A stretch of DNA of 64,000 bases from Gemmatimonadaceae bacterium (GTDB lineage: Bacteria > Gemmatimonadota > Gemmatimonadetes > Gemmatimonadales > Gemmatimonadaceae). This document shows positions 1-64,000 of the stretch, piece by piece. The stretch's first letter is position 1, and each line of letters opens with the position of its first letter. The position numbers and the translations under genes were made by a program. The notes below the pieces were generated by a model that made no database searches, was not told the origin of the DNA, and saw nothing but the letters and a program-made list of their open reading frames with translations. The stretch is from positions 21,988 to 85,987 of the forward strand of contig DASYDJ010000068.1 in assembly GCA_036499625.1 (NCBI GenBank). Direction: 5' to 3'.

Positions 1-44
1 ACTCGATTGCAGTCATACACATTCGACTGCGAGCGCCGCAGGCG

Positions 45-1196
45 CTATCGCGACAGGTAACTCCGCTCCTTCCAGGCGACCCGGTTACCGCGCGCGACCG
101 AACCGACGACGATGTATTCGAGCAGCGCAGCGCCGAGCGGATATAGCAGCGCGTACCACACGGGCTCACCGATGAATCGGTAGACGCCAATCCAGAAGAG
201 GAGTGCCGCCGCCACAATGACTGCGGACCAGACGAGCCACGCATGACCAAGCACGCCTGCAAGGGCGAGCCCGAGCGCGACGGGCGGCGCGAGATTCATG
301 AGGGGCATGCCGACTACCGCCAGCGGAAACAGTGCACGTCCGACCGCGCCGCCCGGCATGGCGTACCGACCGCCGGCGAAAATGTTTTTTCGCCATCCGC
401 CTATGATCTCGCGCAGCGACGCGTACATGTGCGTCGAGAGGTGCGCGAGCGCCAACACGACAGTCACGCGCTTGCCCAGGCGAAAATACAGTTGCGCGAG
501 CGCAAGATCTTCAGCGACGACGTCGCGAACGGACTCGTGGCCGCCAACCGCGTCGTACGCACTTCGCGTCGTCAATATGTATTGCCCGTTCGCAATCACA
601 TCCTCGGCGCGGCGTGCAGCGTTTGTATGCTCGGTGCCGCCGTAGCGCATGGCGAGGAGCGCGAACACCTGCGGCTGAATCACGCGCTCCCAGAAACTAT
701 GAGTTTCCTGATGACCGGAGACGGTCAGCATGTCTGAGCCGCGCTCACGCATCGCATTCACGGCTCGGGCGAGTAGCTCCGGTCCGTGCTGCGTGTCGGC
801 GTCGGTGAAGAGCAACAGTTGGCTGGTCGAGGACGCAGCGCCGGTCGCGCATGCCCACTGCTTTCCAAACCAGCCGTCGGGCAATTCTGGCGCGGGCATC
901 ACATGCAGTCGAGGATCGAGCGGCGCCACGGCGCGAGCGATGTCGCCGGTGCCATCCGTGGAATGATCGTCCACGACGATGACCTCGAACGCATTGTATC
1001 GCGACGCGAGCACCGAACGGACACACCGATCGATGTTGCGCGCCTCGTTGCGGGCGGGAATGATCACCGTCACGGTGGGCGGCGAGTCGCCGGCGTCAGG
1101 CGAGACTTCGTCGAGCGATCGCGAGTGTCGCGCCCGGATGACGGTCACGACGAGAGGTACCAGCCACGGCGCAGTGCAGAGGAGTGGAACGAACAC
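45..1196 (-). CDS. Family 2 glycosyltransferase (membrane-anchored)
   Basis: 383-aa ORF. GT2 core motifs 'VTVIIPARNEARNI', 'EVIVVDDHSTDGT' and 'FTDADT', followed by several hydrophobic C-terminal helices. GTG start. Confidence 0.85.
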   Translation of the reverse strand: MFVPLLCTAPWLVPLVVTVIRARHSRSLDEVSPDAGDSPPTVTVIIPARNEARNIDRCVRSVLASRYNAFEVIVVDDHSTDGTGDIARAVAPLDPRLHVMPAPELPDGWFGKQWACATGAASSTSQLLLFTDADTQHGPELLARAVNAMRERGSDMLTVSGHQETHSFWERVIQPQVFALLAMRYGGTEHTNAARRAEDVIANGQYILTTRSAYDAVGGHESVRDVVAEDLALAQLYFRLGKRVTVVLALAHLSTHMYASLREIIGGWRKNIFAGGRYAMPGGAVGRALFPLAVVGMPLMNLAPPVALGLALAGVLGHAWLVWSAVIVAAALLFWIGVYRFIGEPVWYALLYPLGAALLEYIVVGSVARGNRVAWKERSYLSR

Positions 1197-1257
1197 GCGC
1201 CAAAGCTATGTGGCTTTGGCGCGTGTTGCGACCGGCGCTAGCGCGGTCGAGCGACGA

Positions 1258-1482
1258 TCAGACGGAGCTTCCGCTCCCCGACGACTTGCTGCGATCCGGC
1301 GAGCTGCCGTGCTGGTCGGACTGCTCCGTGCTCGAGCCGCGGCCGGAGCCCTCATAGCCGCTGTCGCTGCTCGAGTTCGAGTCGCGGTCGAACTGCTTCG
1401 ATCCGTTGTCGGGCGACGTATTGGACGGCTTTCGCGACGAGTCACTGAGGTTGTCGCGTCGATTGTCTTGGCGATCCGCCAT
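1258..1482 (-). CDS. Small hydrophilic Ser/Asp/Gly-rich (disordered, hydrophilin-like) protein
   Basis: ATG at 1482 has GGAGGAA 6 nt upstream; the track ORF starts at 1500. 74 aa with no hydrophobic segment. No recognisable domain. Confidence 0.5.
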   Translation of the reverse strand: MADRQDNRRDNLSDSSRKPSNTSPDNGSKQFDRDSNSSSDSGYEGSGRGSSTEQSDQHGSSPDRSKSSGSGSSV

Positions 1483-1632
1483 GTTCGTTCCTCCATGCAT
1501 CTTGAGTCTGGAGCCGGCGCATTGAATCTCACGTATCCGTCGGCACGTGCAGCTTCACTTCGCACGGCTGATGCCACAAAAACAGATAGCGCTGAGTTGA
1601 CGACGCCGAGCTGGTGTGCGTACGTGCTCGTC

Positions 1633-2526
1633 ATGAGAGTTCCTCCATACCTCGCGCCGGGCTCGCGTGTGGCGCTCCTGGCGCCGTCCGGCCCGCTCCA
1701 TGAAGCCGATCTCGAGCACGCCATTGCGTCGGCACGCTCGTTCGAGTGGCAGCCGGTCGTTGGCGCGCACGTCCTCGAGCGTCACGGCTATCTCGCCGGG
1801 AGCGATGCCAATCGCGCTGCCGACTTCAACCGCTTCGCGGCGGATGACGAGATCGACGGGATCTGGTGCCTACGTGGCGGATACGGTGCCATGCGCATCC
1901 TGAACGATCTCGACTACGACGCATGGACTCAGCGTCCCAAGACGTTCATCGGATATTCGGATATTACGGCTCTCCACGCCGCGTTGAGCATTCGCTCACG
2001 GTTCGTGACGTATCATGGCCCGACAGGACGTAGTACGCTCACCGACTTTTCGCGCACCTCGCTGCATGCAGCGGTCGTGACCGGAACGAATCCGTGCGGC
2101 ACGGCAACCAATGCGTCGACGCTTCGCGGCGGATCGGCGCGCGGGCGTCTCGCGGGCGGCAATCTCGCGCTCGTCGCCGCGCTCATGGGGACGCCATTCG
2201 AGATCTCGCTCGACGACGCGATTCTGGTGCTCGAGGACGTGAACGAATCGGTCTACCGCATCGATCGTATGCTCACGCAACTGCGACTCGCCGGCGCGCT
2301 GGACAGGTTGGCGGGCATTGCGTTCGGACACTTCAGCGACATTCCGGACGACGCGACCAACGCCGAGCGCTCGCTCGACGACGTGCTGCAGGAGGTTGCG
2401 GACCACGCTAAAGTTCCATGTCTCGCGCGCATTCCGCTGGGACACATCGACGACCAGTGGACCATTCCGTTGGGCACCATGGCGGAGATCAACGCCGATG
2501 CGCGAACGCTCGTCGTCGAGTCATGA
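1633..2526 (+). CDS. ldcA: LD-carboxypeptidase (peptidase S66, muramoyltetrapeptide carboxypeptidase-like)
   Basis: Track ORF 979..2526 trimmed to in-frame ATG 1633. Motifs 'VALLAPSGP', 'IWCLRGGYG', nucleophile 'GYSDITALH' and C-terminal 'LGHIDDQWTIPLG'. Confidence 0.85.
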   Translation: MRVPPYLAPGSRVALLAPSGPLHEADLEHAIASARSFEWQPVVGAHVLERHGYLAGSDANRAADFNRFAADDEIDGIWCLRGGYGAMRILNDLDYDAWTQRPKTFIGYSDITALHAALSIRSRFVTYHGPTGRSTLTDFSRTSLHAAVVTGTNPCGTATNASTLRGGSARGRLAGGNLALVAALMGTPFEISLDDAILVLEDVNESVYRIDRMLTQLRLAGALDRLAGIAFGHFSDIPDDATNAERSLDDVLQEVADHAKVPCLARIPLGHIDDQWTIPLGTMAEINADARTLVVES

Positions 2527-2575
2527 TCGCCGAGGCGCAGCGCCTCCAGCTTGCTTCATTATCGCACCAACCAGC

Positions 2576-2929
2576 ATGAAAACCGCCCCTGAGCTCATTG
2601 CCGAAGCCAAAGCGCGCATCAAGCAGGTGAGCGTGCCTGAAGTCATGGAGATGCTGAAGAGCAAACAGCCGCCAACACTGCTCGACGTGCGCGATCTCCA
2701 GGAAGTGAACCTCGGCAAAATTCCCGGCGCCGTGCACATCTCGCGCGGCAATCTCGAGACGAAAGTCGAAGCCGTGATCCCGCGCGAGGCGAACGTCGTC
2801 ATCTACTGCGCGTCGGGCAATCGCTCGGCCTTCGCCGCCGACACGCTTCAGCAAATGGGGTATCAACACGTCTCGTCGATGGCCGGCGGTTTTCGCGGAT
2901 GGGCTGAGGCCGGCGGCGACGTCGAGTAG
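2576..2929 (+). CDS. Single-domain rhodanese-like sulfurtransferase
   Basis: Trimmed to ATG 2576. 'LLDVRDLQEV' and active-site loop 'IYCASGNRS'. Confidence 0.85.
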   Translation: MKTAPELIAEAKARIKQVSVPEVMEMLKSKQPPTLLDVRDLQEVNLGKIPGAVHISRGNLETKVEAVIPREANVVIYCASGNRSAFAADTLQQMGYQHVSSMAGGFRGWAEAGGDVE

Positions 2930-2941
2930 GGTCGGAGTACG

Positions 2942-3553
2942 GTGACCACGCTCGACCAGATTCTCGCGCATCCGGACATCGCGCGATTGGCTCTGCGACT
3001 CGCGGAGCATGCCGGTCGCACCATGACAATCGAAGCTCCGGCGCGTGGCGCGGCAATCGCGCTCGTCCTGCGCTATGCCGCACACGACGAACCCGAGCTG
3101 CTGCTCATCAAGCGTGCGGAATTCGATCAGGATCCGTGGAGCGGGCACATCGCATGTCCGGGGGGCCGAATGGATCCGGGCGACCGCGATCTCGAGCAGA
3201 CGGCGATTCGCGAGACGTGGGAAGAAACGGGCATCGACCTCGCGCGCGACGGACGCATACTCGGCACGCTCGACGACATCAGTCCGCGGACGCCACGACT
3301 GCCGGCGCTGGTCATTCGTCCGTTCGTCGCCGTCGTGAAGCCGGACGTCGTGATCGTTGACAGTCCGGAGGTGGCCGAAGCATTCTGGGTTCCGCTCAAT
3401 GCTGTGCGCGCCGCCGCGTCGTGGGGACGCGGAATTGTGAACATCCGCGGCCTCGGCGAGCGCGAGGAAGACGTGTTTCGCCACGGCGAGCACACGGTGT
3501 GGGGGCTCACACACCGTGCACTGCGACAGTTCGTGGAACTAGTCGGACCGTAG
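2942..3553 (+). CDS. Nudix hydrolase (CoA-pyrophosphatase-like)
   Basis: Nudix box 'GGRMDPGDRDLEQTAIRETWEETGI'. GTG start with GGAG upstream. Confidence 0.85.
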   Translation: MTTLDQILAHPDIARLALRLAEHAGRTMTIEAPARGAAIALVLRYAAHDEPELLLIKRAEFDQDPWSGHIACPGGRMDPGDRDLEQTAIRETWEETGIDLARDGRILGTLDDISPRTPRLPALVIRPFVAVVKPDVVIVDSPEVAEAFWVPLNAVRAAASWGRGIVNIRGLGEREEDVFRHGEHTVWGLTHRALRQFVELVGP

Positions 3554-6121
3554 CGCCGAGATCGGGTCGACGCGCGCGGCACGCAGCGCAGGACGCGCAC
3601 AGCCGACGACCGTCGCGACGACGCACAAACACAGCCCGATCGTCAGACTCACCGGATCGCTCGGCGACACGCCGGCGAGCAACGCCTGCATCGCGCGGCC
3701 CGCGGCGTATGCGAGAGCAATTCCTGGCACCGCGCCAAGCAGTGCGAGTGTCAGCCCTTGGCGCATGATCATGCCGACGATCTCCCGAGTCTCTGCGCCA
3801 AGTGCCATGCGGACGCCAATCTCTTGCGTGCGCTGCGAGACGGTGAACGACAGCAATCCGTGAATTCCGACTCCGGAAAGCAGGAGCGCAATGATCGCGA
3901 GGATCGCCAGCACGCGGAGTTGTGAAGCGCGCGGCGCCGTTTCGGTCGAGACGATGTCGTCCATCGTGCGCACGTCAGACAACGGCTGCTGCGGGTCGGC
4001 CTCGTGAACGATGCGACGCAGCTCGGGAATCAACGTGGCCGGCGACGAGCTGGATCGAATGACGAGATCCTTCGGCGTGTAGAACACGAGCGAACCGGAG
4101 TCGACCTGCTGACTCGGCACATAGACCTGCGGTTCGCTCTCGATCTCCAATCCGCGAACGCGTACGTCGCCGGCGATGCCGACGATCGTGCGTTCATGCA
4201 AGCCGATCGTGAAGCGTTTGCCGATCGGATCTTCGCGCGGCCAGTAGCGTGTCACGAACGACTGACTGACCACCGCCGTGTATGGATGCCCGGCGTCGTC
4301 CGTCTCCGCGACATCGCGGCCGCGAAGCAGTGGAATACGCAGCGTCGAGAAATACTGTGGTGTGATGAGGCGGAGGCTCGCCTTGTCAGCGCCGTTTCGA
4401 TCGAGGTTGCGTCCGTTGATGATCACCGGCCAGATGCCGCCGCCCATTGCGATCGGCAGAAAGCTGGCGTACGCGGCGCCGCTCACGCCGGGGAGCGCGC
4501 GCAGGTCCGACAACACGGTGTTGTAGAACCGTTCGCGAACGAGTGGCTCGGCATACTTTGGCCACGCGAGCGCCGTTCGCGCGGTGAGCACGTCACTCGT
4601 CTCTATTCCCGGATCGACCGACTCGATTCGTAGCATTGCGCGCACTAACAGTCCGGACGCGACGAGCAGAACGAGCGACGCCATGACTTCGACCGAAACG
4701 AGCGCGGCGCGCACACGCTGTTTGCGCCCGCCTCCGGCGCGGGCGCCGTCGCGCAATGCGGTCATCGAGTCCGCTCGCCCAGCGCGGAGCGCCGGCACGA
4801 TGCCGAACGCGAGGCCGGTGAGCGCAATCGTCGCTGCCGCAAACAAGAGCACGCGCAGATCGACAGATGGTTGTTCGTTCACCGGCAACGTGCTCGGAAC
4901 CAATCGCGCGAGTGCCGGCACCGCGACGACGGCGAGCGCGACGCCGGCGATTCCGCCAAGCAGCGCGAGCATTAGACTTTCCGTAACGACTTGCCGAACG
5001 AGGCGCTCGCGCCCCGCGCCGAGCGCGGCGCGCACGGCGATTTCGCGCTCGCGGCTCGACGCGCGCGCCAACAGCAAGCTCGCGAGATTCGCACAGGCGA
5101 GCAGCAAAATGCACAGCGTTGCGCCACACAGCGCGATGAGTAGCAGGCGTGCGCGCTGGGACATCTCGTCGCTCAGTGCGTTGACGCTCGCGCGAACGTG
5201 CTCGTTGTCCTTGGGATAGCGGCGCTCCGCCTGCGCGGCGATCAGATTTGCTTCGCTCAGCGCGCGCTCGACGGTGACGCCTGGCTTCAACCGGCCAACC
5301 ACTTTCAAATAGTTGTTGCCTCGGTCGTCGAAGTCGCCGGCCGCGAAACCCACCGTGGTCCAGAGCGCGGTCGTGCGAGTCGGGAAGCCGAACGTCGCCG
5401 GCATGACGCCGATGACCGTGTACGATTTGCCGTCGAGCGAGACATGCGCGCCGATCACCGACTCATCAGCGCCGAAATAGGTGCGCCAGAGCGAATTGCT
5501 GACAATCACCGATTGACCGGCGACAGTGTCCGCCACGGTGAACATGCGGCCGAACGCAGGCTGTACGCCGAGTAGCGGCAGCATCGTCGCGGTGACGGCG
5601 GCTGACTCCACGCGGAGTGGATCGCCGCGACCGCTGAGGTTCATTGCCGTCGGCACATAGACGCCGAGTGCGGAGAAGGACGTCGCCCCTGCTTGAAGAT
5701 CCCGGTAATTGCCGGGTGAAAATTCGTACCGTCCATAACCTGGAACGCTCTCCCACACCTTCACGAGTTGATTGGGATGGGGGAAAGGCAGTGGACGCAG
5801 GAGCGCGAAGTCGGCGACGGAGAACGCAGCCGTGTTCGCACCGACTCCGAGCGCGACCACGAGCACTGCCGTGACGGTAAATGCGGGCGCCCTCCGCAGC
5901 GCACGCCACGTATATCGGAGATCGTAGCGCAGTATCTCGAGATGTTCGGCGACGGCGTTCGGGATGACGTCAGCGAGTGCCGCGACGAACATCGTGAGTT
6001 GGCCGGCGCCGCCGCGCACGTCGGAGTGACGCGCGGCGAAGGCGGCATAGAGCTCGTCGCCGTATTCGTCCCGGAATGAGGCCGGGTATAGGCGCAGCAG
6101 GGTGCGGTAGAAGCGCATCAT
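3539..6121 (-). CDS. Duplicated FtsX/MacB-type ABC permease (ADOP family)
   Basis: 860 aa with two FtsX 4-TM modules and two large periplasmic domains. N-terminal 'LRYDLRYTWRALRRAPAFT'. Start overlaps the padR stop. Confidence 0.85.
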   Translation of the reverse strand: MMRFYRTLLRLYPASFRDEYGDELYAAFAARHSDVRGGAGQLTMFVAALADVIPNAVAEHLEILRYDLRYTWRALRRAPAFTVTAVLVVALGVGANTAAFSVADFALLRPLPFPHPNQLVKVWESVPGYGRYEFSPGNYRDLQAGATSFSALGVYVPTAMNLSGRGDPLRVESAAVTATMLPLLGVQPAFGRMFTVADTVAGQSVIVSNSLWRTYFGADESVIGAHVSLDGKSYTVIGVMPATFGFPTRTTALWTTVGFAAGDFDDRGNNYLKVVGRLKPGVTVERALSEANLIAAQAERRYPKDNEHVRASVNALSDEMSQRARLLLIALCGATLCILLLACANLASLLLARASSREREIAVRAALGAGRERLVRQVVTESLMLALLGGIAGVALAVVAVPALARLVPSTLPVNEQPSVDLRVLLFAAATIALTGLAFGIVPALRAGRADSMTALRDGARAGGGRKQRVRAALVSVEVMASLVLLVASGLLVRAMLRIESVDPGIETSDVLTARTALAWPKYAEPLVRERFYNTVLSDLRALPGVSGAAYASFLPIAMGGGIWPVIINGRNLDRNGADKASLRLITPQYFSTLRIPLLRGRDVAETDDAGHPYTAVVSQSFVTRYWPREDPIGKRFTIGLHERTIVGIAGDVRVRGLEIESEPQVYVPSQQVDSGSLVFYTPKDLVIRSSSSPATLIPELRRIVHEADPQQPLSDVRTMDDIVSTETAPRASQLRVLAILAIIALLLSGVGIHGLLSFTVSQRTQEIGVRMALGAETREIVGMIMRQGLTLALLGAVPGIALAYAAGRAMQALLAGVSPSDPVSLTIGLCLCVVATVVGCARPALRAARVDPISALRSD

Positions 6122-6480
6122 GTTGTCTCCGGCGTGAGCCCACGTGCACGCGCGAGTCGGACGAGCTGCGTCAGCCGTCGCATTTCGGCGCGTGCGACCG
6201 CCGTGCCGAACGCTGTGATCGAGTAGTAGCGTCGTCGCTCGTCGTCGAGCGCGGGCGCTGGTCGGGTACGCGCTTCGACCACCAACCCTTGCTCGAGCAT
6301 TCGCTGAATGGAGCGATACAGTGTGCCCGGGCTCAGCCGCAGCTCGCCTTCGGTGCGGACGAGCACATCCTGGATGATGGCGTAGCCGTGCCGATCTTCG
6401 TCGGACAACGACATCAGGATGTGGAACGTGGCCGGCGGTAGCGGCAGGAGCGCATCGACTTCGTCACGAGTATGACTCAT
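6118..6480 (-). CDS. PadR family transcriptional regulator
   Basis: 120 aa. Winged-helix signature 'FHILMSLSDEDRHGYAIIQDV...LSPGTLYRSIQRMLEQGLV'. Overlaps the downstream permease gene. Confidence 0.9.
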   Translation of the reverse strand: MSHTRDEVDALLPLPPATFHILMSLSDEDRHGYAIIQDVLVRTEGELRLSPGTLYRSIQRMLEQGLVVEARTRPAPALDDERRRYYSITAFGTAVARAEMRRLTQLVRLARARGLTPETT

Positions 6481-6489
6481 GCGAAGGAA

Positions 6490-6525
6490 ACTATACCCAC
6501 AGTGGATATATTACCAATGGATATA
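6490..6525 (-). promoter_or_regulatory. Putative padR promoter with palindromic operator (near-leaderless)
   Basis: Minus strand: TTGGTA (6517-6512), 16 nt, TATAGT (6495-6490), 9 nt, ATG (6480). A 19-bp imperfect palindrome TATACCCAC-A-GTGGATATA (6492-6510) lies between the boxes. A second TGGATATA sits at 6518-6525. Confidence 0.45.
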
Positions 6526-6533
6526 ATGTCCGA

Positions 6534-6908
6534 TCAGCGCTTCTCCTCCATCAGCGCCATCACGTTGCCCTCTGAATCCTTGAACGACGCCAGCCAGAGC
6601 TGGTGATCCGGCATTTGCGCGATCATGTGCGGGGTGTCGATGAACTTGACGCCCTGCGCCATGAGCTCGGTGTGCATGTTCTCGATGCCAGTGACCGAGT
6701 AGTAGAGCATCGATCCGAGATGGTCGTACTCGCCCTCAGCGCTCGTGAGCATGAGGCGCACGCCGCCGCAGTCGAAGAACGACAGCGTAGGACCCGCGGC
6801 GAAGAGAAAACGCATCCCGAGCACGTCCCGGTAGAAGGCCGTGGCCCGGCCGACGTCGGCGCATACGACGGCGATCTGAGCGATGCGGGACTGAGCCAGC
6901 GTAGCCAT
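6534..6908 (-). CDS. VOC/glyoxalase family protein
   Basis: 124 aa. 'IAQIAVVCADVGRATAFYRDVLGM' and 'FKDSEGNVMAL'. Confidence 0.8.
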   Translation of the reverse strand: MATLAQSRIAQIAVVCADVGRATAFYRDVLGMRFLFAAGPTLSFFDCGGVRLMLTSAEGEYDHLGSMLYYSVTGIENMHTELMAQGVKFIDTPHMIAQMPDHQLWLASFKDSEGNVMALMEEKR

Positions 6909-7009
6909 GGCGATGGGGCTCGATGTGAAGGAAACCGTCCGAAGCTCCCCGCAATGTGTGGCTCACGGGAATCCGCGGCCAGACGTTGACGAGTCGATGA
7001 TGCAGCCAT

Positions 7010-7029
7010 AAGTTAGTGGAAGCTAACTT
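7010..7029 (+). promoter_or_regulatory. Candidate DtxR/MntR-type operator upstream of mntH
   Basis: Perfect inverted repeat AAGTTAG-N6-CTAACTT, 28 nt upstream of the mntH ATG. It overlaps a possible promoter TTGACG (6986-6991), N17, TAAGTT (7009-7014). Confidence 0.4.
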
Positions 7030-7056
7030 TCTATTGCCTGTCGCCTAATCATCAAT

Positions 7057-8463
7057 ATGGCCAACCCTAAACTCAGCTCGCAGCAAAACGACTCGGGCGA
7101 GGAGGGTGGGCACACGGGCGAACACACCGGTGAGCATACCGGCGAACACGGCTGGCGCCGCTCGCGCGTCGCGCCGAGCCTGCAGGACGTCTATCGAAGC
7201 GTCCCGGTGGTCGGGAAAGGCTTTTTCGGCAAGCTGCTCGCGTTCGCCGGGCCGGGCTATCTCGTCGCCGTCGGATACATGGACCCCGGCAACTGGGCGA
7301 CCGACCTCGCCGGCGGCTCGCGCTTCGGCTACACGCTGCTCAGCATCGTGCTCATCTCCAATCTCATGGCGGTGCTCCTGCAGGGACTCGCGTCCAAGCT
7401 CGGCATCGTCACGGGACGCGATCTCGCGCAGGCCTGCCGCGACCACTATCCGCGCCCGGTCACCGTCACGCTTTGGCTGCTCTGTGAGATCGCCATCGCC
7501 GCCTGCGACCTCGCGGAAGTCATCGGGTCGGCGATCGCACTGAACCTGCTGTTCCATCTGCCGGTCGCCATCGGTGTCGTCGTCACCGGCTTCGACGTGC
7601 TGCTGCTGCTGACGCTGCAGAATCGAGGCGTGCGTGTGCTCGAAGCGCTGGTGATCACGCTGATCGCCACAGTGGGTCTCTGTTTTCTATTCGAGATCAT
7701 TCTCGCGCGGCCGGACATCACTGCCGTCGCCAAGGGCTTCTTGCCCTCGGCGAACATCGTCACCGATCGCGAGATGCTCTACGTCGCGATCGGCATTTTG
7801 GGCGCCACCGTCATGCCGCACAACTTGTATCTGCATTCGTCCATCGTGCAGACGCGGCGGTACGAAGAAACGGCGGCCGGCAAGCGTGAAGCAGTCATGT
7901 TTGCGTTCGTCGACTCCACGATTGCGTTGAGCTTTGCGTTCTTCATCAACGCGGCGATTCTCATCATTGCCGCGGCCACGTTCCACACATCGGGACATGC
8001 GGCGGTCGCAGAGATCCAGGACGCCCACAAGCTGCTGACGCCGCTGCTTGGCGCCGGTGCGAGCACGGCATTCGCGCTCGCGCTGCTGGCGTCCGGCCAG
8101 AACTCCACGCTCACCGGCACGCTCGCCGGCCAGATCGTGATGGAGGGCTTCCTCAACATCCGAATCCGGCCGTGGCTGCGCCGACTCATCACCCGGTCGA
8201 TCGCCATTGTGCCGGCGGCCATCGTGGCCATCTTCTACGGCGAGAGCGGAACGGCCAAACTGCTCATTCTCAGCCAGGTGATTTTGAGCCTGCAATTGTC
8301 TTTCGCGGTTTTTCCGCTCATCGCCTTCACATCCGATCGCGCCAAGATGGGAGAGTTCGTCAATCCCGTCTGGCTCAAGGCGCTGGCGTGGCTCGTGGGC
8401 ATCGTCATCGCCGTGCTTAACGCATGGCTGTTGGTGTCGATCGTTCGCACCTGGATGGCTTGA
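7057..8463 (+). CDS. mntH: Nramp-family divalent metal (Mn2+/Fe2+):H+ symporter
   Basis: 468 aa. Signatures '[20 protein letters not shown]' and '[12 protein letters not shown]'. Polytopic membrane protein. Confidence 0.95.
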
Positions 8464-8915
8464 TGTATACCCGGATCCTCGTTCCGCTCGAGCATTCGTC
8501 GTATGACGCCGCGATCGTGGAACACGTGCGCAAGCTCGCCGCGTTCTGCGGCGCATCCGTGGTGCTGATCCACGTCGCCGACGGCTGGGCGGCTCGCAAC
8601 GTCCAGCAGTTGAACACGCGCGAGTCCGAGGAAATGCGAGCCGACCGCGAGTATCTCGAGCGGACCTGCGAATCGCTCGAAGGATCGGGATTGGTCGCCG
8701 AGTGCGTGCTCGCCGGCGGCGATCCGTCGCGCGAGATCTCGGATGCCGCCGAACGCGAAGGCTGCGATCTCATTGCGATGTCGACGCACGGTCATCGCTT
8801 CATCAAAGACATGATCTACGGAAGCGTTGCCAATGAGGTGCGCCACCTGTCGCGCATTCCGGTGTTGTTAGTGCGTGGCGAGCGGCGGAATACGCCGCGG
8901 GACACACCGCAATGA
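8463..8915 (+). CDS. Universal stress protein (UspA family)
   Basis: ATG 8463 overlaps the mntH stop (TGATG). Motifs 'ILVPLEHS', 'VVLIHV', 'DLIAMSTHGH' and 'GSVANEVRHLSRIPVLLV'. Confidence 0.85.
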   Translation: MYTRILVPLEHSSYDAAIVEHVRKLAAFCGASVVLIHVADGWAARNVQQLNTRESEEMRADREYLERTCESLEGSGLVAECVLAGGDPSREISDAAEREGCDLIAMSTHGHRFIKDMIYGSVANEVRHLSRIPVLLVRGERRNTPRDTPQ

Positions 8916-9586
8916 GCACGACGCGAACGATTCCCGAGCTGACGGCGCCAGTTGAGGATTATCTAAAGGTCATCTTCGAGCTCGAAGCCGGCGGCGGCGT
9001 CGCCGGCACCAACGAGATCGCATCGACACTCGGCGTCGCACCCGCGTCGGTCAGCGGCATGGTGCGGCGGTTGGCGGATCAGGGGCTCATCGCGCACGAA
9101 CGCTATCGTGGCGTGCAGCTCACCAAGGCGGGCCGCCTCGCCGCCCTGCGCACGATTCGCCGTCACCGAATCATCGAGGCGTATCTGACGACCGCGCTCG
9201 GCTACCCGTGGGATCGCGTGCACGACGAGGCCGAGCGCCTCGAGCATGCTGCGTCGGATGAGCTGATCGATCGCATGGCGGCGGCCATCGGTGAGCCGAC
9301 GACCGATCCGCACGGCGCGCCAATTCCCACGCGCGACGGAACGCTGGACGAGCAACCGCTGCAGACGCTCGACGCCGTGGAAGTTGGAGCGCGCGTGTGC
9401 GTTCAACGCGTCGGCGATCGCGACGCCGAGCAGTTGCGCTATTTGGCGGAGCTGGGAATCATGCCTGGGCGTCGCGTCGAAGTGCTGGCACGCGCGCCGT
9501 TCGACGGGCCGATTTCGCTTCGTGTGGGACGCCTTACGCGAACGATCGGCGCTGGATTGGCCAAGCGGATTCTCGTTGGGCCGTAA
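8912..9586 (+). CDS. mntR: DtxR/MntR family metal-dependent transcriptional regulator with C-terminal FeoA/SH3-like domain
   Basis: 224 aa. HTH 'TNEIASTLGVAPASVSGMVRRL' and 'RHRIIEAYL...HDEAERLEH'. Start overlaps the usp stop (ATGA). Lies in the same operon as mntH. Confidence 0.85.
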   Translation: MSTTRTIPELTAPVEDYLKVIFELEAGGGVAGTNEIASTLGVAPASVSGMVRRLADQGLIAHERYRGVQLTKAGRLAALRTIRRHRIIEAYLTTALGYPWDRVHDEAERLEHAASDELIDRMAAAIGEPTTDPHGAPIPTRDGTLDEQPLQTLDAVEVGARVCVQRVGDRDAEQLRYLAELGIMPGRRVEVLARAPFDGPISLRVGRLTRTIGAGLAKRILVGP

Positions 9587-9591
9587 ACCCT

Positions 9592-9681
9592 GTCATTCCG
9601 AGCGAAGCGAGGAATCTTTCCTCTCGCCAATTATTAGACGGGCGACGGAAGATCCCTCGTCGCTGCGCTCCTCGGGATGAC
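9592..9681. repeat. Family-1 palindromic intergenic element, copy 1
   Basis: GTCATTCCGAGCGAAGCGAGGAATC ... GATCCCTCGTCGCTGCGCTCCTCGGGATGAC. The arms are imperfect inverted repeats. It lies 5 nt after the mntR stop and 5 nt before the stop of the convergent GGDEF gene. Confidence 0.9.
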
Positions 9682-9686
9682 AGATT

Positions 9687-11333
9687 CTACTCCTCCGCGA
9701 GCGGAGTTCTCCCGAGCACTCTGTTCCGCCCCTCCGCTTTCGCGAGACCAAGGATGTCGTCGGCCGTGCGATAGAGCGCGGTCCAGTCGGCGCCGTCAGC
9801 AGGAAATTCGGCGATACCGGCGCTGAAGGTCACAGTCAGGCCGCCTTCCACGGAGTCGAACCGTTCGGCGCGAAGCTTGTCGAGCGCCAACGTCAGCCGG
9901 CGTACCGCGGCCTCGCCGGGCATGGAGTACATGCCGACGAGGAATTCTTCGCCGCCCCATCGTGCCACGATGTCTTCGCCGCGGAAACAGCCGGAAAGCA
10001 CCGCCGCGACGCGACGCAGCACCATGTCGCCCGTGAGATGGCCGTATCGATCGTTGACGTCCTTGAAATGATCGAGGTCGATGACGGCAACGGAAATCGG
10101 CAGCGCTTGGCGCTGCGCGAGCCGGATGAACCGCTCCAGGACCTCGATGCCGCGGCGCCGAGTCGCGACGCCGGTGAGACTGTCGACGTCGGCGGCCAAG
10201 CGCAGCATTCGAGTCCGCTCGAGGCGATTCCGCACGCGAGCAACGAGCTCCGGTCCGAGAACCGGTTTGGCGACGTAGTCGTCCGCACCGGCTTCGAACA
10301 TGCGCGTGACGACCGACGCTTCGGTGAGCGCGGTGAGAAAAAGCACGGGCACCGCGGCCCACCGCGGATCGTTGCGCAGGACGCGGCAAATCTCGATGCC
10401 GTTCAGGTGCGGCATGTCCGTGTCCAGCATCACGAGGTCCGGCGAGCTTTCGGCCAACACGTTGAGCACTCGGCGCGGATCGGTCACGGTGATGACGCGA
10501 GCGCGCAACGGCTGCAGCAGCGTTTCGATCAGCGCGAGCAGTTCCGGATCGTCGTCCACGGCCACGATCGTCGACGTTTCGCTGCGCACCACGAATAGCG
10601 AATCGCGCAGCAGGTCGATGACTTGCGACGGCCGCACCGGCTTTTGCAGAAATCCACGTCCGCCGAGTCGCGCTGCTTCCACGCGGTCGAGGAACTGCTC
10701 GCCGTCCGATACGACGATCACCGGCAAGCTCGGGTGATCGCGATAGAGCTCTTCCAGAAACGGAATTCCGGCGCCGGGCAGCGTCAGGTCGAGCAACATC
10801 GCATCGACGGTACCCTCGAGCGCGTTTCGGGCCTGATCCGCGGTGCTCGCGCCCACGACGTTGATGCCGAGCGATCGCGCTTCGCTGGCGAGCCGCTCTT
10901 GGAGTGTCGGATCATCGCCGACGACGAGCAGCCGCGCATGCGCCGCGAGCAAGTCGCGCGGCGAGGGCGGAACGATTTGCTGCGAAGCGATTCCGCCGTT
11001 CGGACGTGCGCCCTCGAGCTGGAGCCGGAGCTGCTCGGACAAATTTGACAGACGCAGCACGTCGGCCGACGCGATCGGATCGGTGCCCTGCAGAATCAGC
11101 TCCGCCTGACGCGCGAGCTCCGAGGCATCCCAAAACCCGAACATTCCCGCCGCACCTGCCAGCTTGTGCGTCTCGCGCTCGACGGTGCGTCGCACATCAG
11201 GGGTCAACGGTTCGACGAGCAAGGTTTGCGCGGCGTCCTCGAGAGCGGCGACGCGCTTCAGAATGGCGGTTCGAGATTTTTCCCAGATCGCGCCAACGGC
11301 GTCTTGCATGCGGGCTTCGCTCACATGGACCAT
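9687..11333 (-). CDS. Hpt-REC-REC-GGDEF response regulator / diguanylate cyclase
   Basis: Start set to ATG 11333, overlapping the upstream stop; ATG 11306 is an alternative. Hpt 'ETHKLAGAAGMFG'. Two receivers ('LLDLTLPG', 'VMLDTDMPHLNG'). GGDEF domain with intact 'RWGGEEF'. Confidence 0.85.
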   Translation of the reverse strand: MVHVSEARMQDAVGAIWEKSRTAILKRVAALEDAAQTLLVEPLTPDVRRTVERETHKLAGAAGMFGFWDASELARQAELILQGTDPIASADVLRLSNLSEQLRLQLEGARPNGGIASQQIVPPSPRDLLAAHARLLVVGDDPTLQERLASEARSLGINVVGASTADQARNALEGTVDAMLLDLTLPGAGIPFLEELYRDHPSLPVIVVSDGEQFLDRVEAARLGGRGFLQKPVRPSQVIDLLRDSLFVVRSETSTIVAVDDDPELLALIETLLQPLRARVITVTDPRRVLNVLAESSPDLVMLDTDMPHLNGIEICRVLRNDPRWAAVPVLFLTALTEASVVTRMFEAGADDYVAKPVLGPELVARVRNRLERTRMLRLAADVDSLTGVATRRRGIEVLERFIRLAQRQALPISVAVIDLDHFKDVNDRYGHLTGDMVLRRVAAVLSGCFRGEDIVARWGGEEFLVGMYSMPGEAAVRRLTLALDKLRAERFDSVEGGLTVTFSAGIAEFPADGADWTALYRTADDILGLAKAEGRNRVLGRTPLAEE

Positions 11334-11698
11334 CCCAGGAGCGCAGCGACTTGATCGGAAAGGGTCATCGGGTCGAACGGTTTGGCGAGGACGCCACTGA
11401 CGCCGAGTGCCAGCAGGCGCTCGCGTTCGGCGGGGCGTGATTTGGCGGTCAGAAATACCACGGGAATGGCGCGAGTCCGTTCGCCGCGACGTAGAAGCTC
11501 GAAAGTGGCTGGTCCGTCGACGCCGGGCATCATGACGTCGAGCAGAATGGCGTCCGGCGGAGCAGCCGTTGCCGCCTCGACGCCCGCCGGGCCCGACGCG
11601 GCCGTGAGCACCGTCCACGATGCACCGAGCTGCAGAGCCAATTGAGCAATCTCGCGAATGTCGTCGTCGTCATCGATGACGAGCAAAGTCTTCGTCAT
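11321..11698 (-). CDS. Single-domain CheY-like response regulator
   Basis: 125 aa. 'LLVIDDDDD', 'ILLDVMMPGVDG' and 'VVFLTAK'. Confidence 0.9.
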   Translation of the reverse strand: MTKTLLVIDDDDDIREIAQLALQLGASWTVLTAASGPAGVEAATAAPPDAILLDVMMPGVDGPATFELLRRGERTRAIPVVFLTAKSRPAERERLLALGVSGVLAKPFDPMTLSDQVAALLGWSM

Positions 11699-13680
11699 GC
11701 AGTCGCGGATTGCGTCAGAAGGGTCTGTTGCAGCAGCCGATCGATTTCATCGGCCACTTGCCCAGGGTTCGCGGCGGCTTTCGTCATCACGGATGTTCCA
11801 GTCGCGCGCGCGAAGTCGCGTTCATCTGGTTCGAGATACGCGCCGGTGTACAAAATGGTTTTGGTGGAGGGCGAGGTCGCGCGGACGTGACGTATGATCT
11901 GTAGGCCGCTGACGTCTGGCAGGTGAGTATCGACGATCACGGCATTGGCGGGAGTTCCATCGAAGCGCTGCATGGCGTCCTTTCCGAGACTGGCCGTCAT
12001 GACGCGATAGCCGCGCTGTTCGAGGGTCGCCCGTAAGACGACTAGCAGGTCCACGTCGTCATCGCATACCAGGACGAGGGGCGCTGTCGAGACTCCTGGC
12101 GCCGGGGTGTTTCGGACGACGGCGAGCGGAATGGTGAACCGAAAGGTGGTGCCTTCGCCGAGGACGCTCTCGACCCACATCCTGCCGCCGTGCTGCTGCA
12201 CGATGCCTCGGGAGATGGCGAGTCCAAGGCCGCTGCCGCCTTTATCGCGCGAATCGGAAGCATCCACCTGCTGGAAGCGGTCGAACACGCTCTCGAGCTT
12301 GTCCGCCGGAATGCCTCGGCCTTCATCGCGCACCGAGAACGTGGCGAATGTGTCGTCGGCGGTGACCTCAACGATCACGTTCGACCCGGCGGGCGAGAAC
12401 TTGACGGCGTTGTCGACGAGGTTCGTGAGCGTTTGCGCCATCCGGTCCGCGTCGGCCCACACGGCGATGCTGGGCGCTGACCAGTGGACCGCGATTCCCG
12501 CTTTGTCCGCCAGCGGTGTGATGGTCTCGACGACCTGCTCCACCAGATCGCGGACGTCGCACCTGGCTTGCTCGAACGTGGGCGCGTTGGAGTTGATGCG
12601 CTCCACGTCGAGGATGTTGTTGATCAGTCGAATCAGCCGATCCGTATTCGCGGCGGCCAGATCGATCATGCGCTGCCGCTTCTCGACTGACTCTTCGAGC
12701 CGCCCGCTCGCGAGCAAGCCAAGCGCGCCGCGGATGGACGTGAGCGGCGTGCGGAGCTCGTGGCTCACCATCGAGACGAACTCGCCCTTGAGCCGATCGA
12801 CTTCTTTGCGTTCGCTGATGTCGCGCGCGATGATCTGCACTCGGCCGTCGTCGAGCAGCGTCGCGCGCACTTCGACCGGAACGCGCGAGTCGTCTGGGCG
12901 AACGATCCAGAACTCGCCGGTCGTCACCTGGCCATAGCGGAGCATCGGGAGGCCGGCCGGGCGCTTGGGATCATCGCCGCGTAAGAATCCACTGAGCGGC
13001 ATGCCCATGAATTCTGCCTTTGGCCGGCCGATGATGTCGGTGGCACGCGCGTTCGCATCGACGCAGACGGCGTCCGAGTCGACGATGATGATGGCGTCCG
13101 CCGCCTGCTCCATGAGGAGCCGATGTTTCGTTTCACTGTCTTGCAGCGCCATTTCGGTCCGGCGGCGCGCCTCGAGATCGCGATGCAGCAGCGCGAGCGC
13201 CACCCCCATGAGGGTCGTGGCCAGAATGGTACTGAACACGATGATCACGGTGTTCAGCCGCTCCACGTTGGCGGCTTTCGCGATGCGCTCGCCGAGCAGT
13301 TGTCGCTCTTGCGCCTGCATCTCGCCGATGATGGTGAGAATGGGCCCCGGCGGCCCATCGATGAGGCGCGTCAGCGTGTCCAGCCGGGCCTGCTCGACCG
13401 CATTGTCGGCCGTGAGGTCGCGGATCGTCGCGAGCTCGGTGACGGTGGCCGGATCGCTGCCGTGCTCGAGCACGCGTGTCTGGATTTCGATTCGGTCGAG
13501 GTGCCCGAGCACTTCATACGTGTGCGCGACCCAGTCGCCCTCGTTCTGCAGCCGGCGCGTGCTCAGATACGACAGCGCACCGACGAGCACGAGCGCCACG
13601 ACGCCAACCAAGAAGCCGGCGTCAATCGCTGGACGTCCGCGCAGAAATCGGTGAGAACGAGGCCGAGGCATTGCCTTCAA
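11695..13680 (-). CDS. Hybrid sensor histidine kinase (TM sensor-PAS-HisKA-HATPase-REC)
   Basis: 661 aa. N-terminal TM plus a CHASE3-like segment and a PAS domain. H-box 'VSHELRTPLTSI'. HATPase ('DEGRGIP', 'GSGLGLAIS'). C-terminal receiver 'VIVDTHLPDVSG'. Confidence 0.9.
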   Translation of the reverse strand: MKAMPRPRSHRFLRGRPAIDAGFLVGVVALVLVGALSYLSTRRLQNEGDWVAHTYEVLGHLDRIEIQTRVLEHGSDPATVTELATIRDLTADNAVEQARLDTLTRLIDGPPGPILTIIGEMQAQERQLLGERIAKAANVERLNTVIIVFSTILATTLMGVALALLHRDLEARRRTEMALQDSETKHRLLMEQAADAIIIVDSDAVCVDANARATDIIGRPKAEFMGMPLSGFLRGDDPKRPAGLPMLRYGQVTTGEFWIVRPDDSRVPVEVRATLLDDGRVQIIARDISERKEVDRLKGEFVSMVSHELRTPLTSIRGALGLLASGRLEESVEKRQRMIDLAAANTDRLIRLINNILDVERINSNAPTFEQARCDVRDLVEQVVETITPLADKAGIAVHWSAPSIAVWADADRMAQTLTNLVDNAVKFSPAGSNVIVEVTADDTFATFSVRDEGRGIPADKLESVFDRFQQVDASDSRDKGGSGLGLAISRGIVQQHGGRMWVESVLGEGTTFRFTIPLAVVRNTPAPGVSTAPLVLVCDDDVDLLVVLRATLEQRGYRVMTASLGKDAMQRFDGTPANAVIVDTHLPDVSGLQIIRHVRATSPSTKTILYTGAYLEPDERDFARATGTSVMTKAAANPGQVADEIDRLLQQTLLTQSATA

Positions 13681-13772
13681 GACTACGAGTCCGACGCTCG
13701 CACGGTAGAGGGTGATTCTCGGAACGCCTCTTGCCCCGCCAACGGCCGGGCGACTCGACGAACGGAGGAGGC

Positions 13773-14153
13773 ATGGCAGCGACCCGCATGCACATCGATC
13801 CTGATATTGGCATTCCGGACCTCGTGCGCAGTTTGAAGGACGATTCCACGCGTCTCGTCCGCGACGAGATCAGGCTTGGCAAGCTCGAGCTGCACGATGA
13901 CGTGAAACGCGCCGGCCATGGCTCCCTGTGGCTCGGAGCGTCGTTCGCGGTGGGCATCGTCACGCTCGTTCTAGGCACGTTTGCGATCGCGACGCTCATC
14001 GGTCGACTGGCGGCAGGTCACATGTGGGTCGGCGCCGTCGTCGTGGGAGTCGTGGAGCTCGCACTCGGCATAGTGCTGATCAAGCGCGGGCGCACTGTAT
14101 TTGGCGAGCCGTCGTACAGCTTGGAGCAGACCCGCGCGGGACTCGGCCGCTAG
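13773..14153 (+). CDS. Small two-TM membrane protein (holin-X/DUF1469-like)
   Basis: ATG 13773 lies directly after GGAGGAGG. Amphipathic 'LVRDEIRLGKLEL' is followed by two hydrophobic helices. Family assignment is by eye. Confidence 0.55.
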   Translation: MAATRMHIDPDIGIPDLVRSLKDDSTRLVRDEIRLGKLELHDDVKRAGHGSLWLGASFAVGIVTLVLGTFAIATLIGRLAAGHMWVGAVVVGVVELALGIVLIKRGRTVFGEPSYSLEQTRAGLGR

Positions 14154-14162
14154 CTTTCCGGC

Positions 14163-15050
14163 ATGCTCGCCGCGCTGCTGATTGCGGCTCTGTCTCAGTC
14201 AGTCTCGCAATCGATCGATTCCACGCCGCCACGCCACCCGCCGCGCTCCATCGCCATCGATGAGCGCTTGGCGGCCGACGCGCACATCGCGATCGGAAAT
14301 CAGATCGTTCTCTCGGCTATCCCAGGCGGCGCCGGCGACACGGTGATTGTCGGCGCAATCGTCAAGCGCACTGCGGATCCATCAGAGGTGGCGCGCGCGG
14401 AGTACCGCGTGCGCGTGCATCTGGATGAGCTGCAGTCACTGATCGGCTACAGCGATCGTGTCGACAGATTTGCCGTCGCCACGCACGAGACATCGCAGGC
14501 GGACAGCGCAGTGCGCCGGATCAACGCGTCGGCGTTCGGATTTCAGGCGTACAAGTCCCGCGACATCGCGGTCGAGACCTCGCAGACCTTTCTCGTGGTC
14601 AGCCGATTCCATCGCGCGATCGGCGTGATCACCATCGTGGCGAGCGCGATCTTTCTGCTGTGCATCATGCTGCTCAAGGTCGACGAGCGGCGCCGAGATG
14701 TCGCCGCACTGCGGCTCATGGGCATTTCGTCGGCGTCGATTGTACGCTCAGTGATGGTGGAGGCGGCCCTCATCGCGGTGCTTGGCAGCGCGATGGGCGT
14801 GGTAATTGGTTGGCTGGCTGCGCAGATCGTGAATTGGCACTATCGCGGCGTGTATCGCACGCCGCTCGCGTTCGCGATCGTCACGCCGTCGATCGTGCTG
14901 TTGGCGGTCGTGCTGTCGCTCGTGTTGGGTCTCGTCGCCGGATTCCTCGCGGCGCAGCGCCTCGTGCATCTCTCGGCGCTGGAGCTGCTGAGCGGGCGGC
15001 GCGAAGAGCGTGGACCTGCTTCCGGTGCTTCTGCTGCGACGTCCGCCTGA
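14163..15050 (+). CDS. FtsX-family ABC transporter permease (subunit 1)
   Basis: 295 aa. Signal/TM1, a periplasmic domain and a C-terminal FtsX module 'ALRLMGISSASIVRSVMVEAALIAVLGS'. Confidence 0.8.
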   Translation: MLAALLIAALSQSVSQSIDSTPPRHPPRSIAIDERLAADAHIAIGNQIVLSAIPGGAGDTVIVGAIVKRTADPSEVARAEYRVRVHLDELQSLIGYSDRVDRFAVATHETSQADSAVRRINASAFGFQAYKSRDIAVETSQTFLVVSRFHRAIGVITIVASAIFLLCIMLLKVDERRRDVAALRLMGISSASIVRSVMVEAALIAVLGSAMGVVIGWLAAQIVNWHYRGVYRTPLAFAIVTPSIVLLAVVLSLVLGLVAGFLAAQRLVHLSALELLSGRREERGPASGASAATSA

Positions 15051-16237
15051 TGTTGTTCCGACTCGCCTGGGTCACGCTGACTCGACACCGAAGCCGCACG
15101 CTCCTCGCCATGCTTGGCGTTGCCGTATCGGCGGCGATGCTCCTCGACATGGTGATGCTGTCGAGCGGCATGCGGGCGTCGTTCAAGAATTTGCTGCTGT
15201 CGCGCGGATTTCAGCTTCGTCTGGCGCCGAAAGGCACGCTGCCGTTCGATACCGAAGCGACGATCCCCGACGCCAGCGGCGTGATTCGCGTGCTGCAGTC
15301 GATGCCGGGCGTCGAAACGGTAAGCCCTGTACTCGGCGGGCAGCTCCACGTGATCGCAGGCACGCGATCGATCACCGCAACTACGCTCGGCGTCCACTCG
15401 GCAGTGCAGGGCGATTATGAGATTACTCATGGCCGAGCGCCGGCGGCGGCGAACGAGCTGGTGGCGAGCGACGACTTTCTGAGGGCGAGTGGCGCGCACT
15501 TGGGCGACACGATCTCCGCCGCCGCCGGCTACGATCCCGAGCTGCGCGCGTTCAGCGGGCAGCGGCGGCTGGTCATCGTTGGGCTGGCGCATTTCCTCTA
15601 CATGCCGGCCGAACAGCGCGCGGTGTCTCTTCCCCTAGAGACTCTACAGGAGATGCAGGGAAGCTCCGCGCGCGACCGTGCCTCGCTGTTCATGGTGAAG
15701 GCGCGCAACGGTGTTGCGGTCGACACGCTGCTCGCGCAGATCGAAACCGCACTCCCGCGCGTCTCGGCCGTCTCCACCGAAACGGCAATGCATCAAGTCG
15801 ACCAGCGCCTCAGCTACTTTAGACAACTCGCATTAATACTCGGCGCCGTGAGCCTCGCTGTAGGATTTTTGCTTGTTACTACTCTCGTGACCGTCTCGGT
15901 GAACGAACGCCTCGGCGAGATCGTCGTGATGCGCGCCATCGGCGTCGCGCGCACGCGCATCGTGTTGCAAATCACGCTCGAGGGAATCGCGATCATGGTC
16001 GTCGGCACGCTCGCTGGGTTGGGGCTGGGATTGCTCACCGCACGCTATCTCAACTCCATTCTCGCCTCGTTCCCGGGATTGCCTGCCGCCATCGACTTCT
16101 TCCTCTTCGAGCCGCGCGACGCATGGATGGCGCTCGGCCTGCTCACCGTGGCTGGAATTCTCGCCGGCATCTATCCGAGTTGGCGCGGCGCCTCGCTGCC
16201 GATCGCGGCGACGCTGCGTGAAGAGGCAGTCGGATGA
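15050..16237 (+). CDS. FtsX/MacB-family ABC transporter permease (subunit 2)
   Basis: ATG 15050 overlaps the upstream stop (TGATG). 'LAWVTLTRHRSRTLLAMLGVAVS', a periplasmic domain, then 'VMRAIGVARTRIVLQITLEGIAIMVVG'. Confidence 0.85.
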   Translation: MLFRLAWVTLTRHRSRTLLAMLGVAVSAAMLLDMVMLSSGMRASFKNLLLSRGFQLRLAPKGTLPFDTEATIPDASGVIRVLQSMPGVETVSPVLGGQLHVIAGTRSITATTLGVHSAVQGDYEITHGRAPAAANELVASDDFLRASGAHLGDTISAAAGYDPELRAFSGQRRLVIVGLAHFLYMPAEQRAVSLPLETLQEMQGSSARDRASLFMVKARNGVAVDTLLAQIETALPRVSAVSTETAMHQVDQRLSYFRQLALILGAVSLAVGFLLVTTLVTVSVNERLGEIVVMRAIGVARTRIVLQITLEGIAIMVVGTLAGLGLGLLTARYLNSILASFPGLPAAIDFFLFEPRDAWMALGLLTVAGILAGIYPSWRGASLPIAATLREEAVG

Positions 16238-16929
16238 CCGACGCCCTCCTGCAAGCGCGCGATCTGCGTCGCGAATACCACATGGGTGGTGAGCTCGTGC
16301 GCGCCGTACGAGGCGTGACGCTCGACGTCGCGCGCGGCGACTACGTCGCGATCGTCGGGCCTTCTGGCTGCGGCAAGTCGACAACACTCAACCTGCTCGG
16401 CGGCATCGACCGCCCGACGTCGGGCTCCGTGACGATCGACGGCCAACGCATCGACCAACTTCGCGACGCCGCGGCGACGCGCTTTCGATTGTTGCATGTC
16501 GGTTTCGTCTTTCAGCGCTTCTACCTGATGCCGGCGTTGAGCGCGATCGAGAACGTCGAGCTGCCAATGGCCGAAGCCAAGCTCCCGCGCGACAAGCGAC
16601 TCGCGCGCGCGAGAGAGTTGCTGGCGTACGTCGGCCTCGGTTCGCGACACGACCATCGCCCCGCGCAACTCTCGGGTGGCGAACAGCAGCGCGTGGCCAT
16701 TGCACGCGCCCTCGCGAACTCGCCGCAACTCTTGCTCGCCGACGAGCCCACAGGCGAGCTCGATGCGAAGACCGGCACCGAGATGATTCAACTGCTCGAG
16801 CGCGTGAATGCCGATGGCACCACGATCGTGGTCGTCACGCACGACGAGCAGCTCGCCGACGCCGCGCATCGGGTGGTGCACATGCGCGACGGTGTCGTGG
16901 TGGACGACCGGCGAAAGAACGGCGCATGA
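16234..16929 (+). CDS. ABC transporter ATP-binding protein (MacB/LolD type)
   Basis: Walker A 'GPSGCGKST', signature '[15 protein letters not shown]' and Walker B '[12 protein letters not shown]'. Start overlaps the upstream stop. Confidence 0.95.
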
Positions 16930-16936
16930 GCGGCGC

Positions 16937-18430
16937 ATGATCGGCCTGCTCGCCCTCCGCAACATCGTCCTGCGCCCCTGGCGCTCGGCGTTTCTGCTCT
17001 TTGGCTACAGCCTGGGCGTCGCCGTGATGATCGTGCTGCTCTCGATTGGCGAAGCGCTCCTCTCGCAGTCGCGCGACGAGAAGCTCGTTGGCGGCGGCGA
17101 CGTCACCGTGCTGCCCGAAGGCATTGATGTCGAAGTGATGAAGACCGGTGGACTTGGCGGCTTGTTCTTTTCCATCGACCATGCGCGGTTTGTCTACGCG
17201 CAACTGCTTGCGGCTCCGCGCCTCGCGTCGAGCGTGGCCGCCGTTGCGCCGCAAATCGAAGGCAAGCTGCTCTACGCGCGCGCGAGCGACGGGCGTGAGA
17301 CGCCGGTCATGGCGAGCGGCGAGATTCCGTCGCGCACGATCGCCGTCGGCGCGATGCCGCCGCTCGCGGGCGGCGCATGGAGCGACGATTCGATCGATCA
17401 CGCGTGGCGCCTTCCGAGTGGCGCCGAGCTTCGTGACGCGATCGATCACTTTCATCTGCCCCCGGCTGAAGCGCGCGCCGATCCGACGTGGGCGGAGTGG
17501 CACTACTTCAATCTGCTGTCGCCCGACCATTCGAAGTGGGCGTTCGTGTCGTTCATCGTCGCGGGTGCAGTACCGAACGGCCAGTGGGGAGGGCAGGTGC
17601 TCGTCACGCTGCACGAGCAAGGCGGCCACTCGCGCCGATTTGTCGCGACGGTGCCGAACACCGCGGTGCGCATGTCGACGTCGCGCGCGAATCTGGCAAT
17701 CGGTCAGTCGACCGTCACCGTGCTTCCCGACGGACGCTACGCGGTGAAAGCGCGCGCGAAGGAAGACGGTGGATCGAGCACCGTCGACGTCGATCTCGTC
17801 GTATCGCCTGCGCCAGGCGCGTACTTTCCCGGGGCCGCGTTATCGAGCGGCGAAACGGTATCTGGCTACGTCGTTCCCGCACTGCGTGCCGACGCGAGCG
17901 GGTCGATTTGCGTCGACAGCAAGTGTGATCACTACACCGACGCACAGGCGTACCACGATCACAACTGGGGCGTGTGGCGCGGCGTGACGTGGGAGTGGGG
18001 CGCGGCACGCGCTGGCGCATTCACATTGTTATATGGCCGCGTGCAGCCGTCCGACAGCGCGGCCGCTACTCAACCTCTATTCGCGTACGTCGTGGATTCG
18101 CTCGGCTACCTTGCCGTGTTTCGCCCGCGCACCATCACATATGACGACACACGTGAGGTACGCGTGGGCAACCGTACCATTCGCGTTCCCGGCCACGCAA
18201 CGATGGTCGACGTCCGCGGCGACGACACGCTGCAAGTCGATCTCGACATCGAAGATGCCACGGCGACCGACACGCGCACGCCCGGCGTGGAGCGCGGCGA
18301 AGGACTTAGCTCGCGCCACATCGACAAGCCGTACTTCGTGCAGATGAAAGGCCGAATGACGATTCGCGGTCGCGTCGGCGGAAAACCGATCGCTGGCACG
18401 GGCGCCGGATTCTTCGAAACGTATCGCTAG
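16937..18430 (+). CDS. Membrane-anchored protein: MacB-like N-terminus fused to a CrtC/AttH-like beta-rich domain
   Basis: ATG 16937. 'LALRNIVLRPWRSAFLLFGYSLGVAVMIVLLSIG' looks like an FtsX/MacB TM1, but no C-terminal FtsX TMs follow. The C-terminal ~300 aa contain 'WAEWHYFNLL', reminiscent of the hydroxyneurosporene-synthase/AttH lipocalin-like domain (by eye). Confidence 0.6.
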   Translation: MIGLLALRNIVLRPWRSAFLLFGYSLGVAVMIVLLSIGEALLSQSRDEKLVGGGDVTVLPEGIDVEVMKTGGLGGLFFSIDHARFVYAQLLAAPRLASSVAAVAPQIEGKLLYARASDGRETPVMASGEIPSRTIAVGAMPPLAGGAWSDDSIDHAWRLPSGAELRDAIDHFHLPPAEARADPTWAEWHYFNLLSPDHSKWAFVSFIVAGAVPNGQWGGQVLVTLHEQGGHSRRFVATVPNTAVRMSTSRANLAIGQSTVTVLPDGRYAVKARAKEDGGSSTVDVDLVVSPAPGAYFPGAALSSGETVSGYVVPALRADASGSICVDSKCDHYTDAQAYHDHNWGVWRGVTWEWGAARAGAFTLLYGRVQPSDSAAATQPLFAYVVDSLGYLAVFRPRTITYDDTREVRVGNRTIRVPGHATMVDVRGDDTLQVDLDIEDATATDTRTPGVERGEGLSSRHIDKPYFVQMKGRMTIRGRVGGKPIAGTGAGFFETYR

Positions 18431-18433
18431 TCT

Positions 18434-18525
18434 GTCATTCCGAGCGCAGCGAGGAATCTTCTGTCTGGGTCGCGTAGCTGGCTTCGCGGCTCGGACGGCA
18501 GATCCCTCGCTTCGCTCGGGATGAC
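18434..18525. repeat. Family-1 palindromic intergenic element, copy 2
   Basis: GTCATTCCGAGCGCAGCGAGGAATCT ... AGATCCCTCGCTTCGCTCGGGATGAC. The 25-nt arms are nearly perfect inverted repeats. It lies between convergent stops (18430 and 18532). Confidence 0.9.
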
Positions 18526-18531
18526 ATCGGG

Positions 18532-19125
18532 TTAAGGCAACCGATCCAGCACGTCGGGCGCGCAGCCTTTGTTCTTCTCTCTGGCGCGTTCGGCCGCGTC
18601 GTCCATTCGCGATTGCCCGCGCGAAAATCCTTCGGCAGCGTACGGCCGCACCGTCTTCCACGTCCCGTACTTGTCGGCGTACGACGCCCAGCCGCGCTCG
18701 AGCTCGGGCTCGACTTCGTCGAACTCCCGCGCCGTGAAATTTGGATTGTGGCTGGCGATTTGGCCGAGGTAGTACGCGCCGCGCACGTCGTCATACGCAC
18801 GGTCGGCAGGGCGATCTGATTGCTCGTCGTAGTGTGCGCGATAGTGCGCTTCGTCGGCGTGCGTCAACGAGCCTGCCGCCTCCGACACCGCGCGCCCGGC
18901 CCACCAACCGCCCAGCGCGCCGGCGATTCCGCCGATCAACGTCCCGACCGGCCCCGCGGCGGAGCCGATTCCCGCGCCCACGAGAACGCCGCCGATTCCG
19001 CCCGTCGCCTCGCCGAGCTCGTCACCGTGACTTGCCGGCGAGTTGTGTGCGCCGAGCGCGGCGTCCTTTGCCTGCTCGATACGTCCGTCCACGGAATCGC
19101 GCGACCGATCTGCTGAATTCGACAT
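18532..19125 (-). CDS. Glycine-zipper membrane/stress-type protein
   Basis: ATG 19125 is preceded by GGAGGAAGT. Central 'GGIGGVLVGAGIGSAAGPVGTLIGGIAGALGGWWAG'. Hydrophilic, aromatic C-terminal domain. Confidence 0.65.
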   Translation of the reverse strand: MSNSADRSRDSVDGRIEQAKDAALGAHNSPASHGDELGEATGGIGGVLVGAGIGSAAGPVGTLIGGIAGALGGWWAGRAVSEAAGSLTHADEAHYRAHYDEQSDRPADRAYDDVRGAYYLGQIASHNPNFTAREFDEVEPELERGWASYADKYGTWKTVRPYAAEGFSRGQSRMDDAAERAREKNKGCAPDVLDRLP

Positions 19126-19233
19126 GACTTCCTCCGCCCAACGAGGTCGCTGACCCATGCGCGCAAGAACGAGACCCTAGGCGCGACACCGGCAACACTT
19201 GACGCCTCTGCCGCGCTCGTACCGATTCCATAG

Positions 19234-20043
19234 ATGGCCGCAAGAATCCGAGTGGGAACGGTTGGATGGAATTACGACGCGTGGGTGGGCCCGTTCTATC
19301 CGGACGGCACCCGACCGGCCGACTTGCTGCCGGTGTATGCACGCGCGTTCGACTCAGTCGAGATCGATTCGACGTTCTACGCGATCCCGGCGTCGAAAAC
19401 CGTGCGCTCGTGGGCACAGCGCACCCCGGCAGACTTTCTTTTCTCGCTCAAGCTGCCGCAGGAGATCAGTCACGAGCGTCGCCTGCGAAACAGCGACGAG
19501 CTCGCCGCCGAATTCTTCGAGCACGCTCGCGAGCTCGGCCCCAAGCTGGGTCCGGTGCTCATTCAGCTCGGGCCGGACTTCGGGCCCGAAGAGTTGCCGG
19601 CGGTCGCACAGCTCTTACCCAAGCTGCCGAAGGACATTCGCTTCGCGATCGAATTTCGGCAGCGCCGCTGGATTCACGACGGCATCCTCGCGCTGCTGGC
19701 CGAGCACAACGTGGCGCTCGTGTTGAGCGATGGTCGGTGGATTCCACGCAAGCAAATGTTGGCGCTGGCCGAGCAGCCGACCGCCGACTTTGTCTACGTG
19801 CGGTGGATGGGTCCAGACCAGAGCATCGTCGACTACTCGCGAATTCAGGTCGACCGATCGCGCGAGCTCGAGGCGTGGGCCGAGGTGCTGCTCGCGGCGG
19901 CCGATCGCGGGCGTGAGGTGTTTGGCTATGTGTCGAACCACTTCTCGGGACACGCGCCGGAGTCGGTGCGCATGCTTCAGCGCCTCGTCCGCCAGTCCGT
20001 GGTCGACCCCGAGCACCTCGGCGAGCAAATGAGTCTTTTTTAA
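19234..20043 (+). CDS. DUF72 (YecE-like) family protein
   Basis: 'VGTVGWNYDAWVGPFYP', 'FDSVEIDSTFYAIP' and 'VLIQLGPDF'. Confidence 0.85.
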   Translation: MAARIRVGTVGWNYDAWVGPFYPDGTRPADLLPVYARAFDSVEIDSTFYAIPASKTVRSWAQRTPADFLFSLKLPQEISHERRLRNSDELAAEFFEHARELGPKLGPVLIQLGPDFGPEELPAVAQLLPKLPKDIRFAIEFRQRRWIHDGILALLAEHNVALVLSDGRWIPRKQMLALAEQPTADFVYVRWMGPDQSIVDYSRIQVDRSRELEAWAEVLLAAADRGREVFGYVSNHFSGHAPESVRMLQRLVRQSVVDPEHLGEQMSLF

Positions 20044-21176
20044 TGAGTAATTCAGGACGATGGCACGCCTATACCGCCGTCGTGGCGGCCGTGTGTGTCA
20101 TGGTTGGCGTCTACTGGGACATCTCGTGGCACATGTCGATTGGCCGCGACACGTTCTGGACACCGGCCCATTTACTCATTCAGGCCGGCGGTCTCATTGC
20201 CGGTGGCGCCTCCGGCTACGTCGCACTCCACACGACGTTCCGCGGCACTCCGGCCGAACGCGCCTCGTCGGTGAACTTCTGGGGATTCCGCGCGCCACTC
20301 GGCGCCTGGATCTCCATCTGGGGATGCGGCGCCATGCTCACGTCGGCGCCATTCGACAACTGGTGGCACAACGCCTACGGGCTCGATGTGAAAATCGTGA
20401 GCCCGCCGCACGTCGTGCTCGCCATCGGCATCTTCTCGATCGCGCTCGGCGCGCTGTTGTTGGTGCTCGCCAAACAGAATCGCGCGACAGATCGTGACCG
20501 CAAGCAGCTCGCGTGGCTGCTCGCGCTCATCGGCGGACTGATTCTCATGAACCTCGCGGTGTTCCTCACGGAATACAGCGAACGTCCTTGGCTGCATAGC
20601 GCGCTGTTCTACGAGATCACCGCTCTCGTGTTTCCGTTTGCGCTCACGACGTTGGCGCGAGCCATCAAGCTTCGCTGGGCCGCCACCGCATGCGCCGCGT
20701 TCTTCACAGGGATGATGCTCGCACTCATGTGGATCATCCAACTTTTTCCGGCGACGCCCAAGCTCGGGCCGATCTATCAGCCGGTCACGCACATGATCGC
20801 GCTGTCGTTTCCCTTGTTGATCATCGTGCCCGCGATCGGAATCGATATCGTTCTTCAACGATTCGACGGACGGGTGGACTCACCGCTGCTGGCGATCGCG
20901 GTGGGTGTGGTCTTCGTCGCCTTGTTCCTGGCGGCGGAGTGGCCGTTCGCCACGTTTCTCGTGACGAGCCCCATCGCCCGCGGCGCGTTTTTCAACGCGG
21001 CCAACTTCGTGTACTACGAGTCACCGTCCCATACGGCGGCGGCGCATCATTTCGTGCGGGCAGCGCCTGGTGCGCTGCCGTTGTCGGTTTCGCTCTTGAT
21101 CGCGGCGGGCATTGCGTCGGCGACTAGCTTGGTCGGCCTCCTCCGCGGCGAGTGGATGCGAAAGGTGCGGCGATGA
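20043..21176 (+). CDS. Polytopic membrane protein with conserved-looking His/Trp motifs, unknown function
   Basis: 377 aa with many hydrophobic helices. Motifs 'WDISWHMSIGRDTFWTPAHL' and 'PFDNWWHNAYG'. Start overlaps the DUF72 stop. Confidence 0.7.
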   Translation: MSNSGRWHAYTAVVAAVCVMVGVYWDISWHMSIGRDTFWTPAHLLIQAGGLIAGGASGYVALHTTFRGTPAERASSVNFWGFRAPLGAWISIWGCGAMLTSAPFDNWWHNAYGLDVKIVSPPHVVLAIGIFSIALGALLLVLAKQNRATDRDRKQLAWLLALIGGLILMNLAVFLTEYSERPWLHSALFYEITALVFPFALTTLARAIKLRWAATACAAFFTGMMLALMWIIQLFPATPKLGPIYQPVTHMIALSFPLLIIVPAIGIDIVLQRFDGRVDSPLLAIAVGVVFVALFLAAEWPFATFLVTSPIARGAFFNAANFVYYESPSHTAAAHHFVRAAPGALPLSVSLLIAAGIASATSLVGLLRGEWMRKVRR

Positions 21177-21207
21177 TCGCGCGGCACGATCAAATGATCG
21201 TGGCATC

Positions 21208-22710
21208 GTGAAACGCGCATTCGGCGTCATGTTCGCTGCGGCGCTATGGCTGCTGGCGTCGGCGCACGTCGGTAGTCCCGACGTCGTGTTCGACGGAGCT
21301 GCTGGACCCTATCCCGTCCGTGTGATCGTGCGGCCGCCCGACGTCGTGCCCGGTCTCGCCGACGTCATCGTTCGCGCCGTGGAACCCGGCGTCGAGCACG
21401 TGACGATCAGGCCTGTGTTCTGGCGCGTGGGAGTCGCCGGTGCGCCGGCCGGCGACGAGATGAGCCGCGTCGCCGGCCAGCAAGACGTCTACACCGGCCG
21501 ACTGTGGCTCATGGCCTTCGGCTCGTACAGTGTGTACGTCACCGTGAGCGGCGCGAAGGGAACGGGAACCGCCATCGTGCCAGTCGCGGCGCTTGCTACC
21601 GGACGCCTGCCGTTGTCGCGCGGGCTTACCATAATTCTCATTGTCCTTGGCTCGCTGCTCGTCGCGGGATTGATCACGATCGTCTACGCGGCTTCAGGCG
21701 AGAGCTTGGTCGCGCCGGGTGAGCCTTTCGATGCGCGCCGCCGCCGTCGCGCGCGACTCGTCACGACGATTTCGGCTCCGATCCTCGCGCTGTTGCTGTT
21801 CGGCGGCTCGAAATGGTGGAATGCCGAGGACAATGCGTATCGCCGGAACATGTACGGCGCGCCGGCAGCGGAGCCGACCGTCGCGGTGGATGCCACGCAT
21901 CGCACGTTGAGCGTGACCGTGCGCGACACGGCGAATTTCCGCACGCTCACCGCGCCGTTGATTCCCGATCACGGCAAGATGGTCCACCTCTTTCTGATTG
22001 CAACGAACGGATCGAACAACTTCGCGCATCTGCATCCGGTGGAGCACGACTCCGGCGCGGCGTTGATATTCACGGGCGAAGTTCCAGCACTTCCGGCCGG
22101 TCGCTATCGACTGTTTGGCGACCTCACGCTCGAGAACGGACTCAGTCTCACCGTCACCAACACCGTGGACTTGCCGGCACCGCCAAGCGTCGTCGCGCGG
22201 ACGGACTCGGACGATGCGTGGACGATGACGTCGGCTGTACCGATCGCCGCCGCGGGCGCAGTCTCGCAGCTCGGCGACGGGTACACACTCGTCTGGAACG
22301 ACAGCATTCCCCTGACATCACGCGACGCCGTGGAACTGGCATTCACGGTGCGCGACTCGGCGGGAAAGGTCGCCACGCTCGAGCCGTATCTCGGCATGGT
22401 TGCGCATGCGGCCGTTGTCCGGAGCGACGGTTCAGTGTTCATTCACTTACACCCGATGGGAACGGTGACGAGCGTCGCCCAGCAAGTATTTCGCGCGCGC
22501 GACTTGGGCGACACCACGGCGCACGGGCGGCTCGGTCCATCGGCGCTCGCCGCGTCGAATGCAGCGAGCGCGTCAATGCCGGCGATGTCGATGTCCGGCG
22601 CGATTTCCTTCCCATATGAGTTTCCTAAACCAGGTCGCTACCGGATCTGGGTTCAGGTGAGGCCCGCCACGCGGGTGCTCACCGGCACTTTCGACGTGGA
22701 CGTCCATTGA
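21208..22710 (+). CDS. Secreted protein with N-terminal His after the predicted signal cleavage site, two H-L-H-P repeats and a Met-rich patch (putative metal binding)
   Basis: GTG 21208 (or ATG 21229) gives the signal peptide 'KRAFGVMFAAALWLLASA|HVGSPD'. Two similar segments: 'MVHLFLIATNGSNNFAHLHPV...PAGRYRLFGD' and 'VAHAAVVRSDGSVFIHLHPMG...KPGRYRIWVQ'. Met-rich 'SMPAMSMSG'. Confidence 0.65.
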   Translation: MKRAFGVMFAAALWLLASAHVGSPDVVFDGAAGPYPVRVIVRPPDVVPGLADVIVRAVEPGVEHVTIRPVFWRVGVAGAPAGDEMSRVAGQQDVYTGRLWLMAFGSYSVYVTVSGAKGTGTAIVPVAALATGRLPLSRGLTIILIVLGSLLVAGLITIVYAASGESLVAPGEPFDARRRRRARLVTTISAPILALLLFGGSKWWNAEDNAYRRNMYGAPAAEPTVAVDATHRTLSVTVRDTANFRTLTAPLIPDHGKMVHLFLIATNGSNNFAHLHPVEHDSGAALIFTGEVPALPAGRYRLFGDLTLENGLSLTVTNTVDLPAPPSVVARTDSDDAWTMTSAVPIAAAGAVSQLGDGYTLVWNDSIPLTSRDAVELAFTVRDSAGKVATLEPYLGMVAHAAVVRSDGSVFIHLHPMGTVTSVAQQVFRARDLGDTTAHGRLGPSALAASNAASASMPAMSMSGAISFPYEFPKPGRYRIWVQVRPATRVLTGTFDVDVH

Positions 22711-23396
22711 AAGGCATAAAGCTCTGGCTGTTTGTTGGATTTGCGCTGGCTTCAGCGGCGGTGTTCGTTCGACTCGGATTCTGGCAGATCAGCCGCCTGC
22801 ACGAGCGGCGCGCACAGAACGCACTCATCATCTCGCGGCTCGATTCCGCCGAGGTCGACGTCAACGACATTCCGCGCGACACGGCGCTCGCGCGCTTTCG
22901 TCTCGTGCGAGTCGCCGGCATTCCCGATTACGATCACGAGCTCGTTTTCGCCGCGCGAAACTACAACGGATCGCCCGGCGTGAACTTTCTCACTCCCGTG
23001 CGCTTTCCCGGCCGCGACACCGCTGTCGTCGTCGACCGCGGCTGGGTCTACACGCCGGACGGATCCACGATCGACCACAAGCCGTGGCGCGATCGCGACT
23101 CCGTGTTCACCGGCTATGTCGAGGAGTACCCGTCGACCGGCGGCATCACGTACGTCGGCAAGCCAACGATCATTGCACGTCTATCGGCTGACGTCGTGCG
23201 CAAGGCGCTGCCGTATCCGGTCGCGCCGGTGTACGTGGTCGCGCTCAACGACTCCGTCAAAGCAATGGACCGGATCGTGCGCCTCAGTGTCCCGCCGCTC
23301 GACGAGGGGCCGCATAAGGATTATGCCATTCAATGGTTTTTCTTTGCGAGTGTCGCCCTGTTCGGCGCCGGCTACGTGATATTCGGAGGACGTTGA
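22707..23396 (+). CDS. SURF1/Shy1 family cytochrome oxidase assembly protein
   Basis: 'LGFWQISRLHERR', 'VDRGWV' and 'PHKDYAIQWFFFA'. TM helix at each end. Start overlaps the upstream stop. Confidence 0.85.
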   Translation: MKGIKLWLFVGFALASAAVFVRLGFWQISRLHERRAQNALIISRLDSAEVDVNDIPRDTALARFRLVRVAGIPDYDHELVFAARNYNGSPGVNFLTPVRFPGRDTAVVVDRGWVYTPDGSTIDHKPWRDRDSVFTGYVEEYPSTGGITYVGKPTIIARLSADVVRKALPYPVAPVYVVALNDSVKAMDRIVRLSVPPLDEGPHKDYAIQWFFFASVALFGAGYVIFGGR

Positions 23397-23671
23397 GCCC
23401 GACGTCCGCCACCAGCATGGCGCCGAGGAATGCCGCGGTCCGTGCGTCGATCTCGATCCGCGCTACGAGCAGCAACAGCACCGTAAGTGCCGACAGCGGA
23501 CAGTGGGCAAGAAGCCACTCGGCGGTTCGGTCGGCGAACGGCGAGTGCAGGGTGGCCTTGTTTGGGCGCGAGGGATGCATAATTCAGGGGTAGCAAATGG
23601 GAGCCATCGGTGGCGGCATCGCCATTGGTGTACACATAGTGGCTCCGAGTACGTCACTCAGTGAGTAATCC

Positions 23672-25585
23672 ATGTCACAGCATGTGGCTGGTCTCGCCTC
23701 CGAAAAGGAAGCGCGCGACGTCGCCGAAGCGGCGCGTGAGAGCGAATGGTCCGGCGAGAGCTTCGTTCGCGAGATGTTTCTCGGTCGATTCCGACTCGAC
23801 CTGATTCATCCGCATCCGGCAGAAGATCCGGCCGAGCCCGCGCGCGCCAAGCCGTTCATGGACAAGCTGGAAGCGTTCCTCCGGCGCGTCGATTCCGACA
23901 TGATCGACCGCACGGGCGACATTCCCGAGGCGTACGTCCAAGAGTTGCGCGACATGGGCGCATTCGGAATCAAGATTCCGAAAGAGTACGGCGGCCTCGG
24001 TCTCTCGTACTCGAGTTACGTCAAGGCGATGGCGATGGTGACGACGAAGGACGGCTCGCTCACCGCGATGCTCTCGGCGCACCAATCCATTGGATTGCCA
24101 CAACCGCTCGCGCTCTTCGGCAGCGACGAACAAAAGAAGAAATTCTTTCCGCGGCTCGCCAAAGGCGCGATCAGCGCGTTCGCACTCACCGAGGTCGACG
24201 CGGGTTCCGATCCGGCGAACATGCACACGCACGCCGAGCCGAATGGGAATGATTTCATTCTGAATGGCGAGAAGCTGTGGTGCACGAACGGCACGCGCGC
24301 CGATTTGTTCCTGGTGATGGCGCGCACGCCGGATGTCGTAGTGAACGGCAAATCACGGAAGCAGATCACAGCGTTCATCGTCGAGGCGAGCTGGCCCGGT
24401 GTCGAGGTCGTGCACCGCTGTCGCTTCATGGGGCTCAAGGCGATCGAGAACGGTGTGATTCGCTTCACGAACGTTCGCGTGCCGCGCGAGAACATCGTGT
24501 GGGGCGAGGGGAAGGGACTCAAGCTCGCGCTGATCACGTTGAACACCGGGCGACTCACGTTGCCGGCGAGTGTGGCGGGCGGAAGCAAGGCGTTGCTCGA
24601 GGCGTCGCGCACGTGGGCGAACGAGCGTGTGCAGTGGGGCGCGCCAATCGGCAAGCACGAGGCGGTCGCGCAGAAGGTGGCGATGATGGCGGCGAATACG
24701 TTCGCCATCGATTCCATCGCCGGCCTCACTGTCGGATTGGCCGAGCAGCACGGGAAATACGACATCCGGCTCGAGGCGGCGATCGCCAAGATGTACAACA
24801 CGGAGCACGGGTGGCGCATCGTGGACGACGCGCTGCAGATCCGCGGCGGCCGTGGCTACGAGACGGCGGATTCGCTACGCGCGCGCGGCGAGCGTCCCAT
24901 TCCGATCGAGCGCGCGATGCGTGATTCGCGCATCAATCTGATCTTCGAGGGGTCGTCGGAGATCATGCGATTGTTCATCGCGCGCGAAGCCGTGGACCAT
25001 CACTTCAAGACGGCGTTCGCGCTCGTGGACAAGGATGCGTCGAAGAGCGAGAAGACGGCGGCGTTCGGGCGTGTGATAAAATTTTATCCTACCTGGTATC
25101 CTGCGCGGTGGGTTGGGAAAGGGCAGATGCCTGGCTCGTTTGGGGAGTTCGGCAAGCTCGCGGGGCACATGCGATTCGCCGAGCGACACACGCGCAAATT
25201 GGGACGCGCCATTTTCCACGCGATGGTCAGACTCGGTCCCAAGCTCGAGCGTCGACAACTGGTGTTGTTTCGCGCGGTCGACATTGGCGCCGAGCTATTC
25301 GCGATGGCGGCATCGTGCGTGAAGGCGCAGATGCTCGCGAAGCAGGGGAACAAAGATGCGGCGACGCTAGCCGACTTATTCTGTCGCGCGGCGCGCGTGC
25401 GAATCGAGAACCTGTTCACCGACTTCTACGGCCACTACGACGCCGAGATGTATCGCGTGGCGCAGTCAGTGATGCGCGGCGAGCATGCGTGGATGGAGAC
25501 TGGGATCATCAGTCTGCTCGAGGACAGCGGCGGAACCGCGGCAAGTCGGCAGACTGATTCGAGAGTGGTGGCGCATACTGGCTGA
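23672..25585 (+). CDS. Long acyl-CoA dehydrogenase (FadE-like, with C-terminal extension)
   Basis: 637 aa. 'FALTEVDAGSDPANM', 'LWCTNG', 'IRGGRGYETA' and 'IFEGSSEIM'. Confidence 0.9.
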   Translation: MSQHVAGLASEKEARDVAEAARESEWSGESFVREMFLGRFRLDLIHPHPAEDPAEPARAKPFMDKLEAFLRRVDSDMIDRTGDIPEAYVQELRDMGAFGIKIPKEYGGLGLSYSSYVKAMAMVTTKDGSLTAMLSAHQSIGLPQPLALFGSDEQKKKFFPRLAKGAISAFALTEVDAGSDPANMHTHAEPNGNDFILNGEKLWCTNGTRADLFLVMARTPDVVVNGKSRKQITAFIVEASWPGVEVVHRCRFMGLKAIENGVIRFTNVRVPRENIVWGEGKGLKLALITLNTGRLTLPASVAGGSKALLEASRTWANERVQWGAPIGKHEAVAQKVAMMAANTFAIDSIAGLTVGLAEQHGKYDIRLEAAIAKMYNTEHGWRIVDDALQIRGGRGYETADSLRARGERPIPIERAMRDSRINLIFEGSSEIMRLFIAREAVDHHFKTAFALVDKDASKSEKTAAFGRVIKFYPTWYPARWVGKGQMPGSFGEFGKLAGHMRFAERHTRKLGRAIFHAMVRLGPKLERRQLVLFRAVDIGAELFAMAASCVKAQMLAKQGNKDAATLADLFCRAARVRIENLFTDFYGHYDAEMYRVAQSVMRGEHAWMETGIISLLEDSGGTAASRQTDSRVVAHTG

Positions 25586-25621
25586 TTCGGGTTCTGCTCC
25601 GGCGGTTCTCTGGGTTCGAGT

Positions 25622-25728
25622 CCCTTTTGCCGCTGATCACGCGGAAAAAACGCTGAACCGGCGCGGAGAACACCAAAGCATTTCAGCGTAAATCCGCGTT
25701 TTTTTCAGCGTATTCCGCGGCAAAAAGG
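25622..25728. repeat. Family-2 palindromic intergenic element, copy A
   Basis: Arms: CCCTTTTGCCGCTGATCACGCGGAAAAAACGCTGAACCGGCGCGGAGAAC, and the reverse complement of CCTTTTTGCCGCGGAATACGCTGAAAAAAACGCGGATTTACGCTGAAATG. It lies between convergent stops (25585 and 25765). Confidence 0.85.
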
Positions 25729-25764
25729 ACTCGTGGCTTGAATGGCTGGCCCGGACCCCAACCG

Positions 25765-25974
25765 CTACTCCGCCACGAACGCCGTATACCCCTCGTCAGC
25801 GATCGCCTCTTCGATGTCGTCGACGTTCGTCTTCGCCGGATCGTAGTCCAGCGTCACCGCGCCGATCTGCACGTCGCCGAGCTTTACGCCGGCGGTCTTC
25901 TCCAAACGTCCGCGGACCGCGCGCACGCAATGCTCGCAGGTCATGCCTTCAACTGTCAGGTTGAGTCGTTCCAT
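25765..25974 (-). CDS. Heavy-metal-associated (HMA) domain protein, CopZ-like
   Basis: 69 aa with 'GMTCEHCVRAV'. GAGAGGA SD upstream. Confidence 0.9.
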   Translation of the reverse strand: MERLNLTVEGMTCEHCVRAVRGRLEKTAGVKLGDVQIGAVTLDYDPAKTNVDDIEEAIADEGYTAFVAE

Positions 25975-26022
25975 CGTCGTCCTCTCGGGGTGTGCCGAAA
26001 GGTAACGTCAGCGTGGAAGATG

Positions 26023-26298
26023 CTAGCCGCGCTTCGGCGGCTGCGTCGACTTGAGCGGCGTGGCGGCGAACGCGCCGAGTCGCGCGGCGACGCTCGATGC
26101 GCGCCCGAGGATCGGTGCGGGCTTCGGAACTTGCGGCGCGCGCGGCACCGCGGTCGACGGTCGCGCGCTGAACGAAGGCGCAGGTTTGATCACGCGAAGT
26201 GCCGGCGGACGGCCGAGGCGCGGCGGCAAGGGCAGCGGGCCCATGGCGCGCGAAAGCGATCCGGGTAGCGATCCGCGTAGCGACGCTGGCTTCTTCAT
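26023..26298 (-). CDS. Possible small Pro/Arg/Ala-rich ORF translationally coupled to mgtE (uncertain)
   Basis: ATG 26298 overlaps the mgtE stop (ATGA). 91 aa of low complexity with no domain. It could be a GC-content artefact. Confidence 0.25.
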   Translation of the reverse strand: MKKPASLRGSLPGSLSRAMGPLPLPPRLGRPPALRVIKPAPSFSARPSTAVPRAPQVPKPAPILGRASSVAARLGAFAATPLKSTQPPKRG

Positions 26299-27773
26299 CG
26301 CAACAGAATGTGCAGCGCGACGTTGAAGTAGATGATCAACCCCGTGAAGTCCACGAACGTCGCGATGAACGGCGCCGACGCACTCGCCGGATCGAAGCCG
26401 AGGCGCCGGAAGATGAACGGCAGCATCGAGCCGACGAGTGTCCCGAAGATCACCACGCCGAGTAGCGAGATGGAAACGGTGGCGGCCACGAGATTGTGCT
26501 GCCCGGCCACGAACACCTCGACGCCGCTCACGAGCCGCAGATCGTAGTTCTTGCCGATCGCGAAGCCGAACAAATGCCAATGCGAGTCGGCCATGAACTG
26601 CCAGAGCTCGATGCGGAACAGACCAATGATGGCGAGAATCAACCCGAGAATCGCGCCCGTTGCGAGCTCGCGCGTCGCCACACGCCACCAATCGCGCAAC
26701 GACACCTCGCGAAGTGCGAGCGCGCGGATGAGCAGCGATGTGCCCTGCGAACCGGAGTTACCGCCTGAGCTAATGATCAGCGGCAGGAACAGCGCGATTA
26801 CCGACTGCTTGTCAATCTCGCCCTGGTACGAGCCGAGCACCGTCGCCGTCAGCATTTCGCCGAGGAAGAGTGCGCTGAGCCAGCCCGCGCGTTTCTTGAT
26901 CATGCGCCAGAACGAGATCGTGGAATACGGCTCGTCGAGCGCTTCCATACCGCCCAACTTCTGGACGTCTTCCGTCTGCTCTTCCTGGATCGCGTCGATG
27001 ACGTCGTCGACGGTCACCATGCCCATGATGTGCCCGGATTCGCTCACCACGGGCACTGCGAGCAGATCGTAGTTGGCGATGGCGCGAGAGACTTCCTCGC
27101 GATCGGCCGACGGCGAGACGCTCACCACTTCCGACCAGGCGATGTCGTTGATCTTTGCACCGGACGGCGCGGCCAATAACTCGCGCAACGACATGACGCC
27201 AACGACGCGCCCCTGCGCGTCGGTGGTGTAGATCGTGTTCATCGCTTCTTTCTTGCCCGAGCGCGCGACCGCGCGAACGTTGTCGAGCGCCGCCTCCACC
27301 GTCATGTCGGCAGCGACGGTGACGACTTCCGTCGTCATCAAGCCGCCGGCGGTGTCCGGTTCGTAGGCGAGAAGTCGCTCGGTCTCTTGCCGAGCTTCCG
27401 GTGTGATCTCGGAGAGGATCTCCTCGACGTGCTCTTCGTCGATCTCCTCGAGCGCGTCGGCACGATCGTCCGGCGTCATCTGCGACACCAGCTCCGCCGC
27501 TTGTCGCGGCGTGACCGACTCGAGGAATTCGGTTCTCAGCTCCTCGTCGAGATATTCGAGGACGTCCGCCGCGCGCGACGGGCCGAGCGCGGCGAGCAGC
27601 GCCTGGAGTTGATCGCGCTCGAGGAGCTCCGCGACGTCGGCCAGATCGGCCGGGTGCATCTCCTCTGTTTCGGTCGCGAGATCGGCCGGCGACTCATCGA
27701 GGAGCGCGATGATGTCGGGCGCGAGCAGCGCCGCAACCGGACGGTCTTCAGGATTTCGCTGCTGTGGCGCCAT
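26295..27773 (-). CDS. mgtE: Magnesium transporter MgtE
   Basis: 492 aa. Acidic MgtE N-domain, CBS pair and a TM domain with 'ISSGGNSGSQG' and 'PFIATFVDFTGLIIYF'. GAGGA SD. Confidence 0.92.
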   Translation of the reverse strand: MAPQQRNPEDRPVAALLAPDIIALLDESPADLATETEEMHPADLADVAELLERDQLQALLAALGPSRAADVLEYLDEELRTEFLESVTPRQAAELVSQMTPDDRADALEEIDEEHVEEILSEITPEARQETERLLAYEPDTAGGLMTTEVVTVAADMTVEAALDNVRAVARSGKKEAMNTIYTTDAQGRVVGVMSLRELLAAPSGAKINDIAWSEVVSVSPSADREEVSRAIANYDLLAVPVVSESGHIMGMVTVDDVIDAIQEEQTEDVQKLGGMEALDEPYSTISFWRMIKKRAGWLSALFLGEMLTATVLGSYQGEIDKQSVIALFLPLIISSGGNSGSQGTSLLIRALALREVSLRDWWRVATRELATGAILGLILAIIGLFRIELWQFMADSHWHLFGFAIGKNYDLRLVSGVEVFVAGQHNLVAATVSISLLGVVIFGTLVGSMLPFIFRRLGFDPASASAPFIATFVDFTGLIIYFNVALHILLR

Positions 27774-27922
27774 CGTGCCGTCCTCACGTGGATTCGCGAC
27801 GGCAACTTACGCAGTCGCACCGCCGCGGGACAACCCTGAAAATCGCTGAGAATACTCAACTCGTGCTGATTGGCGTGTGCCCGTCGTATTGGATTTGGCC
27901 CGAGGCCGCGTTACCCTGAAAT

Positions 27923-29140
27923 GTGCCTCTCACCACTCCCTCGACGTCCTCACTCGACTCCGCGCTGCTCGGCGAGCTTGCCACGCTGCGCGACGATCAT
28001 CTCGAGCGCTCGCTCCGCACTGTCGGCTTTCGGCGCGGCGCGGCGGTTCGCGTTGCTGCCGGCGACGCGATCGACTTCTCGTCGAACGATTATCTCGGCT
28101 TGGCGTCCGACGCGCGCCTCGTCACAGCTATGTCACGATCGCTGGCCGAGCAGGGCGTAGGCGCGACGGCGTCGCGGTTGATTGCCGGAAACAATCCGGA
28201 ACACGATGCGCTCGACGCCGCGTTGGCTGAATTCTTTGGAGCGGAAGCGGCGCTGAGTTTTTCGAGCGGCTTCGCGGCCAACGTCGGAATCATTCCGGCG
28301 CTCGTCGGTCGCGGCGACGCGATCTTTGCGGACGCGTTGAACCACGCGTCGCTCATCGACGGCTGCCGGCTGAGTCGCGCGGCGGTGCACGTCTACCCTC
28401 ACGCCGACGCGTTGGCGCTCCGATCGCTGTTGGCCGAACGACGGGCAGAATTTCGGCGCGCGCTGATCGTGACCGATGGCGTGTTCTCGATGGACGGCGA
28501 CCGCGCGCCGCTCGAGCAGATCGTCGCCGTGGCGCGCGATCACGGCGCCTGGACCTACGTCGACGATGCGCATGCAGTTGGCGTCGTCGGACCCGATGGT
28601 CGCGGCACGGCGGCCGACGCCGGACTCGTTGGCGACATCGATGTCACTGTTGGAACGCTCGGCAAAGCATTCGGCGCGGCCGGCGCGTTCGTGTATGGAT
28701 CGGCGACGTTGCGGCGGTATCTGGTGAATCGCGCGCGCTCGTTCGTGTTTTCCACGGGAATGCTTCCATCGCAAGCGGCGGCGGCGCGCGAAGGGCTGCG
28801 CATTGCGCGGGCCGAGCCTGAGCGGAGAGAGCGCGTGATCGCGAACGCGCGTCATCTGCGCGCCGCGCTACGCACGGCCGGCATCGCGACCCTCGGCGAC
28901 GATGCGTCGCACATCGTGCCGGTGGATGTCGCGAGCGGTGATGCGGCACGAACGATGGCGGTGGGCGACGCGCTGGCGAATGCCGGCTATCTCGTGGGCG
29001 CGGTGCGGCCGCCGACGGTTCCTCAGGGGACGTCGCGCTTACGCATTACGGTCACCGCAGCGCACGACGAAGCGCAGATGCTCGGCTTGGTGTCGGCGAT
29101 CGTTCGCTGCGGTGTCGGTGGTGTCGGCGGTGCCGCATGA
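27923..29140 (+). CDS. bioF: 8-amino-7-oxononanoate synthase
   Basis: 'FSSNDYLGLA', PLP-lysine context 'GTLGKAFG'. First gene of bioFADB. GTG start. Confidence 0.9.
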   Translation: MPLTTPSTSSLDSALLGELATLRDDHLERSLRTVGFRRGAAVRVAAGDAIDFSSNDYLGLASDARLVTAMSRSLAEQGVGATASRLIAGNNPEHDALDAALAEFFGAEAALSFSSGFAANVGIIPALVGRGDAIFADALNHASLIDGCRLSRAAVHVYPHADALALRSLLAERRAEFRRALIVTDGVFSMDGDRAPLEQIVAVARDHGAWTYVDDAHAVGVVGPDGRGTAADAGLVGDIDVTVGTLGKAFGAAGAFVYGSATLRRYLVNRARSFVFSTGMLPSQAAAAREGLRIARAEPERRERVIANARHLRAALRTAGIATLGDDASHIVPVDVASGDAARTMAVGDALANAGYLVGAVRPPTVPQGTSRLRITVTAAHDEAQMLGLVSAIVRCGVGGVGGAA

Positions 29141-30414
29141 TCGGCGGCGACTTCGATTTTGCGGACGCCGATCGCCGGCATGTCTGGCATCCGTACACGC
29201 AGCATGCAGTGGCCGGCGAGCCGCGTCCGATCGTTCGGGCGAGCGGCGCGTATCTCTACGACAGCGACGGCAACGCGATTCTCGACGCGATTTCGTCGTG
29301 GTGGGTGACACTGCACGGGCATGCGCAGCCTGAGATCGCGGCGGCGATTGCCGAGCAGGCGAAGACGCTCGAGCAGGTGATCTATGCGGGTTTCTCGCAC
29401 GAGCCCGGAGCGCGGCTCGCGGCGGAGCTCGTGGCGCGCGCGCCGGCTGGCTTGTCGCGGGTGTTCTACTCCGACAATGGCTCCACGGCGGTGGAAGTCG
29501 CCGTGAAGATGGCGCTCCAATACTGGCAGAATCGCGGTGAGCGGCGGCAGCTGGTCGTCGCATTAGAGAACTCATATCACGGCGACACCTTCGGCGCCAT
29601 GAGCGTGAGCGCTCGCGGGCTGTTCACCGAGCCGTTCGCGGAGCAGCTGTTCGAGGTCGCGCGCCTGCCGGATCCCGTCGACCACGACGTGGTCGGCGCG
29701 CTGGATCGGTTGCTCGGCGAGCGGCCTGGCGACATTGCGGCGCTCATCGTCGAGCCGTTGCTCCTCGCGGCCGGCGGCATGCGGATGTGGCCCGCCAAAG
29801 CGCTGCGCGATTTGCGCGATCTGACCGCTGCGTACGGCGTGCTGTTCATCGCCGATGAAGTGTTGACGGGTTTCGGTCGCACGGGACCGTTGTTCGCCTG
29901 CGACCATGTCGGCGTGTCGCCGGATCTCATGTGCTTGTCCAAGGGCATTACCGGCGGTTTCGTGCCGTTCGGCGCGACGCTGGCGACCGAGGCGATCTTC
30001 GAGAGTTTCAAGTCGACGGATCGTAAGAGAACACTCTTTCATGGACACTCATACGCCGGGAATCCCATAGCCTGTGCGGCCGGCCTGGCCTCGTTGGCGT
30101 TGATGGACGACCGGTGTGACGACCGGCGGAGCGGCATCGAGCTCTCGCACCGGGCGGCGGCAGCGCGGCTCGCGGCGATTCCCGGTATCGTCAACGTGCG
30201 CGTGCTCGGTACTGTCATCGCCCTCGAGCTGGTCGCGCGCGACGGCGGTTATCTGAGCGAGGTTGGTCTGCGACTCCATCGCTACGCACTCGAGCGCGGC
30301 GTGCTCCTCCGGCCGTTGGGCAACACGGTCTACCTGCTGCCGCCATACTGCGTCACCGACGCCGACCTCGGCCGCGCCTACGACATCATCGCCGACTTCG
30401 CGCAGGCGCAATGA
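29137..30414 (+). CDS. bioA: Adenosylmethionine-8-amino-7-oxononanoate aminotransferase
   Basis: Class III aminotransferase. 'HVWHPYTQ', 'FIADEVLTGFGRTG' and 'CLSKGITGG'. Overlaps the bioF stop. Confidence 0.92.
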   Translation: MIGGDFDFADADRRHVWHPYTQHAVAGEPRPIVRASGAYLYDSDGNAILDAISSWWVTLHGHAQPEIAAAIAEQAKTLEQVIYAGFSHEPGARLAAELVARAPAGLSRVFYSDNGSTAVEVAVKMALQYWQNRGERRQLVVALENSYHGDTFGAMSVSARGLFTEPFAEQLFEVARLPDPVDHDVVGALDRLLGERPGDIAALIVEPLLLAAGGMRMWPAKALRDLRDLTAAYGVLFIADEVLTGFGRTGPLFACDHVGVSPDLMCLSKGITGGFVPFGATLATEAIFESFKSTDRKRTLFHGHSYAGNPIACAAGLASLALMDDRCDDRRSGIELSHRAAAARLAAIPGIVNVRVLGTVIALELVARDGGYLSEVGLRLHRYALERGVLLRPLGNTVYLLPPYCVTDADLGRAYDIIADFAQAQ

Positions 30415-31106
30415 TTCGACTCGGCGTCACCGGCACGGACACGGGGATCGGAAAGACTGTGGTGGCGTGCGCGCTGGCTTCCGCGCTCACGCGACGTGGC
30501 ATGCGCGTGGCCGCCATGAAGCCGGTCGAAACTGGATGTGAGTTCAGTGATCCGGCGCGCGATGGGGCGAGACTGGCACGCGCGGCAGCCGAGACGCGTG
30601 ACCTTTCAGTCGTCGCGCCGCTGGTCTTCCCCGAGCCGGTAGCTCCTGTACTTGCCGCCGAGCTGGCGGGTTCGGCGATCGACGTCGCGGCGCTCGATGG
30701 CGCGGTCGAGAAAGCATCGCGCGGCTACGACGCGCTGATCGTCGAGGGTGCGGGCGGGCTGCTCGTGCCCGTCACGAACGACGCGGCATACGACAAGTTG
30801 TTCGCCCGCTGGTCGCTCGACGTCGTGATCGTCGCCGCGAATCGGCTCGGCGTGATCAACCATACGCGGCTTACGATCGCCGCGGCGCGCGCGGCGGGGC
30901 TGCGTGTGCGAGCCGTCGTGCTCAACCAGGTCGCGGACGCCGGCGGCGATCGGTCGACCAGCCACAACCTCCGTCTCATTCACGATTTGGAGCACGTTCC
31001 GGTGGTCGAGCTTCCGCGCATGCCCGCGGTCGACGATCTTGCCTTGGTCGCGACGATCGCCGAGCGTAGTGGGCTCGTCGATTTGATCGTGGCCGACGCC
31101 GACTAG
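30411..31106 (+). CDS. bioD: Dethiobiotin synthase
   Basis: P-loop 'GTDTGIGKT', 'KPVETG' and 'IVEGAGGLLVP'. Confidence 0.9.
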   Translation: MIRLGVTGTDTGIGKTVVACALASALTRRGMRVAAMKPVETGCEFSDPARDGARLARAAAETRDLSVVAPLVFPEPVAPVLAAELAGSAIDVAALDGAVEKASRGYDALIVEGAGGLLVPVTNDAAYDKLFARWSLDVVIVAANRLGVINHTRLTIAAARAAGLRVRAVVLNQVADAGGDRSTSHNLRLIHDLEHVPVVELPRMPAVDDLALVATIAERSGLVDLIVADAD

Positions 31107-31127
31107 TCTCTTGCCTCACGCTTCGAC

Positions 31128-32195
31128 ATGACCAACGCGCTGCCCAACTGGAATACTCTCGCCGATCGCTCGCTCGCGGGTGAGCTGATCAGCCGTGATG
31201 ACGCGCTTGCCGTGCTGCGCGCGCCTGACGAGCTCTTGCTCGATCAGCTTGCTGCAGCGTATCGCGTGCGTCGCCATCACTTCGGCAACCGGGTACGCCT
31301 GCACTTCCTATTGAATGCGCAGAGCGGCCTCTGTCCCGAGGACTGCCATTACTGCTCGCAGTCGTCGGTGTCGATGGCGGAGATCGAGAAGTATCCGTTC
31401 ATGGCGCGCGAGAAGATTCTCGCCGCGGCCGATCGCGCCGCCAGCTTGAATGTGGGCACGTTCTGCATGGTGATCTCGGGGCGTGCGCCGGGCGGACGCG
31501 TCTTCGACAAGGTGTTGGACGCCGTTCGCGAAGTGAAAGCGAAGCACGACATGCACGTCTGCGCGTGCCTCGGTTTGTTGACCGAAGAGCACGTGCGCCA
31601 GCTCGAGGCGGCGGGCGTCGATCAGGTGAATCACAACCTGAACAGCTCCGAGCGGTTCACCGAGGAGATCGTCACGACGCACGAATACGGCGATCGCGTG
31701 GCGACGGTGGAACACGTGGCGCGCTCGAACATGAAGACGTGTTCCGGCGGTATCATTGGCATGGGCGAGACGGACGACGACGTCGTCGACCTTGCGCTCT
31801 CGCTCCGCGAGCTCAATGTGCGCAGCGTGCCTGTCAATTTCCTCATTCCAATTCCTGGAACGCCGTTCGAGGGCAAGCAGGGGCTCGATCCGCGCCGGTG
31901 TCTGCGCGTGCTGGCGCTTTATCGGTTCATCTTGCCGTCGCAGGAGATTCGCATTGCCGGCGGCCGCGAGGTGCATCTGCGCTCGATGCAGGCGCTCGGG
32001 CTGTACGCCGCGAATTCGATTTTCATCGGCGACTATCTGACGACGCCGGGCCAAGCGGCGCGCGCCGATTACGAGATGATCCGCGATGCGGGCTTCGTGC
32101 TGGAGTCGCCGGATGGCGAACCGCTAGCACCGGAGCGGCTGGATGAGCTGCTCGACGGTTCCGTCGCGCCCGGCGCCGAGGTTGTGTCGGTATAG
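31128..32195 (+). CDS. bioB: Biotin synthase (radical SAM)
   Basis: '[11 protein letters not shown]' CxxxCxxC motif, 'HNLNSS' and '[10 protein letters not shown]'. Confidence 0.95.
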
Positions 32196-32226
32196 GTCCG
32201 CGTCTCGGCCCGTCTGAGATGTGTGT

Positions 32227-32343
32227 CCTTTTTGCCGCGGATGAACGCTGAAAAACGCGGATCCACGCGGGAAAACTGAACAGATTCCTTTGGGTTTTTC
32301 CCGCGTAAGTCGGCGTTTTTTCCGCGTATTCAGCGGCAAAACG
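32227..32343. repeat. Family-2 palindromic intergenic element, copy B
   Basis: CCTTTTTGCCGCGGATGAACGCTGAAAAACGCGGATCCACGCGGGAAAAC ... TTTTCCCGCGTAAGTCGGCGTTTTTTCCGCGTATTCAGCGGCAAAACG. It lies between convergent stops (32195 and 32382). Confidence 0.85.
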
Positions 32344-32381
32344 AAGAGAGGCAGGACCGGCGAGCGGGTCGCGCAACAAAC

Positions 32382-32612
32382 CTACGCCAATGGCAACGAC
32401 CGCCGATTCGTGACTCCCTCCGTCACCTGATAGCCCGCCACCGCCACCGCCTCTCGGAGCTGATCGAGCGTCACCGACCCGTCGTGCTCGACTTCGATCG
32501 CCCCGATCCCCACGTCCGCCCGCGAGATCCCCTCCACGGCCGCCAGCGCCGTAAACACCGCGCGAACGCAGTGCTGGCAGCTCATCCCCTGGACGGTGGC
32601 GCGCGTGATCAT
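32382..32612 (-). CDS. Heavy-metal-associated (HMA) domain protein, second CopZ-like paralogue
   Basis: Track ORF trimmed to ATG 32612. 76 aa with 'GMSCQHCVRAV'. Confidence 0.85.
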   Translation of the reverse strand: MITRATVQGMSCQHCVRAVFTALAAVEGISRADVGIGAIEVEHDGSVTLDQLREAVAVAGYQVTEGVTNRRSLPLA

Positions 32613-32646
32613 GCGGGAAAGATAATGAGCGCGTAATTTCCTCCCC
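32613..32646. promoter_or_regulatory. Back-to-back leaderless-type promoters
   Basis: A 34-nt spacer separates the divergent ATGs. CATTAT (minus, 32627-32622) is 9 nt from ATG 32612. TAATTT (plus, 32634-32639) is 7 nt from ATG 32647. There is no SD on either side. Confidence 0.4.
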
Positions 32647-33534
32647 ATGAAAACCGCCTTCCTTGGACTCGGCGCCATCGGGCGTCCGATCGCGTCGCAC
32701 CTCGTTGCGAAGGGCCTGCCACTCGTCGTGTGGAATCGCACTGCGTCTCGCGCCGAACAATTCGCGCGCGACACCGGTGCCAGCGCCGCGCCAACGCCCG
32801 CCGATGCCGTGCGTGACGCCGACGTCGTGCTCACGTGCTTTCCCGAGTCGAAACACGTCGCCGCGCTGCTCGACGGACCCACCGGCATGCTCGCGGGACT
32901 CAAACGTGGCGCGACGGTAGTCGACTGCACCTCCGGCGACCCGACCACCTCGCGCGCCATTCACGACAAGCTCGCCGCCAACGGCGTCGACTACATCGAT
33001 GCGCCCGTCAGCGGCGGCACGTCGGGCGCCGAGAAGGGAACGCTTACCGTCATGGTTGGCGGAGCCGCCGCGGTGCTCGATCGCGTGCGGCCCGTGCTCG
33101 AGACTTTCTCGGCGAAAATCGTCCATTGCGGCGACGTCGGTGCAGGCGACGCTGTCAAAGCGGTGAACAACGCCTTCCTGGCGATTCACATTCTCGCAAC
33201 GGCCGAAGGCCTCGCCTCGCTCGCCAAGGCCGGCGTCGATCCGAAGGTCGCGCTCGATGTCATCAACGCCTCGAGCGGTCGCTCCAACACGTCGATGAAT
33301 CTTTTCCCCGAGCGCGTAATGTCTCGCGCGTTTCCGCGCACGTTCCGCCTCGCGCTCCTCGAAAAGGACATCGCCATCGCCGCCGAGATCGCGCGCGACC
33401 AGCGCGTGCCCGCGCCGATCACGCAACTCGCGTCAGATCTCTTCCGCATCGGACGCGGCGAGCTCGGCGAAGTCGCCGACCACGTTGAGATCGTGAAAAT
33501 GGTGGAAGGCTGGGCGGGCGTGGAGATCGAGTGA
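32647..33534 (+). CDS. NAD(P)-dependent oxidoreductase, 3-hydroxyisobutyrate dehydrogenase family
   Basis: Rossmann motif 'MKTAFLGLGAIGRPIASHL'. 6PGDH-type NAD-binding and helical domains. Confidence 0.85.
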   Translation: MKTAFLGLGAIGRPIASHLVAKGLPLVVWNRTASRAEQFARDTGASAAPTPADAVRDADVVLTCFPESKHVAALLDGPTGMLAGLKRGATVVDCTSGDPTTSRAIHDKLAANGVDYIDAPVSGGTSGAEKGTLTVMVGGAAAVLDRVRPVLETFSAKIVHCGDVGAGDAVKAVNNAFLAIHILATAEGLASLAKAGVDPKVALDVINASSGRSNTSMNLFPERVMSRAFPRTFRLALLEKDIAIAAEIARDQRVPAPITQLASDLFRIGRGELGEVADHVEIVKMVEGWAGVEIE

Positions 33535-34757
33535 CGACGGCGACTGTCGACACCATTCGCCGGCATTTCCCGGCGCTGGATCGCACGCACAACCGGTTTC
33601 CTGTCGCGTACTTCGACGGACCGGGCGGCACCCAAGTGCCGCGCGCGGTGGTCTCAGCGATCGACGATTATCTCCTCCATCACAACGCGAACACGCACTG
33701 GAAGTATCCGACGAGCGAAGAGACAGACGCGCTCATCGCGCAGTCGCGCGAGACGTTTGCGTCATTCTTCAACGGCCGCGCCGACGAAATCGTCTTCGGC
33801 CAGAACATGACCACGCTCGTCTTCCACCTCGCGCGCGCCATCGGCCGCGAGTTGGGCAAGGGCGACGAAATCGTGATCACGGAGCTCGAACATCACGGCA
33901 ACGTGGGTCCGTGGCAAGCGTTGGTGAAGGACCGCGGCATCACGCTGCGCATGGTGAAGATGAAAACGGAGGACGGCCAGCTCGACTGGTCCGACCTCGA
34001 GGCGTCGATCGGACCGCGCACCAAAGTCCTCGCCATCAACGCCGCATCGAACGCACTCGGCACAGTCAGCGACGTCGCGCGAGCCGCCAAGCTCGCGCAC
34101 GCTGTGGGTGCCAAAGTCCTCGTCGACGCCGTTCATTACGCGCCACACTTTCTGGTCGACGTCGCCGCCCTCGACTGCGATTTCCTCGCCTGTTCGGCAT
34201 ACAAATTCTACGGACCGCACATTGGCGTGCTGTGGGGGAAGCGCGACATCATCGAATCACTCGATGCGCCGCGCCTCGAGCCGGCCCCGCAGGAATCTCC
34301 GGAGCGCCTGGAAACGGGCACGCAGAACCACGAAGGCATCGTCGGCGCCGCGGCAGCGGTGAACTTCCTCGCCTCGTTTGCCGCCAGCTACGGGCAGGCG
34401 CCGCTTCGCGACGCGCTGCGGACGTCGTACAACGCGCTGCACGAGCGCGGCGACGCGCTGCTCGCCAGGATCTGGAACTCTCTTGCCGAGATTCCAGCGG
34501 TGACGTTGTACGGCCCCAAGCCGGGAACTCCGCGAACGCCGACCCTCTCATTCACGCTTCGCGGTTACAAAAGTGATGATGTGGCTATCGCACTGGCCAA
34601 ACAGGCGGTATTCATCTCGACTGGCGATTTTTATGCTAAAACAATTATTGATCGTCTCGGATTAGCGCCGGACGGCCTCATCCGAATTGGTTGCAGTTGC
34701 TACACGACCGATGAAGAAGTTGACCGTCTCGTGCATGGCATCCGTGCCCTAGTGTAG
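33531..34757 (+). CDS. Class V aminotransferase / cysteine desulfurase-like PLP enzyme
   Basis: 408 aa. 'YFDGPGGTQVP', PLP-lysine context 'ACSAYKFYGPH'. Start overlaps the upstream stop. Confidence 0.85.
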   Translation: MTTATVDTIRRHFPALDRTHNRFPVAYFDGPGGTQVPRAVVSAIDDYLLHHNANTHWKYPTSEETDALIAQSRETFASFFNGRADEIVFGQNMTTLVFHLARAIGRELGKGDEIVITELEHHGNVGPWQALVKDRGITLRMVKMKTEDGQLDWSDLEASIGPRTKVLAINAASNALGTVSDVARAAKLAHAVGAKVLVDAVHYAPHFLVDVAALDCDFLACSAYKFYGPHIGVLWGKRDIIESLDAPRLEPAPQESPERLETGTQNHEGIVGAAAAVNFLASFAASYGQAPLRDALRTSYNALHERGDALLARIWNSLAEIPAVTLYGPKPGTPRTPTLSFTLRGYKSDDVAIALAKQAVFISTGDFYAKTIIDRLGLAPDGLIRIGCSCYTTDEEVDRLVHGIRALV

Positions 34758-34780
34758 GACTCTCTCGTGCGGGAGGATCC

Positions 34781-36505
34781 GTGCCGCGTAGCCGTACGTT
34801 CGCCTCGGTGCTTGTCTCGATGCTCGTCGCCGCTCATGCGGTGGCGGCGCAGGCTGTGCGCGGAACCGTGCGCGGCACCATCCACGAGGTTGGCAGCGGG
34901 CTGACGATCGGCGGTACAGTGGTTTGGTTGAGCGACTCTGCCGGCACGCTGCTCGCTCGCACCATCGCCGATGCCGACGGGCGATACGTCTTGGTGCGAT
35001 TGTCGGGATCGGCGCGGCTGCACGTGCTGCACATCGGCTTCCGGCCTGTCGATCTCGCGATAGCTCGAGGCACGCCCGACACCGTCGTGGACGTGCAAAT
35101 GTCGCCGCTGCCGATTGCACTGTCGGCCGTAGAGGCGACGAGCCGCCGAGTGTGCCCGGGCGAGCGGGGAACGAGCGAGGCGCTCGATTTGTGGGAGCAG
35201 GCTCGCGCCGCGCTGCTGGCGAGCGTCGTCGCGCGCGAGGCCTCGCCGCCGAGCATTCGACTCATGTCGTACGTGCGCGTGCGCGAACCGGTTGCGCATA
35301 CTCTCATCAGTCAGGTCGTCCACGGCCGCACCGTCGTCGGCGACCGGTCGTACGTGGCCGGCCGATCCGCGTACGCGTTCGAGAATGACGGCTATGTCGA
35401 GGAAGCACGCAACGGTGCGCGCACGTTCTACGCGCCCGACGACAACGTGCTTCTCGATGCGACGTTCGCCGGCACGCACTGCATGCACACCGTCGACGGC
35501 ACCGGCGCGCACCAGAATGAAGTGGGTATCGGATTCGACCCAGTCCTGGGCCATGGCCGCGATACGCTGGTCGAGGTGAGCGGCGTCGTGTGGCTCGATC
35601 GCGCGACCACGACGCTGCGCTCATTAGAGTTTCATTATGTCGGGCTCGAACCGGCAGCCAAGGACGCCGGTGGCGAGCTTTTCTTCAGCCTCATGCCGAA
35701 TGGCGCGCCGATGATCGACCATTGGTCGCTCCATTTTCCGGAGCTCGTCGAGGACATTCCGCTGCATCCGAGTCCATTGCGCCGCCGGAAGCCGCCGCGC
35801 CCGGATCGGCTCAACATGACCGTCCATTCGCTTCGCGAGGTTGGCGGCGCGGTCGCCAGTGCCGCGTGGGCGGATGGTACGACATGGCAGTCGCCGTATT
35901 TGACGCCGGTTCGCGGGCAGCTTCGGCAGTTGGACGGCGAGCCGGTCACCGGTGCACGCGTTTGGCTGCGCGATGCCCCCGACACCGTGATGAGCAACTC
36001 CGACGGCTATTTCACGATTCCGAGCGTATTCCCCGGCACATATGCCGTGCAAGCTGCCGACAGCGTGCTCGCCGGCGTCGGCTATTCGCGAGTGTGGGGC
36101 GAGATTGCCGCTGGTCCCGCGACGACTGTGGCGACTGCGGCGCCTCGCGGCGCAGCGCCGCCTCTCTTCTTTTACTACAGCCGCGCGGAAGCGATCAAGG
36201 TCGCCTGCTTCGGGCGCGACGCCGGCAAAGGTGAAGGGCTCATACTCGGCCGCGTCGCGGACGGAAATGGAGATCCTGTCAGCAACGCCGCGATCAACGC
36301 GATCCCCGGGTCGCAACAGGCCAGCGCCAAATCGCCGCGCAACGCCTCGCTGCAGGCCGACGCTGACGCCGAAGGTCGCTTCGCGATTTGCGGCGTGCCG
36401 CCGGCGGCCACCGTGCGTCTCGTCACCACCAGCGACAGCGGCCCGACGAAAACCGACGTCGATTGGGACGGAAAGCTCGCGACCGTCAAAGTCGTCGTGC
36501 CCTGA
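34781..36505 (+). CDS. Secreted protein with carboxypeptidase-regulatory-like domains
   Basis: Signal peptide 'MLVAAHAVAAQA'. Segments 'GTVRGTIHEVGSG...ADADGRYVL' and 'GRVADGNGDPVSNAAINAI...DAEGRFAICGV'. GGGAGGA lies before the GTG. Confidence 0.7.
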   Translation: MPRSRTFASVLVSMLVAAHAVAAQAVRGTVRGTIHEVGSGLTIGGTVVWLSDSAGTLLARTIADADGRYVLVRLSGSARLHVLHIGFRPVDLAIARGTPDTVVDVQMSPLPIALSAVEATSRRVCPGERGTSEALDLWEQARAALLASVVAREASPPSIRLMSYVRVREPVAHTLISQVVHGRTVVGDRSYVAGRSAYAFENDGYVEEARNGARTFYAPDDNVLLDATFAGTHCMHTVDGTGAHQNEVGIGFDPVLGHGRDTLVEVSGVVWLDRATTTLRSLEFHYVGLEPAAKDAGGELFFSLMPNGAPMIDHWSLHFPELVEDIPLHPSPLRRRKPPRPDRLNMTVHSLREVGGAVASAAWADGTTWQSPYLTPVRGQLRQLDGEPVTGARVWLRDAPDTVMSNSDGYFTIPSVFPGTYAVQAADSVLAGVGYSRVWGEIAAGPATTVATAAPRGAAPPLFFYYSRAEAIKVACFGRDAGKGEGLILGRVADGNGDPVSNAAINAIPGSQQASAKSPRNASLQADADAEGRFAICGVPPAATVRLVTTSDSGPTKTDVDWDGKLATVKVVVP

Positions 36506-36509
36506 CGAT

Positions 36510-36589
36510 GTCATCCCGAGGAGCGCAGCGACGAGGGATCTTTCGTCTCTAACTGGTGAAGGAGATTCCTCACTTCGTTCAGAACGACA
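36510..36589. repeat. Family-1 palindromic intergenic element, copy 3 (opposite orientation, one degenerate arm)
   Basis: GTCATCCCGAGGAGCGCAGCGACGAGGGATC ... GGAGATTCCTCACTTCGTTCAGAACGACAG. It lies between convergent stops (36505 and 36606). Confidence 0.8.
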
Positions 36590-36605
36590 GCCAGTTTAAA
36601 GAATG

Positions 36606-37763
36606 CTAGTTTGCCTTCTTGTGTGAGATGAACGTCTTCTCGAGCGCCGGCATGTAGACGTCGTAAATCGAGCCGGGATTCCACATCACCCATCCGTCAT
36701 AGCCGGCGTCGTACACGGCTTTCTTTTCCGCCTCGAGCTGCTCCGGTCCGTACGCCGGTTTGCCGAGCGTGAACGCCTGCAGCCACGGGCGAATGTGCTC
36801 GGCGCTCGTGATACCAAGTTTCTTGTCGCGCTCGCGCGCGCGAGAGATCGACTTGAAGATGACCTGATACGGCTCGGCGTTGGGATTCGCCAAGCCAAGG
36901 TCGCCATGCGGATAGTGCGACGGGTACACCATGGGCAGCACGACGTCGACGTGCGGCGAGATTTTCTCCCAGTATTGTCCAACCTCGAGCGGGCCGCCGA
37001 CGGTGGTGACCAATCCGAATATGTCGGCGGTGGAGCGCACGCCGAGTCTGTTGAGGCGCGTCTGCGCTTCGGTGAGATACGCGGCGAGTGCGTCTGCCTT
37101 GGAGACGCCGTTGTTGTCCGGGAAGACTTGCTTCGGCAGGCTCGGATACGGCTCGGGAAATCGGATGTAGTCGAACTGCACTTCCTGGAATCCGAGCTTC
37201 ACCAACTCTTCGGCGACGCCGATGTTGTACTCCCACAGCTCGTGGTGATACGGGTTCACCCACGCGATGCCTTTCTTGTCGCGCCAGATCGAACCGTCCT
37301 CGCGCCGAATGGTCCACTCCGGATGGATGCGCGCGGTTACTGAATCTTTGAATACGACCATGCGCGCAATCGCGAAGATCTTGTGCGCCTTGAGTGTGTC
37401 GAGCAGCGCAGCGACGTTGGCTTTGCCCGCCGTTCCTGCGTTCTTGGCGAACTCGGGGTTTTGAGATTTGTAGTTGAGCCCGAACTCGTCCTTCATGTCG
37501 ATGACGAACGCGTTGATCTCCGTCGAATCCGCCTCGCCGAGGAGCTTGGCCATGCGGCGTTTGCTCTGCGACGCCCAGCGGTTGACGTAGAAGGCGCGCA
37601 ACGGCGCGGTGTCGAGCCGCGGAGCGGGCTTCTGCGCTTCGGCGGTCGAACCGGGGATGGCAACGGCAACGACCAGGGCGATCATCGCGCGACGAATGGC
37701 AATCATGGACGACGTGTGTCGAGAGAGAGGACGCGGGACCCGCGTAAGACTGTCACGATTCAC
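36606..37763 (-). CDS. Putative glycoside hydrolase-like TIM-barrel protein (DUF4015-like), secreted
   Basis: 385 aa with a signal peptide. 'AFVIDMKDEFG', 'WVNPYHHELWEYN' and 'FQEVQFDYIRFP'. Confidence 0.7.
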   Translation of the reverse strand: MNRDSLTRVPRPLSRHTSSMIAIRRAMIALVVAVAIPGSTAEAQKPAPRLDTAPLRAFYVNRWASQSKRRMAKLLGEADSTEINAFVIDMKDEFGLNYKSQNPEFAKNAGTAGKANVAALLDTLKAHKIFAIARMVVFKDSVTARIHPEWTIRREDGSIWRDKKGIAWVNPYHHELWEYNIGVAEELVKLGFQEVQFDYIRFPEPYPSLPKQVFPDNNGVSKADALAAYLTEAQTRLNRLGVRSTADIFGLVTTVGGPLEVGQYWEKISPHVDVVLPMVYPSHYPHGDLGLANPNAEPYQVIFKSISRARERDKKLGITSAEHIRPWLQAFTLGKPAYGPEQLEAEKKAVYDAGYDGWVMWNPGSIYDVYMPALEKTFISHKKAN

Positions 37764-37863
37764 CGCTCGTCACTGCGAGCGTCATGCCGACTCACCCCGG
37801 CTCGGCGCGGCTGGTCACCGCCGTTCGCTCAGCCTTGCCGAAACGGCGGTATATTTGCGGACG

Positions 37864-39219
37864 ATGCCCGCCTCCCGCCTCGGCTCGCGTTGCCGCGCCA
37901 CACTGCACTTGATCTTCCCGCTGGCTGGCGCATTCGCTGTGGCATGCGCCGGTTCACGAACCGCACGCCAGAACGCGCCGCCGGCCGCGGAGTTTCTCGT
38001 CAACACGGCGGATTCCACCTTCTGGGTATCGACGGCGGCTGGCGAGAGCCACGTGCGCGGCGCGCCGATGGTGCTCGCGCGGTATGACGGACGATTCTAC
38101 GAGTTGTACACCGCCGACGACGACCGCTCGTACGCCGATGCGCTCATGTTGGGCGAGCGCCTCTATCGCCGCGATCTGTTGACCGGGGACAGCACGATCG
38201 TGTTCGCCGACACCACCGTGCCGCGCATCGCCGACGCGTACGCGCGCACGCATCCCAACGACACTCCGCTCGCCCCGGACGAAGACGGCAACGACGATCC
38301 GAGCACGTCGGCAACGGCTGAGGTCGATATTCTCGACGTCATCGGGCCGTACGTGTCGTATGAATACCATGTCGACGTCGATCTCCGCGGCCGGCGTCCC
38401 TGGCATTCCACGCGGCGCGGTGTGATCGATCTTCGCACGGCGAGAGCGAGCGATCTCGCCGACCTGTTCGGTGCGCGAGCCGCGTCGCGAGTCGCGACGG
38501 CTGGCCGAAAGATCTATCAGGCGGCGATCGATTCCATTGGACGCGCGCACCGTTCATTCGGCGGCGACAACGGGCGAGCCGCCGCGGCGCTCGCGCGTCT
38601 CCACTTCGACGACCACAGCTTCTCGCTCACGACGCTCGGCGGGCAGCCCGCGGTGAGCTTTGGCGTTCCTGGCCAGGGCACGGGCGGCGACGGCGCGATG
38701 GTGGAGCTCGATCCGCTCGAGGTGGATTCCGTGTCCTGGTGGTCGCCGGCCGGCGAGGGAATCCCGCAGACCGACGCCACTGGCGACGATGCGTGGACGG
38801 GCGCCGGTTACAGAGTCCTCGCGCGATACGATACGTCGGGCGACATCGCGCAATTCTCCATCGCCGACTCCTCGCGCCGAGAGTGGCCGATCGGCAACAT
38901 CGCTGCGCCCATCCGGCGTGTCGACTGGCTCGACCGCCCGGCGGCATCGCCGGCCGAGCGTCGGGCACTGCTGCGGGCGTTCGACCAAGCGTCCTCGTAC
39001 GACGAAAATGCCCGCGTCGCGTCGAGCCATGTCGCACCGAACCTTCATCACGTCACGATCAATGCCTCTTTCCAAGCCCGTTCGCGACAGCCAGCACGAA
39101 ACGTCGGAGCTGATGATGCCCGAGCACGCCAACAACATGGGTCACGTGTTCGGCGGCGCGGTGCTCTCGATGATGGACAAGACCGCCGCGATCGCGGCGT
39201 TTCGTCACAGCCGCAATAG
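37864..39219 (+). CDS. Hypothetical lipoprotein
   Basis: ATG 37864. Signal/lipobox-like 'LAGAFAVACAGS'. No recognisable domain. The last ~52 codons run out of frame through the next gene. Confidence 0.6.
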   Translation: MPASRLGSRCRATLHLIFPLAGAFAVACAGSRTARQNAPPAAEFLVNTADSTFWVSTAAGESHVRGAPMVLARYDGRFYELYTADDDRSYADALMLGERLYRRDLLTGDSTIVFADTTVPRIADAYARTHPNDTPLAPDEDGNDDPSTSATAEVDILDVIGPYVSYEYHVDVDLRGRRPWHSTRRGVIDLRTARASDLADLFGARAASRVATAGRKIYQAAIDSIGRAHRSFGGDNGRAAAALARLHFDDHSFSLTTLGGQPAVSFGVPGQGTGGDGAMVELDPLEVDSVSWWSPAGEGIPQTDATGDDAWTGAGYRVLARYDTSGDIAQFSIADSSRREWPIGNIAAPIRRVDWLDRPAASPAERRALLRAFDQASSYDENARVASSHVAPNLHHVTINASFQARSRQPARNVGADDARARQQHGSRVRRRGALDDGQDRRDRGVSSQPQ

Positions 39220-39550
39220 CGTCGTCACGGCGTCGATCGACCGCGTGGACTTTCGCGAGCCGATCCACTTGGGCGATCTCGTCATCATGAAGGCGAGCGT
39301 GAATTTCGCCGGCCGGACGTCAATGGAAGTCGGCGTGCGCGTGGAAGCGGAGGATTTGCTCACGGGCCGGCGCCGGCACACGAACTCCTGTTACCTGACC
39401 TTTGTTGCGGTCGACCGGAATGGCCGTCCAGTCGAAGTGCCCGCGCTTCAACCGGAAACTGACGACGAAGTCCGCCGCAACGCTGCCGCGCGGGAACGTC
39501 GCCAGCGGCGGTTGGAAGAGCGCGAGGCGGAAGAGAAGGGCAGGGGCTGA
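39062..39550 (+). CDS. Acyl-CoA thioesterase (hotdog fold, YciA/Acot-like)
   Basis: ATG 39062. 'ELMMPEHANNMGHVFGGAVLSMMDKTAAIAA' and 'SIDRVDFREPIHLGDLV'. Confidence 0.85.
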   Translation: MPLSKPVRDSQHETSELMMPEHANNMGHVFGGAVLSMMDKTAAIAAFRHSRNSVVTASIDRVDFREPIHLGDLVIMKASVNFAGRTSMEVGVRVEAEDLLTGRRRHTNSCYLTFVAVDRNGRPVEVPALQPETDDEVRRNAAARERRQRRLEEREAEEKGRG

Positions 39551-39562
39551 AGGGTTTTCTCA

Positions 39563-39590
39563 ACCCAAAACCCGACACCCGAAACCCGAG
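39563..39590. repeat. Tandem heptamer array (ACCCRAN x4)
   Basis: ACCCAAA ACCCGAC ACCCGAA ACCCGAG, directly after the thioesterase stop and 20 nt before the DUF2203 ATG. Confidence 0.8.
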
Positions 39591-39609
39591 TCCCTGTACC
39601 TTTCCTTTC

Positions 39610-40011
39610 ATGAGCTCCTTCACCGTCGACCAAGCGAACCGCACGCTCCCTTTGGTTCGCAGGATTGTCGAGGATGTCGTTCAGCAGCACCGTCAGTGGC
39701 GCGAGACGATCCTCGAGCTCGACCTCGTCGCGTCCGCGGCTGGCGCCGGTGATCCGCCGGAGCGCGCATCGCAGCTCGAGCGCGCCGCCACGCTGCTCGC
39801 CCGGGAGCTCGACGGCTACCAGCGCGAGCTCGAAGCTCTAGGCATTCAGCTCAAGGACCGCCGCTTGGGTCTCGTGGATTTTCCGAGTGAGATGGGCGGC
39901 CGCCGCGTGTTGCTGTGCTGGCGCCTCGGTGAACCCGAGGTCCAGTTCTGGCACGAGATCGACTCCGGCTTCGCCGGCCGCCAGCCGCTCTTTCCCGAAT
40001 TGGTGGGTTAA
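39610..40011 (+). CDS. DUF2203 family protein
   Basis: 'FTVDQANRTLPLVRRIV' and 'GLVDFPS...LLCWRLGEPEVQFWH'. Confidence 0.75.
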   Translation: MSSFTVDQANRTLPLVRRIVEDVVQQHRQWRETILELDLVASAAGAGDPPERASQLERAATLLARELDGYQRELEALGIQLKDRRLGLVDFPSEMGGRRVLLCWRLGEPEVQFWHEIDSGFAGRQPLFPELVG

Positions 40012-40030
40012 CGGAGTTATCTTCCGCGAC

Positions 40031-40321
40031 ATGAAATCCTGGCACTCTCCCGACGGCATCCTGTGGGGCGTCGACGTCGACCTCGCCGGCTCGAGCAACG
40101 CGATGGTCATTTTCCGCCATCCGAGCGGCGCGAGCTCGCGTCTCGACCGGTACAACTGGTTCATCAGCACCGGCCCTGAGGCGCGGAGCGTGACGTCGCA
40201 TTTGTCCAAGGCGAAAGTGCTGGAAGCGCTCAGCCAAGATGACATTTTGCGGCTGTATAGGCGGTCGATGAAGGTGTCGAGGCCGGATCCGCTGCTACCG
40301 GCGGCTGCCTCTAACGGGTAG
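40031..40321 (+). CDS. Hypothetical small protein
   Basis: Track ORF trimmed to ATG 40031. 96 aa with no recognisable domain. Lies 20 nt after the DUF2203 gene. Confidence 0.5.
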   Translation: MKSWHSPDGILWGVDVDLAGSSNAMVIFRHPSGASSRLDRYNWFISTGPEARSVTSHLSKAKVLEALSQDDILRLYRRSMKVSRPDPLLPAAASNG

Positions 40322-40335
40322 CAATCGGGATCGGT

Positions 40336-40447
40336 GTAGAACTGATTCTCTAGGTCTCGGGTCTCTGGTCTGAGGTCTCCGTGCTCGAAACCCTCAGACC
40401 TCAGACCGGAGACCTGAGACCAAGAGAGAATCAGTTCCGCGTTCTAC
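40336..40447. repeat. Long imperfect hairpin built from heptamer arrays
   Basis: Left arm GTAGAACTGATTCTC-TA-(GGTCTCN)x4 (heptamers 40353-40380). Right arm (NSAGACC)x4 (40394-40421)-AAGAGAGAATCAGTTCCGCGTTCTAC. It lies between convergent stops (40321 and 40472). Confidence 0.85.
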
Positions 40448-40471
40448 GCGATTAGTGCGAGTGGAGAGTAG

Positions 40472-41401
40472 TCAGCCCACGGAATCCGAGAAGTGGATCT
40501 CGACTTCCATCCCGTCCTTCGCCGCCGTCGTCCGCTCAAACACCGTCCTCGCCTCGCGCACCAGTTCGATTGCATCTCTGGAGTAGCGCGCGGAGAAATG
40601 CGTCAGCAGCAGCTGTCTGACGTTCGCCTGCGTTGCTACCGCCGCCGCTTCGCGTGCCGTCGAGTGGCCGGTCTCCACGGCGCGCTCCGCCTCTTCGTCG
40701 CCAAACGTTGCTTCGTGAATGAGGAGATCGGCATTCCGGGCCGCTTCGATCGTCGCTGCACACGGCCGAGTGTCGCCGGTGATCACGACAGTGCGTCCGG
40801 GCCGCTTCCCGCCGACGAGCACTGATGATTCGATGACGCGCCCGTCCTCGAGTGTGATAGGCAGGCCGCGATGGATCTGGCCCCACATCGGCCCTTCGGG
40901 GATGCCGAGCTCGCGGGCCAAGTCGGGATTGAAGCGGCCTTTGCGCTCTTCTTCCACCAACGCGTAGCCCAACGACGCCGCACCGCGGTGGTCCACCGCG
41001 AACGGTATGATGGCGTAGCCCGTTCGGTCGACACGCTCGCCGGCGCCGACTTCAATGATCTCTAATGGAAACGTCGTGCGCTCGAAGCCCATGCCTTCGG
41101 CGCGCTTGAGCACGCGCGCCGACCCGCGCGGCCCCCACAACCGCAGCGGCTCGGCACGACCCTGCAATGCCATCGTGCGCATCAGACCGATCACACCCAG
41201 CAGATGATCGGCGTGCATGTGCGTGAAAAAAATGTCTTCGAGGGCAAATGAAACGCCAAAGCGCATCATCTGGCGTTGGGTGCCTTCGCCACAATCGAAC
41301 ATCAGCGTTTCGCCTTCGCGGTGCACGGCCAGCGACGACACGTTGCGTTCTACCGTGGGCCGCGACGCGGATGTTCCGAGGAGTCGAATGCTCAAAGACA
41401 T
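40472..41401 (-). CDS. rnz: Ribonuclease Z (metallo-beta-lactamase fold)
   Basis: 'FDCGEGTQRQM', 'HMHADHLLG' and 'LIHEATF'. 309 aa. Confidence 0.92.
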   Translation of the reverse strand: MSLSIRLLGTSASRPTVERNVSSLAVHREGETLMFDCGEGTQRQMMRFGVSFALEDIFFTHMHADHLLGVIGLMRTMALQGRAEPLRLWGPRGSARVLKRAEGMGFERTTFPLEIIEVGAGERVDRTGYAIIPFAVDHRGAASLGYALVEEERKGRFNPDLARELGIPEGPMWGQIHRGLPITLEDGRVIESSVLVGGKRPGRTVVITGDTRPCAATIEAARNADLLIHEATFGDEEAERAVETGHSTAREAAAVATQANVRQLLLTHFSARYSRDAIELVREARTVFERTTAAKDGMEVEIHFSDSVG

Positions 41402-41728
41402 GGGCCAGAATATAGCGGTCGTCGGGATCGCTTCTTGCGCGGCGCGATTGCGACCCGAATGCGCGTCATTGGGGTATCAAGGATCAGCCAAAGTCGGATG
41501 ACCGTTGCGATCTGGATCACCGGCAAGGTCCTGACTTTGCTAGGTGGAGAGACGACCGCAGGGTGAGTAAATGGATGATTTCCGGAGTTGAGGAACGCTC
41601 CGGTCCGTCATTTGCACTCTATGGGAGCAACGGCCCGGGGGGGCTGGAGCAACGGCGTCGGACCCGATTGCACGTACGGGACTGAGCGTCCACGATCGGA
41701 AAGCGCCAATTTTTTAGGGAGGAGTAGG

Positions 41729-42325
41729 ATGCCGAATAGACCGGGCAACGACGACCGCATCACGGCGGCGGGGGACAACGACCGTGGCGGCCAGCGCGAC
41801 GCATCGAGCGTCGGCGTACGTCAGAACGGCTCGCAAGGCAGTGCGCAGTCGCGCACCCGCAGCAATCGCGGCTTTGCGTCAATGGATCGCGACAAACAGA
41901 AAGAAATCGCCAGCAAGGGTGGCAAAGCCGCTCACGCCAAGGGCACGGCCCACGAATTCGATTCGGGTGAAGCTCGCGAAGCAGGCCGCAAAGGCGGTGT
42001 CGCTGTAAGCCGCAACCGCGAGCACATGGCCGCCATCGGCCGTCGCGGCGGCGAAGCCCGCGGACAGTCTCGTGGACGGGGCCCGTCGCAGGGCAACACG
42101 GCCGGAGCGGGCAGCAATCAGGACGGCAGCTATCAGAATTCTCGTAATGGCAACGCCGACCGCCAGGTGGCGATCAGCAACCAGAACGAGGGCGTCAACG
42201 CCAACCCGCAGGGCAACCGCGGCGGCAACAACTCGATCGGCGGCGAACGCCGTCCGAACGGAACGAACAACGCGCTCGGATCGAATGATTCGTCCACGCG
42301 CGGCGAGACGTTCGGCAATCACTAA
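41729..42325 (+). CDS. KGG-repeat general stress protein (YciG-like) with long disordered tails
   Basis: ATG 41729 follows GGGAGGAG. 'DKQKEIASKGGKAAHAKG', 'EAGRKGG' and 'IGRRGGEARG'. Confidence 0.8.
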   Translation: MPNRPGNDDRITAAGDNDRGGQRDASSVGVRQNGSQGSAQSRTRSNRGFASMDRDKQKEIASKGGKAAHAKGTAHEFDSGEAREAGRKGGVAVSRNREHMAAIGRRGGEARGQSRGRGPSQGNTAGAGSNQDGSYQNSRNGNADRQVAISNQNEGVNANPQGNRGGNNSIGGERRPNGTNNALGSNDSSTRGETFGNH

Positions 42326-42350
42326 TCGTCGCTGACGCTCGTTTCTGAAC

Positions 42351-42383
42351 GTATCGCGGCTGTATCGCGCCTGTATCGCCGCT
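42351..42383. repeat. 3 x 11-nt tandem repeat
   Basis: GTATCGCGGCT GTATCGCGCCT GTATCGCCGCT, immediately 5' of the terminator hairpin. Confidence 0.8.
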
Positions 42384-42425
42384 GAAAAATTCCCGGACGC
42401 TCATCGAGCCGTCCGGGAATTTTTC
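42384..42425. terminator. Bidirectional rho-independent terminator
   Basis: GAAAAATTCCCGGACG-loop-CGTCCGGGAATTTTTC. Perfect 16-bp stem with an A-run on one side and a T-run on the other. It lies between convergent stops (42325 and 42443). Confidence 0.85.
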
Positions 42426-42442
42426 GTCTCGCCGCTCGAGGT

Positions 42443-43411
42443 CTAGCCTCTGACGACGACCGACTCGAACCGCGCCGGATCGATGTTCCCGCCGCTCACG
42501 ATGATGGCCGCGGGCGTCGAGAAGCCGCGCAAATGCCGCGTCAGCACCGCTGCCGTGGCGCAGGCGCCCGCGCCTTCCACGCGCTGCTGGTGCTCGATCC
42601 ACAGCCATCGGATCGTCTGCCCCACCTCGGCCTCCGTAACAGTGACGATGCCGTCCAACGTGCGCTGGCCGATGTCGAGCGCGTAGTCGTCGACTTGTCC
42701 CGCCAACCCGTCGGCGAGCGTCGGCAGATACTCGATCTCCACGATGCGTCCCACCGCGACCGACTTCGCCATCGCCGCGGTGTTCTCGCTCTGCGCGCCG
42801 TAGATGCGCGCCTCTGGTAGCACCGCCTTCACGAGACTCGCACAGCCGCCGAGTAGCCCGCCGCCGCCCACGCCCGTGACGAGCGTTTGGAGAGTCGGTA
42901 TTTCGGCGAGGATCTCGAGCGCCACCGTGCCCTGGCCCGCGATCAGTGCGTCGCCGGTGCACGGGTTGATGAACGTCGCTCCGTGCGCGGCGGCAAACGA
43001 CACAGCGGCATCCATGGCGGCGTCGTAGTGCGGCTGCTGCGCGTCGAGCGTTGCGCCCAGCGCTTCGATGCCATCGCGCTTGACCTTCGGCGCGGTGCTC
43101 GGCACGAAGATCGTGGCGGGCACGCCGAACTGTTTCGCCGCGTACGCCACGCCGAGTCCGTGGTTGCCCGCCGACGAGGCGACGACGCCACGAGCGCGCG
43201 CGTCCGCTGGCAGCGTTGCGAGAACGTTCATCGCGCCGCGGAGCTTGAACGATCCGGTGATTTGATCGTTCTCGAACTTGAGGTAGACGTCGCCGCCGGC
43301 GATGGCGCTGAGTCGTTCGCTGCGGACGAGCGGGGTGCGGCGAATGTGCGGGCGGATTCTGTCCGCGGCGGAGAGCACGTCGGCGGGTCGGAGGGCGGCA
43401 AGCATGAGCAC
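42443..43411 (-). CDS. Threonine/serine dehydratase (PLP-dependent, no ACT domain)
   Basis: 'TGSFKLRGA' PLP lysine, 'SAGNHG' and 'GVGGGGL'. GTG 43411 per track; ATG 43405 is an alternative that fits a leaderless promoter (TAATTT 43418-43413). Confidence 0.9.
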   Translation of the reverse strand: MLMLAALRPADVLSAADRIRPHIRRTPLVRSERLSAIAGGDVYLKFENDQITGSFKLRGAMNVLATLPADARARGVVASSAGNHGLGVAYAAKQFGVPATIFVPSTAPKVKRDGIEALGATLDAQQPHYDAAMDAAVSFAAAHGATFINPCTGDALIAGQGTVALEILAEIPTLQTLVTGVGGGGLLGGCASLVKAVLPEARIYGAQSENTAAMAKSVAVGRIVEIEYLPTLADGLAGQVDDYALDIGQRTLDGIVTVTEAEVGQTIRWLWIEHQQRVEGAGACATAAVLTRHLRGFSTPAAIIVSGGNIDPARFESVVVRG

Positions 43412-43465
43412 GAAATTAGGCCCTTGGCGGCCGGTGTGTTACCTTCGCCGGCGGAGTGCGTCAAC

Positions 43466-43494
43466 TTGACGTATCATCTGTCGCTCTCTATGTT
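43466..43494 (+). promoter_or_regulatory. Sigma70-like promoter upstream of tRNA-Ala
   Basis: TTGACG (43466-43471), 17 nt, TATGTT (43489-43494). Confidence 0.45.
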
Positions 43495-43510
43495 TAGCTC
43501 AGTCGGGAGC

Positions 43511-43534
43511 GGCCCCGCTGGTGCGGGGCCTTTT
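43511..43534 (+). terminator. Intrinsic-terminator-like hairpin between the promoter and tRNA-Ala
   Basis: GGCCCCGC-TGGT-GCGGGGCC followed by TTTT. It is preceded by a tRNA D-arm-like string TTTAGCTCAGTCGGGAGCG. Confidence 0.5.
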
Positions 43535-43588
43535 CCGTGGTGTGACGCTCGGCTCCGGCTGGCGCGCCGCACGACAGGCACCATAAGC

Positions 43589-43661
43589 GGGGCTGTAGCT
43601 CAGCTGGGAGAGCGCTGCAATCGCACTGCAGAGGTCACCGGTTCGATCCCGGTCAGCTCCA
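43589..43661 (+). tRNA. tRNA-Ala (anticodon CGC)
   Basis: Cloverleaf folded by hand. Acceptor GGGGCTG/CAGCTCC with G3:U70. D-arm TAGCTCAGCTGGGAGAGCG. Anticodon loop ATCGCAC. T-arm CACCGGTTCGATCCCGGT. CCA is not encoded. Confidence 0.93.
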
Positions 43662-43830
43662 TCGCACCCGCGTTGGTCCGGGCTTCGGCCCATGAGCGGG
43701 ACATCAACTGAAGTACTGAACTGTAATTTTTTCTCGCTTTTCCGGGGGTTCGGCCCGCCGCCGATCGGTAGGACGCAGAGTTCCAATGACGGCGTGCGAG
43801 GCACGTCCCGTGAAAAGTGAGTCAACTATA

Positions 43831-43866
43831 AACGCCACGAGCCGCCGCTCGGTGGCGTTTTCTGTT
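43831..43866 (+). terminator. Hairpin plus T-rich tail downstream of tRNA-Ala
   Basis: AACGCCAC-GAGC-CGCC-GCTC-G-GTGGCGTT followed by TTCTGTT. Confidence 0.4.
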
Positions 43867-43870
43867 TCTG

Positions 43871-43988
43871 GTCGTTCACGTCAGCGTTGTTTCAGCGTTG
43901 TTCCGCGTACTCCGCGGCAAAGAGGTTGCTCCTTTTTGCCGCGGAATACACCGAAAAACGCTGATTTACGCGGTAAAACAGAAAAGAC
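43871..43988. repeat. Family-2 palindromic intergenic element, copy C (inside-out arrangement)
   Basis: ...TCAGCGTTGTTTCAGCGTTGTTCCGCGTACTCCGCGGCAAAGAGG-ttgct-CCTTTTTGCCGCGGAATACACCGAAAAACGCTGATTTACGCGGTAAAAC... The CCTTTTTGCCGCGG ends face the centre here, whereas they are the outer termini in copies A and B. Confidence 0.8.
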
Positions 43989-44042
43989 TAATAATCGTTT
44001 ACTGATAGACTAACGCGCTCTGTCGGCGAACTCGGCGAGCGC

Positions 44043-45443
44043 TCAGTTCCGCAGCGCGGACGCGCCGTACTGATATCGCGGCAGGTGAATCCAGAACGTC
44101 GTACCCTGTTCCAGTTCGCTCTTCACGCGAATGAACCCGCCCGACTGTTCCACGATCCCATGCACCGTCGACAATCCGAGCCCGGTGCCTTTGCCCTCCT
44201 CCTTCGTCGTGAAGAACGGCTCGAAAATCTGATCGGTCACCGCCTGCGGCATGCCCTGGCCCGTGTCCGTCACGCTCATCACGACGTACGATCGCGTCGC
44301 CTTCGAGAGCGGACTCTCGGGCACCTCGACATTCGACGACGTGATCTTGAGCTCCCCGCCATTCGGCATCGCGTCGCGCGCGTTCACGACGAGATTGATC
44401 AACACCTGCTCGATCTGGCCGGGGTCGGCAAATACTGGATCGATCTCGTCCGCCAGCTCGAGCGACACCTGGATCTCGTCGCCGACGAGACGCCGCAGAA
44501 TCGGCTGCAGCGTATTGATCGTATCGTTGACCGCGAGCACGCGCGGCCGCAGCACCTGCTTGCGGCTGAACGCCAACAGTTGCCGCGTGAGCGTCGCGCC
44601 GCGACCGGCGGCGTCGAGAATCTCCTGCAGCATCACGCGATCGGGATCCTTCTCCGGACGAACGCTCGCCATGAGCGCGCCCAGGCTCATGATGATCGTG
44701 AGCAGATTGTTGAAGTCGTGCGCGATTCCGCCGGCCAGCCGGCCGATCGCCTCCATTTTCTGCGCATGACGCAACGCCGCCTCGAGCCGACGTTGCTCAG
44801 ACAAATCGCGAACGGAATGCACGTACAGCCCGGGCGCGAACGCACTCGAACGGATGTCGAGTGAGCCCATGAGCGGCGTCAGCACCTCGTGCAGCACCGT
44901 GTCCTTGAGGTCATCCACCGATCGGGACGTCAACGTCACTGCCGCAGGATTCGCGTCGCTGATGCGCTGGCGGTCGTCGGTGATGAACACCGCATCGCCG
45001 ACGCCTTCGAACATCCGCCGCAGCCGCAGCTCGCTCTCCTCGAGCGCCGCCTCGGCGCGCCGCCGTTGCCAGCGCTCCGCCGCGCGTGAGACGCTCGACA
45101 CCAGCTCGTCCGGCGCCACCGGCTTGAGCAAATAGTCATAGCTGTGCTCGCGGATCGCGCGCACCGCGCTCTCGACGCTCGCGTTGCCCGTAAGAATCAA
45201 GACCTCGAGCAGCGGCGATATCGAGCGAAGCCGCGACACGAGGTCCATGCCGTCCATGTCAGGAAGCTTGAGATCCACCAGCGCGATGGCCGGCGGCTCC
45301 TCCAGCGCCGCGAGCGCCGCGAGTCCTTCTCGTCCGGTCCGCGCCGGAATCGTGTTGAACCCGCGAAAGCGAAGGATGTCGGAGACCGTTCGCAACATCT
45401 GCGGGTCGTCGTCGACCATCAGCACGGAAAGTCGGTCAGTCAT
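44043..45443 (-). CDS. REC-PAS-HisKA-HATPase hybrid kinase/response regulator
   Basis: Receiver 'VLMVDDDPQM...ALVDLKLPDMDG', a PAS domain, H-box 'IAHDFNNLLT' and HATPase 'DTGQGMP', 'GTGLGLS'. Confidence 0.9.
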   Translation of the reverse strand: MTDRLSVLMVDDDPQMLRTVSDILRFRGFNTIPARTGREGLAALAALEEPPAIALVDLKLPDMDGMDLVSRLRSISPLLEVLILTGNASVESAVRAIREHSYDYLLKPVAPDELVSSVSRAAERWQRRRAEAALEESELRLRRMFEGVGDAVFITDDRQRISDANPAAVTLTSRSVDDLKDTVLHEVLTPLMGSLDIRSSAFAPGLYVHSVRDLSEQRRLEAALRHAQKMEAIGRLAGGIAHDFNNLLTIIMSLGALMASVRPEKDPDRVMLQEILDAAGRGATLTRQLLAFSRKQVLRPRVLAVNDTINTLQPILRRLVGDEIQVSLELADEIDPVFADPGQIEQVLINLVVNARDAMPNGGELKITSSNVEVPESPLSKATRSYVVMSVTDTGQGMPQAVTDQIFEPFFTTKEEGKGTGLGLSTVHGIVEQSGGFIRVKSELEQGTTFWIHLPRYQYGASALRN

Positions 45444-46173
45444 CGAACGCCTCTTCGAGAAGCTTTAGCAATGTCTCAGGCGGAAACGGTTTGCGCAGCG
45501 TCGCCATCACGTTGCTGGAGATGCCGCTCTCTTCTCCCTGGCGCAACGACGCTTCCGACCCGCTGTACAGAATCAAGCACACCGACGGGTTCACCTTCCG
45601 GATAGCCAGCACCGACGTCTCCGGATCGACGCCATCCAACCGCATGTCGAGCAGCACCACGCCCGGCTCACGAGCCGCGAGCAGCTGCAGGGCACTTCCC
45701 AGGGAGTCGGCGCGGAACGTCACGTACCGATGCGCTTGCAAGATCTCGGCAATCGTCGCCAAATACGCATGATTATCGTCCACGACCAGCACCCGGCGCG
45801 GCGGGTCGGTGATCGTCTCCAGCATCGAGAGCAAGCCGGAAATCAACACCGGCTTTGAGAGAATCCTCACCGCCCCCTGCCGCTCCGCCTCGGCGAGCAA
45901 CTCTGCCGTGGAGTACGCGGTCATGAGCATGACCGGCAGGTCGGGCTTCTCTTCGCGAATGACGCGCAGCGCGTCCACCCCGGTCATGCCGCCCATGCGG
46001 ACGTCCATCAGCACGACGTCGATCTTGTCAGTCGTCGTACGTAAGAACTCCAGAGCGGCTTCGCCCGTGTGCTCGCCGTGAACGTCCCAGCCCTTCATGC
46101 GAAGAATGTCCGACAACGTCCGAACCATCAGCACCTCATCGTCGACGATGAGGATGCGCCTGCTAGGCGTCAT
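45436..46173 (-). CDS. Tandem-receiver (REC-REC) response regulator without output domain
   Basis: 'ILIVDDEV...VLMDVRMGGMTG' and 'VLVVDDNH...VLLDMRLDGVD'. Overlaps both neighbouring genes. Confidence 0.9.
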   Translation of the reverse strand: MTPSRRILIVDDEVLMVRTLSDILRMKGWDVHGEHTGEAALEFLRTTTDKIDVVLMDVRMGGMTGVDALRVIREEKPDLPVMLMTAYSTAELLAEAERQGAVRILSKPVLISGLLSMLETITDPPRRVLVVDDNHAYLATIAEILQAHRYVTFRADSLGSALQLLAAREPGVVLLDMRLDGVDPETSVLAIRKVNPSVCLILYSGSEASLRQGEESGISSNVMATLRKPFPPETLLKLLEEAFDD

Positions 46174-47918
46174 GTTGCGACCGTGGGAACCGTGAGCGTA
46201 AACGTCGTGCCGGCGCCTGCCGCCGTCACGAACGTGAGAGTGCCGGCGTTGTTCTCGGCCAGCATTCGCGACACCGTGAGACCGAGGCCGAGTCCGCGCG
46301 CCTTGGTGGTGAACAATGGTTCGAAGATTTTCGCCGCGACTTCGGGCGGCATGCCGGGACCCGTATCGATCACGTCCAGTGTGATCGTACCGTTGCCGTC
46401 GTGTCGGCCGACGCAGTTGATCGCGCCGCCGGTCTCCACCAAAACCTGCGTCGCGTTCGTCACCAGATTGAACACGACCTGACCGATCTGCACCGGATCA
46501 ATGTTCGCCGTGGGCAACGAGTCGGCGAAATCGTAGTTGACGGTGACGTTGCCGAGCGGTCCCAGACGCTCAACCTGATGCTTCACGAGCGCGGCGACAT
46601 CCGTGGGCGTGCACTGCGGCGTCCGCGTGCGAGCAAAGTCCAGCAGGTCGGCTACGATTTTTTCCGACAGCGAGATCTGCCCGCGCAGAATGCCGAGGTA
46701 GTCCTTCACCAACGGATCGGCGTTCGGCATCACCGTGTCGAGCACGTAGACGGCATTCGTCATGACGCCGAGCGGATTGCGGAGCTCGTGGCCGACGCCG
46801 CCGGCGAGCTGGCCGAGCATCGCCAGTCGCGCGCGCTGAACGTTTTCTTCCTGCGCGATGCGCAAATCGTCGAGCGCCTTTTCCAAATCCGCCGTACGAT
46901 CCTTGACCTGATCCTCGAGCTCGTGGTGGTGCGTCTCGATCTCTTCGGCCATCGCATTGAACGATCGGGCCAAGCGGCCCATCTCGTCGGCCGCGTCAGT
47001 GCGTGCAAGCCGCCGCTGGTAGTCACCATGCGCCAAGGCCTCCGATGCGTGCGCGAGCTCGTCGAGCGGTGCGGTCAACCGCCGAATCGTCCACCACGCG
47101 ACCAGCGCGCCGAAGATGACGACGAGCAGCGCGAGCAGCGTGAGCTGCTTCACCAACGATGTCGCAGGCTCGAGCGCCGTCGCCGTCTCCTGAGCGATCC
47201 AGACGACCCACGGTGTGCCGGCGACGGGAACCGTTGCCCACACGGTGTCGTTGCCAGCGAACGTGCGGCTTGGCTTGCCGTGCAGATCCGCCTCGGCGGG
47301 CGTGATCGGCGCGGGAACCTGCTTTGCCAAGTCCGTCCAGAGCGAGCCGTTCGCGTTGCCGATCAGGAACGACACGTTCTGGCCGACGAGCTGCGAGATC
47401 AGTACAGTGCTGGCCGCGCTGGTCGCGGTGAGCGAGTGGACCTGGACGACGTAGCCGATCGTATCAGCACCCGACAGCACCGGGCCGCGCACCGCGTAGT
47501 CGACGGTGTCGCCGGTCGCGACGAATGGCCCGACGCCGCGCGGTGTCGCGCGCGCAACCTGCGTCGCACTTGGGCTGCCGGCGGCGATCTCGCCGCCGCC
47601 GCTTCGCACGATCAGCAACCCGACCATCTGCGGCGTTGCGCGCTGAATGCTGTCGACGCGACTCTGCGCAGCGGCTTGTCCCGTGGCCGACGCCAGCCAT
47701 GCGTGAATGTCAGGTACAGCGGCAAATCTTTGCGCGTCGGCCGGCGCTCGGCGCGCTGACGGCGTGAGGGCCGCGGCGACTCGGTCGGCGGCGCTGCGCA
47801 GCCGCTCGGTGGTCGACTGCGTGATGGATTTGCGAACGACCCGATAGGCGACGGTAACGACGCCGGCGGTGCACAGCGCGAGCAACAGCGCGACGACCGC
47901 GGGGAGGCGGATGCGCAA
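46170..47918 (-). CDS. Sensor histidine kinase (periplasmic sensor-HAMP-HisKA-HATPase)
   Basis: Two TMs flank a ~250-aa extracytoplasmic domain. HAMP domain, H-box 'VGHELRNPL', 'DTGPGMP' and 'GLGLGLT'. Confidence 0.9.
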   Translation of the reverse strand: MRIRLPAVVALLLALCTAGVVTVAYRVVRKSITQSTTERLRSAADRVAAALTPSARRAPADAQRFAAVPDIHAWLASATGQAAAQSRVDSIQRATPQMVGLLIVRSGGGEIAAGSPSATQVARATPRGVGPFVATGDTVDYAVRGPVLSGADTIGYVVQVHSLTATSAASTVLISQLVGQNVSFLIGNANGSLWTDLAKQVPAPITPAEADLHGKPSRTFAGNDTVWATVPVAGTPWVVWIAQETATALEPATSLVKQLTLLALLVVIFGALVAWWTIRRLTAPLDELAHASEALAHGDYQRRLARTDAADEMGRLARSFNAMAEEIETHHHELEDQVKDRTADLEKALDDLRIAQEENVQRARLAMLGQLAGGVGHELRNPLGVMTNAVYVLDTVMPNADPLVKDYLGILRGQISLSEKIVADLLDFARTRTPQCTPTDVAALVKHQVERLGPLGNVTVNYDFADSLPTANIDPVQIGQVVFNLVTNATQVLVETGGAINCVGRHDGNGTITLDVIDTGPGMPPEVAAKIFEPLFTTKARGLGLGLTVSRMLAENNAGTLTFVTAAGAGTTFTLTVPTVAT

Positions 47919-48037
47919 AGGCGCGAAGCGGGCGAGGATGTGCGGGGTCCTCAGGCGGGGGAGTTCGGGCGAGTTGTGGTTACATTTTGCATACAGCGGA
48001 CCCGTCCGTCAAATACATCCGCGCGATAATCGTCATC

Positions 48038-48053
48038 ATTAATTGAGATTAAT
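48038..48053. promoter_or_regulatory. Candidate LysR-type (T-N11-A) box
   Basis: ATTAAT-TGAG-ATTAAT in an AT-rich island 24 nt upstream of the LysR TTG start. Confidence 0.35.
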
Positions 48054-48076
48054 CGCGTTGAATTGGAGATCGGCCA

Positions 48077-48973
48077 TTGGAGTTTCGTCAATTATCGCAC
48101 TTTGTCGCAGTAGCGGAAGAGCGAAGTTTCACCCGGGCGGCACGGCGGGCCAACATCGTGCAGTCGGGCATCTCGGCGTCCATTGCCGCGCTGGAGCGCG
48201 AGCTCGGCGTCGCCTTGTTCAACCGGACCAAACACCGCGTCGAGCTCACCGAGCCGGGAAAGGCGCTGCTCACTGAAGCACGTCGCGCTCTCTCGGCTGT
48301 AGCTGCTGCACGGATGGTCGCCAAGTCGGGCGGATCACTCGCAGGTTCTCTGCTCATTGGCGTAGTGCCCACACTTCCCATGGCTTTGCCAATCCCGGCG
48401 GCGCTCGCCCGGTTCCACGCGGCGCACCCACACGTTGCAATCAGAATTCGAGAATATACGGTTCCGACACATGAAGCCGTAAGAAGTGGAGAGGTCGACG
48501 TGGCGATTGGACCCGGTCACGGGCCGCCGGGAGTGACCTCCATTCCACTCGAGAGCTATCCGCTCGTGCTCGCTTGCTCGACGCGACACCGTTTCGCGCG
48601 ACGGCGATCCGTGTCCATTGCCGCGCTCGCCGATGAGAGTCTCATCGAGCCGCCGGGCACCTGGGTCACGCGCCGTCTCGCCGAGCGTGCGTTCGCCGAC
48701 GCCGGTGTGGAACGGCGAACGGCATACGAGGTCGACGAAGTGCTGCTGATCCTTCGTCTCGTGCAGGAGGGCGTAGGCGTCGCGATCCTTCCCGCCTCCG
48801 TCAAGCAATTCAATTCCGCCGTGCGCTATGTATCACTTCGGCCACGAATCGGAAACTGGGACGTAACGGTGTCGTTTCTCGGACACGAGCCGCCCACCCC
48901 CACGGCGCGGGCGTTTTATCAAATACTCATGGATGAGATGGCGCGTCGCCGGCGTCGCCGCGCGCGCAGTTAG
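48077..48973 (+). CDS. LysR family transcriptional regulator
   Basis: 'MEFRQLSHFVAVAEERSFTRAARRANIVQSGISASIAALE' followed by a substrate-binding domain. TTG start. Confidence 0.9.
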   Translation: MEFRQLSHFVAVAEERSFTRAARRANIVQSGISASIAALERELGVALFNRTKHRVELTEPGKALLTEARRALSAVAAARMVAKSGGSLAGSLLIGVVPTLPMALPIPAALARFHAAHPHVAIRIREYTVPTHEAVRSGEVDVAIGPGHGPPGVTSIPLESYPLVLACSTRHRFARRRSVSIAALADESLIEPPGTWVTRRLAERAFADAGVERRTAYEVDEVLLILRLVQEGVGVAILPASVKQFNSAVRYVSLRPRIGNWDVTVSFLGHEPPTPTARAFYQILMDEMARRRRRRARS

Positions 48974-48996
48974 CGTAGTTAGCGCGGCTACCGCGG

Positions 48997-50337
48997 TTAG
49001 CGCTCGCCCCGGTGCGGAACGGCGCGCATGTCCGCTTCCAGTGCCGTGAATCCGTCGCGCCAATAGCGCGCTTCGTCCGACACGACCGACGCGTCGATGT
49101 CGCCGAGTGCGTGCGAGCCCAGCCCGCCGAGGAAACGCATGATGGTGCTTTCCTGGACGTCGAGCCGCGTGCGCCGGCTGAAGATCGATTGTTCGCCGAC
49201 GCTGTCGCGCACGGAGACTCGGAAGACCGCACCGCCATCCTCGAACGGACGACGCAGCGGCGTGCGAATCAACCGCTCGGCGACGAACGGCAGATCCCAC
49301 TTCGGTTCGTGTTGCGCCACCACGGCCCAGCCGCGATCGTGGCCGGCGTTCGTAATCACGAAGTCCGTGAGCAAACTGTGAAAACCGACAGTGAATAGCT
49401 TGACCTTGAGCGAGAGATCAGCTGTGAGCTGCACGGTATCGGGCCATGCACGCGGTGGTCCGAACAGCGATGTGAGCTTGCCGCCTTGGAGGCGGTAGCG
49501 AAGCGTCGCCTGTCGATCGCGCCCGACGACGTCGAAGAGCTCCGTACCCGCGCGGTCAGCGAAGGCGAGATGATACTTCGCGGGTCCGAGATACTTGTCG
49601 ACGTAGGACGTGAGTGCCGGATACGTCGGTCGCATGAGCTCAGGGTGGAAACCGATCGTGACCACGACGCTCGTGAAACCGCCGGCGCTGGGGACGACGT
49701 GCAGCGAGTCGATGGCGAGTCCGCGGCCGAACGCCGCCATCGCGCGCGGGACCGCCGCGCGGTAGTTATCGCGCACTTCGCGATCGGTGCGACCTTCTGG
49801 TGCGGCAAGCAACGCCGACACGAGTCCGCTCACGTCGGCCGCCGATACGTCGCCGACTGACATGTCGACGCGCGTGTCCCACCGATATACGGAAGGAGCC
49901 AGGCGCTCGAGCGACACGAAGTGTCGCGAATCGCCGGGGTGCGCTGGCACAGTGAGCGACGGACGCATCTCGATGAAGTAGTGTCCGTCGACCGTGGTGC
50001 CGCCCGCGTACAGCTCGCGAAGCGCGGCCGACGGTTTGGCGCTCCAGGTGGCGTCGTCGTCGAAGATGCCGGAGGGAACCAACGCGGACTTGGCGAGCTT
50101 TTTCCGCGCGGCTTCGTAGCCGGGCGAGAATTGCGGTTGGTTGAAGCGCGCGCGGAAGGCGTCGAAGAGCTGGCTCGCGTTCGACTCGGCCAGCGCGGGC
50201 GTGGGGCCGAGTGAGGGGAGGGAATCGCTGCAGGCGGAGGTCGAGGCGGCGAGCGCGGCGGCTGCTACGGCAAAAGCAGTAACAGACCGTCGGAGGGTGG
50301 CGGACCGGCGGAGCGCGGGCGTGCTCGAATTGTGCAA
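48997..50337 (-). CDS. Hypothetical lipoprotein (start uncertain)
   Basis: The track ORF runs to 50547 but would overlap tRNA-Gln antisense. I trimmed it to TTG 50337, which gives 'HNSSTPALRRSATLRRSVTAFAVAAAALAASTSAC' (basic n-region plus lipobox). No recognisable domain. Confidence 0.55.
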   Translation of the reverse strand: MHNSSTPALRRSATLRRSVTAFAVAAAALAASTSACSDSLPSLGPTPALAESNASQLFDAFRARFNQPQFSPGYEAARKKLAKSALVPSGIFDDDATWSAKPSAALRELYAGGTTVDGHYFIEMRPSLTVPAHPGDSRHFVSLERLAPSVYRWDTRVDMSVGDVSAADVSGLVSALLAAPEGRTDREVRDNYRAAVPRAMAAFGRGLAIDSLHVVPSAGGFTSVVVTIGFHPELMRPTYPALTSYVDKYLGPAKYHLAFADRAGTELFDVVGRDRQATLRYRLQGGKLTSLFGPPRAWPDTVQLTADLSLKVKLFTVGFHSLLTDFVITNAGHDRGWAVVAQHEPKWDLPFVAERLIRTPLRRPFEDGGAVFRVSVRDSVGEQSIFSRRTRLDVQESTIMRFLGGLGSHALGDIDASVVSDEARYWRDGFTALEADMRAVPHRGER

Positions 50338-50398
50338 GCGAAAGTCGTTTCTGAGGTTACCGTGCGGCGGGCGGGTGGTGCGGGGAGGGTGTGCGGGG

Positions 50399-50427
50399 TT
50401 GATCGGGTGTGGAGTGCAAACTATAAT
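50399..50427 (+). promoter_or_regulatory. Sigma70-like promoter for tRNA-Gln
   Basis: TTGATC (50399-50404), 17 nt, perfect TATAAT (50422-50427), about 95 nt upstream of the tRNA. Confidence 0.5.
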
Positions 50428-50522
50428 CAGAGGGCTGGGGGAATGGGGACGGGTTGGTCTAGGGTGGTTGGGAAGCCCAGTGGCGGGTGTTTGAGGTTTG
50501 TTTGTACAGAATGAAAGATCAT

Positions 50523-50595
50523 TGCCCCTTGGTGTAACTGGCAACACGCCTGACTCTGGATCAGGAGAGTCCTAGTTCGAGCCTAGGAGGGGCAA
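50523..50595 (+). tRNA. tRNA-Gln (anticodon CTG)
   Basis: Acceptor TGCCCCT/AGGGGCA, D-stem GTGT/ACAC, anticodon stem CCTGA/TCAGG with loop CTCTGGA, T-arm CCTAG-TTCGAGC-CTAGG. CCA is not encoded. Confidence 0.9.
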
Positions 50596-50613
50596 TTGAG
50601 GGTTCACAATTCG

Positions 50614-50647
50614 AACGCCCTGCACCACTTCGGTGGTGCAGGGCGTT
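50614..50647. terminator. Strong hairpin terminator (15-bp stem, UUCG loop)
   Basis: AACGCCCTGCACCAC-TTCG-GTGGTGCAGGGCGTT followed by T. It lies between tRNA-Gln and the convergent XRE gene stop (50676). Confidence 0.75.
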
Positions 50648-50675
50648 TCGTCAATGCACTTCCCTCCAGCCAGCA

Positions 50676-51041
50676 CTAAAACGCACCGACCAGTTCGACA
50701 CTGACACTCGCTCGTTTTTTCCCCGCTGGCCGCGGTCCCACCCGGATATGCACGTCCATATCCAGTGAGTTCAGAAAACGCTCGAGCCGCTCCTGACTGA
50801 ACCGCGCGAGCTTGCCTCGCATCAAGTCCGACATGTCGGGAGGTGCAATGCCGAGGACTTCAGCCGCGCGGCGCTGCGTCCAATTCCGATCGTTGATGAT
50901 CTTCCGGATGACGCGCGCGAGCTCCGCTTTCGCCAACCGTTCGCCGGCCTCTGGCAGTCCAAGGTCCTCGAACACATTACCGCTGCTTGATTCGATCGCG
51001 ATAGGCTCATCCGCCTTTGCGCGCTTCGCTCTCGCTGCCAT
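50676..51041 (-). CDS. XRE-family HTH protein, HigA-like antitoxin
   Basis: 121 aa. 'SSGNVFEDLGLPEA' then HTH 'WTQRRAAEVLGIAPPDMSDLMRGKLARFSQERLERFL'. The ATG overlaps the stop of the toxin remnant (TAATG). Confidence 0.8.
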   Translation of the reverse strand: MAARAKRAKADEPIAIESSSGNVFEDLGLPEAGERLAKAELARVIRKIINDRNWTQRRAAEVLGIAPPDMSDLMRGKLARFSQERLERFLNSLDMDVHIRVGPRPAGKKRASVSVELVGAF

Positions 51042-51151
51042 TACCTGGCTCTCCGATGTCCGTAGTTGTCGTCGTAGTGCCGCTTTGCGGCGGCGAACCG
51101 CTGTCGAACGCGCTCGATGTCAGTACTGGGCGTCTTGATGCCGGACTTTGG
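51041..51151 (-). pseudogene. C-terminal remnant of a HigB/Gp49 (DUF891)-type toxin gene
   Basis: 36 in-frame codons 'PKSGIKTPSTDIERVRQRFAAAKRHYDDNYGHRRAR' end in a TAA that overlaps the antitoxin ATG. An in-frame TAG at 51152-51154 sits just upstream, and the protease gene ends at 51170, so no room is left for the toxin N-terminus. Confidence 0.6.
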
Positions 51152-51169
51152 CTACCACCGCAGGCGGCA

Positions 51170-53239
51170 TCACGGCACCGGAATCGTCCCTCGCCGCGTA
51201 AGCACTCCATCACTACACAGCATCGTGAGCTGACGCCCGGACGCCATCATCACGCGAACGCTGGCATCATCGCTTACGCCAACAACCGTCCCAGTACTCG
51301 CATCGATCGCAATCACACCTCGCGCCCCCGCATCGACGCACGACGCCGACACGAGTTGCCCGCCCGCTACTCGCGCCACTGAGACCCGCGCCGGAACGCT
51401 CGCAGTGCGCGCCGCGCCAGCGCTCCCGTTGACCGAAGCCCCAAAGCGCTGACTCGCGACCGCCCGCGGCGCATCCGCCTCACCTTCCGGCCCCACGACT
51501 CTCACCCGATCAACCTGACTCTCCACGTCCGCACTCACAGGCACCGCCAACGCAAAGTGCCTCGTATTCGGCGCATGATCGATGACGGCCGGCGTGAGCG
51601 AATACGAGAACAACGTACGCCCCGCCGCATCCAATCCGTCGACTCGATACTCACCGTCCCGCGACGGCAACGCCGCCCGCGCATCCATCGCAAACACCGG
51701 CGACACAGTGATCGATTTCCCAAGCTCGATCGTTCCGCGAATCAACAACACTCGCGTCCGACCACTCGTCACCGCCGCTGCCGGCGGCACCCGCGACGCC
51801 AGCACGACAGGCTGACGAAACGCCATCACCGCCTTGTACGTGTACACACTTTCCCAATCTGGAAAGCAGTATCCCATGACATCGCCAGTGGTAGTCGGGA
51901 TCGCGACCGCCGACGTCGCGAGTCCGTTCGCCCACGAGTACACATCGAAGCCGACGTAATCCAGCAGACCGCCGGGCACAGGATACGACGCATCCAACGG
52001 CGCACCCGCGGGGCCGCACGGCGCATGCGATCGGCCGAACGTATGCGCCAACTCGTGCGCCACGTCGTCGCGCGCTTGGCTCGGCTCCGAGAACCAGTTG
52101 ATCTCGACGCTCGCCGACGTGCGCGTGTCCGGTCCGACATCCGAACCTGACGTTGGGATGTACGAGAACCCGCCGTAGATCGCGTAGTTGAAGCTGTCGG
52201 GTGGAGCGACGACGCCGTACCAGTTGCTCGTCGACTCCGTCGGGTCCGCAATGCGCGCGACGTCGAGCTCGGAGATCAGCTTCGTCCAGAACGACGCGTC
52301 GCCACCGCGCGGCGCCGTGCCGAAATTCGCCGATGTCGTGAACGCCTCGCCAACGTGTGCGTTGATCGCTCCCAGCGGATGCAGGCTGCGCGTCGCGCGA
52401 AGATACGCCGTCAGTTGCCCACTGGTGAGTGGCGGCGTGGAGTTGCTATTCGCCGCAATCACGATCGGAACGAAGCGCACGTTGAGCGCCGGCACTGCAA
52501 CCGTCGAGAGTGCAGTCGTACCGGTGCGCGGAAAGACGTCGTTCGACGCGTCGTTGTCGGGGACCACGCCGCGCGGATCGCGAACGACTTGCCACCGCAG
52601 CCCGCTCTGAATCGCCGACGCCGGCACCAACACCTGCACACTCGGCGCCGCATAATCCGGTGCGGCGCCAAGGGCGCTCTGCGTGACTGCGGTGTCAGTG
52701 CGCACGAGCGCGCCACCGGAGTTGTAGAGTCGCAGCACGACTTGCATCGACGTAGTGCTCGCGGGCGCTCCGCTGAGCATGATGTTCGCCACCATCGCGT
52801 TGCCGCCGAGTACGATGGGGATCGACCCGGTCGAGTCTTGGACGCCCTGCGTGAAGTTCACGCCGGTGATCGCAAAGTCGCGATCTGGCACCGCGGTCAC
52901 GGTCACGGCCGCGGTGCCGGTGATTCCTTCGCTGGTCACCGTGATGGTCGCCGTTCCAGCAGCGACGCCGGTGACGAGACCGTTGGTCACCGTGGCCTTC
53001 GTCGCGTCGCTCGTCGACCAGGTCAACGTGCGACCCGTCAGCGCGGTTCCGCTCGCGTCGAGCGCCGTCGCGGTGAGTTGCGCTGTCGCACCGGCTACGA
53101 GTGCTAGGGTGGGCGGCGTTACGGTCACCTTCGCTACGGCTGGATTCGACGGTCCAGCCGTCGATCCGCTCGAATCGTTGCTGCTGCCGCACGCGACGCT
53201 CGCTGCGGCCGCGGCGATGATGATGATTCTCTTAAACAT
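51170..53239 (-). CDS. Metzincin-type zinc metalloprotease lipoprotein with N-terminal Big_2 (Ig-like) domains
   Basis: ATG 53239. 'IIIIAAAAASVAC' lipobox. Big_2-like repeats ('VTVTPPTLALVAGATAQLTATALDASG', 'TVTNGLVTGVAAGTATITVTSEG'). 'HELAHTFGRSH' matches HExxHxxGxxH, and 'GDVMGYC' is a Met-turn-like motif. Confidence 0.8.
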   Translation of the reverse strand: MFKRIIIIAAAAASVACGSSNDSSGSTAGPSNPAVAKVTVTPPTLALVAGATAQLTATALDASGTALTGRTLTWSTSDATKATVTNGLVTGVAAGTATITVTSEGITGTAAVTVTAVPDRDFAITGVNFTQGVQDSTGSIPIVLGGNAMVANIMLSGAPASTTSMQVVLRLYNSGGALVRTDTAVTQSALGAAPDYAAPSVQVLVPASAIQSGLRWQVVRDPRGVVPDNDASNDVFPRTGTTALSTVAVPALNVRFVPIVIAANSNSTPPLTSGQLTAYLRATRSLHPLGAINAHVGEAFTTSANFGTAPRGGDASFWTKLISELDVARIADPTESTSNWYGVVAPPDSFNYAIYGGFSYIPTSGSDVGPDTRTSASVEINWFSEPSQARDDVAHELAHTFGRSHAPCGPAGAPLDASYPVPGGLLDYVGFDVYSWANGLATSAVAIPTTTGDVMGYCFPDWESVYTYKAVMAFRQPVVLASRVPPAAAVTSGRTRVLLIRGTIELGKSITVSPVFAMDARAALPSRDGEYRVDGLDAAGRTLFSYSLTPAVIDHAPNTRHFALAVPVSADVESQVDRVRVVGPEGEADAPRAVASQRFGASVNGSAGAARTASVPARVSVARVAGGQLVSASCVDAGARGVIAIDASTGTVVGVSDDASVRVMMASGRQLTMLCSDGVLTRRGTIPVP

Positions 53240-54083
53240 GTGCCGTGCCTTCCATTGCCAGCCCGCCATCGAGATGCTGCGCCCACAGCTTGACCGTCCG
53301 GCGATCCGATTCCACGCTCCCACACACCTGAAACGCTGAGACGTCGTACGTCGGCTTCATCGCGCGGAAACTGAACTTGGCGACGGTCGCATCCGGCAGA
53401 TTCCGTCGCAACAGATCGAGCAGCAGCGTCGCGATCAGCGGTCCATGCACGACCAAGCCCGGATAGCCTTCGACCTCGGTGACGTAGCGCCGATCGTAGT
53501 GAATGCGGTGTCCATTGAACGTCAGCGCCGAGTAGCGGAACAGGAGTACGTCGTCGGGCTCGATCGTTCGCATCCAGTCGTGTGTTGTCGGCGCGAGCTG
53601 TGTCGGCGCCGGCGGATCGCCCGGCTTCGGATTGTCACGATACACGATATCGTGCTCCTCGGCGATCACGGCACCTTGTTCATCAGAGATGTCGTGACGC
53701 ACGGTCACGAAAACCAATGTGCCGGTGCGCCCCTCTTTGCTGCTGACAGCGGCGATGTGCGAGTTGCGATGGATCGCGCTTCCGACACGCAGCGGGCGAA
53801 GAAACTCGATGCGGCTGCCGGCCCACATGCGGCGCGGCAGCGGCACAGGCGGAAGAAAACCGCCGCGCTTCGGATGGCCATCGGGGCCGAGCTCCGATTC
53901 GCGATGCACCGGCAGGAAATACAGCCAGTGCCAGCACGGTGGAATTGGATCGCCGGCGTGCGGCGTGGGATCGTCGCGGTCGAGCGTCGCGGCGAGCGCT
54001 TTCAGTGGCGCCGTCGTGACCACGTCGTCGATCGACTCGCTCTTGCCGATCCACTGCTTGAGGTGCTCGATGTCGACTGTCAT
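53232..54083 (-). CDS. MaoC/FAS1-like double-hotdog (R)-hydratase family protein
   Basis: 283 aa. 'CWHWLYF', 'MWAGSRIEF' and 'GYPGLVVHGPLIATLLLD'. Confidence 0.8.
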   Translation of the reverse strand: MTVDIEHLKQWIGKSESIDDVVTTAPLKALAATLDRDDPTPHAGDPIPPCWHWLYFLPVHRESELGPDGHPKRGGFLPPVPLPRRMWAGSRIEFLRPLRVGSAIHRNSHIAAVSSKEGRTGTLVFVTVRHDISDEQGAVIAEEHDIVYRDNPKPGDPPAPTQLAPTTHDWMRTIEPDDVLLFRYSALTFNGHRIHYDRRYVTEVEGYPGLVVHGPLIATLLLDLLRRNLPDATVAKFSFRAMKPTYDVSAFQVCGSVESDRRTVKLWAQHLDGGLAMEGTAHV

Positions 54084-54111
54084 GCCGTACAGAATACTAC
54101 ATCAGGCCGCG

Positions 54112-55776
54112 TCAGCGCCGCTGAAAGTCCAACGAGCCGATCGCGATGCCCGCGAGCGTGCCGATGTACGCGAACCATTGTTGCGCGGCCGCGTTCGCGC
54201 GGGGCTGCGCGACGCCGAGCATGGCGTTGCGCGTTGCGGGTGAGGCGTCGCCCATGAGCAGAGCGTCATCGATCGCGGTCGTGATCTGCGCGGGACTCTG
54301 GCCCTCGAGGTGCAACCCGGGCTGCCAGCGCGACATGAGTACGTTGGGAAACTGATTCGCGCCGACCCGGACGCCAAGATTCACGCGATCGATCAACGCT
54401 CCAGCGTTCATCCACGATGCTGCTTGATCGGGCCAGCCGTCAGGCGTGCTGCGCCCGAAGATCGGTTGGCCGAGCGACGCGACGAGTGCCGCGCTGCGCG
54501 GCGTGGTGTCGGGGAGCGCTTCCATCGCACGCATGACGCTCGCGACGAGCTCGAACGGCGTTTTCACCTTGGCGCGGTACGCCGCTCCGCTATTGAACTC
54601 GGGCGACGTGAAGATGGTGCGCAACACCTCGCGAATGTCGCCATCGGTGCGCAGGTATGTTTGCGCTGCACGCTCGACCAGCGCCGGTGGCGCGCTGTCG
54701 CTCACGAAGTGCACGACCAGCTTCTTGGCGATGAATCGCGCGGTGGCGGGACTGCGCGCGAGAATGTCGAGCACTTCTTGACCGTCTTCGATGCCGCGGC
54801 CGCCCGGAATGTGGACGCCCAGCACTGTCTTTTCGCCGGCGTCATGACGCGCGGGCTGAAATGAGAACGTGCCGCCCATCTGCGGATTGTCGATTCCCCA
54901 ACCGGTCAGGCAGCGTGCCACTTCCTGCACGTCCTGCTGGGTGTAGCCGCCATCCACGCCGAGGGTGTGTAGCTCCATCAGCTCGCGCGCGTAATTCTCG
55001 TTGACGCCAATTCCGCGGCGATGCACGGTGTGGGCGAGCGTCGTATCGCCGAGCGGAGGATGCGTGCGTCGGCGCGTCTCCACCTCCCACTCGGCAGGAT
55101 TCGGATGCAGGCTGTCGACGGCGCTCTGGTAGTTGTCGAGATAGAACAGCATGGCCGGACTCGTGGCGACGACACCGAGCAGGTCGCGAAATTTCCCGAG
55201 CGCGTGGGCATGAATCGCGCGATCGTAATCGACCAGGGTCCACGGACTCGGCATCTTTTCGGTGCTCACGGAGAAGTGATTCTCCCAGAACACGGTCATG
55301 ACCTCGAGCAGTTGGCGGTCGCTCACCGTGGCGCGAAGCATGATGGACGGCGCGAGCTCGCGAATGGCGTCGGTGCGACTGCGCAGCAGCGCAGGCGCTT
55401 CCTCGCGGCGCTTGGCGGTGAGCGCGGCGTTCGTGGTGTCGCGGTATTCGTTCGGCTGTGGGTGATCGGCGAACAGCTCGAATGCAGTCTTGCCGGTGAT
55501 GTCGAGGTGTGCGAGCACGCTGTCGGCCGCGCGGTCCGGAATGCGCTCCGGGTGGAGCTGAAGATCCACCCACTTGTCGACGCCCATGTGTTCGACGCGG
55601 GCCAGATCGCCGGGGCGTGCGCCGAACGTGAGCCGGTCGATGGCCTGGCGCGCACGATTGGCGTCGTCGAGCGACGCATTCGGTCCAGGCGCCGGCGCTC
55701 CAGCTGTCCCGCCGACCGTTCCAGCGCAGCCGGCCAACGCGAGTGTCACGCATACCGTCAGGCTGGATCGGCGCAT
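54112..55776 (-). CDS. DUF1800 family protein (secreted/lipoprotein)
   Basis: 'MTVFWENHFSV', 'MLFYLDNYQS' and 'NENYARELMELHTLGVDGGYTQQDV'. N-terminal 'VCVTLALAGC'. Confidence 0.85.
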   Translation of the reverse strand: MRRSSLTVCVTLALAGCAGTVGGTAGAPAPGPNASLDDANRARQAIDRLTFGARPGDLARVEHMGVDKWVDLQLHPERIPDRAADSVLAHLDITGKTAFELFADHPQPNEYRDTTNAALTAKRREEAPALLRSRTDAIRELAPSIMLRATVSDRQLLEVMTVFWENHFSVSTEKMPSPWTLVDYDRAIHAHALGKFRDLLGVVATSPAMLFYLDNYQSAVDSLHPNPAEWEVETRRRTHPPLGDTTLAHTVHRRGIGVNENYARELMELHTLGVDGGYTQQDVQEVARCLTGWGIDNPQMGGTFSFQPARHDAGEKTVLGVHIPGGRGIEDGQEVLDILARSPATARFIAKKLVVHFVSDSAPPALVERAAQTYLRTDGDIREVLRTIFTSPEFNSGAAYRAKVKTPFELVASVMRAMEALPDTTPRSAALVASLGQPIFGRSTPDGWPDQAASWMNAGALIDRVNLGVRVGANQFPNVLMSRWQPGLHLEGQSPAQITTAIDDALLMGDASPATRNAMLGVAQPRANAAAQQWFAYIGTLAGIAIGSLDFQRR

Positions 55777-55844
55777 ATGGATTTTATAATACCAATAGAC
55801 TTAACCCGCGCTGCGAAGGTTCAGCGTAGAAGCTACTGCAACCG

Positions 55845-57434
55845 TCAGAGACTCGACCGCCGCCGGTCGGAGCCGGATGTTCTGCGCTCCTGGTTGGGAT
55901 CGCTGCGTGCGTCGAGCTGGCTGTCGTATTTCGTCCACTCGCGCTCCAGGTCGAGCGGCGACACGTAGTCCGGATTGCCCGCCATGATGCCGGTGACGTT
56001 CCGAAAGCGCGGACCGAGATGCATGCCGTGTTCGTCGATCGTGAATGCGTGAATGCCTTTGTCGTGCGTCGAGCCGCGCATCTTGAGCACCGTCAACCCG
56101 CGCTGCATCTCGCCGAACATCTCGACGTACCGCAGCAGAATGATCGAATCGGTGAGCGTGGAGATGTGGCCTTCGGTGATCGAGGAGCCGCCCATGAGCG
56201 ACGCGGTCGTCGCCGTGAACAAGCCGGTGATCTCCTGGTGCTTGATGAACGACGTGAGTCCGATCACGAACTCGCGAAACGCCTTGATCGTGCCCACGCG
56301 CTCCATTGCCGAAAGACTATCCAGCGCGACGCGCTGCGGCTTGAACTCCTTGATCATCCCTTCGATCGTGAGGAGCCAGTCCTCGAGCGTCGCGACTTCG
56401 GGATAGTCGCAGACGACGCGCAGCAGTCCGTCGCTTTCCATCTTCTCGAAGTCGACGCCCCAGCCCGTCGCGTTCCGGAAGAGCTGATCGCGACTCTCCT
56501 CGAACGCCAGCAGCAAGCATCGCTCGCCCATGTCGGCGGCGCCCTTCATGAACTGGGTGACCGTCAGCGTCTTGCCGGTGCCGGTGGCGCCGGACACGAG
56601 AATTACCGAATCTCTAAAGAAGCCGCCGCCGCACATTTGGTCGAGCTCCGGGTTGCCCGACGACACGCGAATGTTCGACGACTTCTGCTTGAGCTGAATG
56701 CCCGACAGAGGAATCACGACGAGTCCGAGGTCGGGCACGATCGTGACCGGAAACTCGCCCTTCTGGTGGTCGGTGCCGCGGAATTTGAGAATCTCGATCG
56801 TCCGGCGGCGCGACTCCTCCTCGAGGACGTTGCGAAGGACCATCACGTTGTCGGCGATGAACTCTTCCACACCGAATCGCGCGATCGGCCCATAGTCCAG
56901 CGTCCGTTCGGCCGTCAGTAGCGCTGTGACGCCCATGCGCTTGAGGGCCCACGCAATGCGGAACAGTTCGCGCCGAACGATGGACTGATCAGAAAACTGT
57001 GAGAAGATCGCGCCGAGTGAATCGACTGATACGCGCTTGGCGTTGACCTTCTTTACCGCGTACTCCACGCGAGCCAGCAGCGCGCTGAGATCGAACGCCC
57101 CGCTCTCGACCATCTCGGTTTCGGGATCCGGGGACGCATCGACCATCGCGAGCCGCCCGTCACGTTCCCACTCGTCCAGATCCCAGCCAAAGCTCCGCAT
57201 GTTGTCGCGGATGTCGTCAGCCGACTCCTCGAACGTCACGAACACGCCATGCTGGTCGGCTTCGAGAAGGCCGGCGGCGAGAAATTGCACCGCGAACACC
57301 GTCTTGCCGCTGCCGGCCGTTCCCGACAGCAGGGTTGTGCGACCTTCAGGCAGGCCGCCCTTGGCAATGATGTCGAAGCTTGGAATTCCAGTGGAGACTT
57401 TCTTGACGGGGGACCGCTTGACGACGTCGGTCAT
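55845..57434 (-). CDS. kaiC: Circadian clock protein KaiC homologue (double RecA-like ATPase)
   Basis: 529 aa. Walker A 'GTAGSGKT' and 'GATGTGKT'. 'FEES' in both halves. Phosphosite context 'EGHISTLTDSIILLRYVEMFGEM'. Confidence 0.93.
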   Translation of the reverse strand: MTDVVKRSPVKKVSTGIPSFDIIAKGGLPEGRTTLLSGTAGSGKTVFAVQFLAAGLLEADQHGVFVTFEESADDIRDNMRSFGWDLDEWERDGRLAMVDASPDPETEMVESGAFDLSALLARVEYAVKKVNAKRVSVDSLGAIFSQFSDQSIVRRELFRIAWALKRMGVTALLTAERTLDYGPIARFGVEEFIADNVMVLRNVLEEESRRRTIEILKFRGTDHQKGEFPVTIVPDLGLVVIPLSGIQLKQKSSNIRVSSGNPELDQMCGGGFFRDSVILVSGATGTGKTLTVTQFMKGAADMGERCLLLAFEESRDQLFRNATGWGVDFEKMESDGLLRVVCDYPEVATLEDWLLTIEGMIKEFKPQRVALDSLSAMERVGTIKAFREFVIGLTSFIKHQEITGLFTATTASLMGGSSITEGHISTLTDSIILLRYVEMFGEMQRGLTVLKMRGSTHDKGIHAFTIDEHGMHLGPRFRNVTGIMAGNPDYVSPLDLEREWTKYDSQLDARSDPNQERRTSGSDRRRSSL

Positions 57435-57763
57435 TTCTCAGTGGGTTTGTTGGCAGCCTTGCGGGCGGCGTGAAGCTCGAGACCGACGAGCAATTTGTCT
57501 TTATCCGACAGATCGCCAACGACGCGGCGAAGCGGCGGAGGCAGTCGCTTGATCAGCGTCGGTGTGGCGAGGATCTTCGCTTCTTCGGCACGTTCGGGGT
57601 GCTCGAGCACGTCCACGATCTCAAGGTCGTATTCGCCGCACAGCTCACCTTCGCACACATGGCGAAGGTTGGCGATCGCAAGATCGGCACGAGGGCTCGA
57701 GCCGGTAATGAACAACGTGAGCAAGTATTGAGGCTGCTCGTCGGATCGTTGGTGGTCGGGCAT
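57431..57763 (-). CDS. kaiB: Circadian clock protein KaiB homologue
   Basis: ATG 57763 chosen (track ORF starts at 57904). 'LTLFITGSSPRADLAIANL' and 'ILATPTLIKRLPPPLRRVVGDLSD'. The stop overlaps the kaiC start (ATGA). Confidence 0.9.
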   Translation of the reverse strand: MPDHQRSDEQPQYLLTLFITGSSPRADLAIANLRHVCEGELCGEYDLEIVDVLEHPERAEEAKILATPTLIKRLPPPLRRVVGDLSDKDKLLVGLELHAARKAANKPTEK

Positions 57764-57916
57764 CGTCCACGCCTCTGGAGCGGCGACGTCGTCGTCTGCC
57801 GCTGGTGGCAGAGTGCTCGGTCGCGAGCTGTTTGAATTTCGTGCGCGCGTCACGACGCTGGCAAGATGCGTCTCTGCGCGCCGGGCTGAACAAGCAGGTT
57901 CCACGCCAAGTCACCG

Positions 57917-59626
57917 GTGCAAACGCACACGGACTCGGGCATGGAGTTTGAATTTGTGGTCGGCATGAACCCCGAGTCGCGAACCGGAGACGATCGGCGT
58001 CGGCGCAATCGCCTCGAGCAGCAGCGGCTCGAGGCGATCGTGGATCGCATTGCCGACGGGGTGCTGGTCGTCGACAACGACGGGATGATCAAATTCGCCA
58101 ACCCCGCCGCGGAACAGCTATTCGGCCGCTCGGCGCAGGAGCTGACCAGGGGCGACTTCGGGTTTCCGGTCGTAGCAGCCGACAAATCAGAGATCGAAGT
58201 GATTCGCCCGGCAGCGCCGCCGATGACCGCCGAAGTCCGCGTCGTCGACACCGAGTGGGCTGGCGAGCCGGCCCATCTCGTATCGCTCCGCGACATCAGC
58301 GATCGAAAGCGCGCCGAGGAGCGCGCGGCGGAGCTCGAGGTCGAGCGGATTGCTCGCGCGAAAGCCGAAGCCGCAAATCAGGCGAAGTCGGAATTTCTGA
58401 CGCTCATGAGCCATGAGCTGCGGACGCCGCTGAACGCAGTGATCGGCTATGCGGATTTGCTCGATCTGGGGATTGGTGGAACGCTCGAGCCCCTCCATCA
58501 ACAGCACGTCTCGCGCATTCGCGCGAGCGGCCGGCACCTGCTCGGCCTCGTCAACGAGCTGCTCGACCTGGCCAAAGTGGAGAGCGGTACGCTGTCGGTG
58601 CACCGGAGCATCGGCTTCGCCACGAGTACCATATCGGACGTGTTGGCGCTCATACGGCCGCTGGCCGATTCGCGTCGAATCGCGTTGACGGTGAAGTCGT
58701 CTCCCGTCGACGCGCGATACGAAGGCGACATCGATCGCGTGCGACAGGTGCTGGTGAATCTATTCAGCAATGCGATCAAGTTCACCGAGCCGGGCGGGGA
58801 AGTGACCATCGAGTGGGAAAAGGCCATGGAGTCGGATGCCGGCTCGCGATTGCTCGGTCGCGGACCGTGGCTTCGCATTCGCGTGTGCGACACAGGCATC
58901 GGCATGCCGGCGCAAAAGCTCTCGCGCATCTTCGATCCGTTCGTGCAGCTCGAGAGCAGTCACACGCGGACGAAGGAAGGTTCGGGTCTTGGCCTGACAC
59001 TCAGCCGGCGTCTCGCGCGGTTGATGAATGGCGATCTCACCGTGCGCAGCGCGGTTGGTCACGGATCGACGTTCACGCTGTGGTTGCGCGAGCCGGGTGC
59101 GGACGCGCAGGGGTCGGAGCGCGTGGCCGATGCGACGCAAGGCGACGCACCGCGACGCGTGGAGGGATTGGCCGACGTCGGTAACATGATTGTTCGCGAG
59201 CTCGCGCACATTACCGAGCGGTTCGTAACGCGCTTGCGCAGCGAGGATGGACTGGGAAAATCCCGCCGACTGTCGCGAACCGAGTTGGCGGATCACGTCG
59301 GGACGTTCGTCGCCAACATCGGCGGCTTGCTCGCCGCGATCGAAGAAGGAAAGGGCCAGCCGTCGAGCGTACTCGCCGATGCGGCGCAGATTCAGTCGAC
59401 GATCGCGGACCGCCATGGCGCGCAGCGCGCGCAGCTCGGATGGACGCAGGAGATCATGCGTCGCGAATGGACGATCTTGTGCGAGGAAATCGAGTCGGTG
59501 ATTGCCTCCCACACGGACGACGTGCCCGAGGCGGCAATCGCCGAATCAGTTTCGATCGTCGAACGGTTGATCGAGCAGGCGAACGAGGTCAGTTGCCGCG
59601 CGATGCAGCGCACGGCATTTCACTAG
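57917..59626 (+). CDS. PAS-HisKA-HATPase histidine kinase with extra C-terminal helical domain
   Basis: PAS 'VDRIADGVLVVDNDGMIKFANPAAEQLFG', H-box 'MSHELRTPLNAV', HATPase 'DTGIGMP', 'GSGLGLTLS', then ~180 further residues. GTG 57917 or ATG 57941 start. No TM. Confidence 0.88.
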   Translation: MQTHTDSGMEFEFVVGMNPESRTGDDRRRRNRLEQQRLEAIVDRIADGVLVVDNDGMIKFANPAAEQLFGRSAQELTRGDFGFPVVAADKSEIEVIRPAAPPMTAEVRVVDTEWAGEPAHLVSLRDISDRKRAEERAAELEVERIARAKAEAANQAKSEFLTLMSHELRTPLNAVIGYADLLDLGIGGTLEPLHQQHVSRIRASGRHLLGLVNELLDLAKVESGTLSVHRSIGFATSTISDVLALIRPLADSRRIALTVKSSPVDARYEGDIDRVRQVLVNLFSNAIKFTEPGGEVTIEWEKAMESDAGSRLLGRGPWLRIRVCDTGIGMPAQKLSRIFDPFVQLESSHTRTKEGSGLGLTLSRRLARLMNGDLTVRSAVGHGSTFTLWLREPGADAQGSERVADATQGDAPRRVEGLADVGNMIVRELAHITERFVTRLRSEDGLGKSRRLSRTELADHVGTFVANIGGLLAAIEEGKGQPSSVLADAAQIQSTIADRHGAQRAQLGWTQEIMRREWTILCEEIESVIASHTDDVPEAAIAESVSIVERLIEQANEVSCRAMQRTAFH

Positions 59627-59646
59627 AACTGGCTTCAAACACGATT

Positions 59647-59737
59647 GTCATTCCGAGCGAAGCGAGGAATCTTCCGTCTTTCTCGAGATCTCGATCACAC
59701 ACACGAGATCCCTCGTCGCTGCGCTCCTCGGGATGAC
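59647..59737. repeat. Family-1 palindromic intergenic element, copy 4
   Basis: GTCATTCCGAGCGAAGCGAGGAATC ... GATCCCTCGTCGCTGCGCTCCTCGGGATGAC. The termini are identical to copy 1 and the core differs. It lies between convergent stops (59626 and 59746). Confidence 0.9.
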
Positions 59738-59745
59738 AACTTCGA

Positions 59746-60939
59746 TCACACCTCGACGAGCATCGACACGACGGACTTGGTGGCGAAGCTGATCCACTGC
59801 TGGTGAATGCGCTCCACCAAGCTCTCGCTCACCTCCTGACCGCGCGCCACGAGCAGCATCCCGTTCTCGGCGCGGACTTCGGCGGCGAACACCATACCCA
59901 CGCGTACCTGCGATAGCCGCATGTCCTGCAGCGCGACACGCGCCGCCCGCGTGCCCTGCAACGCGGTGAACATGGCGAGGAGCTTGGGGTCGTACCAACC
60001 CGGGTGCTGCGCCATCGTACCCAGGGCATCGCTCGCAGCCAACCCGCGCAAGTCGAGCATGTCGAAGTCGAGCACGATCTTGAGCATGCGCGCGCCAATC
60101 GGAATTGCTTCGCCCACGGTGCCGGCATTCGTCATCGCACCGTCGCCGCTGCGTCCGTCGAACCGCGTGTCCTGGAAGCGTAGAATCTCTCGAACCGCAT
60201 CGAGCCGCGGAATGTCGCCGATCAACCGCTCGGCTGTCGCCGGCAATTTGGCAATGATTTGTCGTTCCGAATCGGAGAGGCGTTCGCCGGCATAGAACCG
60301 ATCGACGCTCTCGGCCGGCAGCGCGGCGTACCCGACTTGCGACAACATCGCGGCGATTTCGATCGACCACTGGTCACGCACGTTGGCGCGGACGGCGAGA
60401 TCGGCAACCAAGCGTCGCACGCGCGTAGCGCGACCAAACGCCTGCGGCTGCGCGAGCGCCAACACGTCGATGAGCGCCTTGATGCTTCCGTGAAGTGTTT
60501 GCTCCAGCAGCACACGCTCTGCCGTGACGAGTCTGTGCTGCTCTGCCGCGGCTGACACCGCGGTACGCAACACGTCGGGCGCGCATGGCTTCGTGAGAAA
60601 GCGAAAGATCTGGCCGCGATTCACCGCGGCGACCGCGGTATCGAGATCGCCGTTGCCGGTGAGCAGAATGCGCACGGTGTCGGGCGCGATCTCGCAGACT
60701 TGAACGAGGAACGTCACGCCATCGGTGCCGGGCATGCGATAATCGGAGACGACTACCGCATACGGCGGATCGCTGCGAACGTGCGCGAGTCCCTCGGCTG
60801 CCGAGCTAGCGACAGTGACGTCGAACAAGGTGCCGAGCACGCGACTGAGGACGCCCGAGATTGCAAGGTCGTCGTCGACGCAGAGGATGCGTGGAAGAGC
60901 GTCGGTTTTGCCTTTCGCTGCAGCTGTCACGTGATCCAA
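59746..60939 (-). CDS. Response regulator: REC + degenerate (catalytically dead) HD-GYP-like domain + C-terminal domain
   Basis: Receiver 'ILCVDDDLAI...VVSDYRMPGTDG...FLTKP'. The HD-GYP-like region has its metal/catalytic motifs replaced ('FGRATRV', 'MLSQVGY', 'RFQDTRFDGRSGDG'), but 'IPIGARMLKIVLDFD' is retained. Confidence 0.85.
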   Translation of the reverse strand: MDHVTAAAKGKTDALPRILCVDDDLAISGVLSRVLGTLFDVTVASSAAEGLAHVRSDPPYAVVVSDYRMPGTDGVTFLVQVCEIAPDTVRILLTGNGDLDTAVAAVNRGQIFRFLTKPCAPDVLRTAVSAAAEQHRLVTAERVLLEQTLHGSIKALIDVLALAQPQAFGRATRVRRLVADLAVRANVRDQWSIEIAAMLSQVGYAALPAESVDRFYAGERLSDSERQIIAKLPATAERLIGDIPRLDAVREILRFQDTRFDGRSGDGAMTNAGTVGEAIPIGARMLKIVLDFDMLDLRGLAASDALGTMAQHPGWYDPKLLAMFTALQGTRAARVALQDMRLSQVRVGMVFAAEVRAENGMLLVARGQEVSESLVERIHQQWISFATKSVVSMLVEV

Positions 60940-63281
60940 TCCGCGCCGGGTTTCGTTGACTGCGGCCCGCCCCGCGCCGCTACGAAAGCGCGCGCAACGC
61001 TCGGCGCAGTGAACGGCTTCTCGAGGAATACGATACCGCTCGCCGACGACTCGTCGCCGCTCGCGACGTCTTCGGCGTATCCCGACATGAGAATGACGGG
61101 CAGCTCCGGCTTTTCCTGGCGCAGTATCGCCGCGAGCTCCAATCCGCCTTGCCCCGGCATCACGGCATCGGTGAGCACAATGTCGAACCGCTGGCCGTCG
61201 GCGCGAACGACGGCCAGCGCCGCCGCGACGTTTTCGACCGGCATCACTGTGTGCCCGAGTTGTTCGAGCACCGCTTTCGCCGCGAGGCGCACAGACGGAT
61301 CGTCTTCGACCAACAGGACGGTGGCAGGCTCGACTGCCGGCAGCGCCGACACGCCGGCGTCGTCGAGCGATTGTACCGCCGATTCGTCGGCCGGAAAATA
61401 AATCTTGAACGTCGTGCCCATTCCGGGCTCGCTGTACACGTAGATGCTGCCCCCTGATTGGCGTACGATGCCGTACACCATTGCCAAGCCGAGGCCAGTA
61501 CCTTGCCCGGCTTCCTTGGTCGTGAAGAACGGCTCGAAGATCCGATCGAGAGTATCGGCATCCATTCCCATTCCCGTGTCGCGCACGGACAGCACGACAT
61601 GCGGTCCCGGCGTTCCGCCCGTGTGAAGAGCGACAAACGTGTCATCGAGCATGGCACTGGACGTCTCGATGACCAGCGACCCTCCCGTCGGCATGGCATC
61701 GCGCGCGTTGACGGCAAGGTTCATGAGCACTTGCTCGAGTTGTCCGCGATCTACGCAGATCGGATACGCGGTCTCGTCGAGCGCGGTGCTCATGGCGATG
61801 TTCGCGGGCATGACTCGCGTGAGCATCGACATGAACTCGATAACTGTCGCGTTGAGATTCAGCAGCGTGGGATGAAGCACCTGCTTGCGGCTGAACGCCA
61901 ACAGTTGTCGCGTGAGCGCCGAGGCGCGATCGGCACCTGTTCGAATCTTGGTGAGGTCGGCTCGCGACGTGTCGGTAAGCGCCTCGTCAGCGAGCACCAG
62001 ATCGGTGTAGCTGATGATGACGGTGAGAATGTTGTTGAAGTCGTGCGCAACGCCGCCGGCGAGCCGCCCGATGGCTTCCATTTTATGTGCCTGCTGGAGT
62101 TGACCCTCCAGCTTCTCCGCTCGCGCATGCGACTGACGTTCGGCATCGCGTGCGCGCGTGAGATCGCCGATTGTCTCGCGCAACTGCTCGTTCGACTCCT
62201 CGAGCTCTACCTGCTGAATCTCGAGCTCCGTCTGCTGGTTCTCCAACTCGAATGACGCAGTCTGAATGGCCTGGGCCATGTTGTTGAACGCGACGGCGAG
62301 GCGTCCCACCTCGTCGTTGCGAACCGCGGGCACGCGGGTGGAGTAATCGCCGCCGGCAATCCCTTCGGCCGCGTGAGTCAGCCCGGACAACGGCGCAATG
62401 ATGTGTCGTCCCAGCACCCGCGCAGCCACGCCGCCGAGCACGATGACGCCGAGCGCGACGAGCAGCAGGTACATGAGAAAGTTGTGCGCGTCCGCGAGCA
62501 CTTCGGCTTCCGGGCGCGCCACCCAGACCGCCCATGGCGAGCCGCTCACCGCCGACAACGCGCCGATCCACTTGGTGCCGTCGGCCATCGCGACATCGCC
62601 GCTGTGCGCGTTCAGCTGCGTGCTCGGCGGGCCATCGACGCGCGTGTCGAGATTCGTCCAGAGATTCCCCGAGACATTCCCGACGAGCAGTATGGCTTTA
62701 CCGCCGATCAATCCGCTCAGCAGTTTTGCCGACGTCGTGGACGACGCGCGCGCGAGCTCGCGCACGTAGCCGAGTGTATCTCCGGCCTCGCCAAGCACGG
62801 GGAGACGTGTATCGGTAATGACGGTGTCGTGCAACGCGATGAGCGGCCCTACCGGCGAGCTGCGGCGATTCGCCGGCGCGAGCGGAAGCGCTGTGTCGCC
62901 TGCGACCGCGATGCGCGCGCCACGTGCGTCGCGCAACTCCACGAGCATGACGACCGGACTGCGCGCCAGCTCGTCGGCGATGTGGCGTTGCGCCGCGGCA
63001 AGAGTCGGCGCACTTGGCCGCGCCAACACGTTCCGCAGCGTCGAATCGTGAGAGAGCGGCGAGCCTTCACGCGCGAGCTTCACGTTCGACTGCGCGAACG
63101 AGGACGAAATCTCCTCCGACACGCCCATCATGTGTTCGCCAACGGCCGCAATGCGGGCGCGTTTCATCTCGACGTATGCCGTGGTCGCAATCACCACCAC
63201 TGCAATCGCCAGGAGTACGGTTGTGAGGAGCGGAAGCTTGCGGCCAATGTCCTGCCAGTCGCCACCGCGCCCGGTGTTCAC
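60927..63281 (-). CDS. Hybrid sensor histidine kinase (periplasmic sensor-HAMP-coiled coil-HisKA-HATPase-REC)
   Basis: 784 aa. Two TMs, HAMP domain, H-box '[10 protein letters not shown]', 'DTGMGMD', 'GTGLGLAMV' and receiver 'VLLVEDDPS...[12 protein letters not shown]'. Confidence 0.9.
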
Positions 63282-63691
63282 GCGGAAGATCCTCCACGTC
63301 GTGGTCGACGCTCGAGCAGTTCACGGACGGCCGCCGACAGCTCCTCGGGAGTAAACGGCTTCGGAAGAAACGCCGTGGGCGTTCCCACGAGATCGGCCAT
63401 CGAATTCGCCGGCTGCGGATAGCCCGATACCATGAGGAAGCGAATGGACGGATACCACGCCCGGAGCTGCTCGAGCAGTTTCCAGCCGCTCATCTGCGGC
63501 ATGTTCACGTCGCTGACGATCAGATGGATGGGCGCGGCATATTCGGCGGCCACGTCGAGTGCGTCTTGGCCGTTGGCTGCTTCTAGTACGTGATACGACT
63601 CGCCACCAAGCACGAAGCCGATGAGCTCGCGTATCTCAGCGTCGTCGTCGACGACAAGAACCGTTTCTGCGTCGAAGATGGGTGCTCCCAC
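63278..63691 (-). CDS. Single-domain CheY-like response regulator
   Basis: 137 aa. 'VLVVDDDAEI', 'LIVSDVNMPQMSG' and 'FLPKP'. GTG start with GGGAGA upstream. The stop overlaps the hybrid kinase start. Confidence 0.9.
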   Translation of the reverse strand: MGAPIFDAETVLVVDDDAEIRELIGFVLGGESYHVLEAANGQDALDVAAEYAAPIHLIVSDVNMPQMSGWKLLEQLRAWYPSIRFLMVSGYPQPANSMADLVGTPTAFLPKPFTPEELSAAVRELLERRPRRGGSSA

Positions 63692-64000
63692 AATGGTCTC
63701 CCGATCTTAGTATCGGCGCGACGGCGACAAGCGCGATGCTCAGCGCGCACGTGGTAAATATCGATGCAGTGCAGTGAAGTACAGTGGCCTCCGTCACCTG
63801 ACAGGCGCCTTACCGGCAAACATGAGAGGATTTTAATCTTAGATAGCGCATGGTCGCCGCCAGGCGCGGATGTGGCTGGCAGGCGACTTGCGGGTTCCGT
63901 CCGCGACTAATGCCCTCGCAACCCCGCTCACGGTGTCACCCGGCGCGGGGGTGCGCCTCGGAAGGTCCACGGCGACGCCAGCGGGCCACCACGAGGGAAA

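Follow-up and report, generated by a model that had tools for sequence, protein, structure and literature searches.

The DNA analysed here, a stretch of 64,000 nucleotides from a soil Gemmatimonadaceae bacterium (hereafter the window), carries a genuine pair of kaiB and kaiC genes that lacks KaiA in cis, and a histidine kinase gene, HK1, transcribed divergently from kaiB (Table 1). The two kai genes share an ATGA overlap at 57431-57434 (...GAG AAA TGA / ATG ACC...), in agreement with the gene limits and the translational coupling proposed in an earlier, sequence-only reading of this DNA. The KaiC product exceeded the cut-offs of both NCBIfam KaiC equivalogs (NF006799, 703 bits, cut-off 408; TIGR02655, 649 bits, cut-off 546) and was a 100% match to P0001, a protein named KaiC in a Gemmatimonadaceae MAG. 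KaiB matched Pfam PF07689 at 90.6 bits but stayed under the cut-offs of both NCBIfam KaiB equivalogs (93.9 against 110, and 91.6 against 145). In the alignment to cyanobacterial KaiB, which spans residues 11-97, Y8 and G89 are conserved and D91 is replaced by E. None of the 28 ORFs scanned in the window matched the KaiA family, as the earlier reading had it.

Table 1. Positions of the genes, domains and sites discussed in the text.
Feature	Position	Strand	Description and basis
kaiC	55845..57434	-	double-domain KaiC, 529 aa, group I-III (KaiC1/KaiC3-like) type by sequence similarity
KaiC C-terminal region, aa 477-529	55848..56006	-	A-loop FRNVTG, SPxD[LIV]ERxW motif, variable Arg-rich [DE]RRR tail
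Putative phosphosite codons S425 + T426 of kaiC	56157..56162	-	translation GHISTLT; 4o0m alignment
kaiB	57431..57763	-	110 aa; Pfam KaiB match; coupled to kaiC
Sigma-54-like -24/-12 element GGCATGGAGTTTGA	57938..57951	+	directed into HK1 gene; conserved across species
HK1, Kai-linked soluble histidine kinase	57965..59626 (favoured start)	+	Pfam domains; orthologues divergent from kaiB
Kai-type PAS of HK1	58037..58366	+	aa 41-150 of 569-aa ORF; similarity to HK2 first PAS
Sensor-globin-like domain of HK1 (predicted)	59135..59623	+	aa 407-569; AF2 model, Foldseek, hhalign
Invariant His460 of HK1	59294-59296	+	codon; globin-like domain
Invariant His500 of HK1	59414-59416	+	codon; globin-like domain
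REC+HD_5 gene	59746-60939	convergent to HK1	HD, HHE and GYP motifs all missing

The catalytic and phosphosite residues that had been read from KaiC are all in place: both Walker A loops (GTAGSGKT, aa 38-45; GATGTGKT, aa 282-289), both EE pairs (FEES, aa 68-71 and 311-314) and the Ser-Thr pair of HISTLTD (aa 423-429). Alignment to T. elongatus KaiC (4o0m; 57.2% identity) placed T420, S425 and T426 on T426, S431 and T432, the last two being the cyanobacterial phosphosite pair, and HIST is conserved in 105 of 120 KaiC orthologues. The best match in the structural database was the ancestral reconstructed KaiC-beta (8zn5; 66.7% identity, 715 bits), which is reported to be non-oscillating and to have a temperature-dependent ATPase (PMC12081879). 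At the position of Glu487 in the A-loop this KaiC has Thr; FRN[VIT]TG is found in 104 of the 120 orthologues and Glu in none of them, and loss of the residues that keep the loop buried is associated with KaiA-independent kinase activity (PMC5520375). Beyond the A-loop, an SPxD..ERxW motif is conserved in 112/120 orthologues, and [DE]RRR occurs in 90/120 tails, about 100 times the background, the Arg-rich tail being absent from some species. The additional basic, Ser-rich tail reported earlier (...ERRTSGSDRRRSSL) is present, but as a lineage-variable, low-complexity Arg/Ser-rich stretch and not as a Rhodobacter-type coiled coil.

The HK1 product comprises an Arg-rich N-terminus, PAS, HisKA and HATPase_c domains and a C-terminal globin-like domain; its description as a PAS kinase was thus right as far as PAS-HisKA-HATPase_c goes, but the C-terminal domain had been missed. 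It has no transmembrane-like segment and is soluble, and it is not SasA-like, since its match to NF006800 (101 bits, cut-off 342) is limited to the kinase core, both points as previously read. The longest ORF runs from GTG 57917 to 59626 (569 aa) and NCBI places the start at ATG 57941, but we favour ATG 57965 as the likelier start because of the position of the promoter element and the orthologue P0125. The spacer to kaiB, put earlier at about 150 nt, measures 153 nt from GTG 57917 but 177 or 201 nt from the two ATG codons, respectively. HK1 orthologues are full length, 44-59% identical and likewise divergent from kaiB, and their kinase core is fully intact (H-box and N, G1, G2 boxes all invariant), implying that a response regulator receives the phosphoryl group.

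Judged by similarity, the N-terminal PAS of HK1 belongs to a subfamily common only to HK2, a second kind of Kai-adjacent kinase found in other species: it is 41-55% identical to the first PAS of HK2 (74-116 bits), whereas no other PAS of the window scores above 28.9 bits. Where HK1 has the globin-like domain, HK2 has GAF or PAS, so that the Kai-type PAS is the constant part and the sensor the exchangeable one. In Pseudomonas, KaiC is bound by the adjoining kinase via an N-terminal PAS (bioRxiv 10.1101/2022.01.26.477890), and KidA contacts KaiB through its PAS domains (PMC9478674).

The C-terminal ~160 residues of HK1 had no sequence match in Pfam or PDB profile searches, and they are predicted to fold as a sensor globin. 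The AF2 model (pLDDT 91.3, pTM 0.87) had globin-coupled-sensor globins as its top Foldseek matches, with TM 0.62-0.64 and E only ~1e-2, and hhalign set His500 on the proximal haem His98 of E. coli DosC with E = 0.013 and a probability score of 3%, within similar F-helix motifs (QIQSTIADRH against QIQHTVAEVH). Among 141 diverse family members (<=50% identity), His460, His500 and an Arg are 99-100% conserved, while the distal Tyr B10 of sensor globins, as read off the DosC sequence, is Val in HK1. The domain terminates 722 kinase clusters and hence is not Kai-specific; all four of the other members looked up lie away from kaiBC.

A sigma-54-like -24/-12 element points into HK1. Of 64 orthologous spacers between kaiB and the kinase gene, 47 contain the pattern GGC-N2-R-N4-TTG[CA] in the direction of the kinase and 3 in the opposite direction, its density being 2.5 per kb in spacers versus 0.077 per kb in the background. 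The element is identical in a 93%-identical relative, and its -12 part in the window is TTGA, not TTGC; counted in the window alone the motif is not above chance. Some species have such elements back to back, facing both ways.

Conservation of the locus was followed in 80 other Gemmatimonadota species, 66 of them with sufficient upstream flank and 49 with both flanks. In all 80 kaiB adjoins kaiC. A divergent histidine kinase core lies upstream in 61/66, and the full HK1 orthologue, globin-like domain included, in 53/66, that domain being absent beside kaiBC in the other 13; at least one adjacent kinase is present in 48 of the 49 loci having both flanks. No other gene around kaiB-kaiC is conserved across the related loci, and no response regulator was found conserved in cis.

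With moderate confidence, we think the most likely explanation for these data is a KaiBC switch of the hourglass type that works without KaiA and is read out by HK1. KaiC would be a hexameric double ATPase and autokinase, phosphorylated on S425/T426 without KaiA: the Glu487 that holds cyanobacterial KaiC 'off' is the residue replaced by Thr, and neither a KaiA nor a KaiA3 gene lies in cis. KaiB, which has the fold-switching hallmarks, would bind phosphorylated KaiC and promote its dephosphorylation. A KaiC acting without KaiA and a KaiB of this kind would together make an hourglass-type switch, not a self-sustained oscillator, and it is plausible that the pair is driven by the environment. We infer that HK1 docks on KaiC or KaiB through its Kai-type PAS, so that the KaiBC state would set its kinase/phosphatase balance toward an unlinked response regulator. 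The globin-like domain probably binds haem via His500, with His460 distal, and would add a signal from O2, NO, CO or redox state; the HK1 gene, for its part, appears to be transcribed from a promoter of the sigma-54 type. Our literature search found no experimental work on any Gemmatimonadota Kai protein.

The sequence-only reading had instead wired KaiBC to the REC/pseudo-HD-GYP regulator, hybrid HAMP kinase and CheY beyond HK1, as a phosphorelay or c-di-GMP output. These genes are present as it described them (Pfam), they lie next to the Kai locus here as well as in the 93%-identical relative, and HK1 requires a response regulator, with REC proteins close by. However, they occur in none of the 80 species loci nor in an 83% relative, they form an overlapping operon of their own convergent to HK1, the HD-GYP catalytic motifs are lost, and in the 93% relative, the only one to keep them, the hybrid kinase has 396 aa without HAMP and sensor part, versus 784 aa in the window. 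The synteny expected of the neighbourhood thus held for the divergent PAS kinase but not for these three genes, and their wiring to KaiBC is highly improbable. Because they are missing from the 80 loci and the 83% relative, the adjoining phosphorelay or c-di-GMP-type genes are incidental and outside the Kai system, whose functional unit is three genes, kaiB-kaiC and the divergent HK1. Besides these genes, at least two more two-component clusters, unrelated to them, occur in the window.

Another reading makes KaiBC-HK1 a switch governed by stress or energy state, with no day-night role: a two-component module gated by an ATPase, of the kind formed by Legionella and Pseudomonas KaiC homologues. 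No diel physiology is known for soil Gemmatimonadaceae and we found no paper linking them to Kai, Pseudomonas KaiC-kinase modules act on stress resistance and not on rhythms, KaiC-beta-like proteins do not oscillate, and the window has stress genes (Usp, KGG repeat protein) and no photosynthetic ones. We nevertheless consider it unlikely, given that kaiC, in contrast to Pseudomonas, always comes with a coupled kaiB, that this KaiC shares the S/T pair, the counterpart of cyanobacterial T426 and both EE pairs with clock KaiCs, and that Rhodopseudomonas and Rhodobacter KaiBC do time diel processes; an hourglass is moreover, in its mechanism, the same device as an energy-state switch, and the difference lies mainly in physiological role. 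The cyanobacterial clock receives input from redox sensors (CikA, KaiA and LdpA), and on this precedent HK1 could lie upstream, its globin-like and PAS domains sensing O2 or redox to reset or entrain KaiC by binding or through kaiBC expression, with no KaiC readout. The sensor-globin fold with its invariant His suggests sensing, and divergent promoters, with back-to-back elements in some species, would permit co-regulation; but the intact kinase core, the 13/66 species whose Kai-adjacent kinases lack the globin-like domain, and its replacement in HK2 while the Kai-type PAS stays make this direction doubtful, if slightly less so than the stress switch. Non-haem sensor globins are also known, such as the RsbR N-domain, and the C-terminal domain of HK1 may be a haem-free module of that sort, serving dimerisation or partner docking only. 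The missing Tyr B10, the lack of similarity to Pfam and PDB sequences and the weak fold-search E-values fit such a module, while the near-invariance of two His and one Arg, one His falling on the proximal His of DosC, speaks against it; among the alternatives we hold it the most tenable, though still short of even chances.

A KaiA-independent KaiBC switch read out by HK1 would have a close parallel in the hourglass of Rhodobacter sphaeroides and Rhodopseudomonas palustris (KaiC2, group IV; PMC10076222, PMC4794148), which shares the lack of KaiA, the adjacent kaiB and kaiC, the non-cyanobacterial host and a nearby kinase gene, and would likewise be environment-driven and not self-sustained. However, our KaiC scores only 314 bits to the Rhodobacter protein (8dba) and about 600 bits to cyanobacterial KaiC, has Ser-Thr where that type has Ser-Ser phosphosites, and ends in a short, Arg-rich, variable tail in place of a ~50-residue coiled-coil extension. 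It is comparable to the group III/KaiC3 type (Synechocystis KaiA3-KaiB3-KaiC3, Rhodospirillum rubrum KaiC) and, by sequence identity, to KaiC-beta (PMC12081879; bioRxiv 10.1101/2021.07.20.453058), sharing with these the S/T phosphosites, T426 and the loss of the A-loop residues that hold the loop buried. In kaiA3B3C3 clusters kaiA3 is immediately upstream of kaiB3, whereas a divergent histidine kinase takes that position here and in the 61 related loci.

The Pseudomonas modules (bioRxiv 10.1101/2022.01.26.477890) also have a KaiC homologue virtually always beside a kinase, with KaiC binding the N-terminal PAS of that kinase; they differ in lacking KaiB, in their distant KaiCs and in a co-operonic kinase, HK1 being divergent and bearing the extra globin-like domain. 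Like HK1, the cyanobacterial output kinases SasA and CikA are soluble histidine kinases; their activity is set by KaiC/KaiB complexes, as that of HK1 would be, and CikA also integrates a redox signal, but HK1 lacks the KaiB-like thioredoxin-fold N-domain of SasA, no pseudo-receiver domain was found in it, and an RpaA-like regulator is absent in cis. With the globin-coupled sensors (AfGcHK, E. coli DosC, BpeGReg, HemAT) the HK1 model shares the predicted fold and a pre-A, A, B, C, E, F, G, H helix layout, the conserved His at the proximal position and the attachment to a signalling output, although Tyr B10 is replaced, the profile searches gave no family membership and haem binding is putative. 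The globin is N-terminal in these sensors, for example in AfGcHK, whereas in HK1 the globin-like domain is C-terminal, after the ATP-binding domain.

We place the boundary of the Kai system in this genome, with high confidence, around three genes, kaiB, kaiC and HK1, the latter being the soluble histidine kinase transcribed divergently beside kaiB. The six ORFs described in the sequence-only reading were recovered at their coordinates, and the kaiB stop does overlap the kaiC start as ATGA, but the wider two-component and c-di-GMP-type neighbourhood into which that reading had wired the timer fell away in the comparison with relatives. Retaining one genome per species gave 80 Gemmatimonadota loci with KaiC identities of 72-81%, in which neighbours were traced by tblastn of all window neighbours, six-frame profile searches and a kinase-core search. 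In each of the 80 loci kaiB immediately precedes kaiC; of the 66 with a flank of 2.4 kb or more, 61 have a divergent kinase upstream of kaiB, and in 53 of the 66 this is a full-length HK1 orthologue (44-59% identity), which bears out the suggestion that the PAS kinase might accompany kaiBC. A second kind of Kai-adjacent kinase, HK2, immediately follows kaiC, in its orientation, in 15 of the 55 loci with enough downstream flank, and 48 of the 49 loci with both flanks have at least one adjacent kinase. HK2 occurs together with HK1 in some species and replaces it in others; at the position downstream of kaiC in the window genome it is absent. All-against-all clustering of the neighbouring ORFs gave no further conserved neighbour of kaiBC.

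The genes convergent to HK1, which had been taken as part of the system, are thus best left out of it: the REC/HD_5, HAMP hybrid kinase, CheY and DUF1800 genes were found in 0 of the 80 loci; a relative whose KaiC is 93% identical (L087) keeps them, and from one at 83% (L089) they are gone. Lack of synteny in relatives, which the sequence-only reading had named as refuting its proposal, therefore applies to the REC/HD_5, hybrid kinase and CheY genes and not to the PAS kinase. The REC-HD_5 protein had rightly been called a pseudo-HD-GYP, since it contains none of the HD, HHE and GYP catalytic or metal-binding motifs that a c-di-GMP phosphodiesterase of this type would carry; its score against the NosR-family model was 219, below the cut-off of 400. 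The hybrid kinase that separates CheY from REC-HD_5 has 784 aa with two transmembrane segments and a HAMP domain, while its counterpart in the 93% relative has 396 aa (HisKA-HATPase_c-REC), and by this comparison its sensor part was apparently gained or lost recently. At least two further two-component clusters occur in the window, which makes signalling genes near kaiBC unremarkable; signalling genes are numerous throughout this stretch. The locus of the 83% relative is rearranged, with no kaiB called between the divergent kinase and kaiC; there, a gene for a 100-aa KaiB lies downstream of kaiC in convergent orientation and shares its operon with the gene of an 859-aa kinase containing a receiver and two kinase cores. 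We also observed in the window an ORF of 516 aa without a Pfam match, which has a 36%-identical homologue in one of the other species (L021), some 5 kb upstream of kaiC.

Coordinates of the features discussed (window positions unless a locus is named; L-numbers are kaiBC loci of relatives)
Feature	Position	Strand	Remarks
kaiC	55845-57434	-	529 aa; scores above NF006799 and TIGR02655 cut-offs
kaiB	57431-57763	-	PF07689 match
HK1, longest ORF	57917-59626	+	569 aa
Sigma-54-like -24/-12 element	57938-57951	+	GGCATGGAGTTTGA; compared with orthologous spacers of L001-L080 and L087
Globin-like domain of HK1	59135-59623	+	about 160 residues after HATPase_c
HK2	directly downstream of kaiC	same as kaiC	L013, L017, L018, L024, L025, L027, L029, L061, L062, L064, L065, L074
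KaiC C-terminus with G-x-DRRR motif	55848-55890		RRTSGSDRRRSSL
Kinase N-terminus with G-x-DRRR motif	57965-58010		SRTGDDRRRRNR
Hybrid kinase	60927-63281	-	between CheY and REC-HD_5
Hybrid kinase of the 93% relative	L087 3356-4546		
Rearranged locus of the 83% relative	L089 6130-12572		
Two-component cluster	9687-13680	-	Hpt-REC-REC-GGDEF adjoining PAS hybrid kinase
Two-component cluster	44043-47918	-	HAMP kinase, double-REC protein, REC-PAS kinase
ORF with homologue in L021	48997-50547	-	

The window holds a single kaiC and a single kaiB. KaiC scored above the cut-offs of both full-length NCBIfam equivalogs (703.2 bits against 408 for NF006799 and 649.4 against 546.25 for TIGR02655) and was matched twice by PF06745, corresponding to two RecA-like domains. 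The motifs expected from reading the sequence were all located: the Walker A loops GTAGSGKT (aa 38-45) and GATGTGKT (aa 282-289), the catalytic Glu-Glu pairs as FEES at aa 68-71 and 311-314, and HISTLTD at aa 423-429; among 120 orthologues, 117-120 keep the Walker A and Glu-Glu motifs. HMMER aligned T420, S425 and T426 with T426, S431 and T432 of T. elongatus KaiC (4o0m), so that the Ser-Thr phosphosite pair is indeed present. The identity of the gene is not new, as an identical KaiC from a Gemmatimonadaceae MAG (P0001) already carries that name at NCBI and JGI. KaiB matched Pfam PF07689 at 90.6 bits (gathering score 27; profile positions 2-81 of 82) and stayed under both NCBIfam equivalog cut-offs (93.9 against 110 for NF006798, 91.6 against 145.3 for TIGR02654), which makes it a diverged KaiB and, by that criterion, not a cyanobacterial-type orthologue. 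Residues Y8, G89, D91 and Y94 of T. elongatus KaiB are those we take to be the fold-switch determinants; in the alignment to 2qke the first three correspond to Y13, G94 and E96, and the Y94 position is unaligned and not conserved. As had been proposed, no KaiA-like ORF was detected, the KaiA family giving 0 matches among the 28 window ORFs scanned.

As to the type of KaiC, the best match in the structure database was 8zn5 (715 bits, 66.7% identity), followed by the cyanobacterial KaiCs at about 590-610 bits, that of T. elongatus with 57.2% identity. The 8zn5 protein is the reconstructed ancestor KaiC-beta at the node leading to groups I-III, which reportedly does not oscillate and has a temperature-dependent ATPase (PMC12081879). 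Judged by these scores and identities, the Gemmatimonadota KaiC clade appears to have its affinity with the group I-III lineage. A Rhodobacter-type hourglass KaiC was considered as well, but KaiCs of that type, the KaiC2 clade, combine a Ser-Ser pair with a C-terminal coiled coil of about 50 residues (PMC10076222), neither of which the window KaiC has. Its Ser-Thr pair, as is typical of KaiC1 and KaiC3, its Arg-rich low-complexity tail and its score of only 314 bits against the R. sphaeroides protein (8dba) do not fit this assignment.

The E487A change renders S. elongatus KaiC independent of KaiA. In the A-loop of the window KaiC, FRNVTG, the position of Glu487 is occupied by Thr, as it is in 104 of 120 orthologues, and by Glu in none of the 120. 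Loss of the A-loop residues that hold the loop buried has been linked to kinase activity without KaiA (PMC5520375). Behind the A-loop the motif SPxD[LIV]ERxW is found in 112 of the 120 orthologues, and it is followed in 90 of 120 by an Arg-rich [DE]RRR tail, about 100 times background. This tail, which had been flagged as an additional feature of KaiC, is missing in several species and is for that reason best described as variable and of low complexity. A co-variation of the SPxD..ERxW motif with the globin-bearing kinase was rejected, since the 13 loci without that kinase have all kept the motif. The [DE]RRR element often occurs two to three times per KaiC tail (background 0.29 per 1000 aa), and an Arg-rich G-x-DRRR motif is common to the KaiC tail and the kinase N-terminus; [DE]RRR was seen in 44 of 120 kinase N-termini and is absent in some species.

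HK1 is soluble and has an intact kinase core, with the H-box and the N, G1 and G2 boxes invariant in 26 orthologues. The possibility that it is a SasA-like clock output kinase was addressed with the SasA model NF006800, which matched the kinase core only (residues 153-388) at 101 bits, below the cut-off of 342. SasA binds KaiC through an N-terminal KaiB-like, thioredoxin-fold domain, whereas the N-terminus of HK1 is a PAS domain, and the earlier view that this kinase is not SasA-like therefore stands. Compared with the first PAS of the HK2 kinases, the PAS domain of HK1 shows 41-55% identity (74-116 bits), the best other PAS of the window reaching only 28.9 bits. HK2 has the architecture PAS-(GAF or PAS)-HisKA-HATPase_c and does not carry the globin-like domain of HK1 described below, from which it follows that this PAS subfamily is the constant part of the Kai-adjacent kinases and that the second sensor is exchangeable. 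Such a constant element agrees with two precedents, namely a Pseudomonas KaiC that binds its neighbouring kinase via the N-terminal PAS of that kinase (bioRxiv 10.1101/2022.01.26.477890) and the PAS domains of KidA, which bind KaiB (PMC9478674). We have moderate confidence that the HK1 PAS contacts KaiC or KaiB.

The C-terminal domain of HK1 is conserved among orthologues despite the absence of any Pfam or PDB profile match: Pfam gave 0 matches to the C-terminal 175 aa at an E limit of 10, and the domain alignment, used as a sequence profile, likewise found none in the PDB. An AlphaFold2 model built with 21 orthologues is all-helical (pLDDT 91.3, pTM 0.87), and in a Foldseek search of the PDB, 8 of its top 10 matches were globins of globin-coupled sensors (probability 1.00, TM 0.62-0.64, E about 1e-2), with BpeGReg, E. 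coli DosC, AfGcHK and GsGCS as the top globins. The model therefore predicts a sensor-globin fold. When the domain profile was compared by hhalign with DosC of E. coli K-12, AQIQSTIADRH(GAQR)AQLGW aligned with IQIQHTVAEVH----ARIGIP, which places the invariant His500 on the proximal haem ligand His98 (E = 0.013, 33% identity over 66 columns). Across 141 members with at most 50% mutual identity, conservation was 99% for His460, 100% for His500, 99% for Gly501, 100% for Arg504 and 96% for Trp509; as Val apparently replaces the distal Tyr B10, His460 is a candidate distal ligand. We infer that the domain may bind haem, and sensing through haem seems to us a nearly even call, falling if anything slightly on the doubtful side.

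A word-indexed homologue search with the globin-like domain alone returned 3 matches, and the search was widened to a full-length query and an exhaustive profile search, which recovered the domain in 722 clusters (50% identity level), always at the C-terminus. All 10 sampled members are kinases of the form (PAS/GAF/CHASE3)n-HisKA-HATPase_c, and the family signature reads DH...(about 40 residues)...HGxxR...GW (representatives P0244-P0392). The family is without a Pfam-A model and without a sequence relative in the PDB. That the domain is specific to Kai loci was rejected, because four other members that we looked up do not lie beside kaiBC; it is rather a general kinase accessory.

In the DNA between kaiB and HK1, the spacers of close relatives share a block GGCA[CT]G-N4-[CT]TTGA, whose place is taken, in unchanged orientation, by GGCCCG-N4-GTTGCAT(TA) in more distant relatives, so that the element exists in two lineage-specific flavours, GGCA[CT]G-N4-TTGA and GGCCCG-N4-TTGCAT. 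The joint pattern points toward HK1 in 47 of 64 spacers and in the opposite direction in 3 of 64, at a density of 2.5 per kb against a background of 0.077 per kb. The sigma-54 consensus is TGGCAC-N5-TTGCW, with GG at -24 and GC at -12 at a fixed spacing. With its conserved flanks, variable 4-nt core and GG-N10-G spacing the block resembles a sigma-54 -24/-12 promoter. The window copy, GGCATG-N4-TTGA, fits in spacing, has the C at -12 replaced by A and is not above chance within the window alone; it is identical in the 93% relative. An alternative reading of the block as the coding N-terminus of the kinase (MEFE...) can be set aside, given that many relatives read ACG or ATA there and that the coding start of one relative lies about 150 nt further on. 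Since the promoter-like element overlaps the annotated start at 57941, ATG 57965 (MNPESRTGDDRRRR) is the likely true start of HK1, and an mRNA from this element would be nearly leaderless, beginning near that ATG, with a predicted 5' end at about 57962-57965. Nothing useful came from scans for sigma-70 promoters and intrinsic terminators, which covered the surroundings of kaiBC and the stretch where the convergent genes meet.

We propose that KaiC would self-phosphorylate without KaiA and that KaiB would drive the reverse phase, the pair then acting as an externally driven switch; for hourglass behaviour of this kind our confidence is moderate. Binding by way of its Kai-type PAS, HK1 would relay the Kai state to an unlinked response regulator, and its globin-like domain could supply a gas or redox input. 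Soil Gemmatimonadota are mostly non-phototrophic. A bolder scenario, which we regard as improbable, is a clade-wide KaiBC timer of ancestral, pre-oscillator type in these soil bacteria, with a globin-coupled histidine kinase of a new, 'reverse' class as its dedicated partner. In it the KaiC/KaiB state would be read by a Kai-specific PAS and O2 or redox by a C-terminal bis-His haem globin, and the hourglass, expressed under sigma-54 control, would be entrained by daily oxygen or redox swings and not by light.

Gene clusters outside the cyanobacteria in which kaiBC lies beside kinases were noted in 2011 (PMC3164672). Our literature searches returned no relevant paper on KaiC with Gemmatimonadota, on KaiC with globin-coupled sensors or on a C-terminal globin kinase, and we found no earlier account in the searchable literature of the Gemmatimonadota KaiC clade and its group I-III affinity, the Kai-type PAS subfamily, the C-terminal sensor-globin-like kinase domain or the sigma-54-like promoter. 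Outside the cyanobacteria, the input and output wiring of KaiBC has been studied in only a few purple bacteria, and the present data add a large unstudied clade of at least 80 species-level Gemmatimonadota genomes, several from soil-labelled MAG sets, whose KaiC apparently stands nearer than the Rhodobacter model to that of the cyanobacterial lineage and in which the candidate Kai partner is narrowed to one kinase. The Kai-type PAS of both kinds of kinase, the cryptic globin-like domain with its two invariant His and the sigma-54-like promoter are handles for experiments, and the kinase-terminal domain family of 722 clusters is defined here. Should the domain bind haem, HK1 would represent a globin-coupled kinase whose domain order is inverted, and it would tie gas or redox sensing to a Kai timer.

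In globin-coupled sensors the globin is usually N-terminal and precedes the output domain, unlike in all members of the present family that we have seen, in which the globin-like domain is C-terminal and follows HATPase_c; the HK1 domain also gave no match to the Pfam protoglobin and globin families. With regard to gene order, kaiA3 lies directly upstream of kaiB3 in kaiA3B3C3 clusters, a position filled in the window by HK1 and across the clade by the divergent kinase of 61 of the 66 loci.
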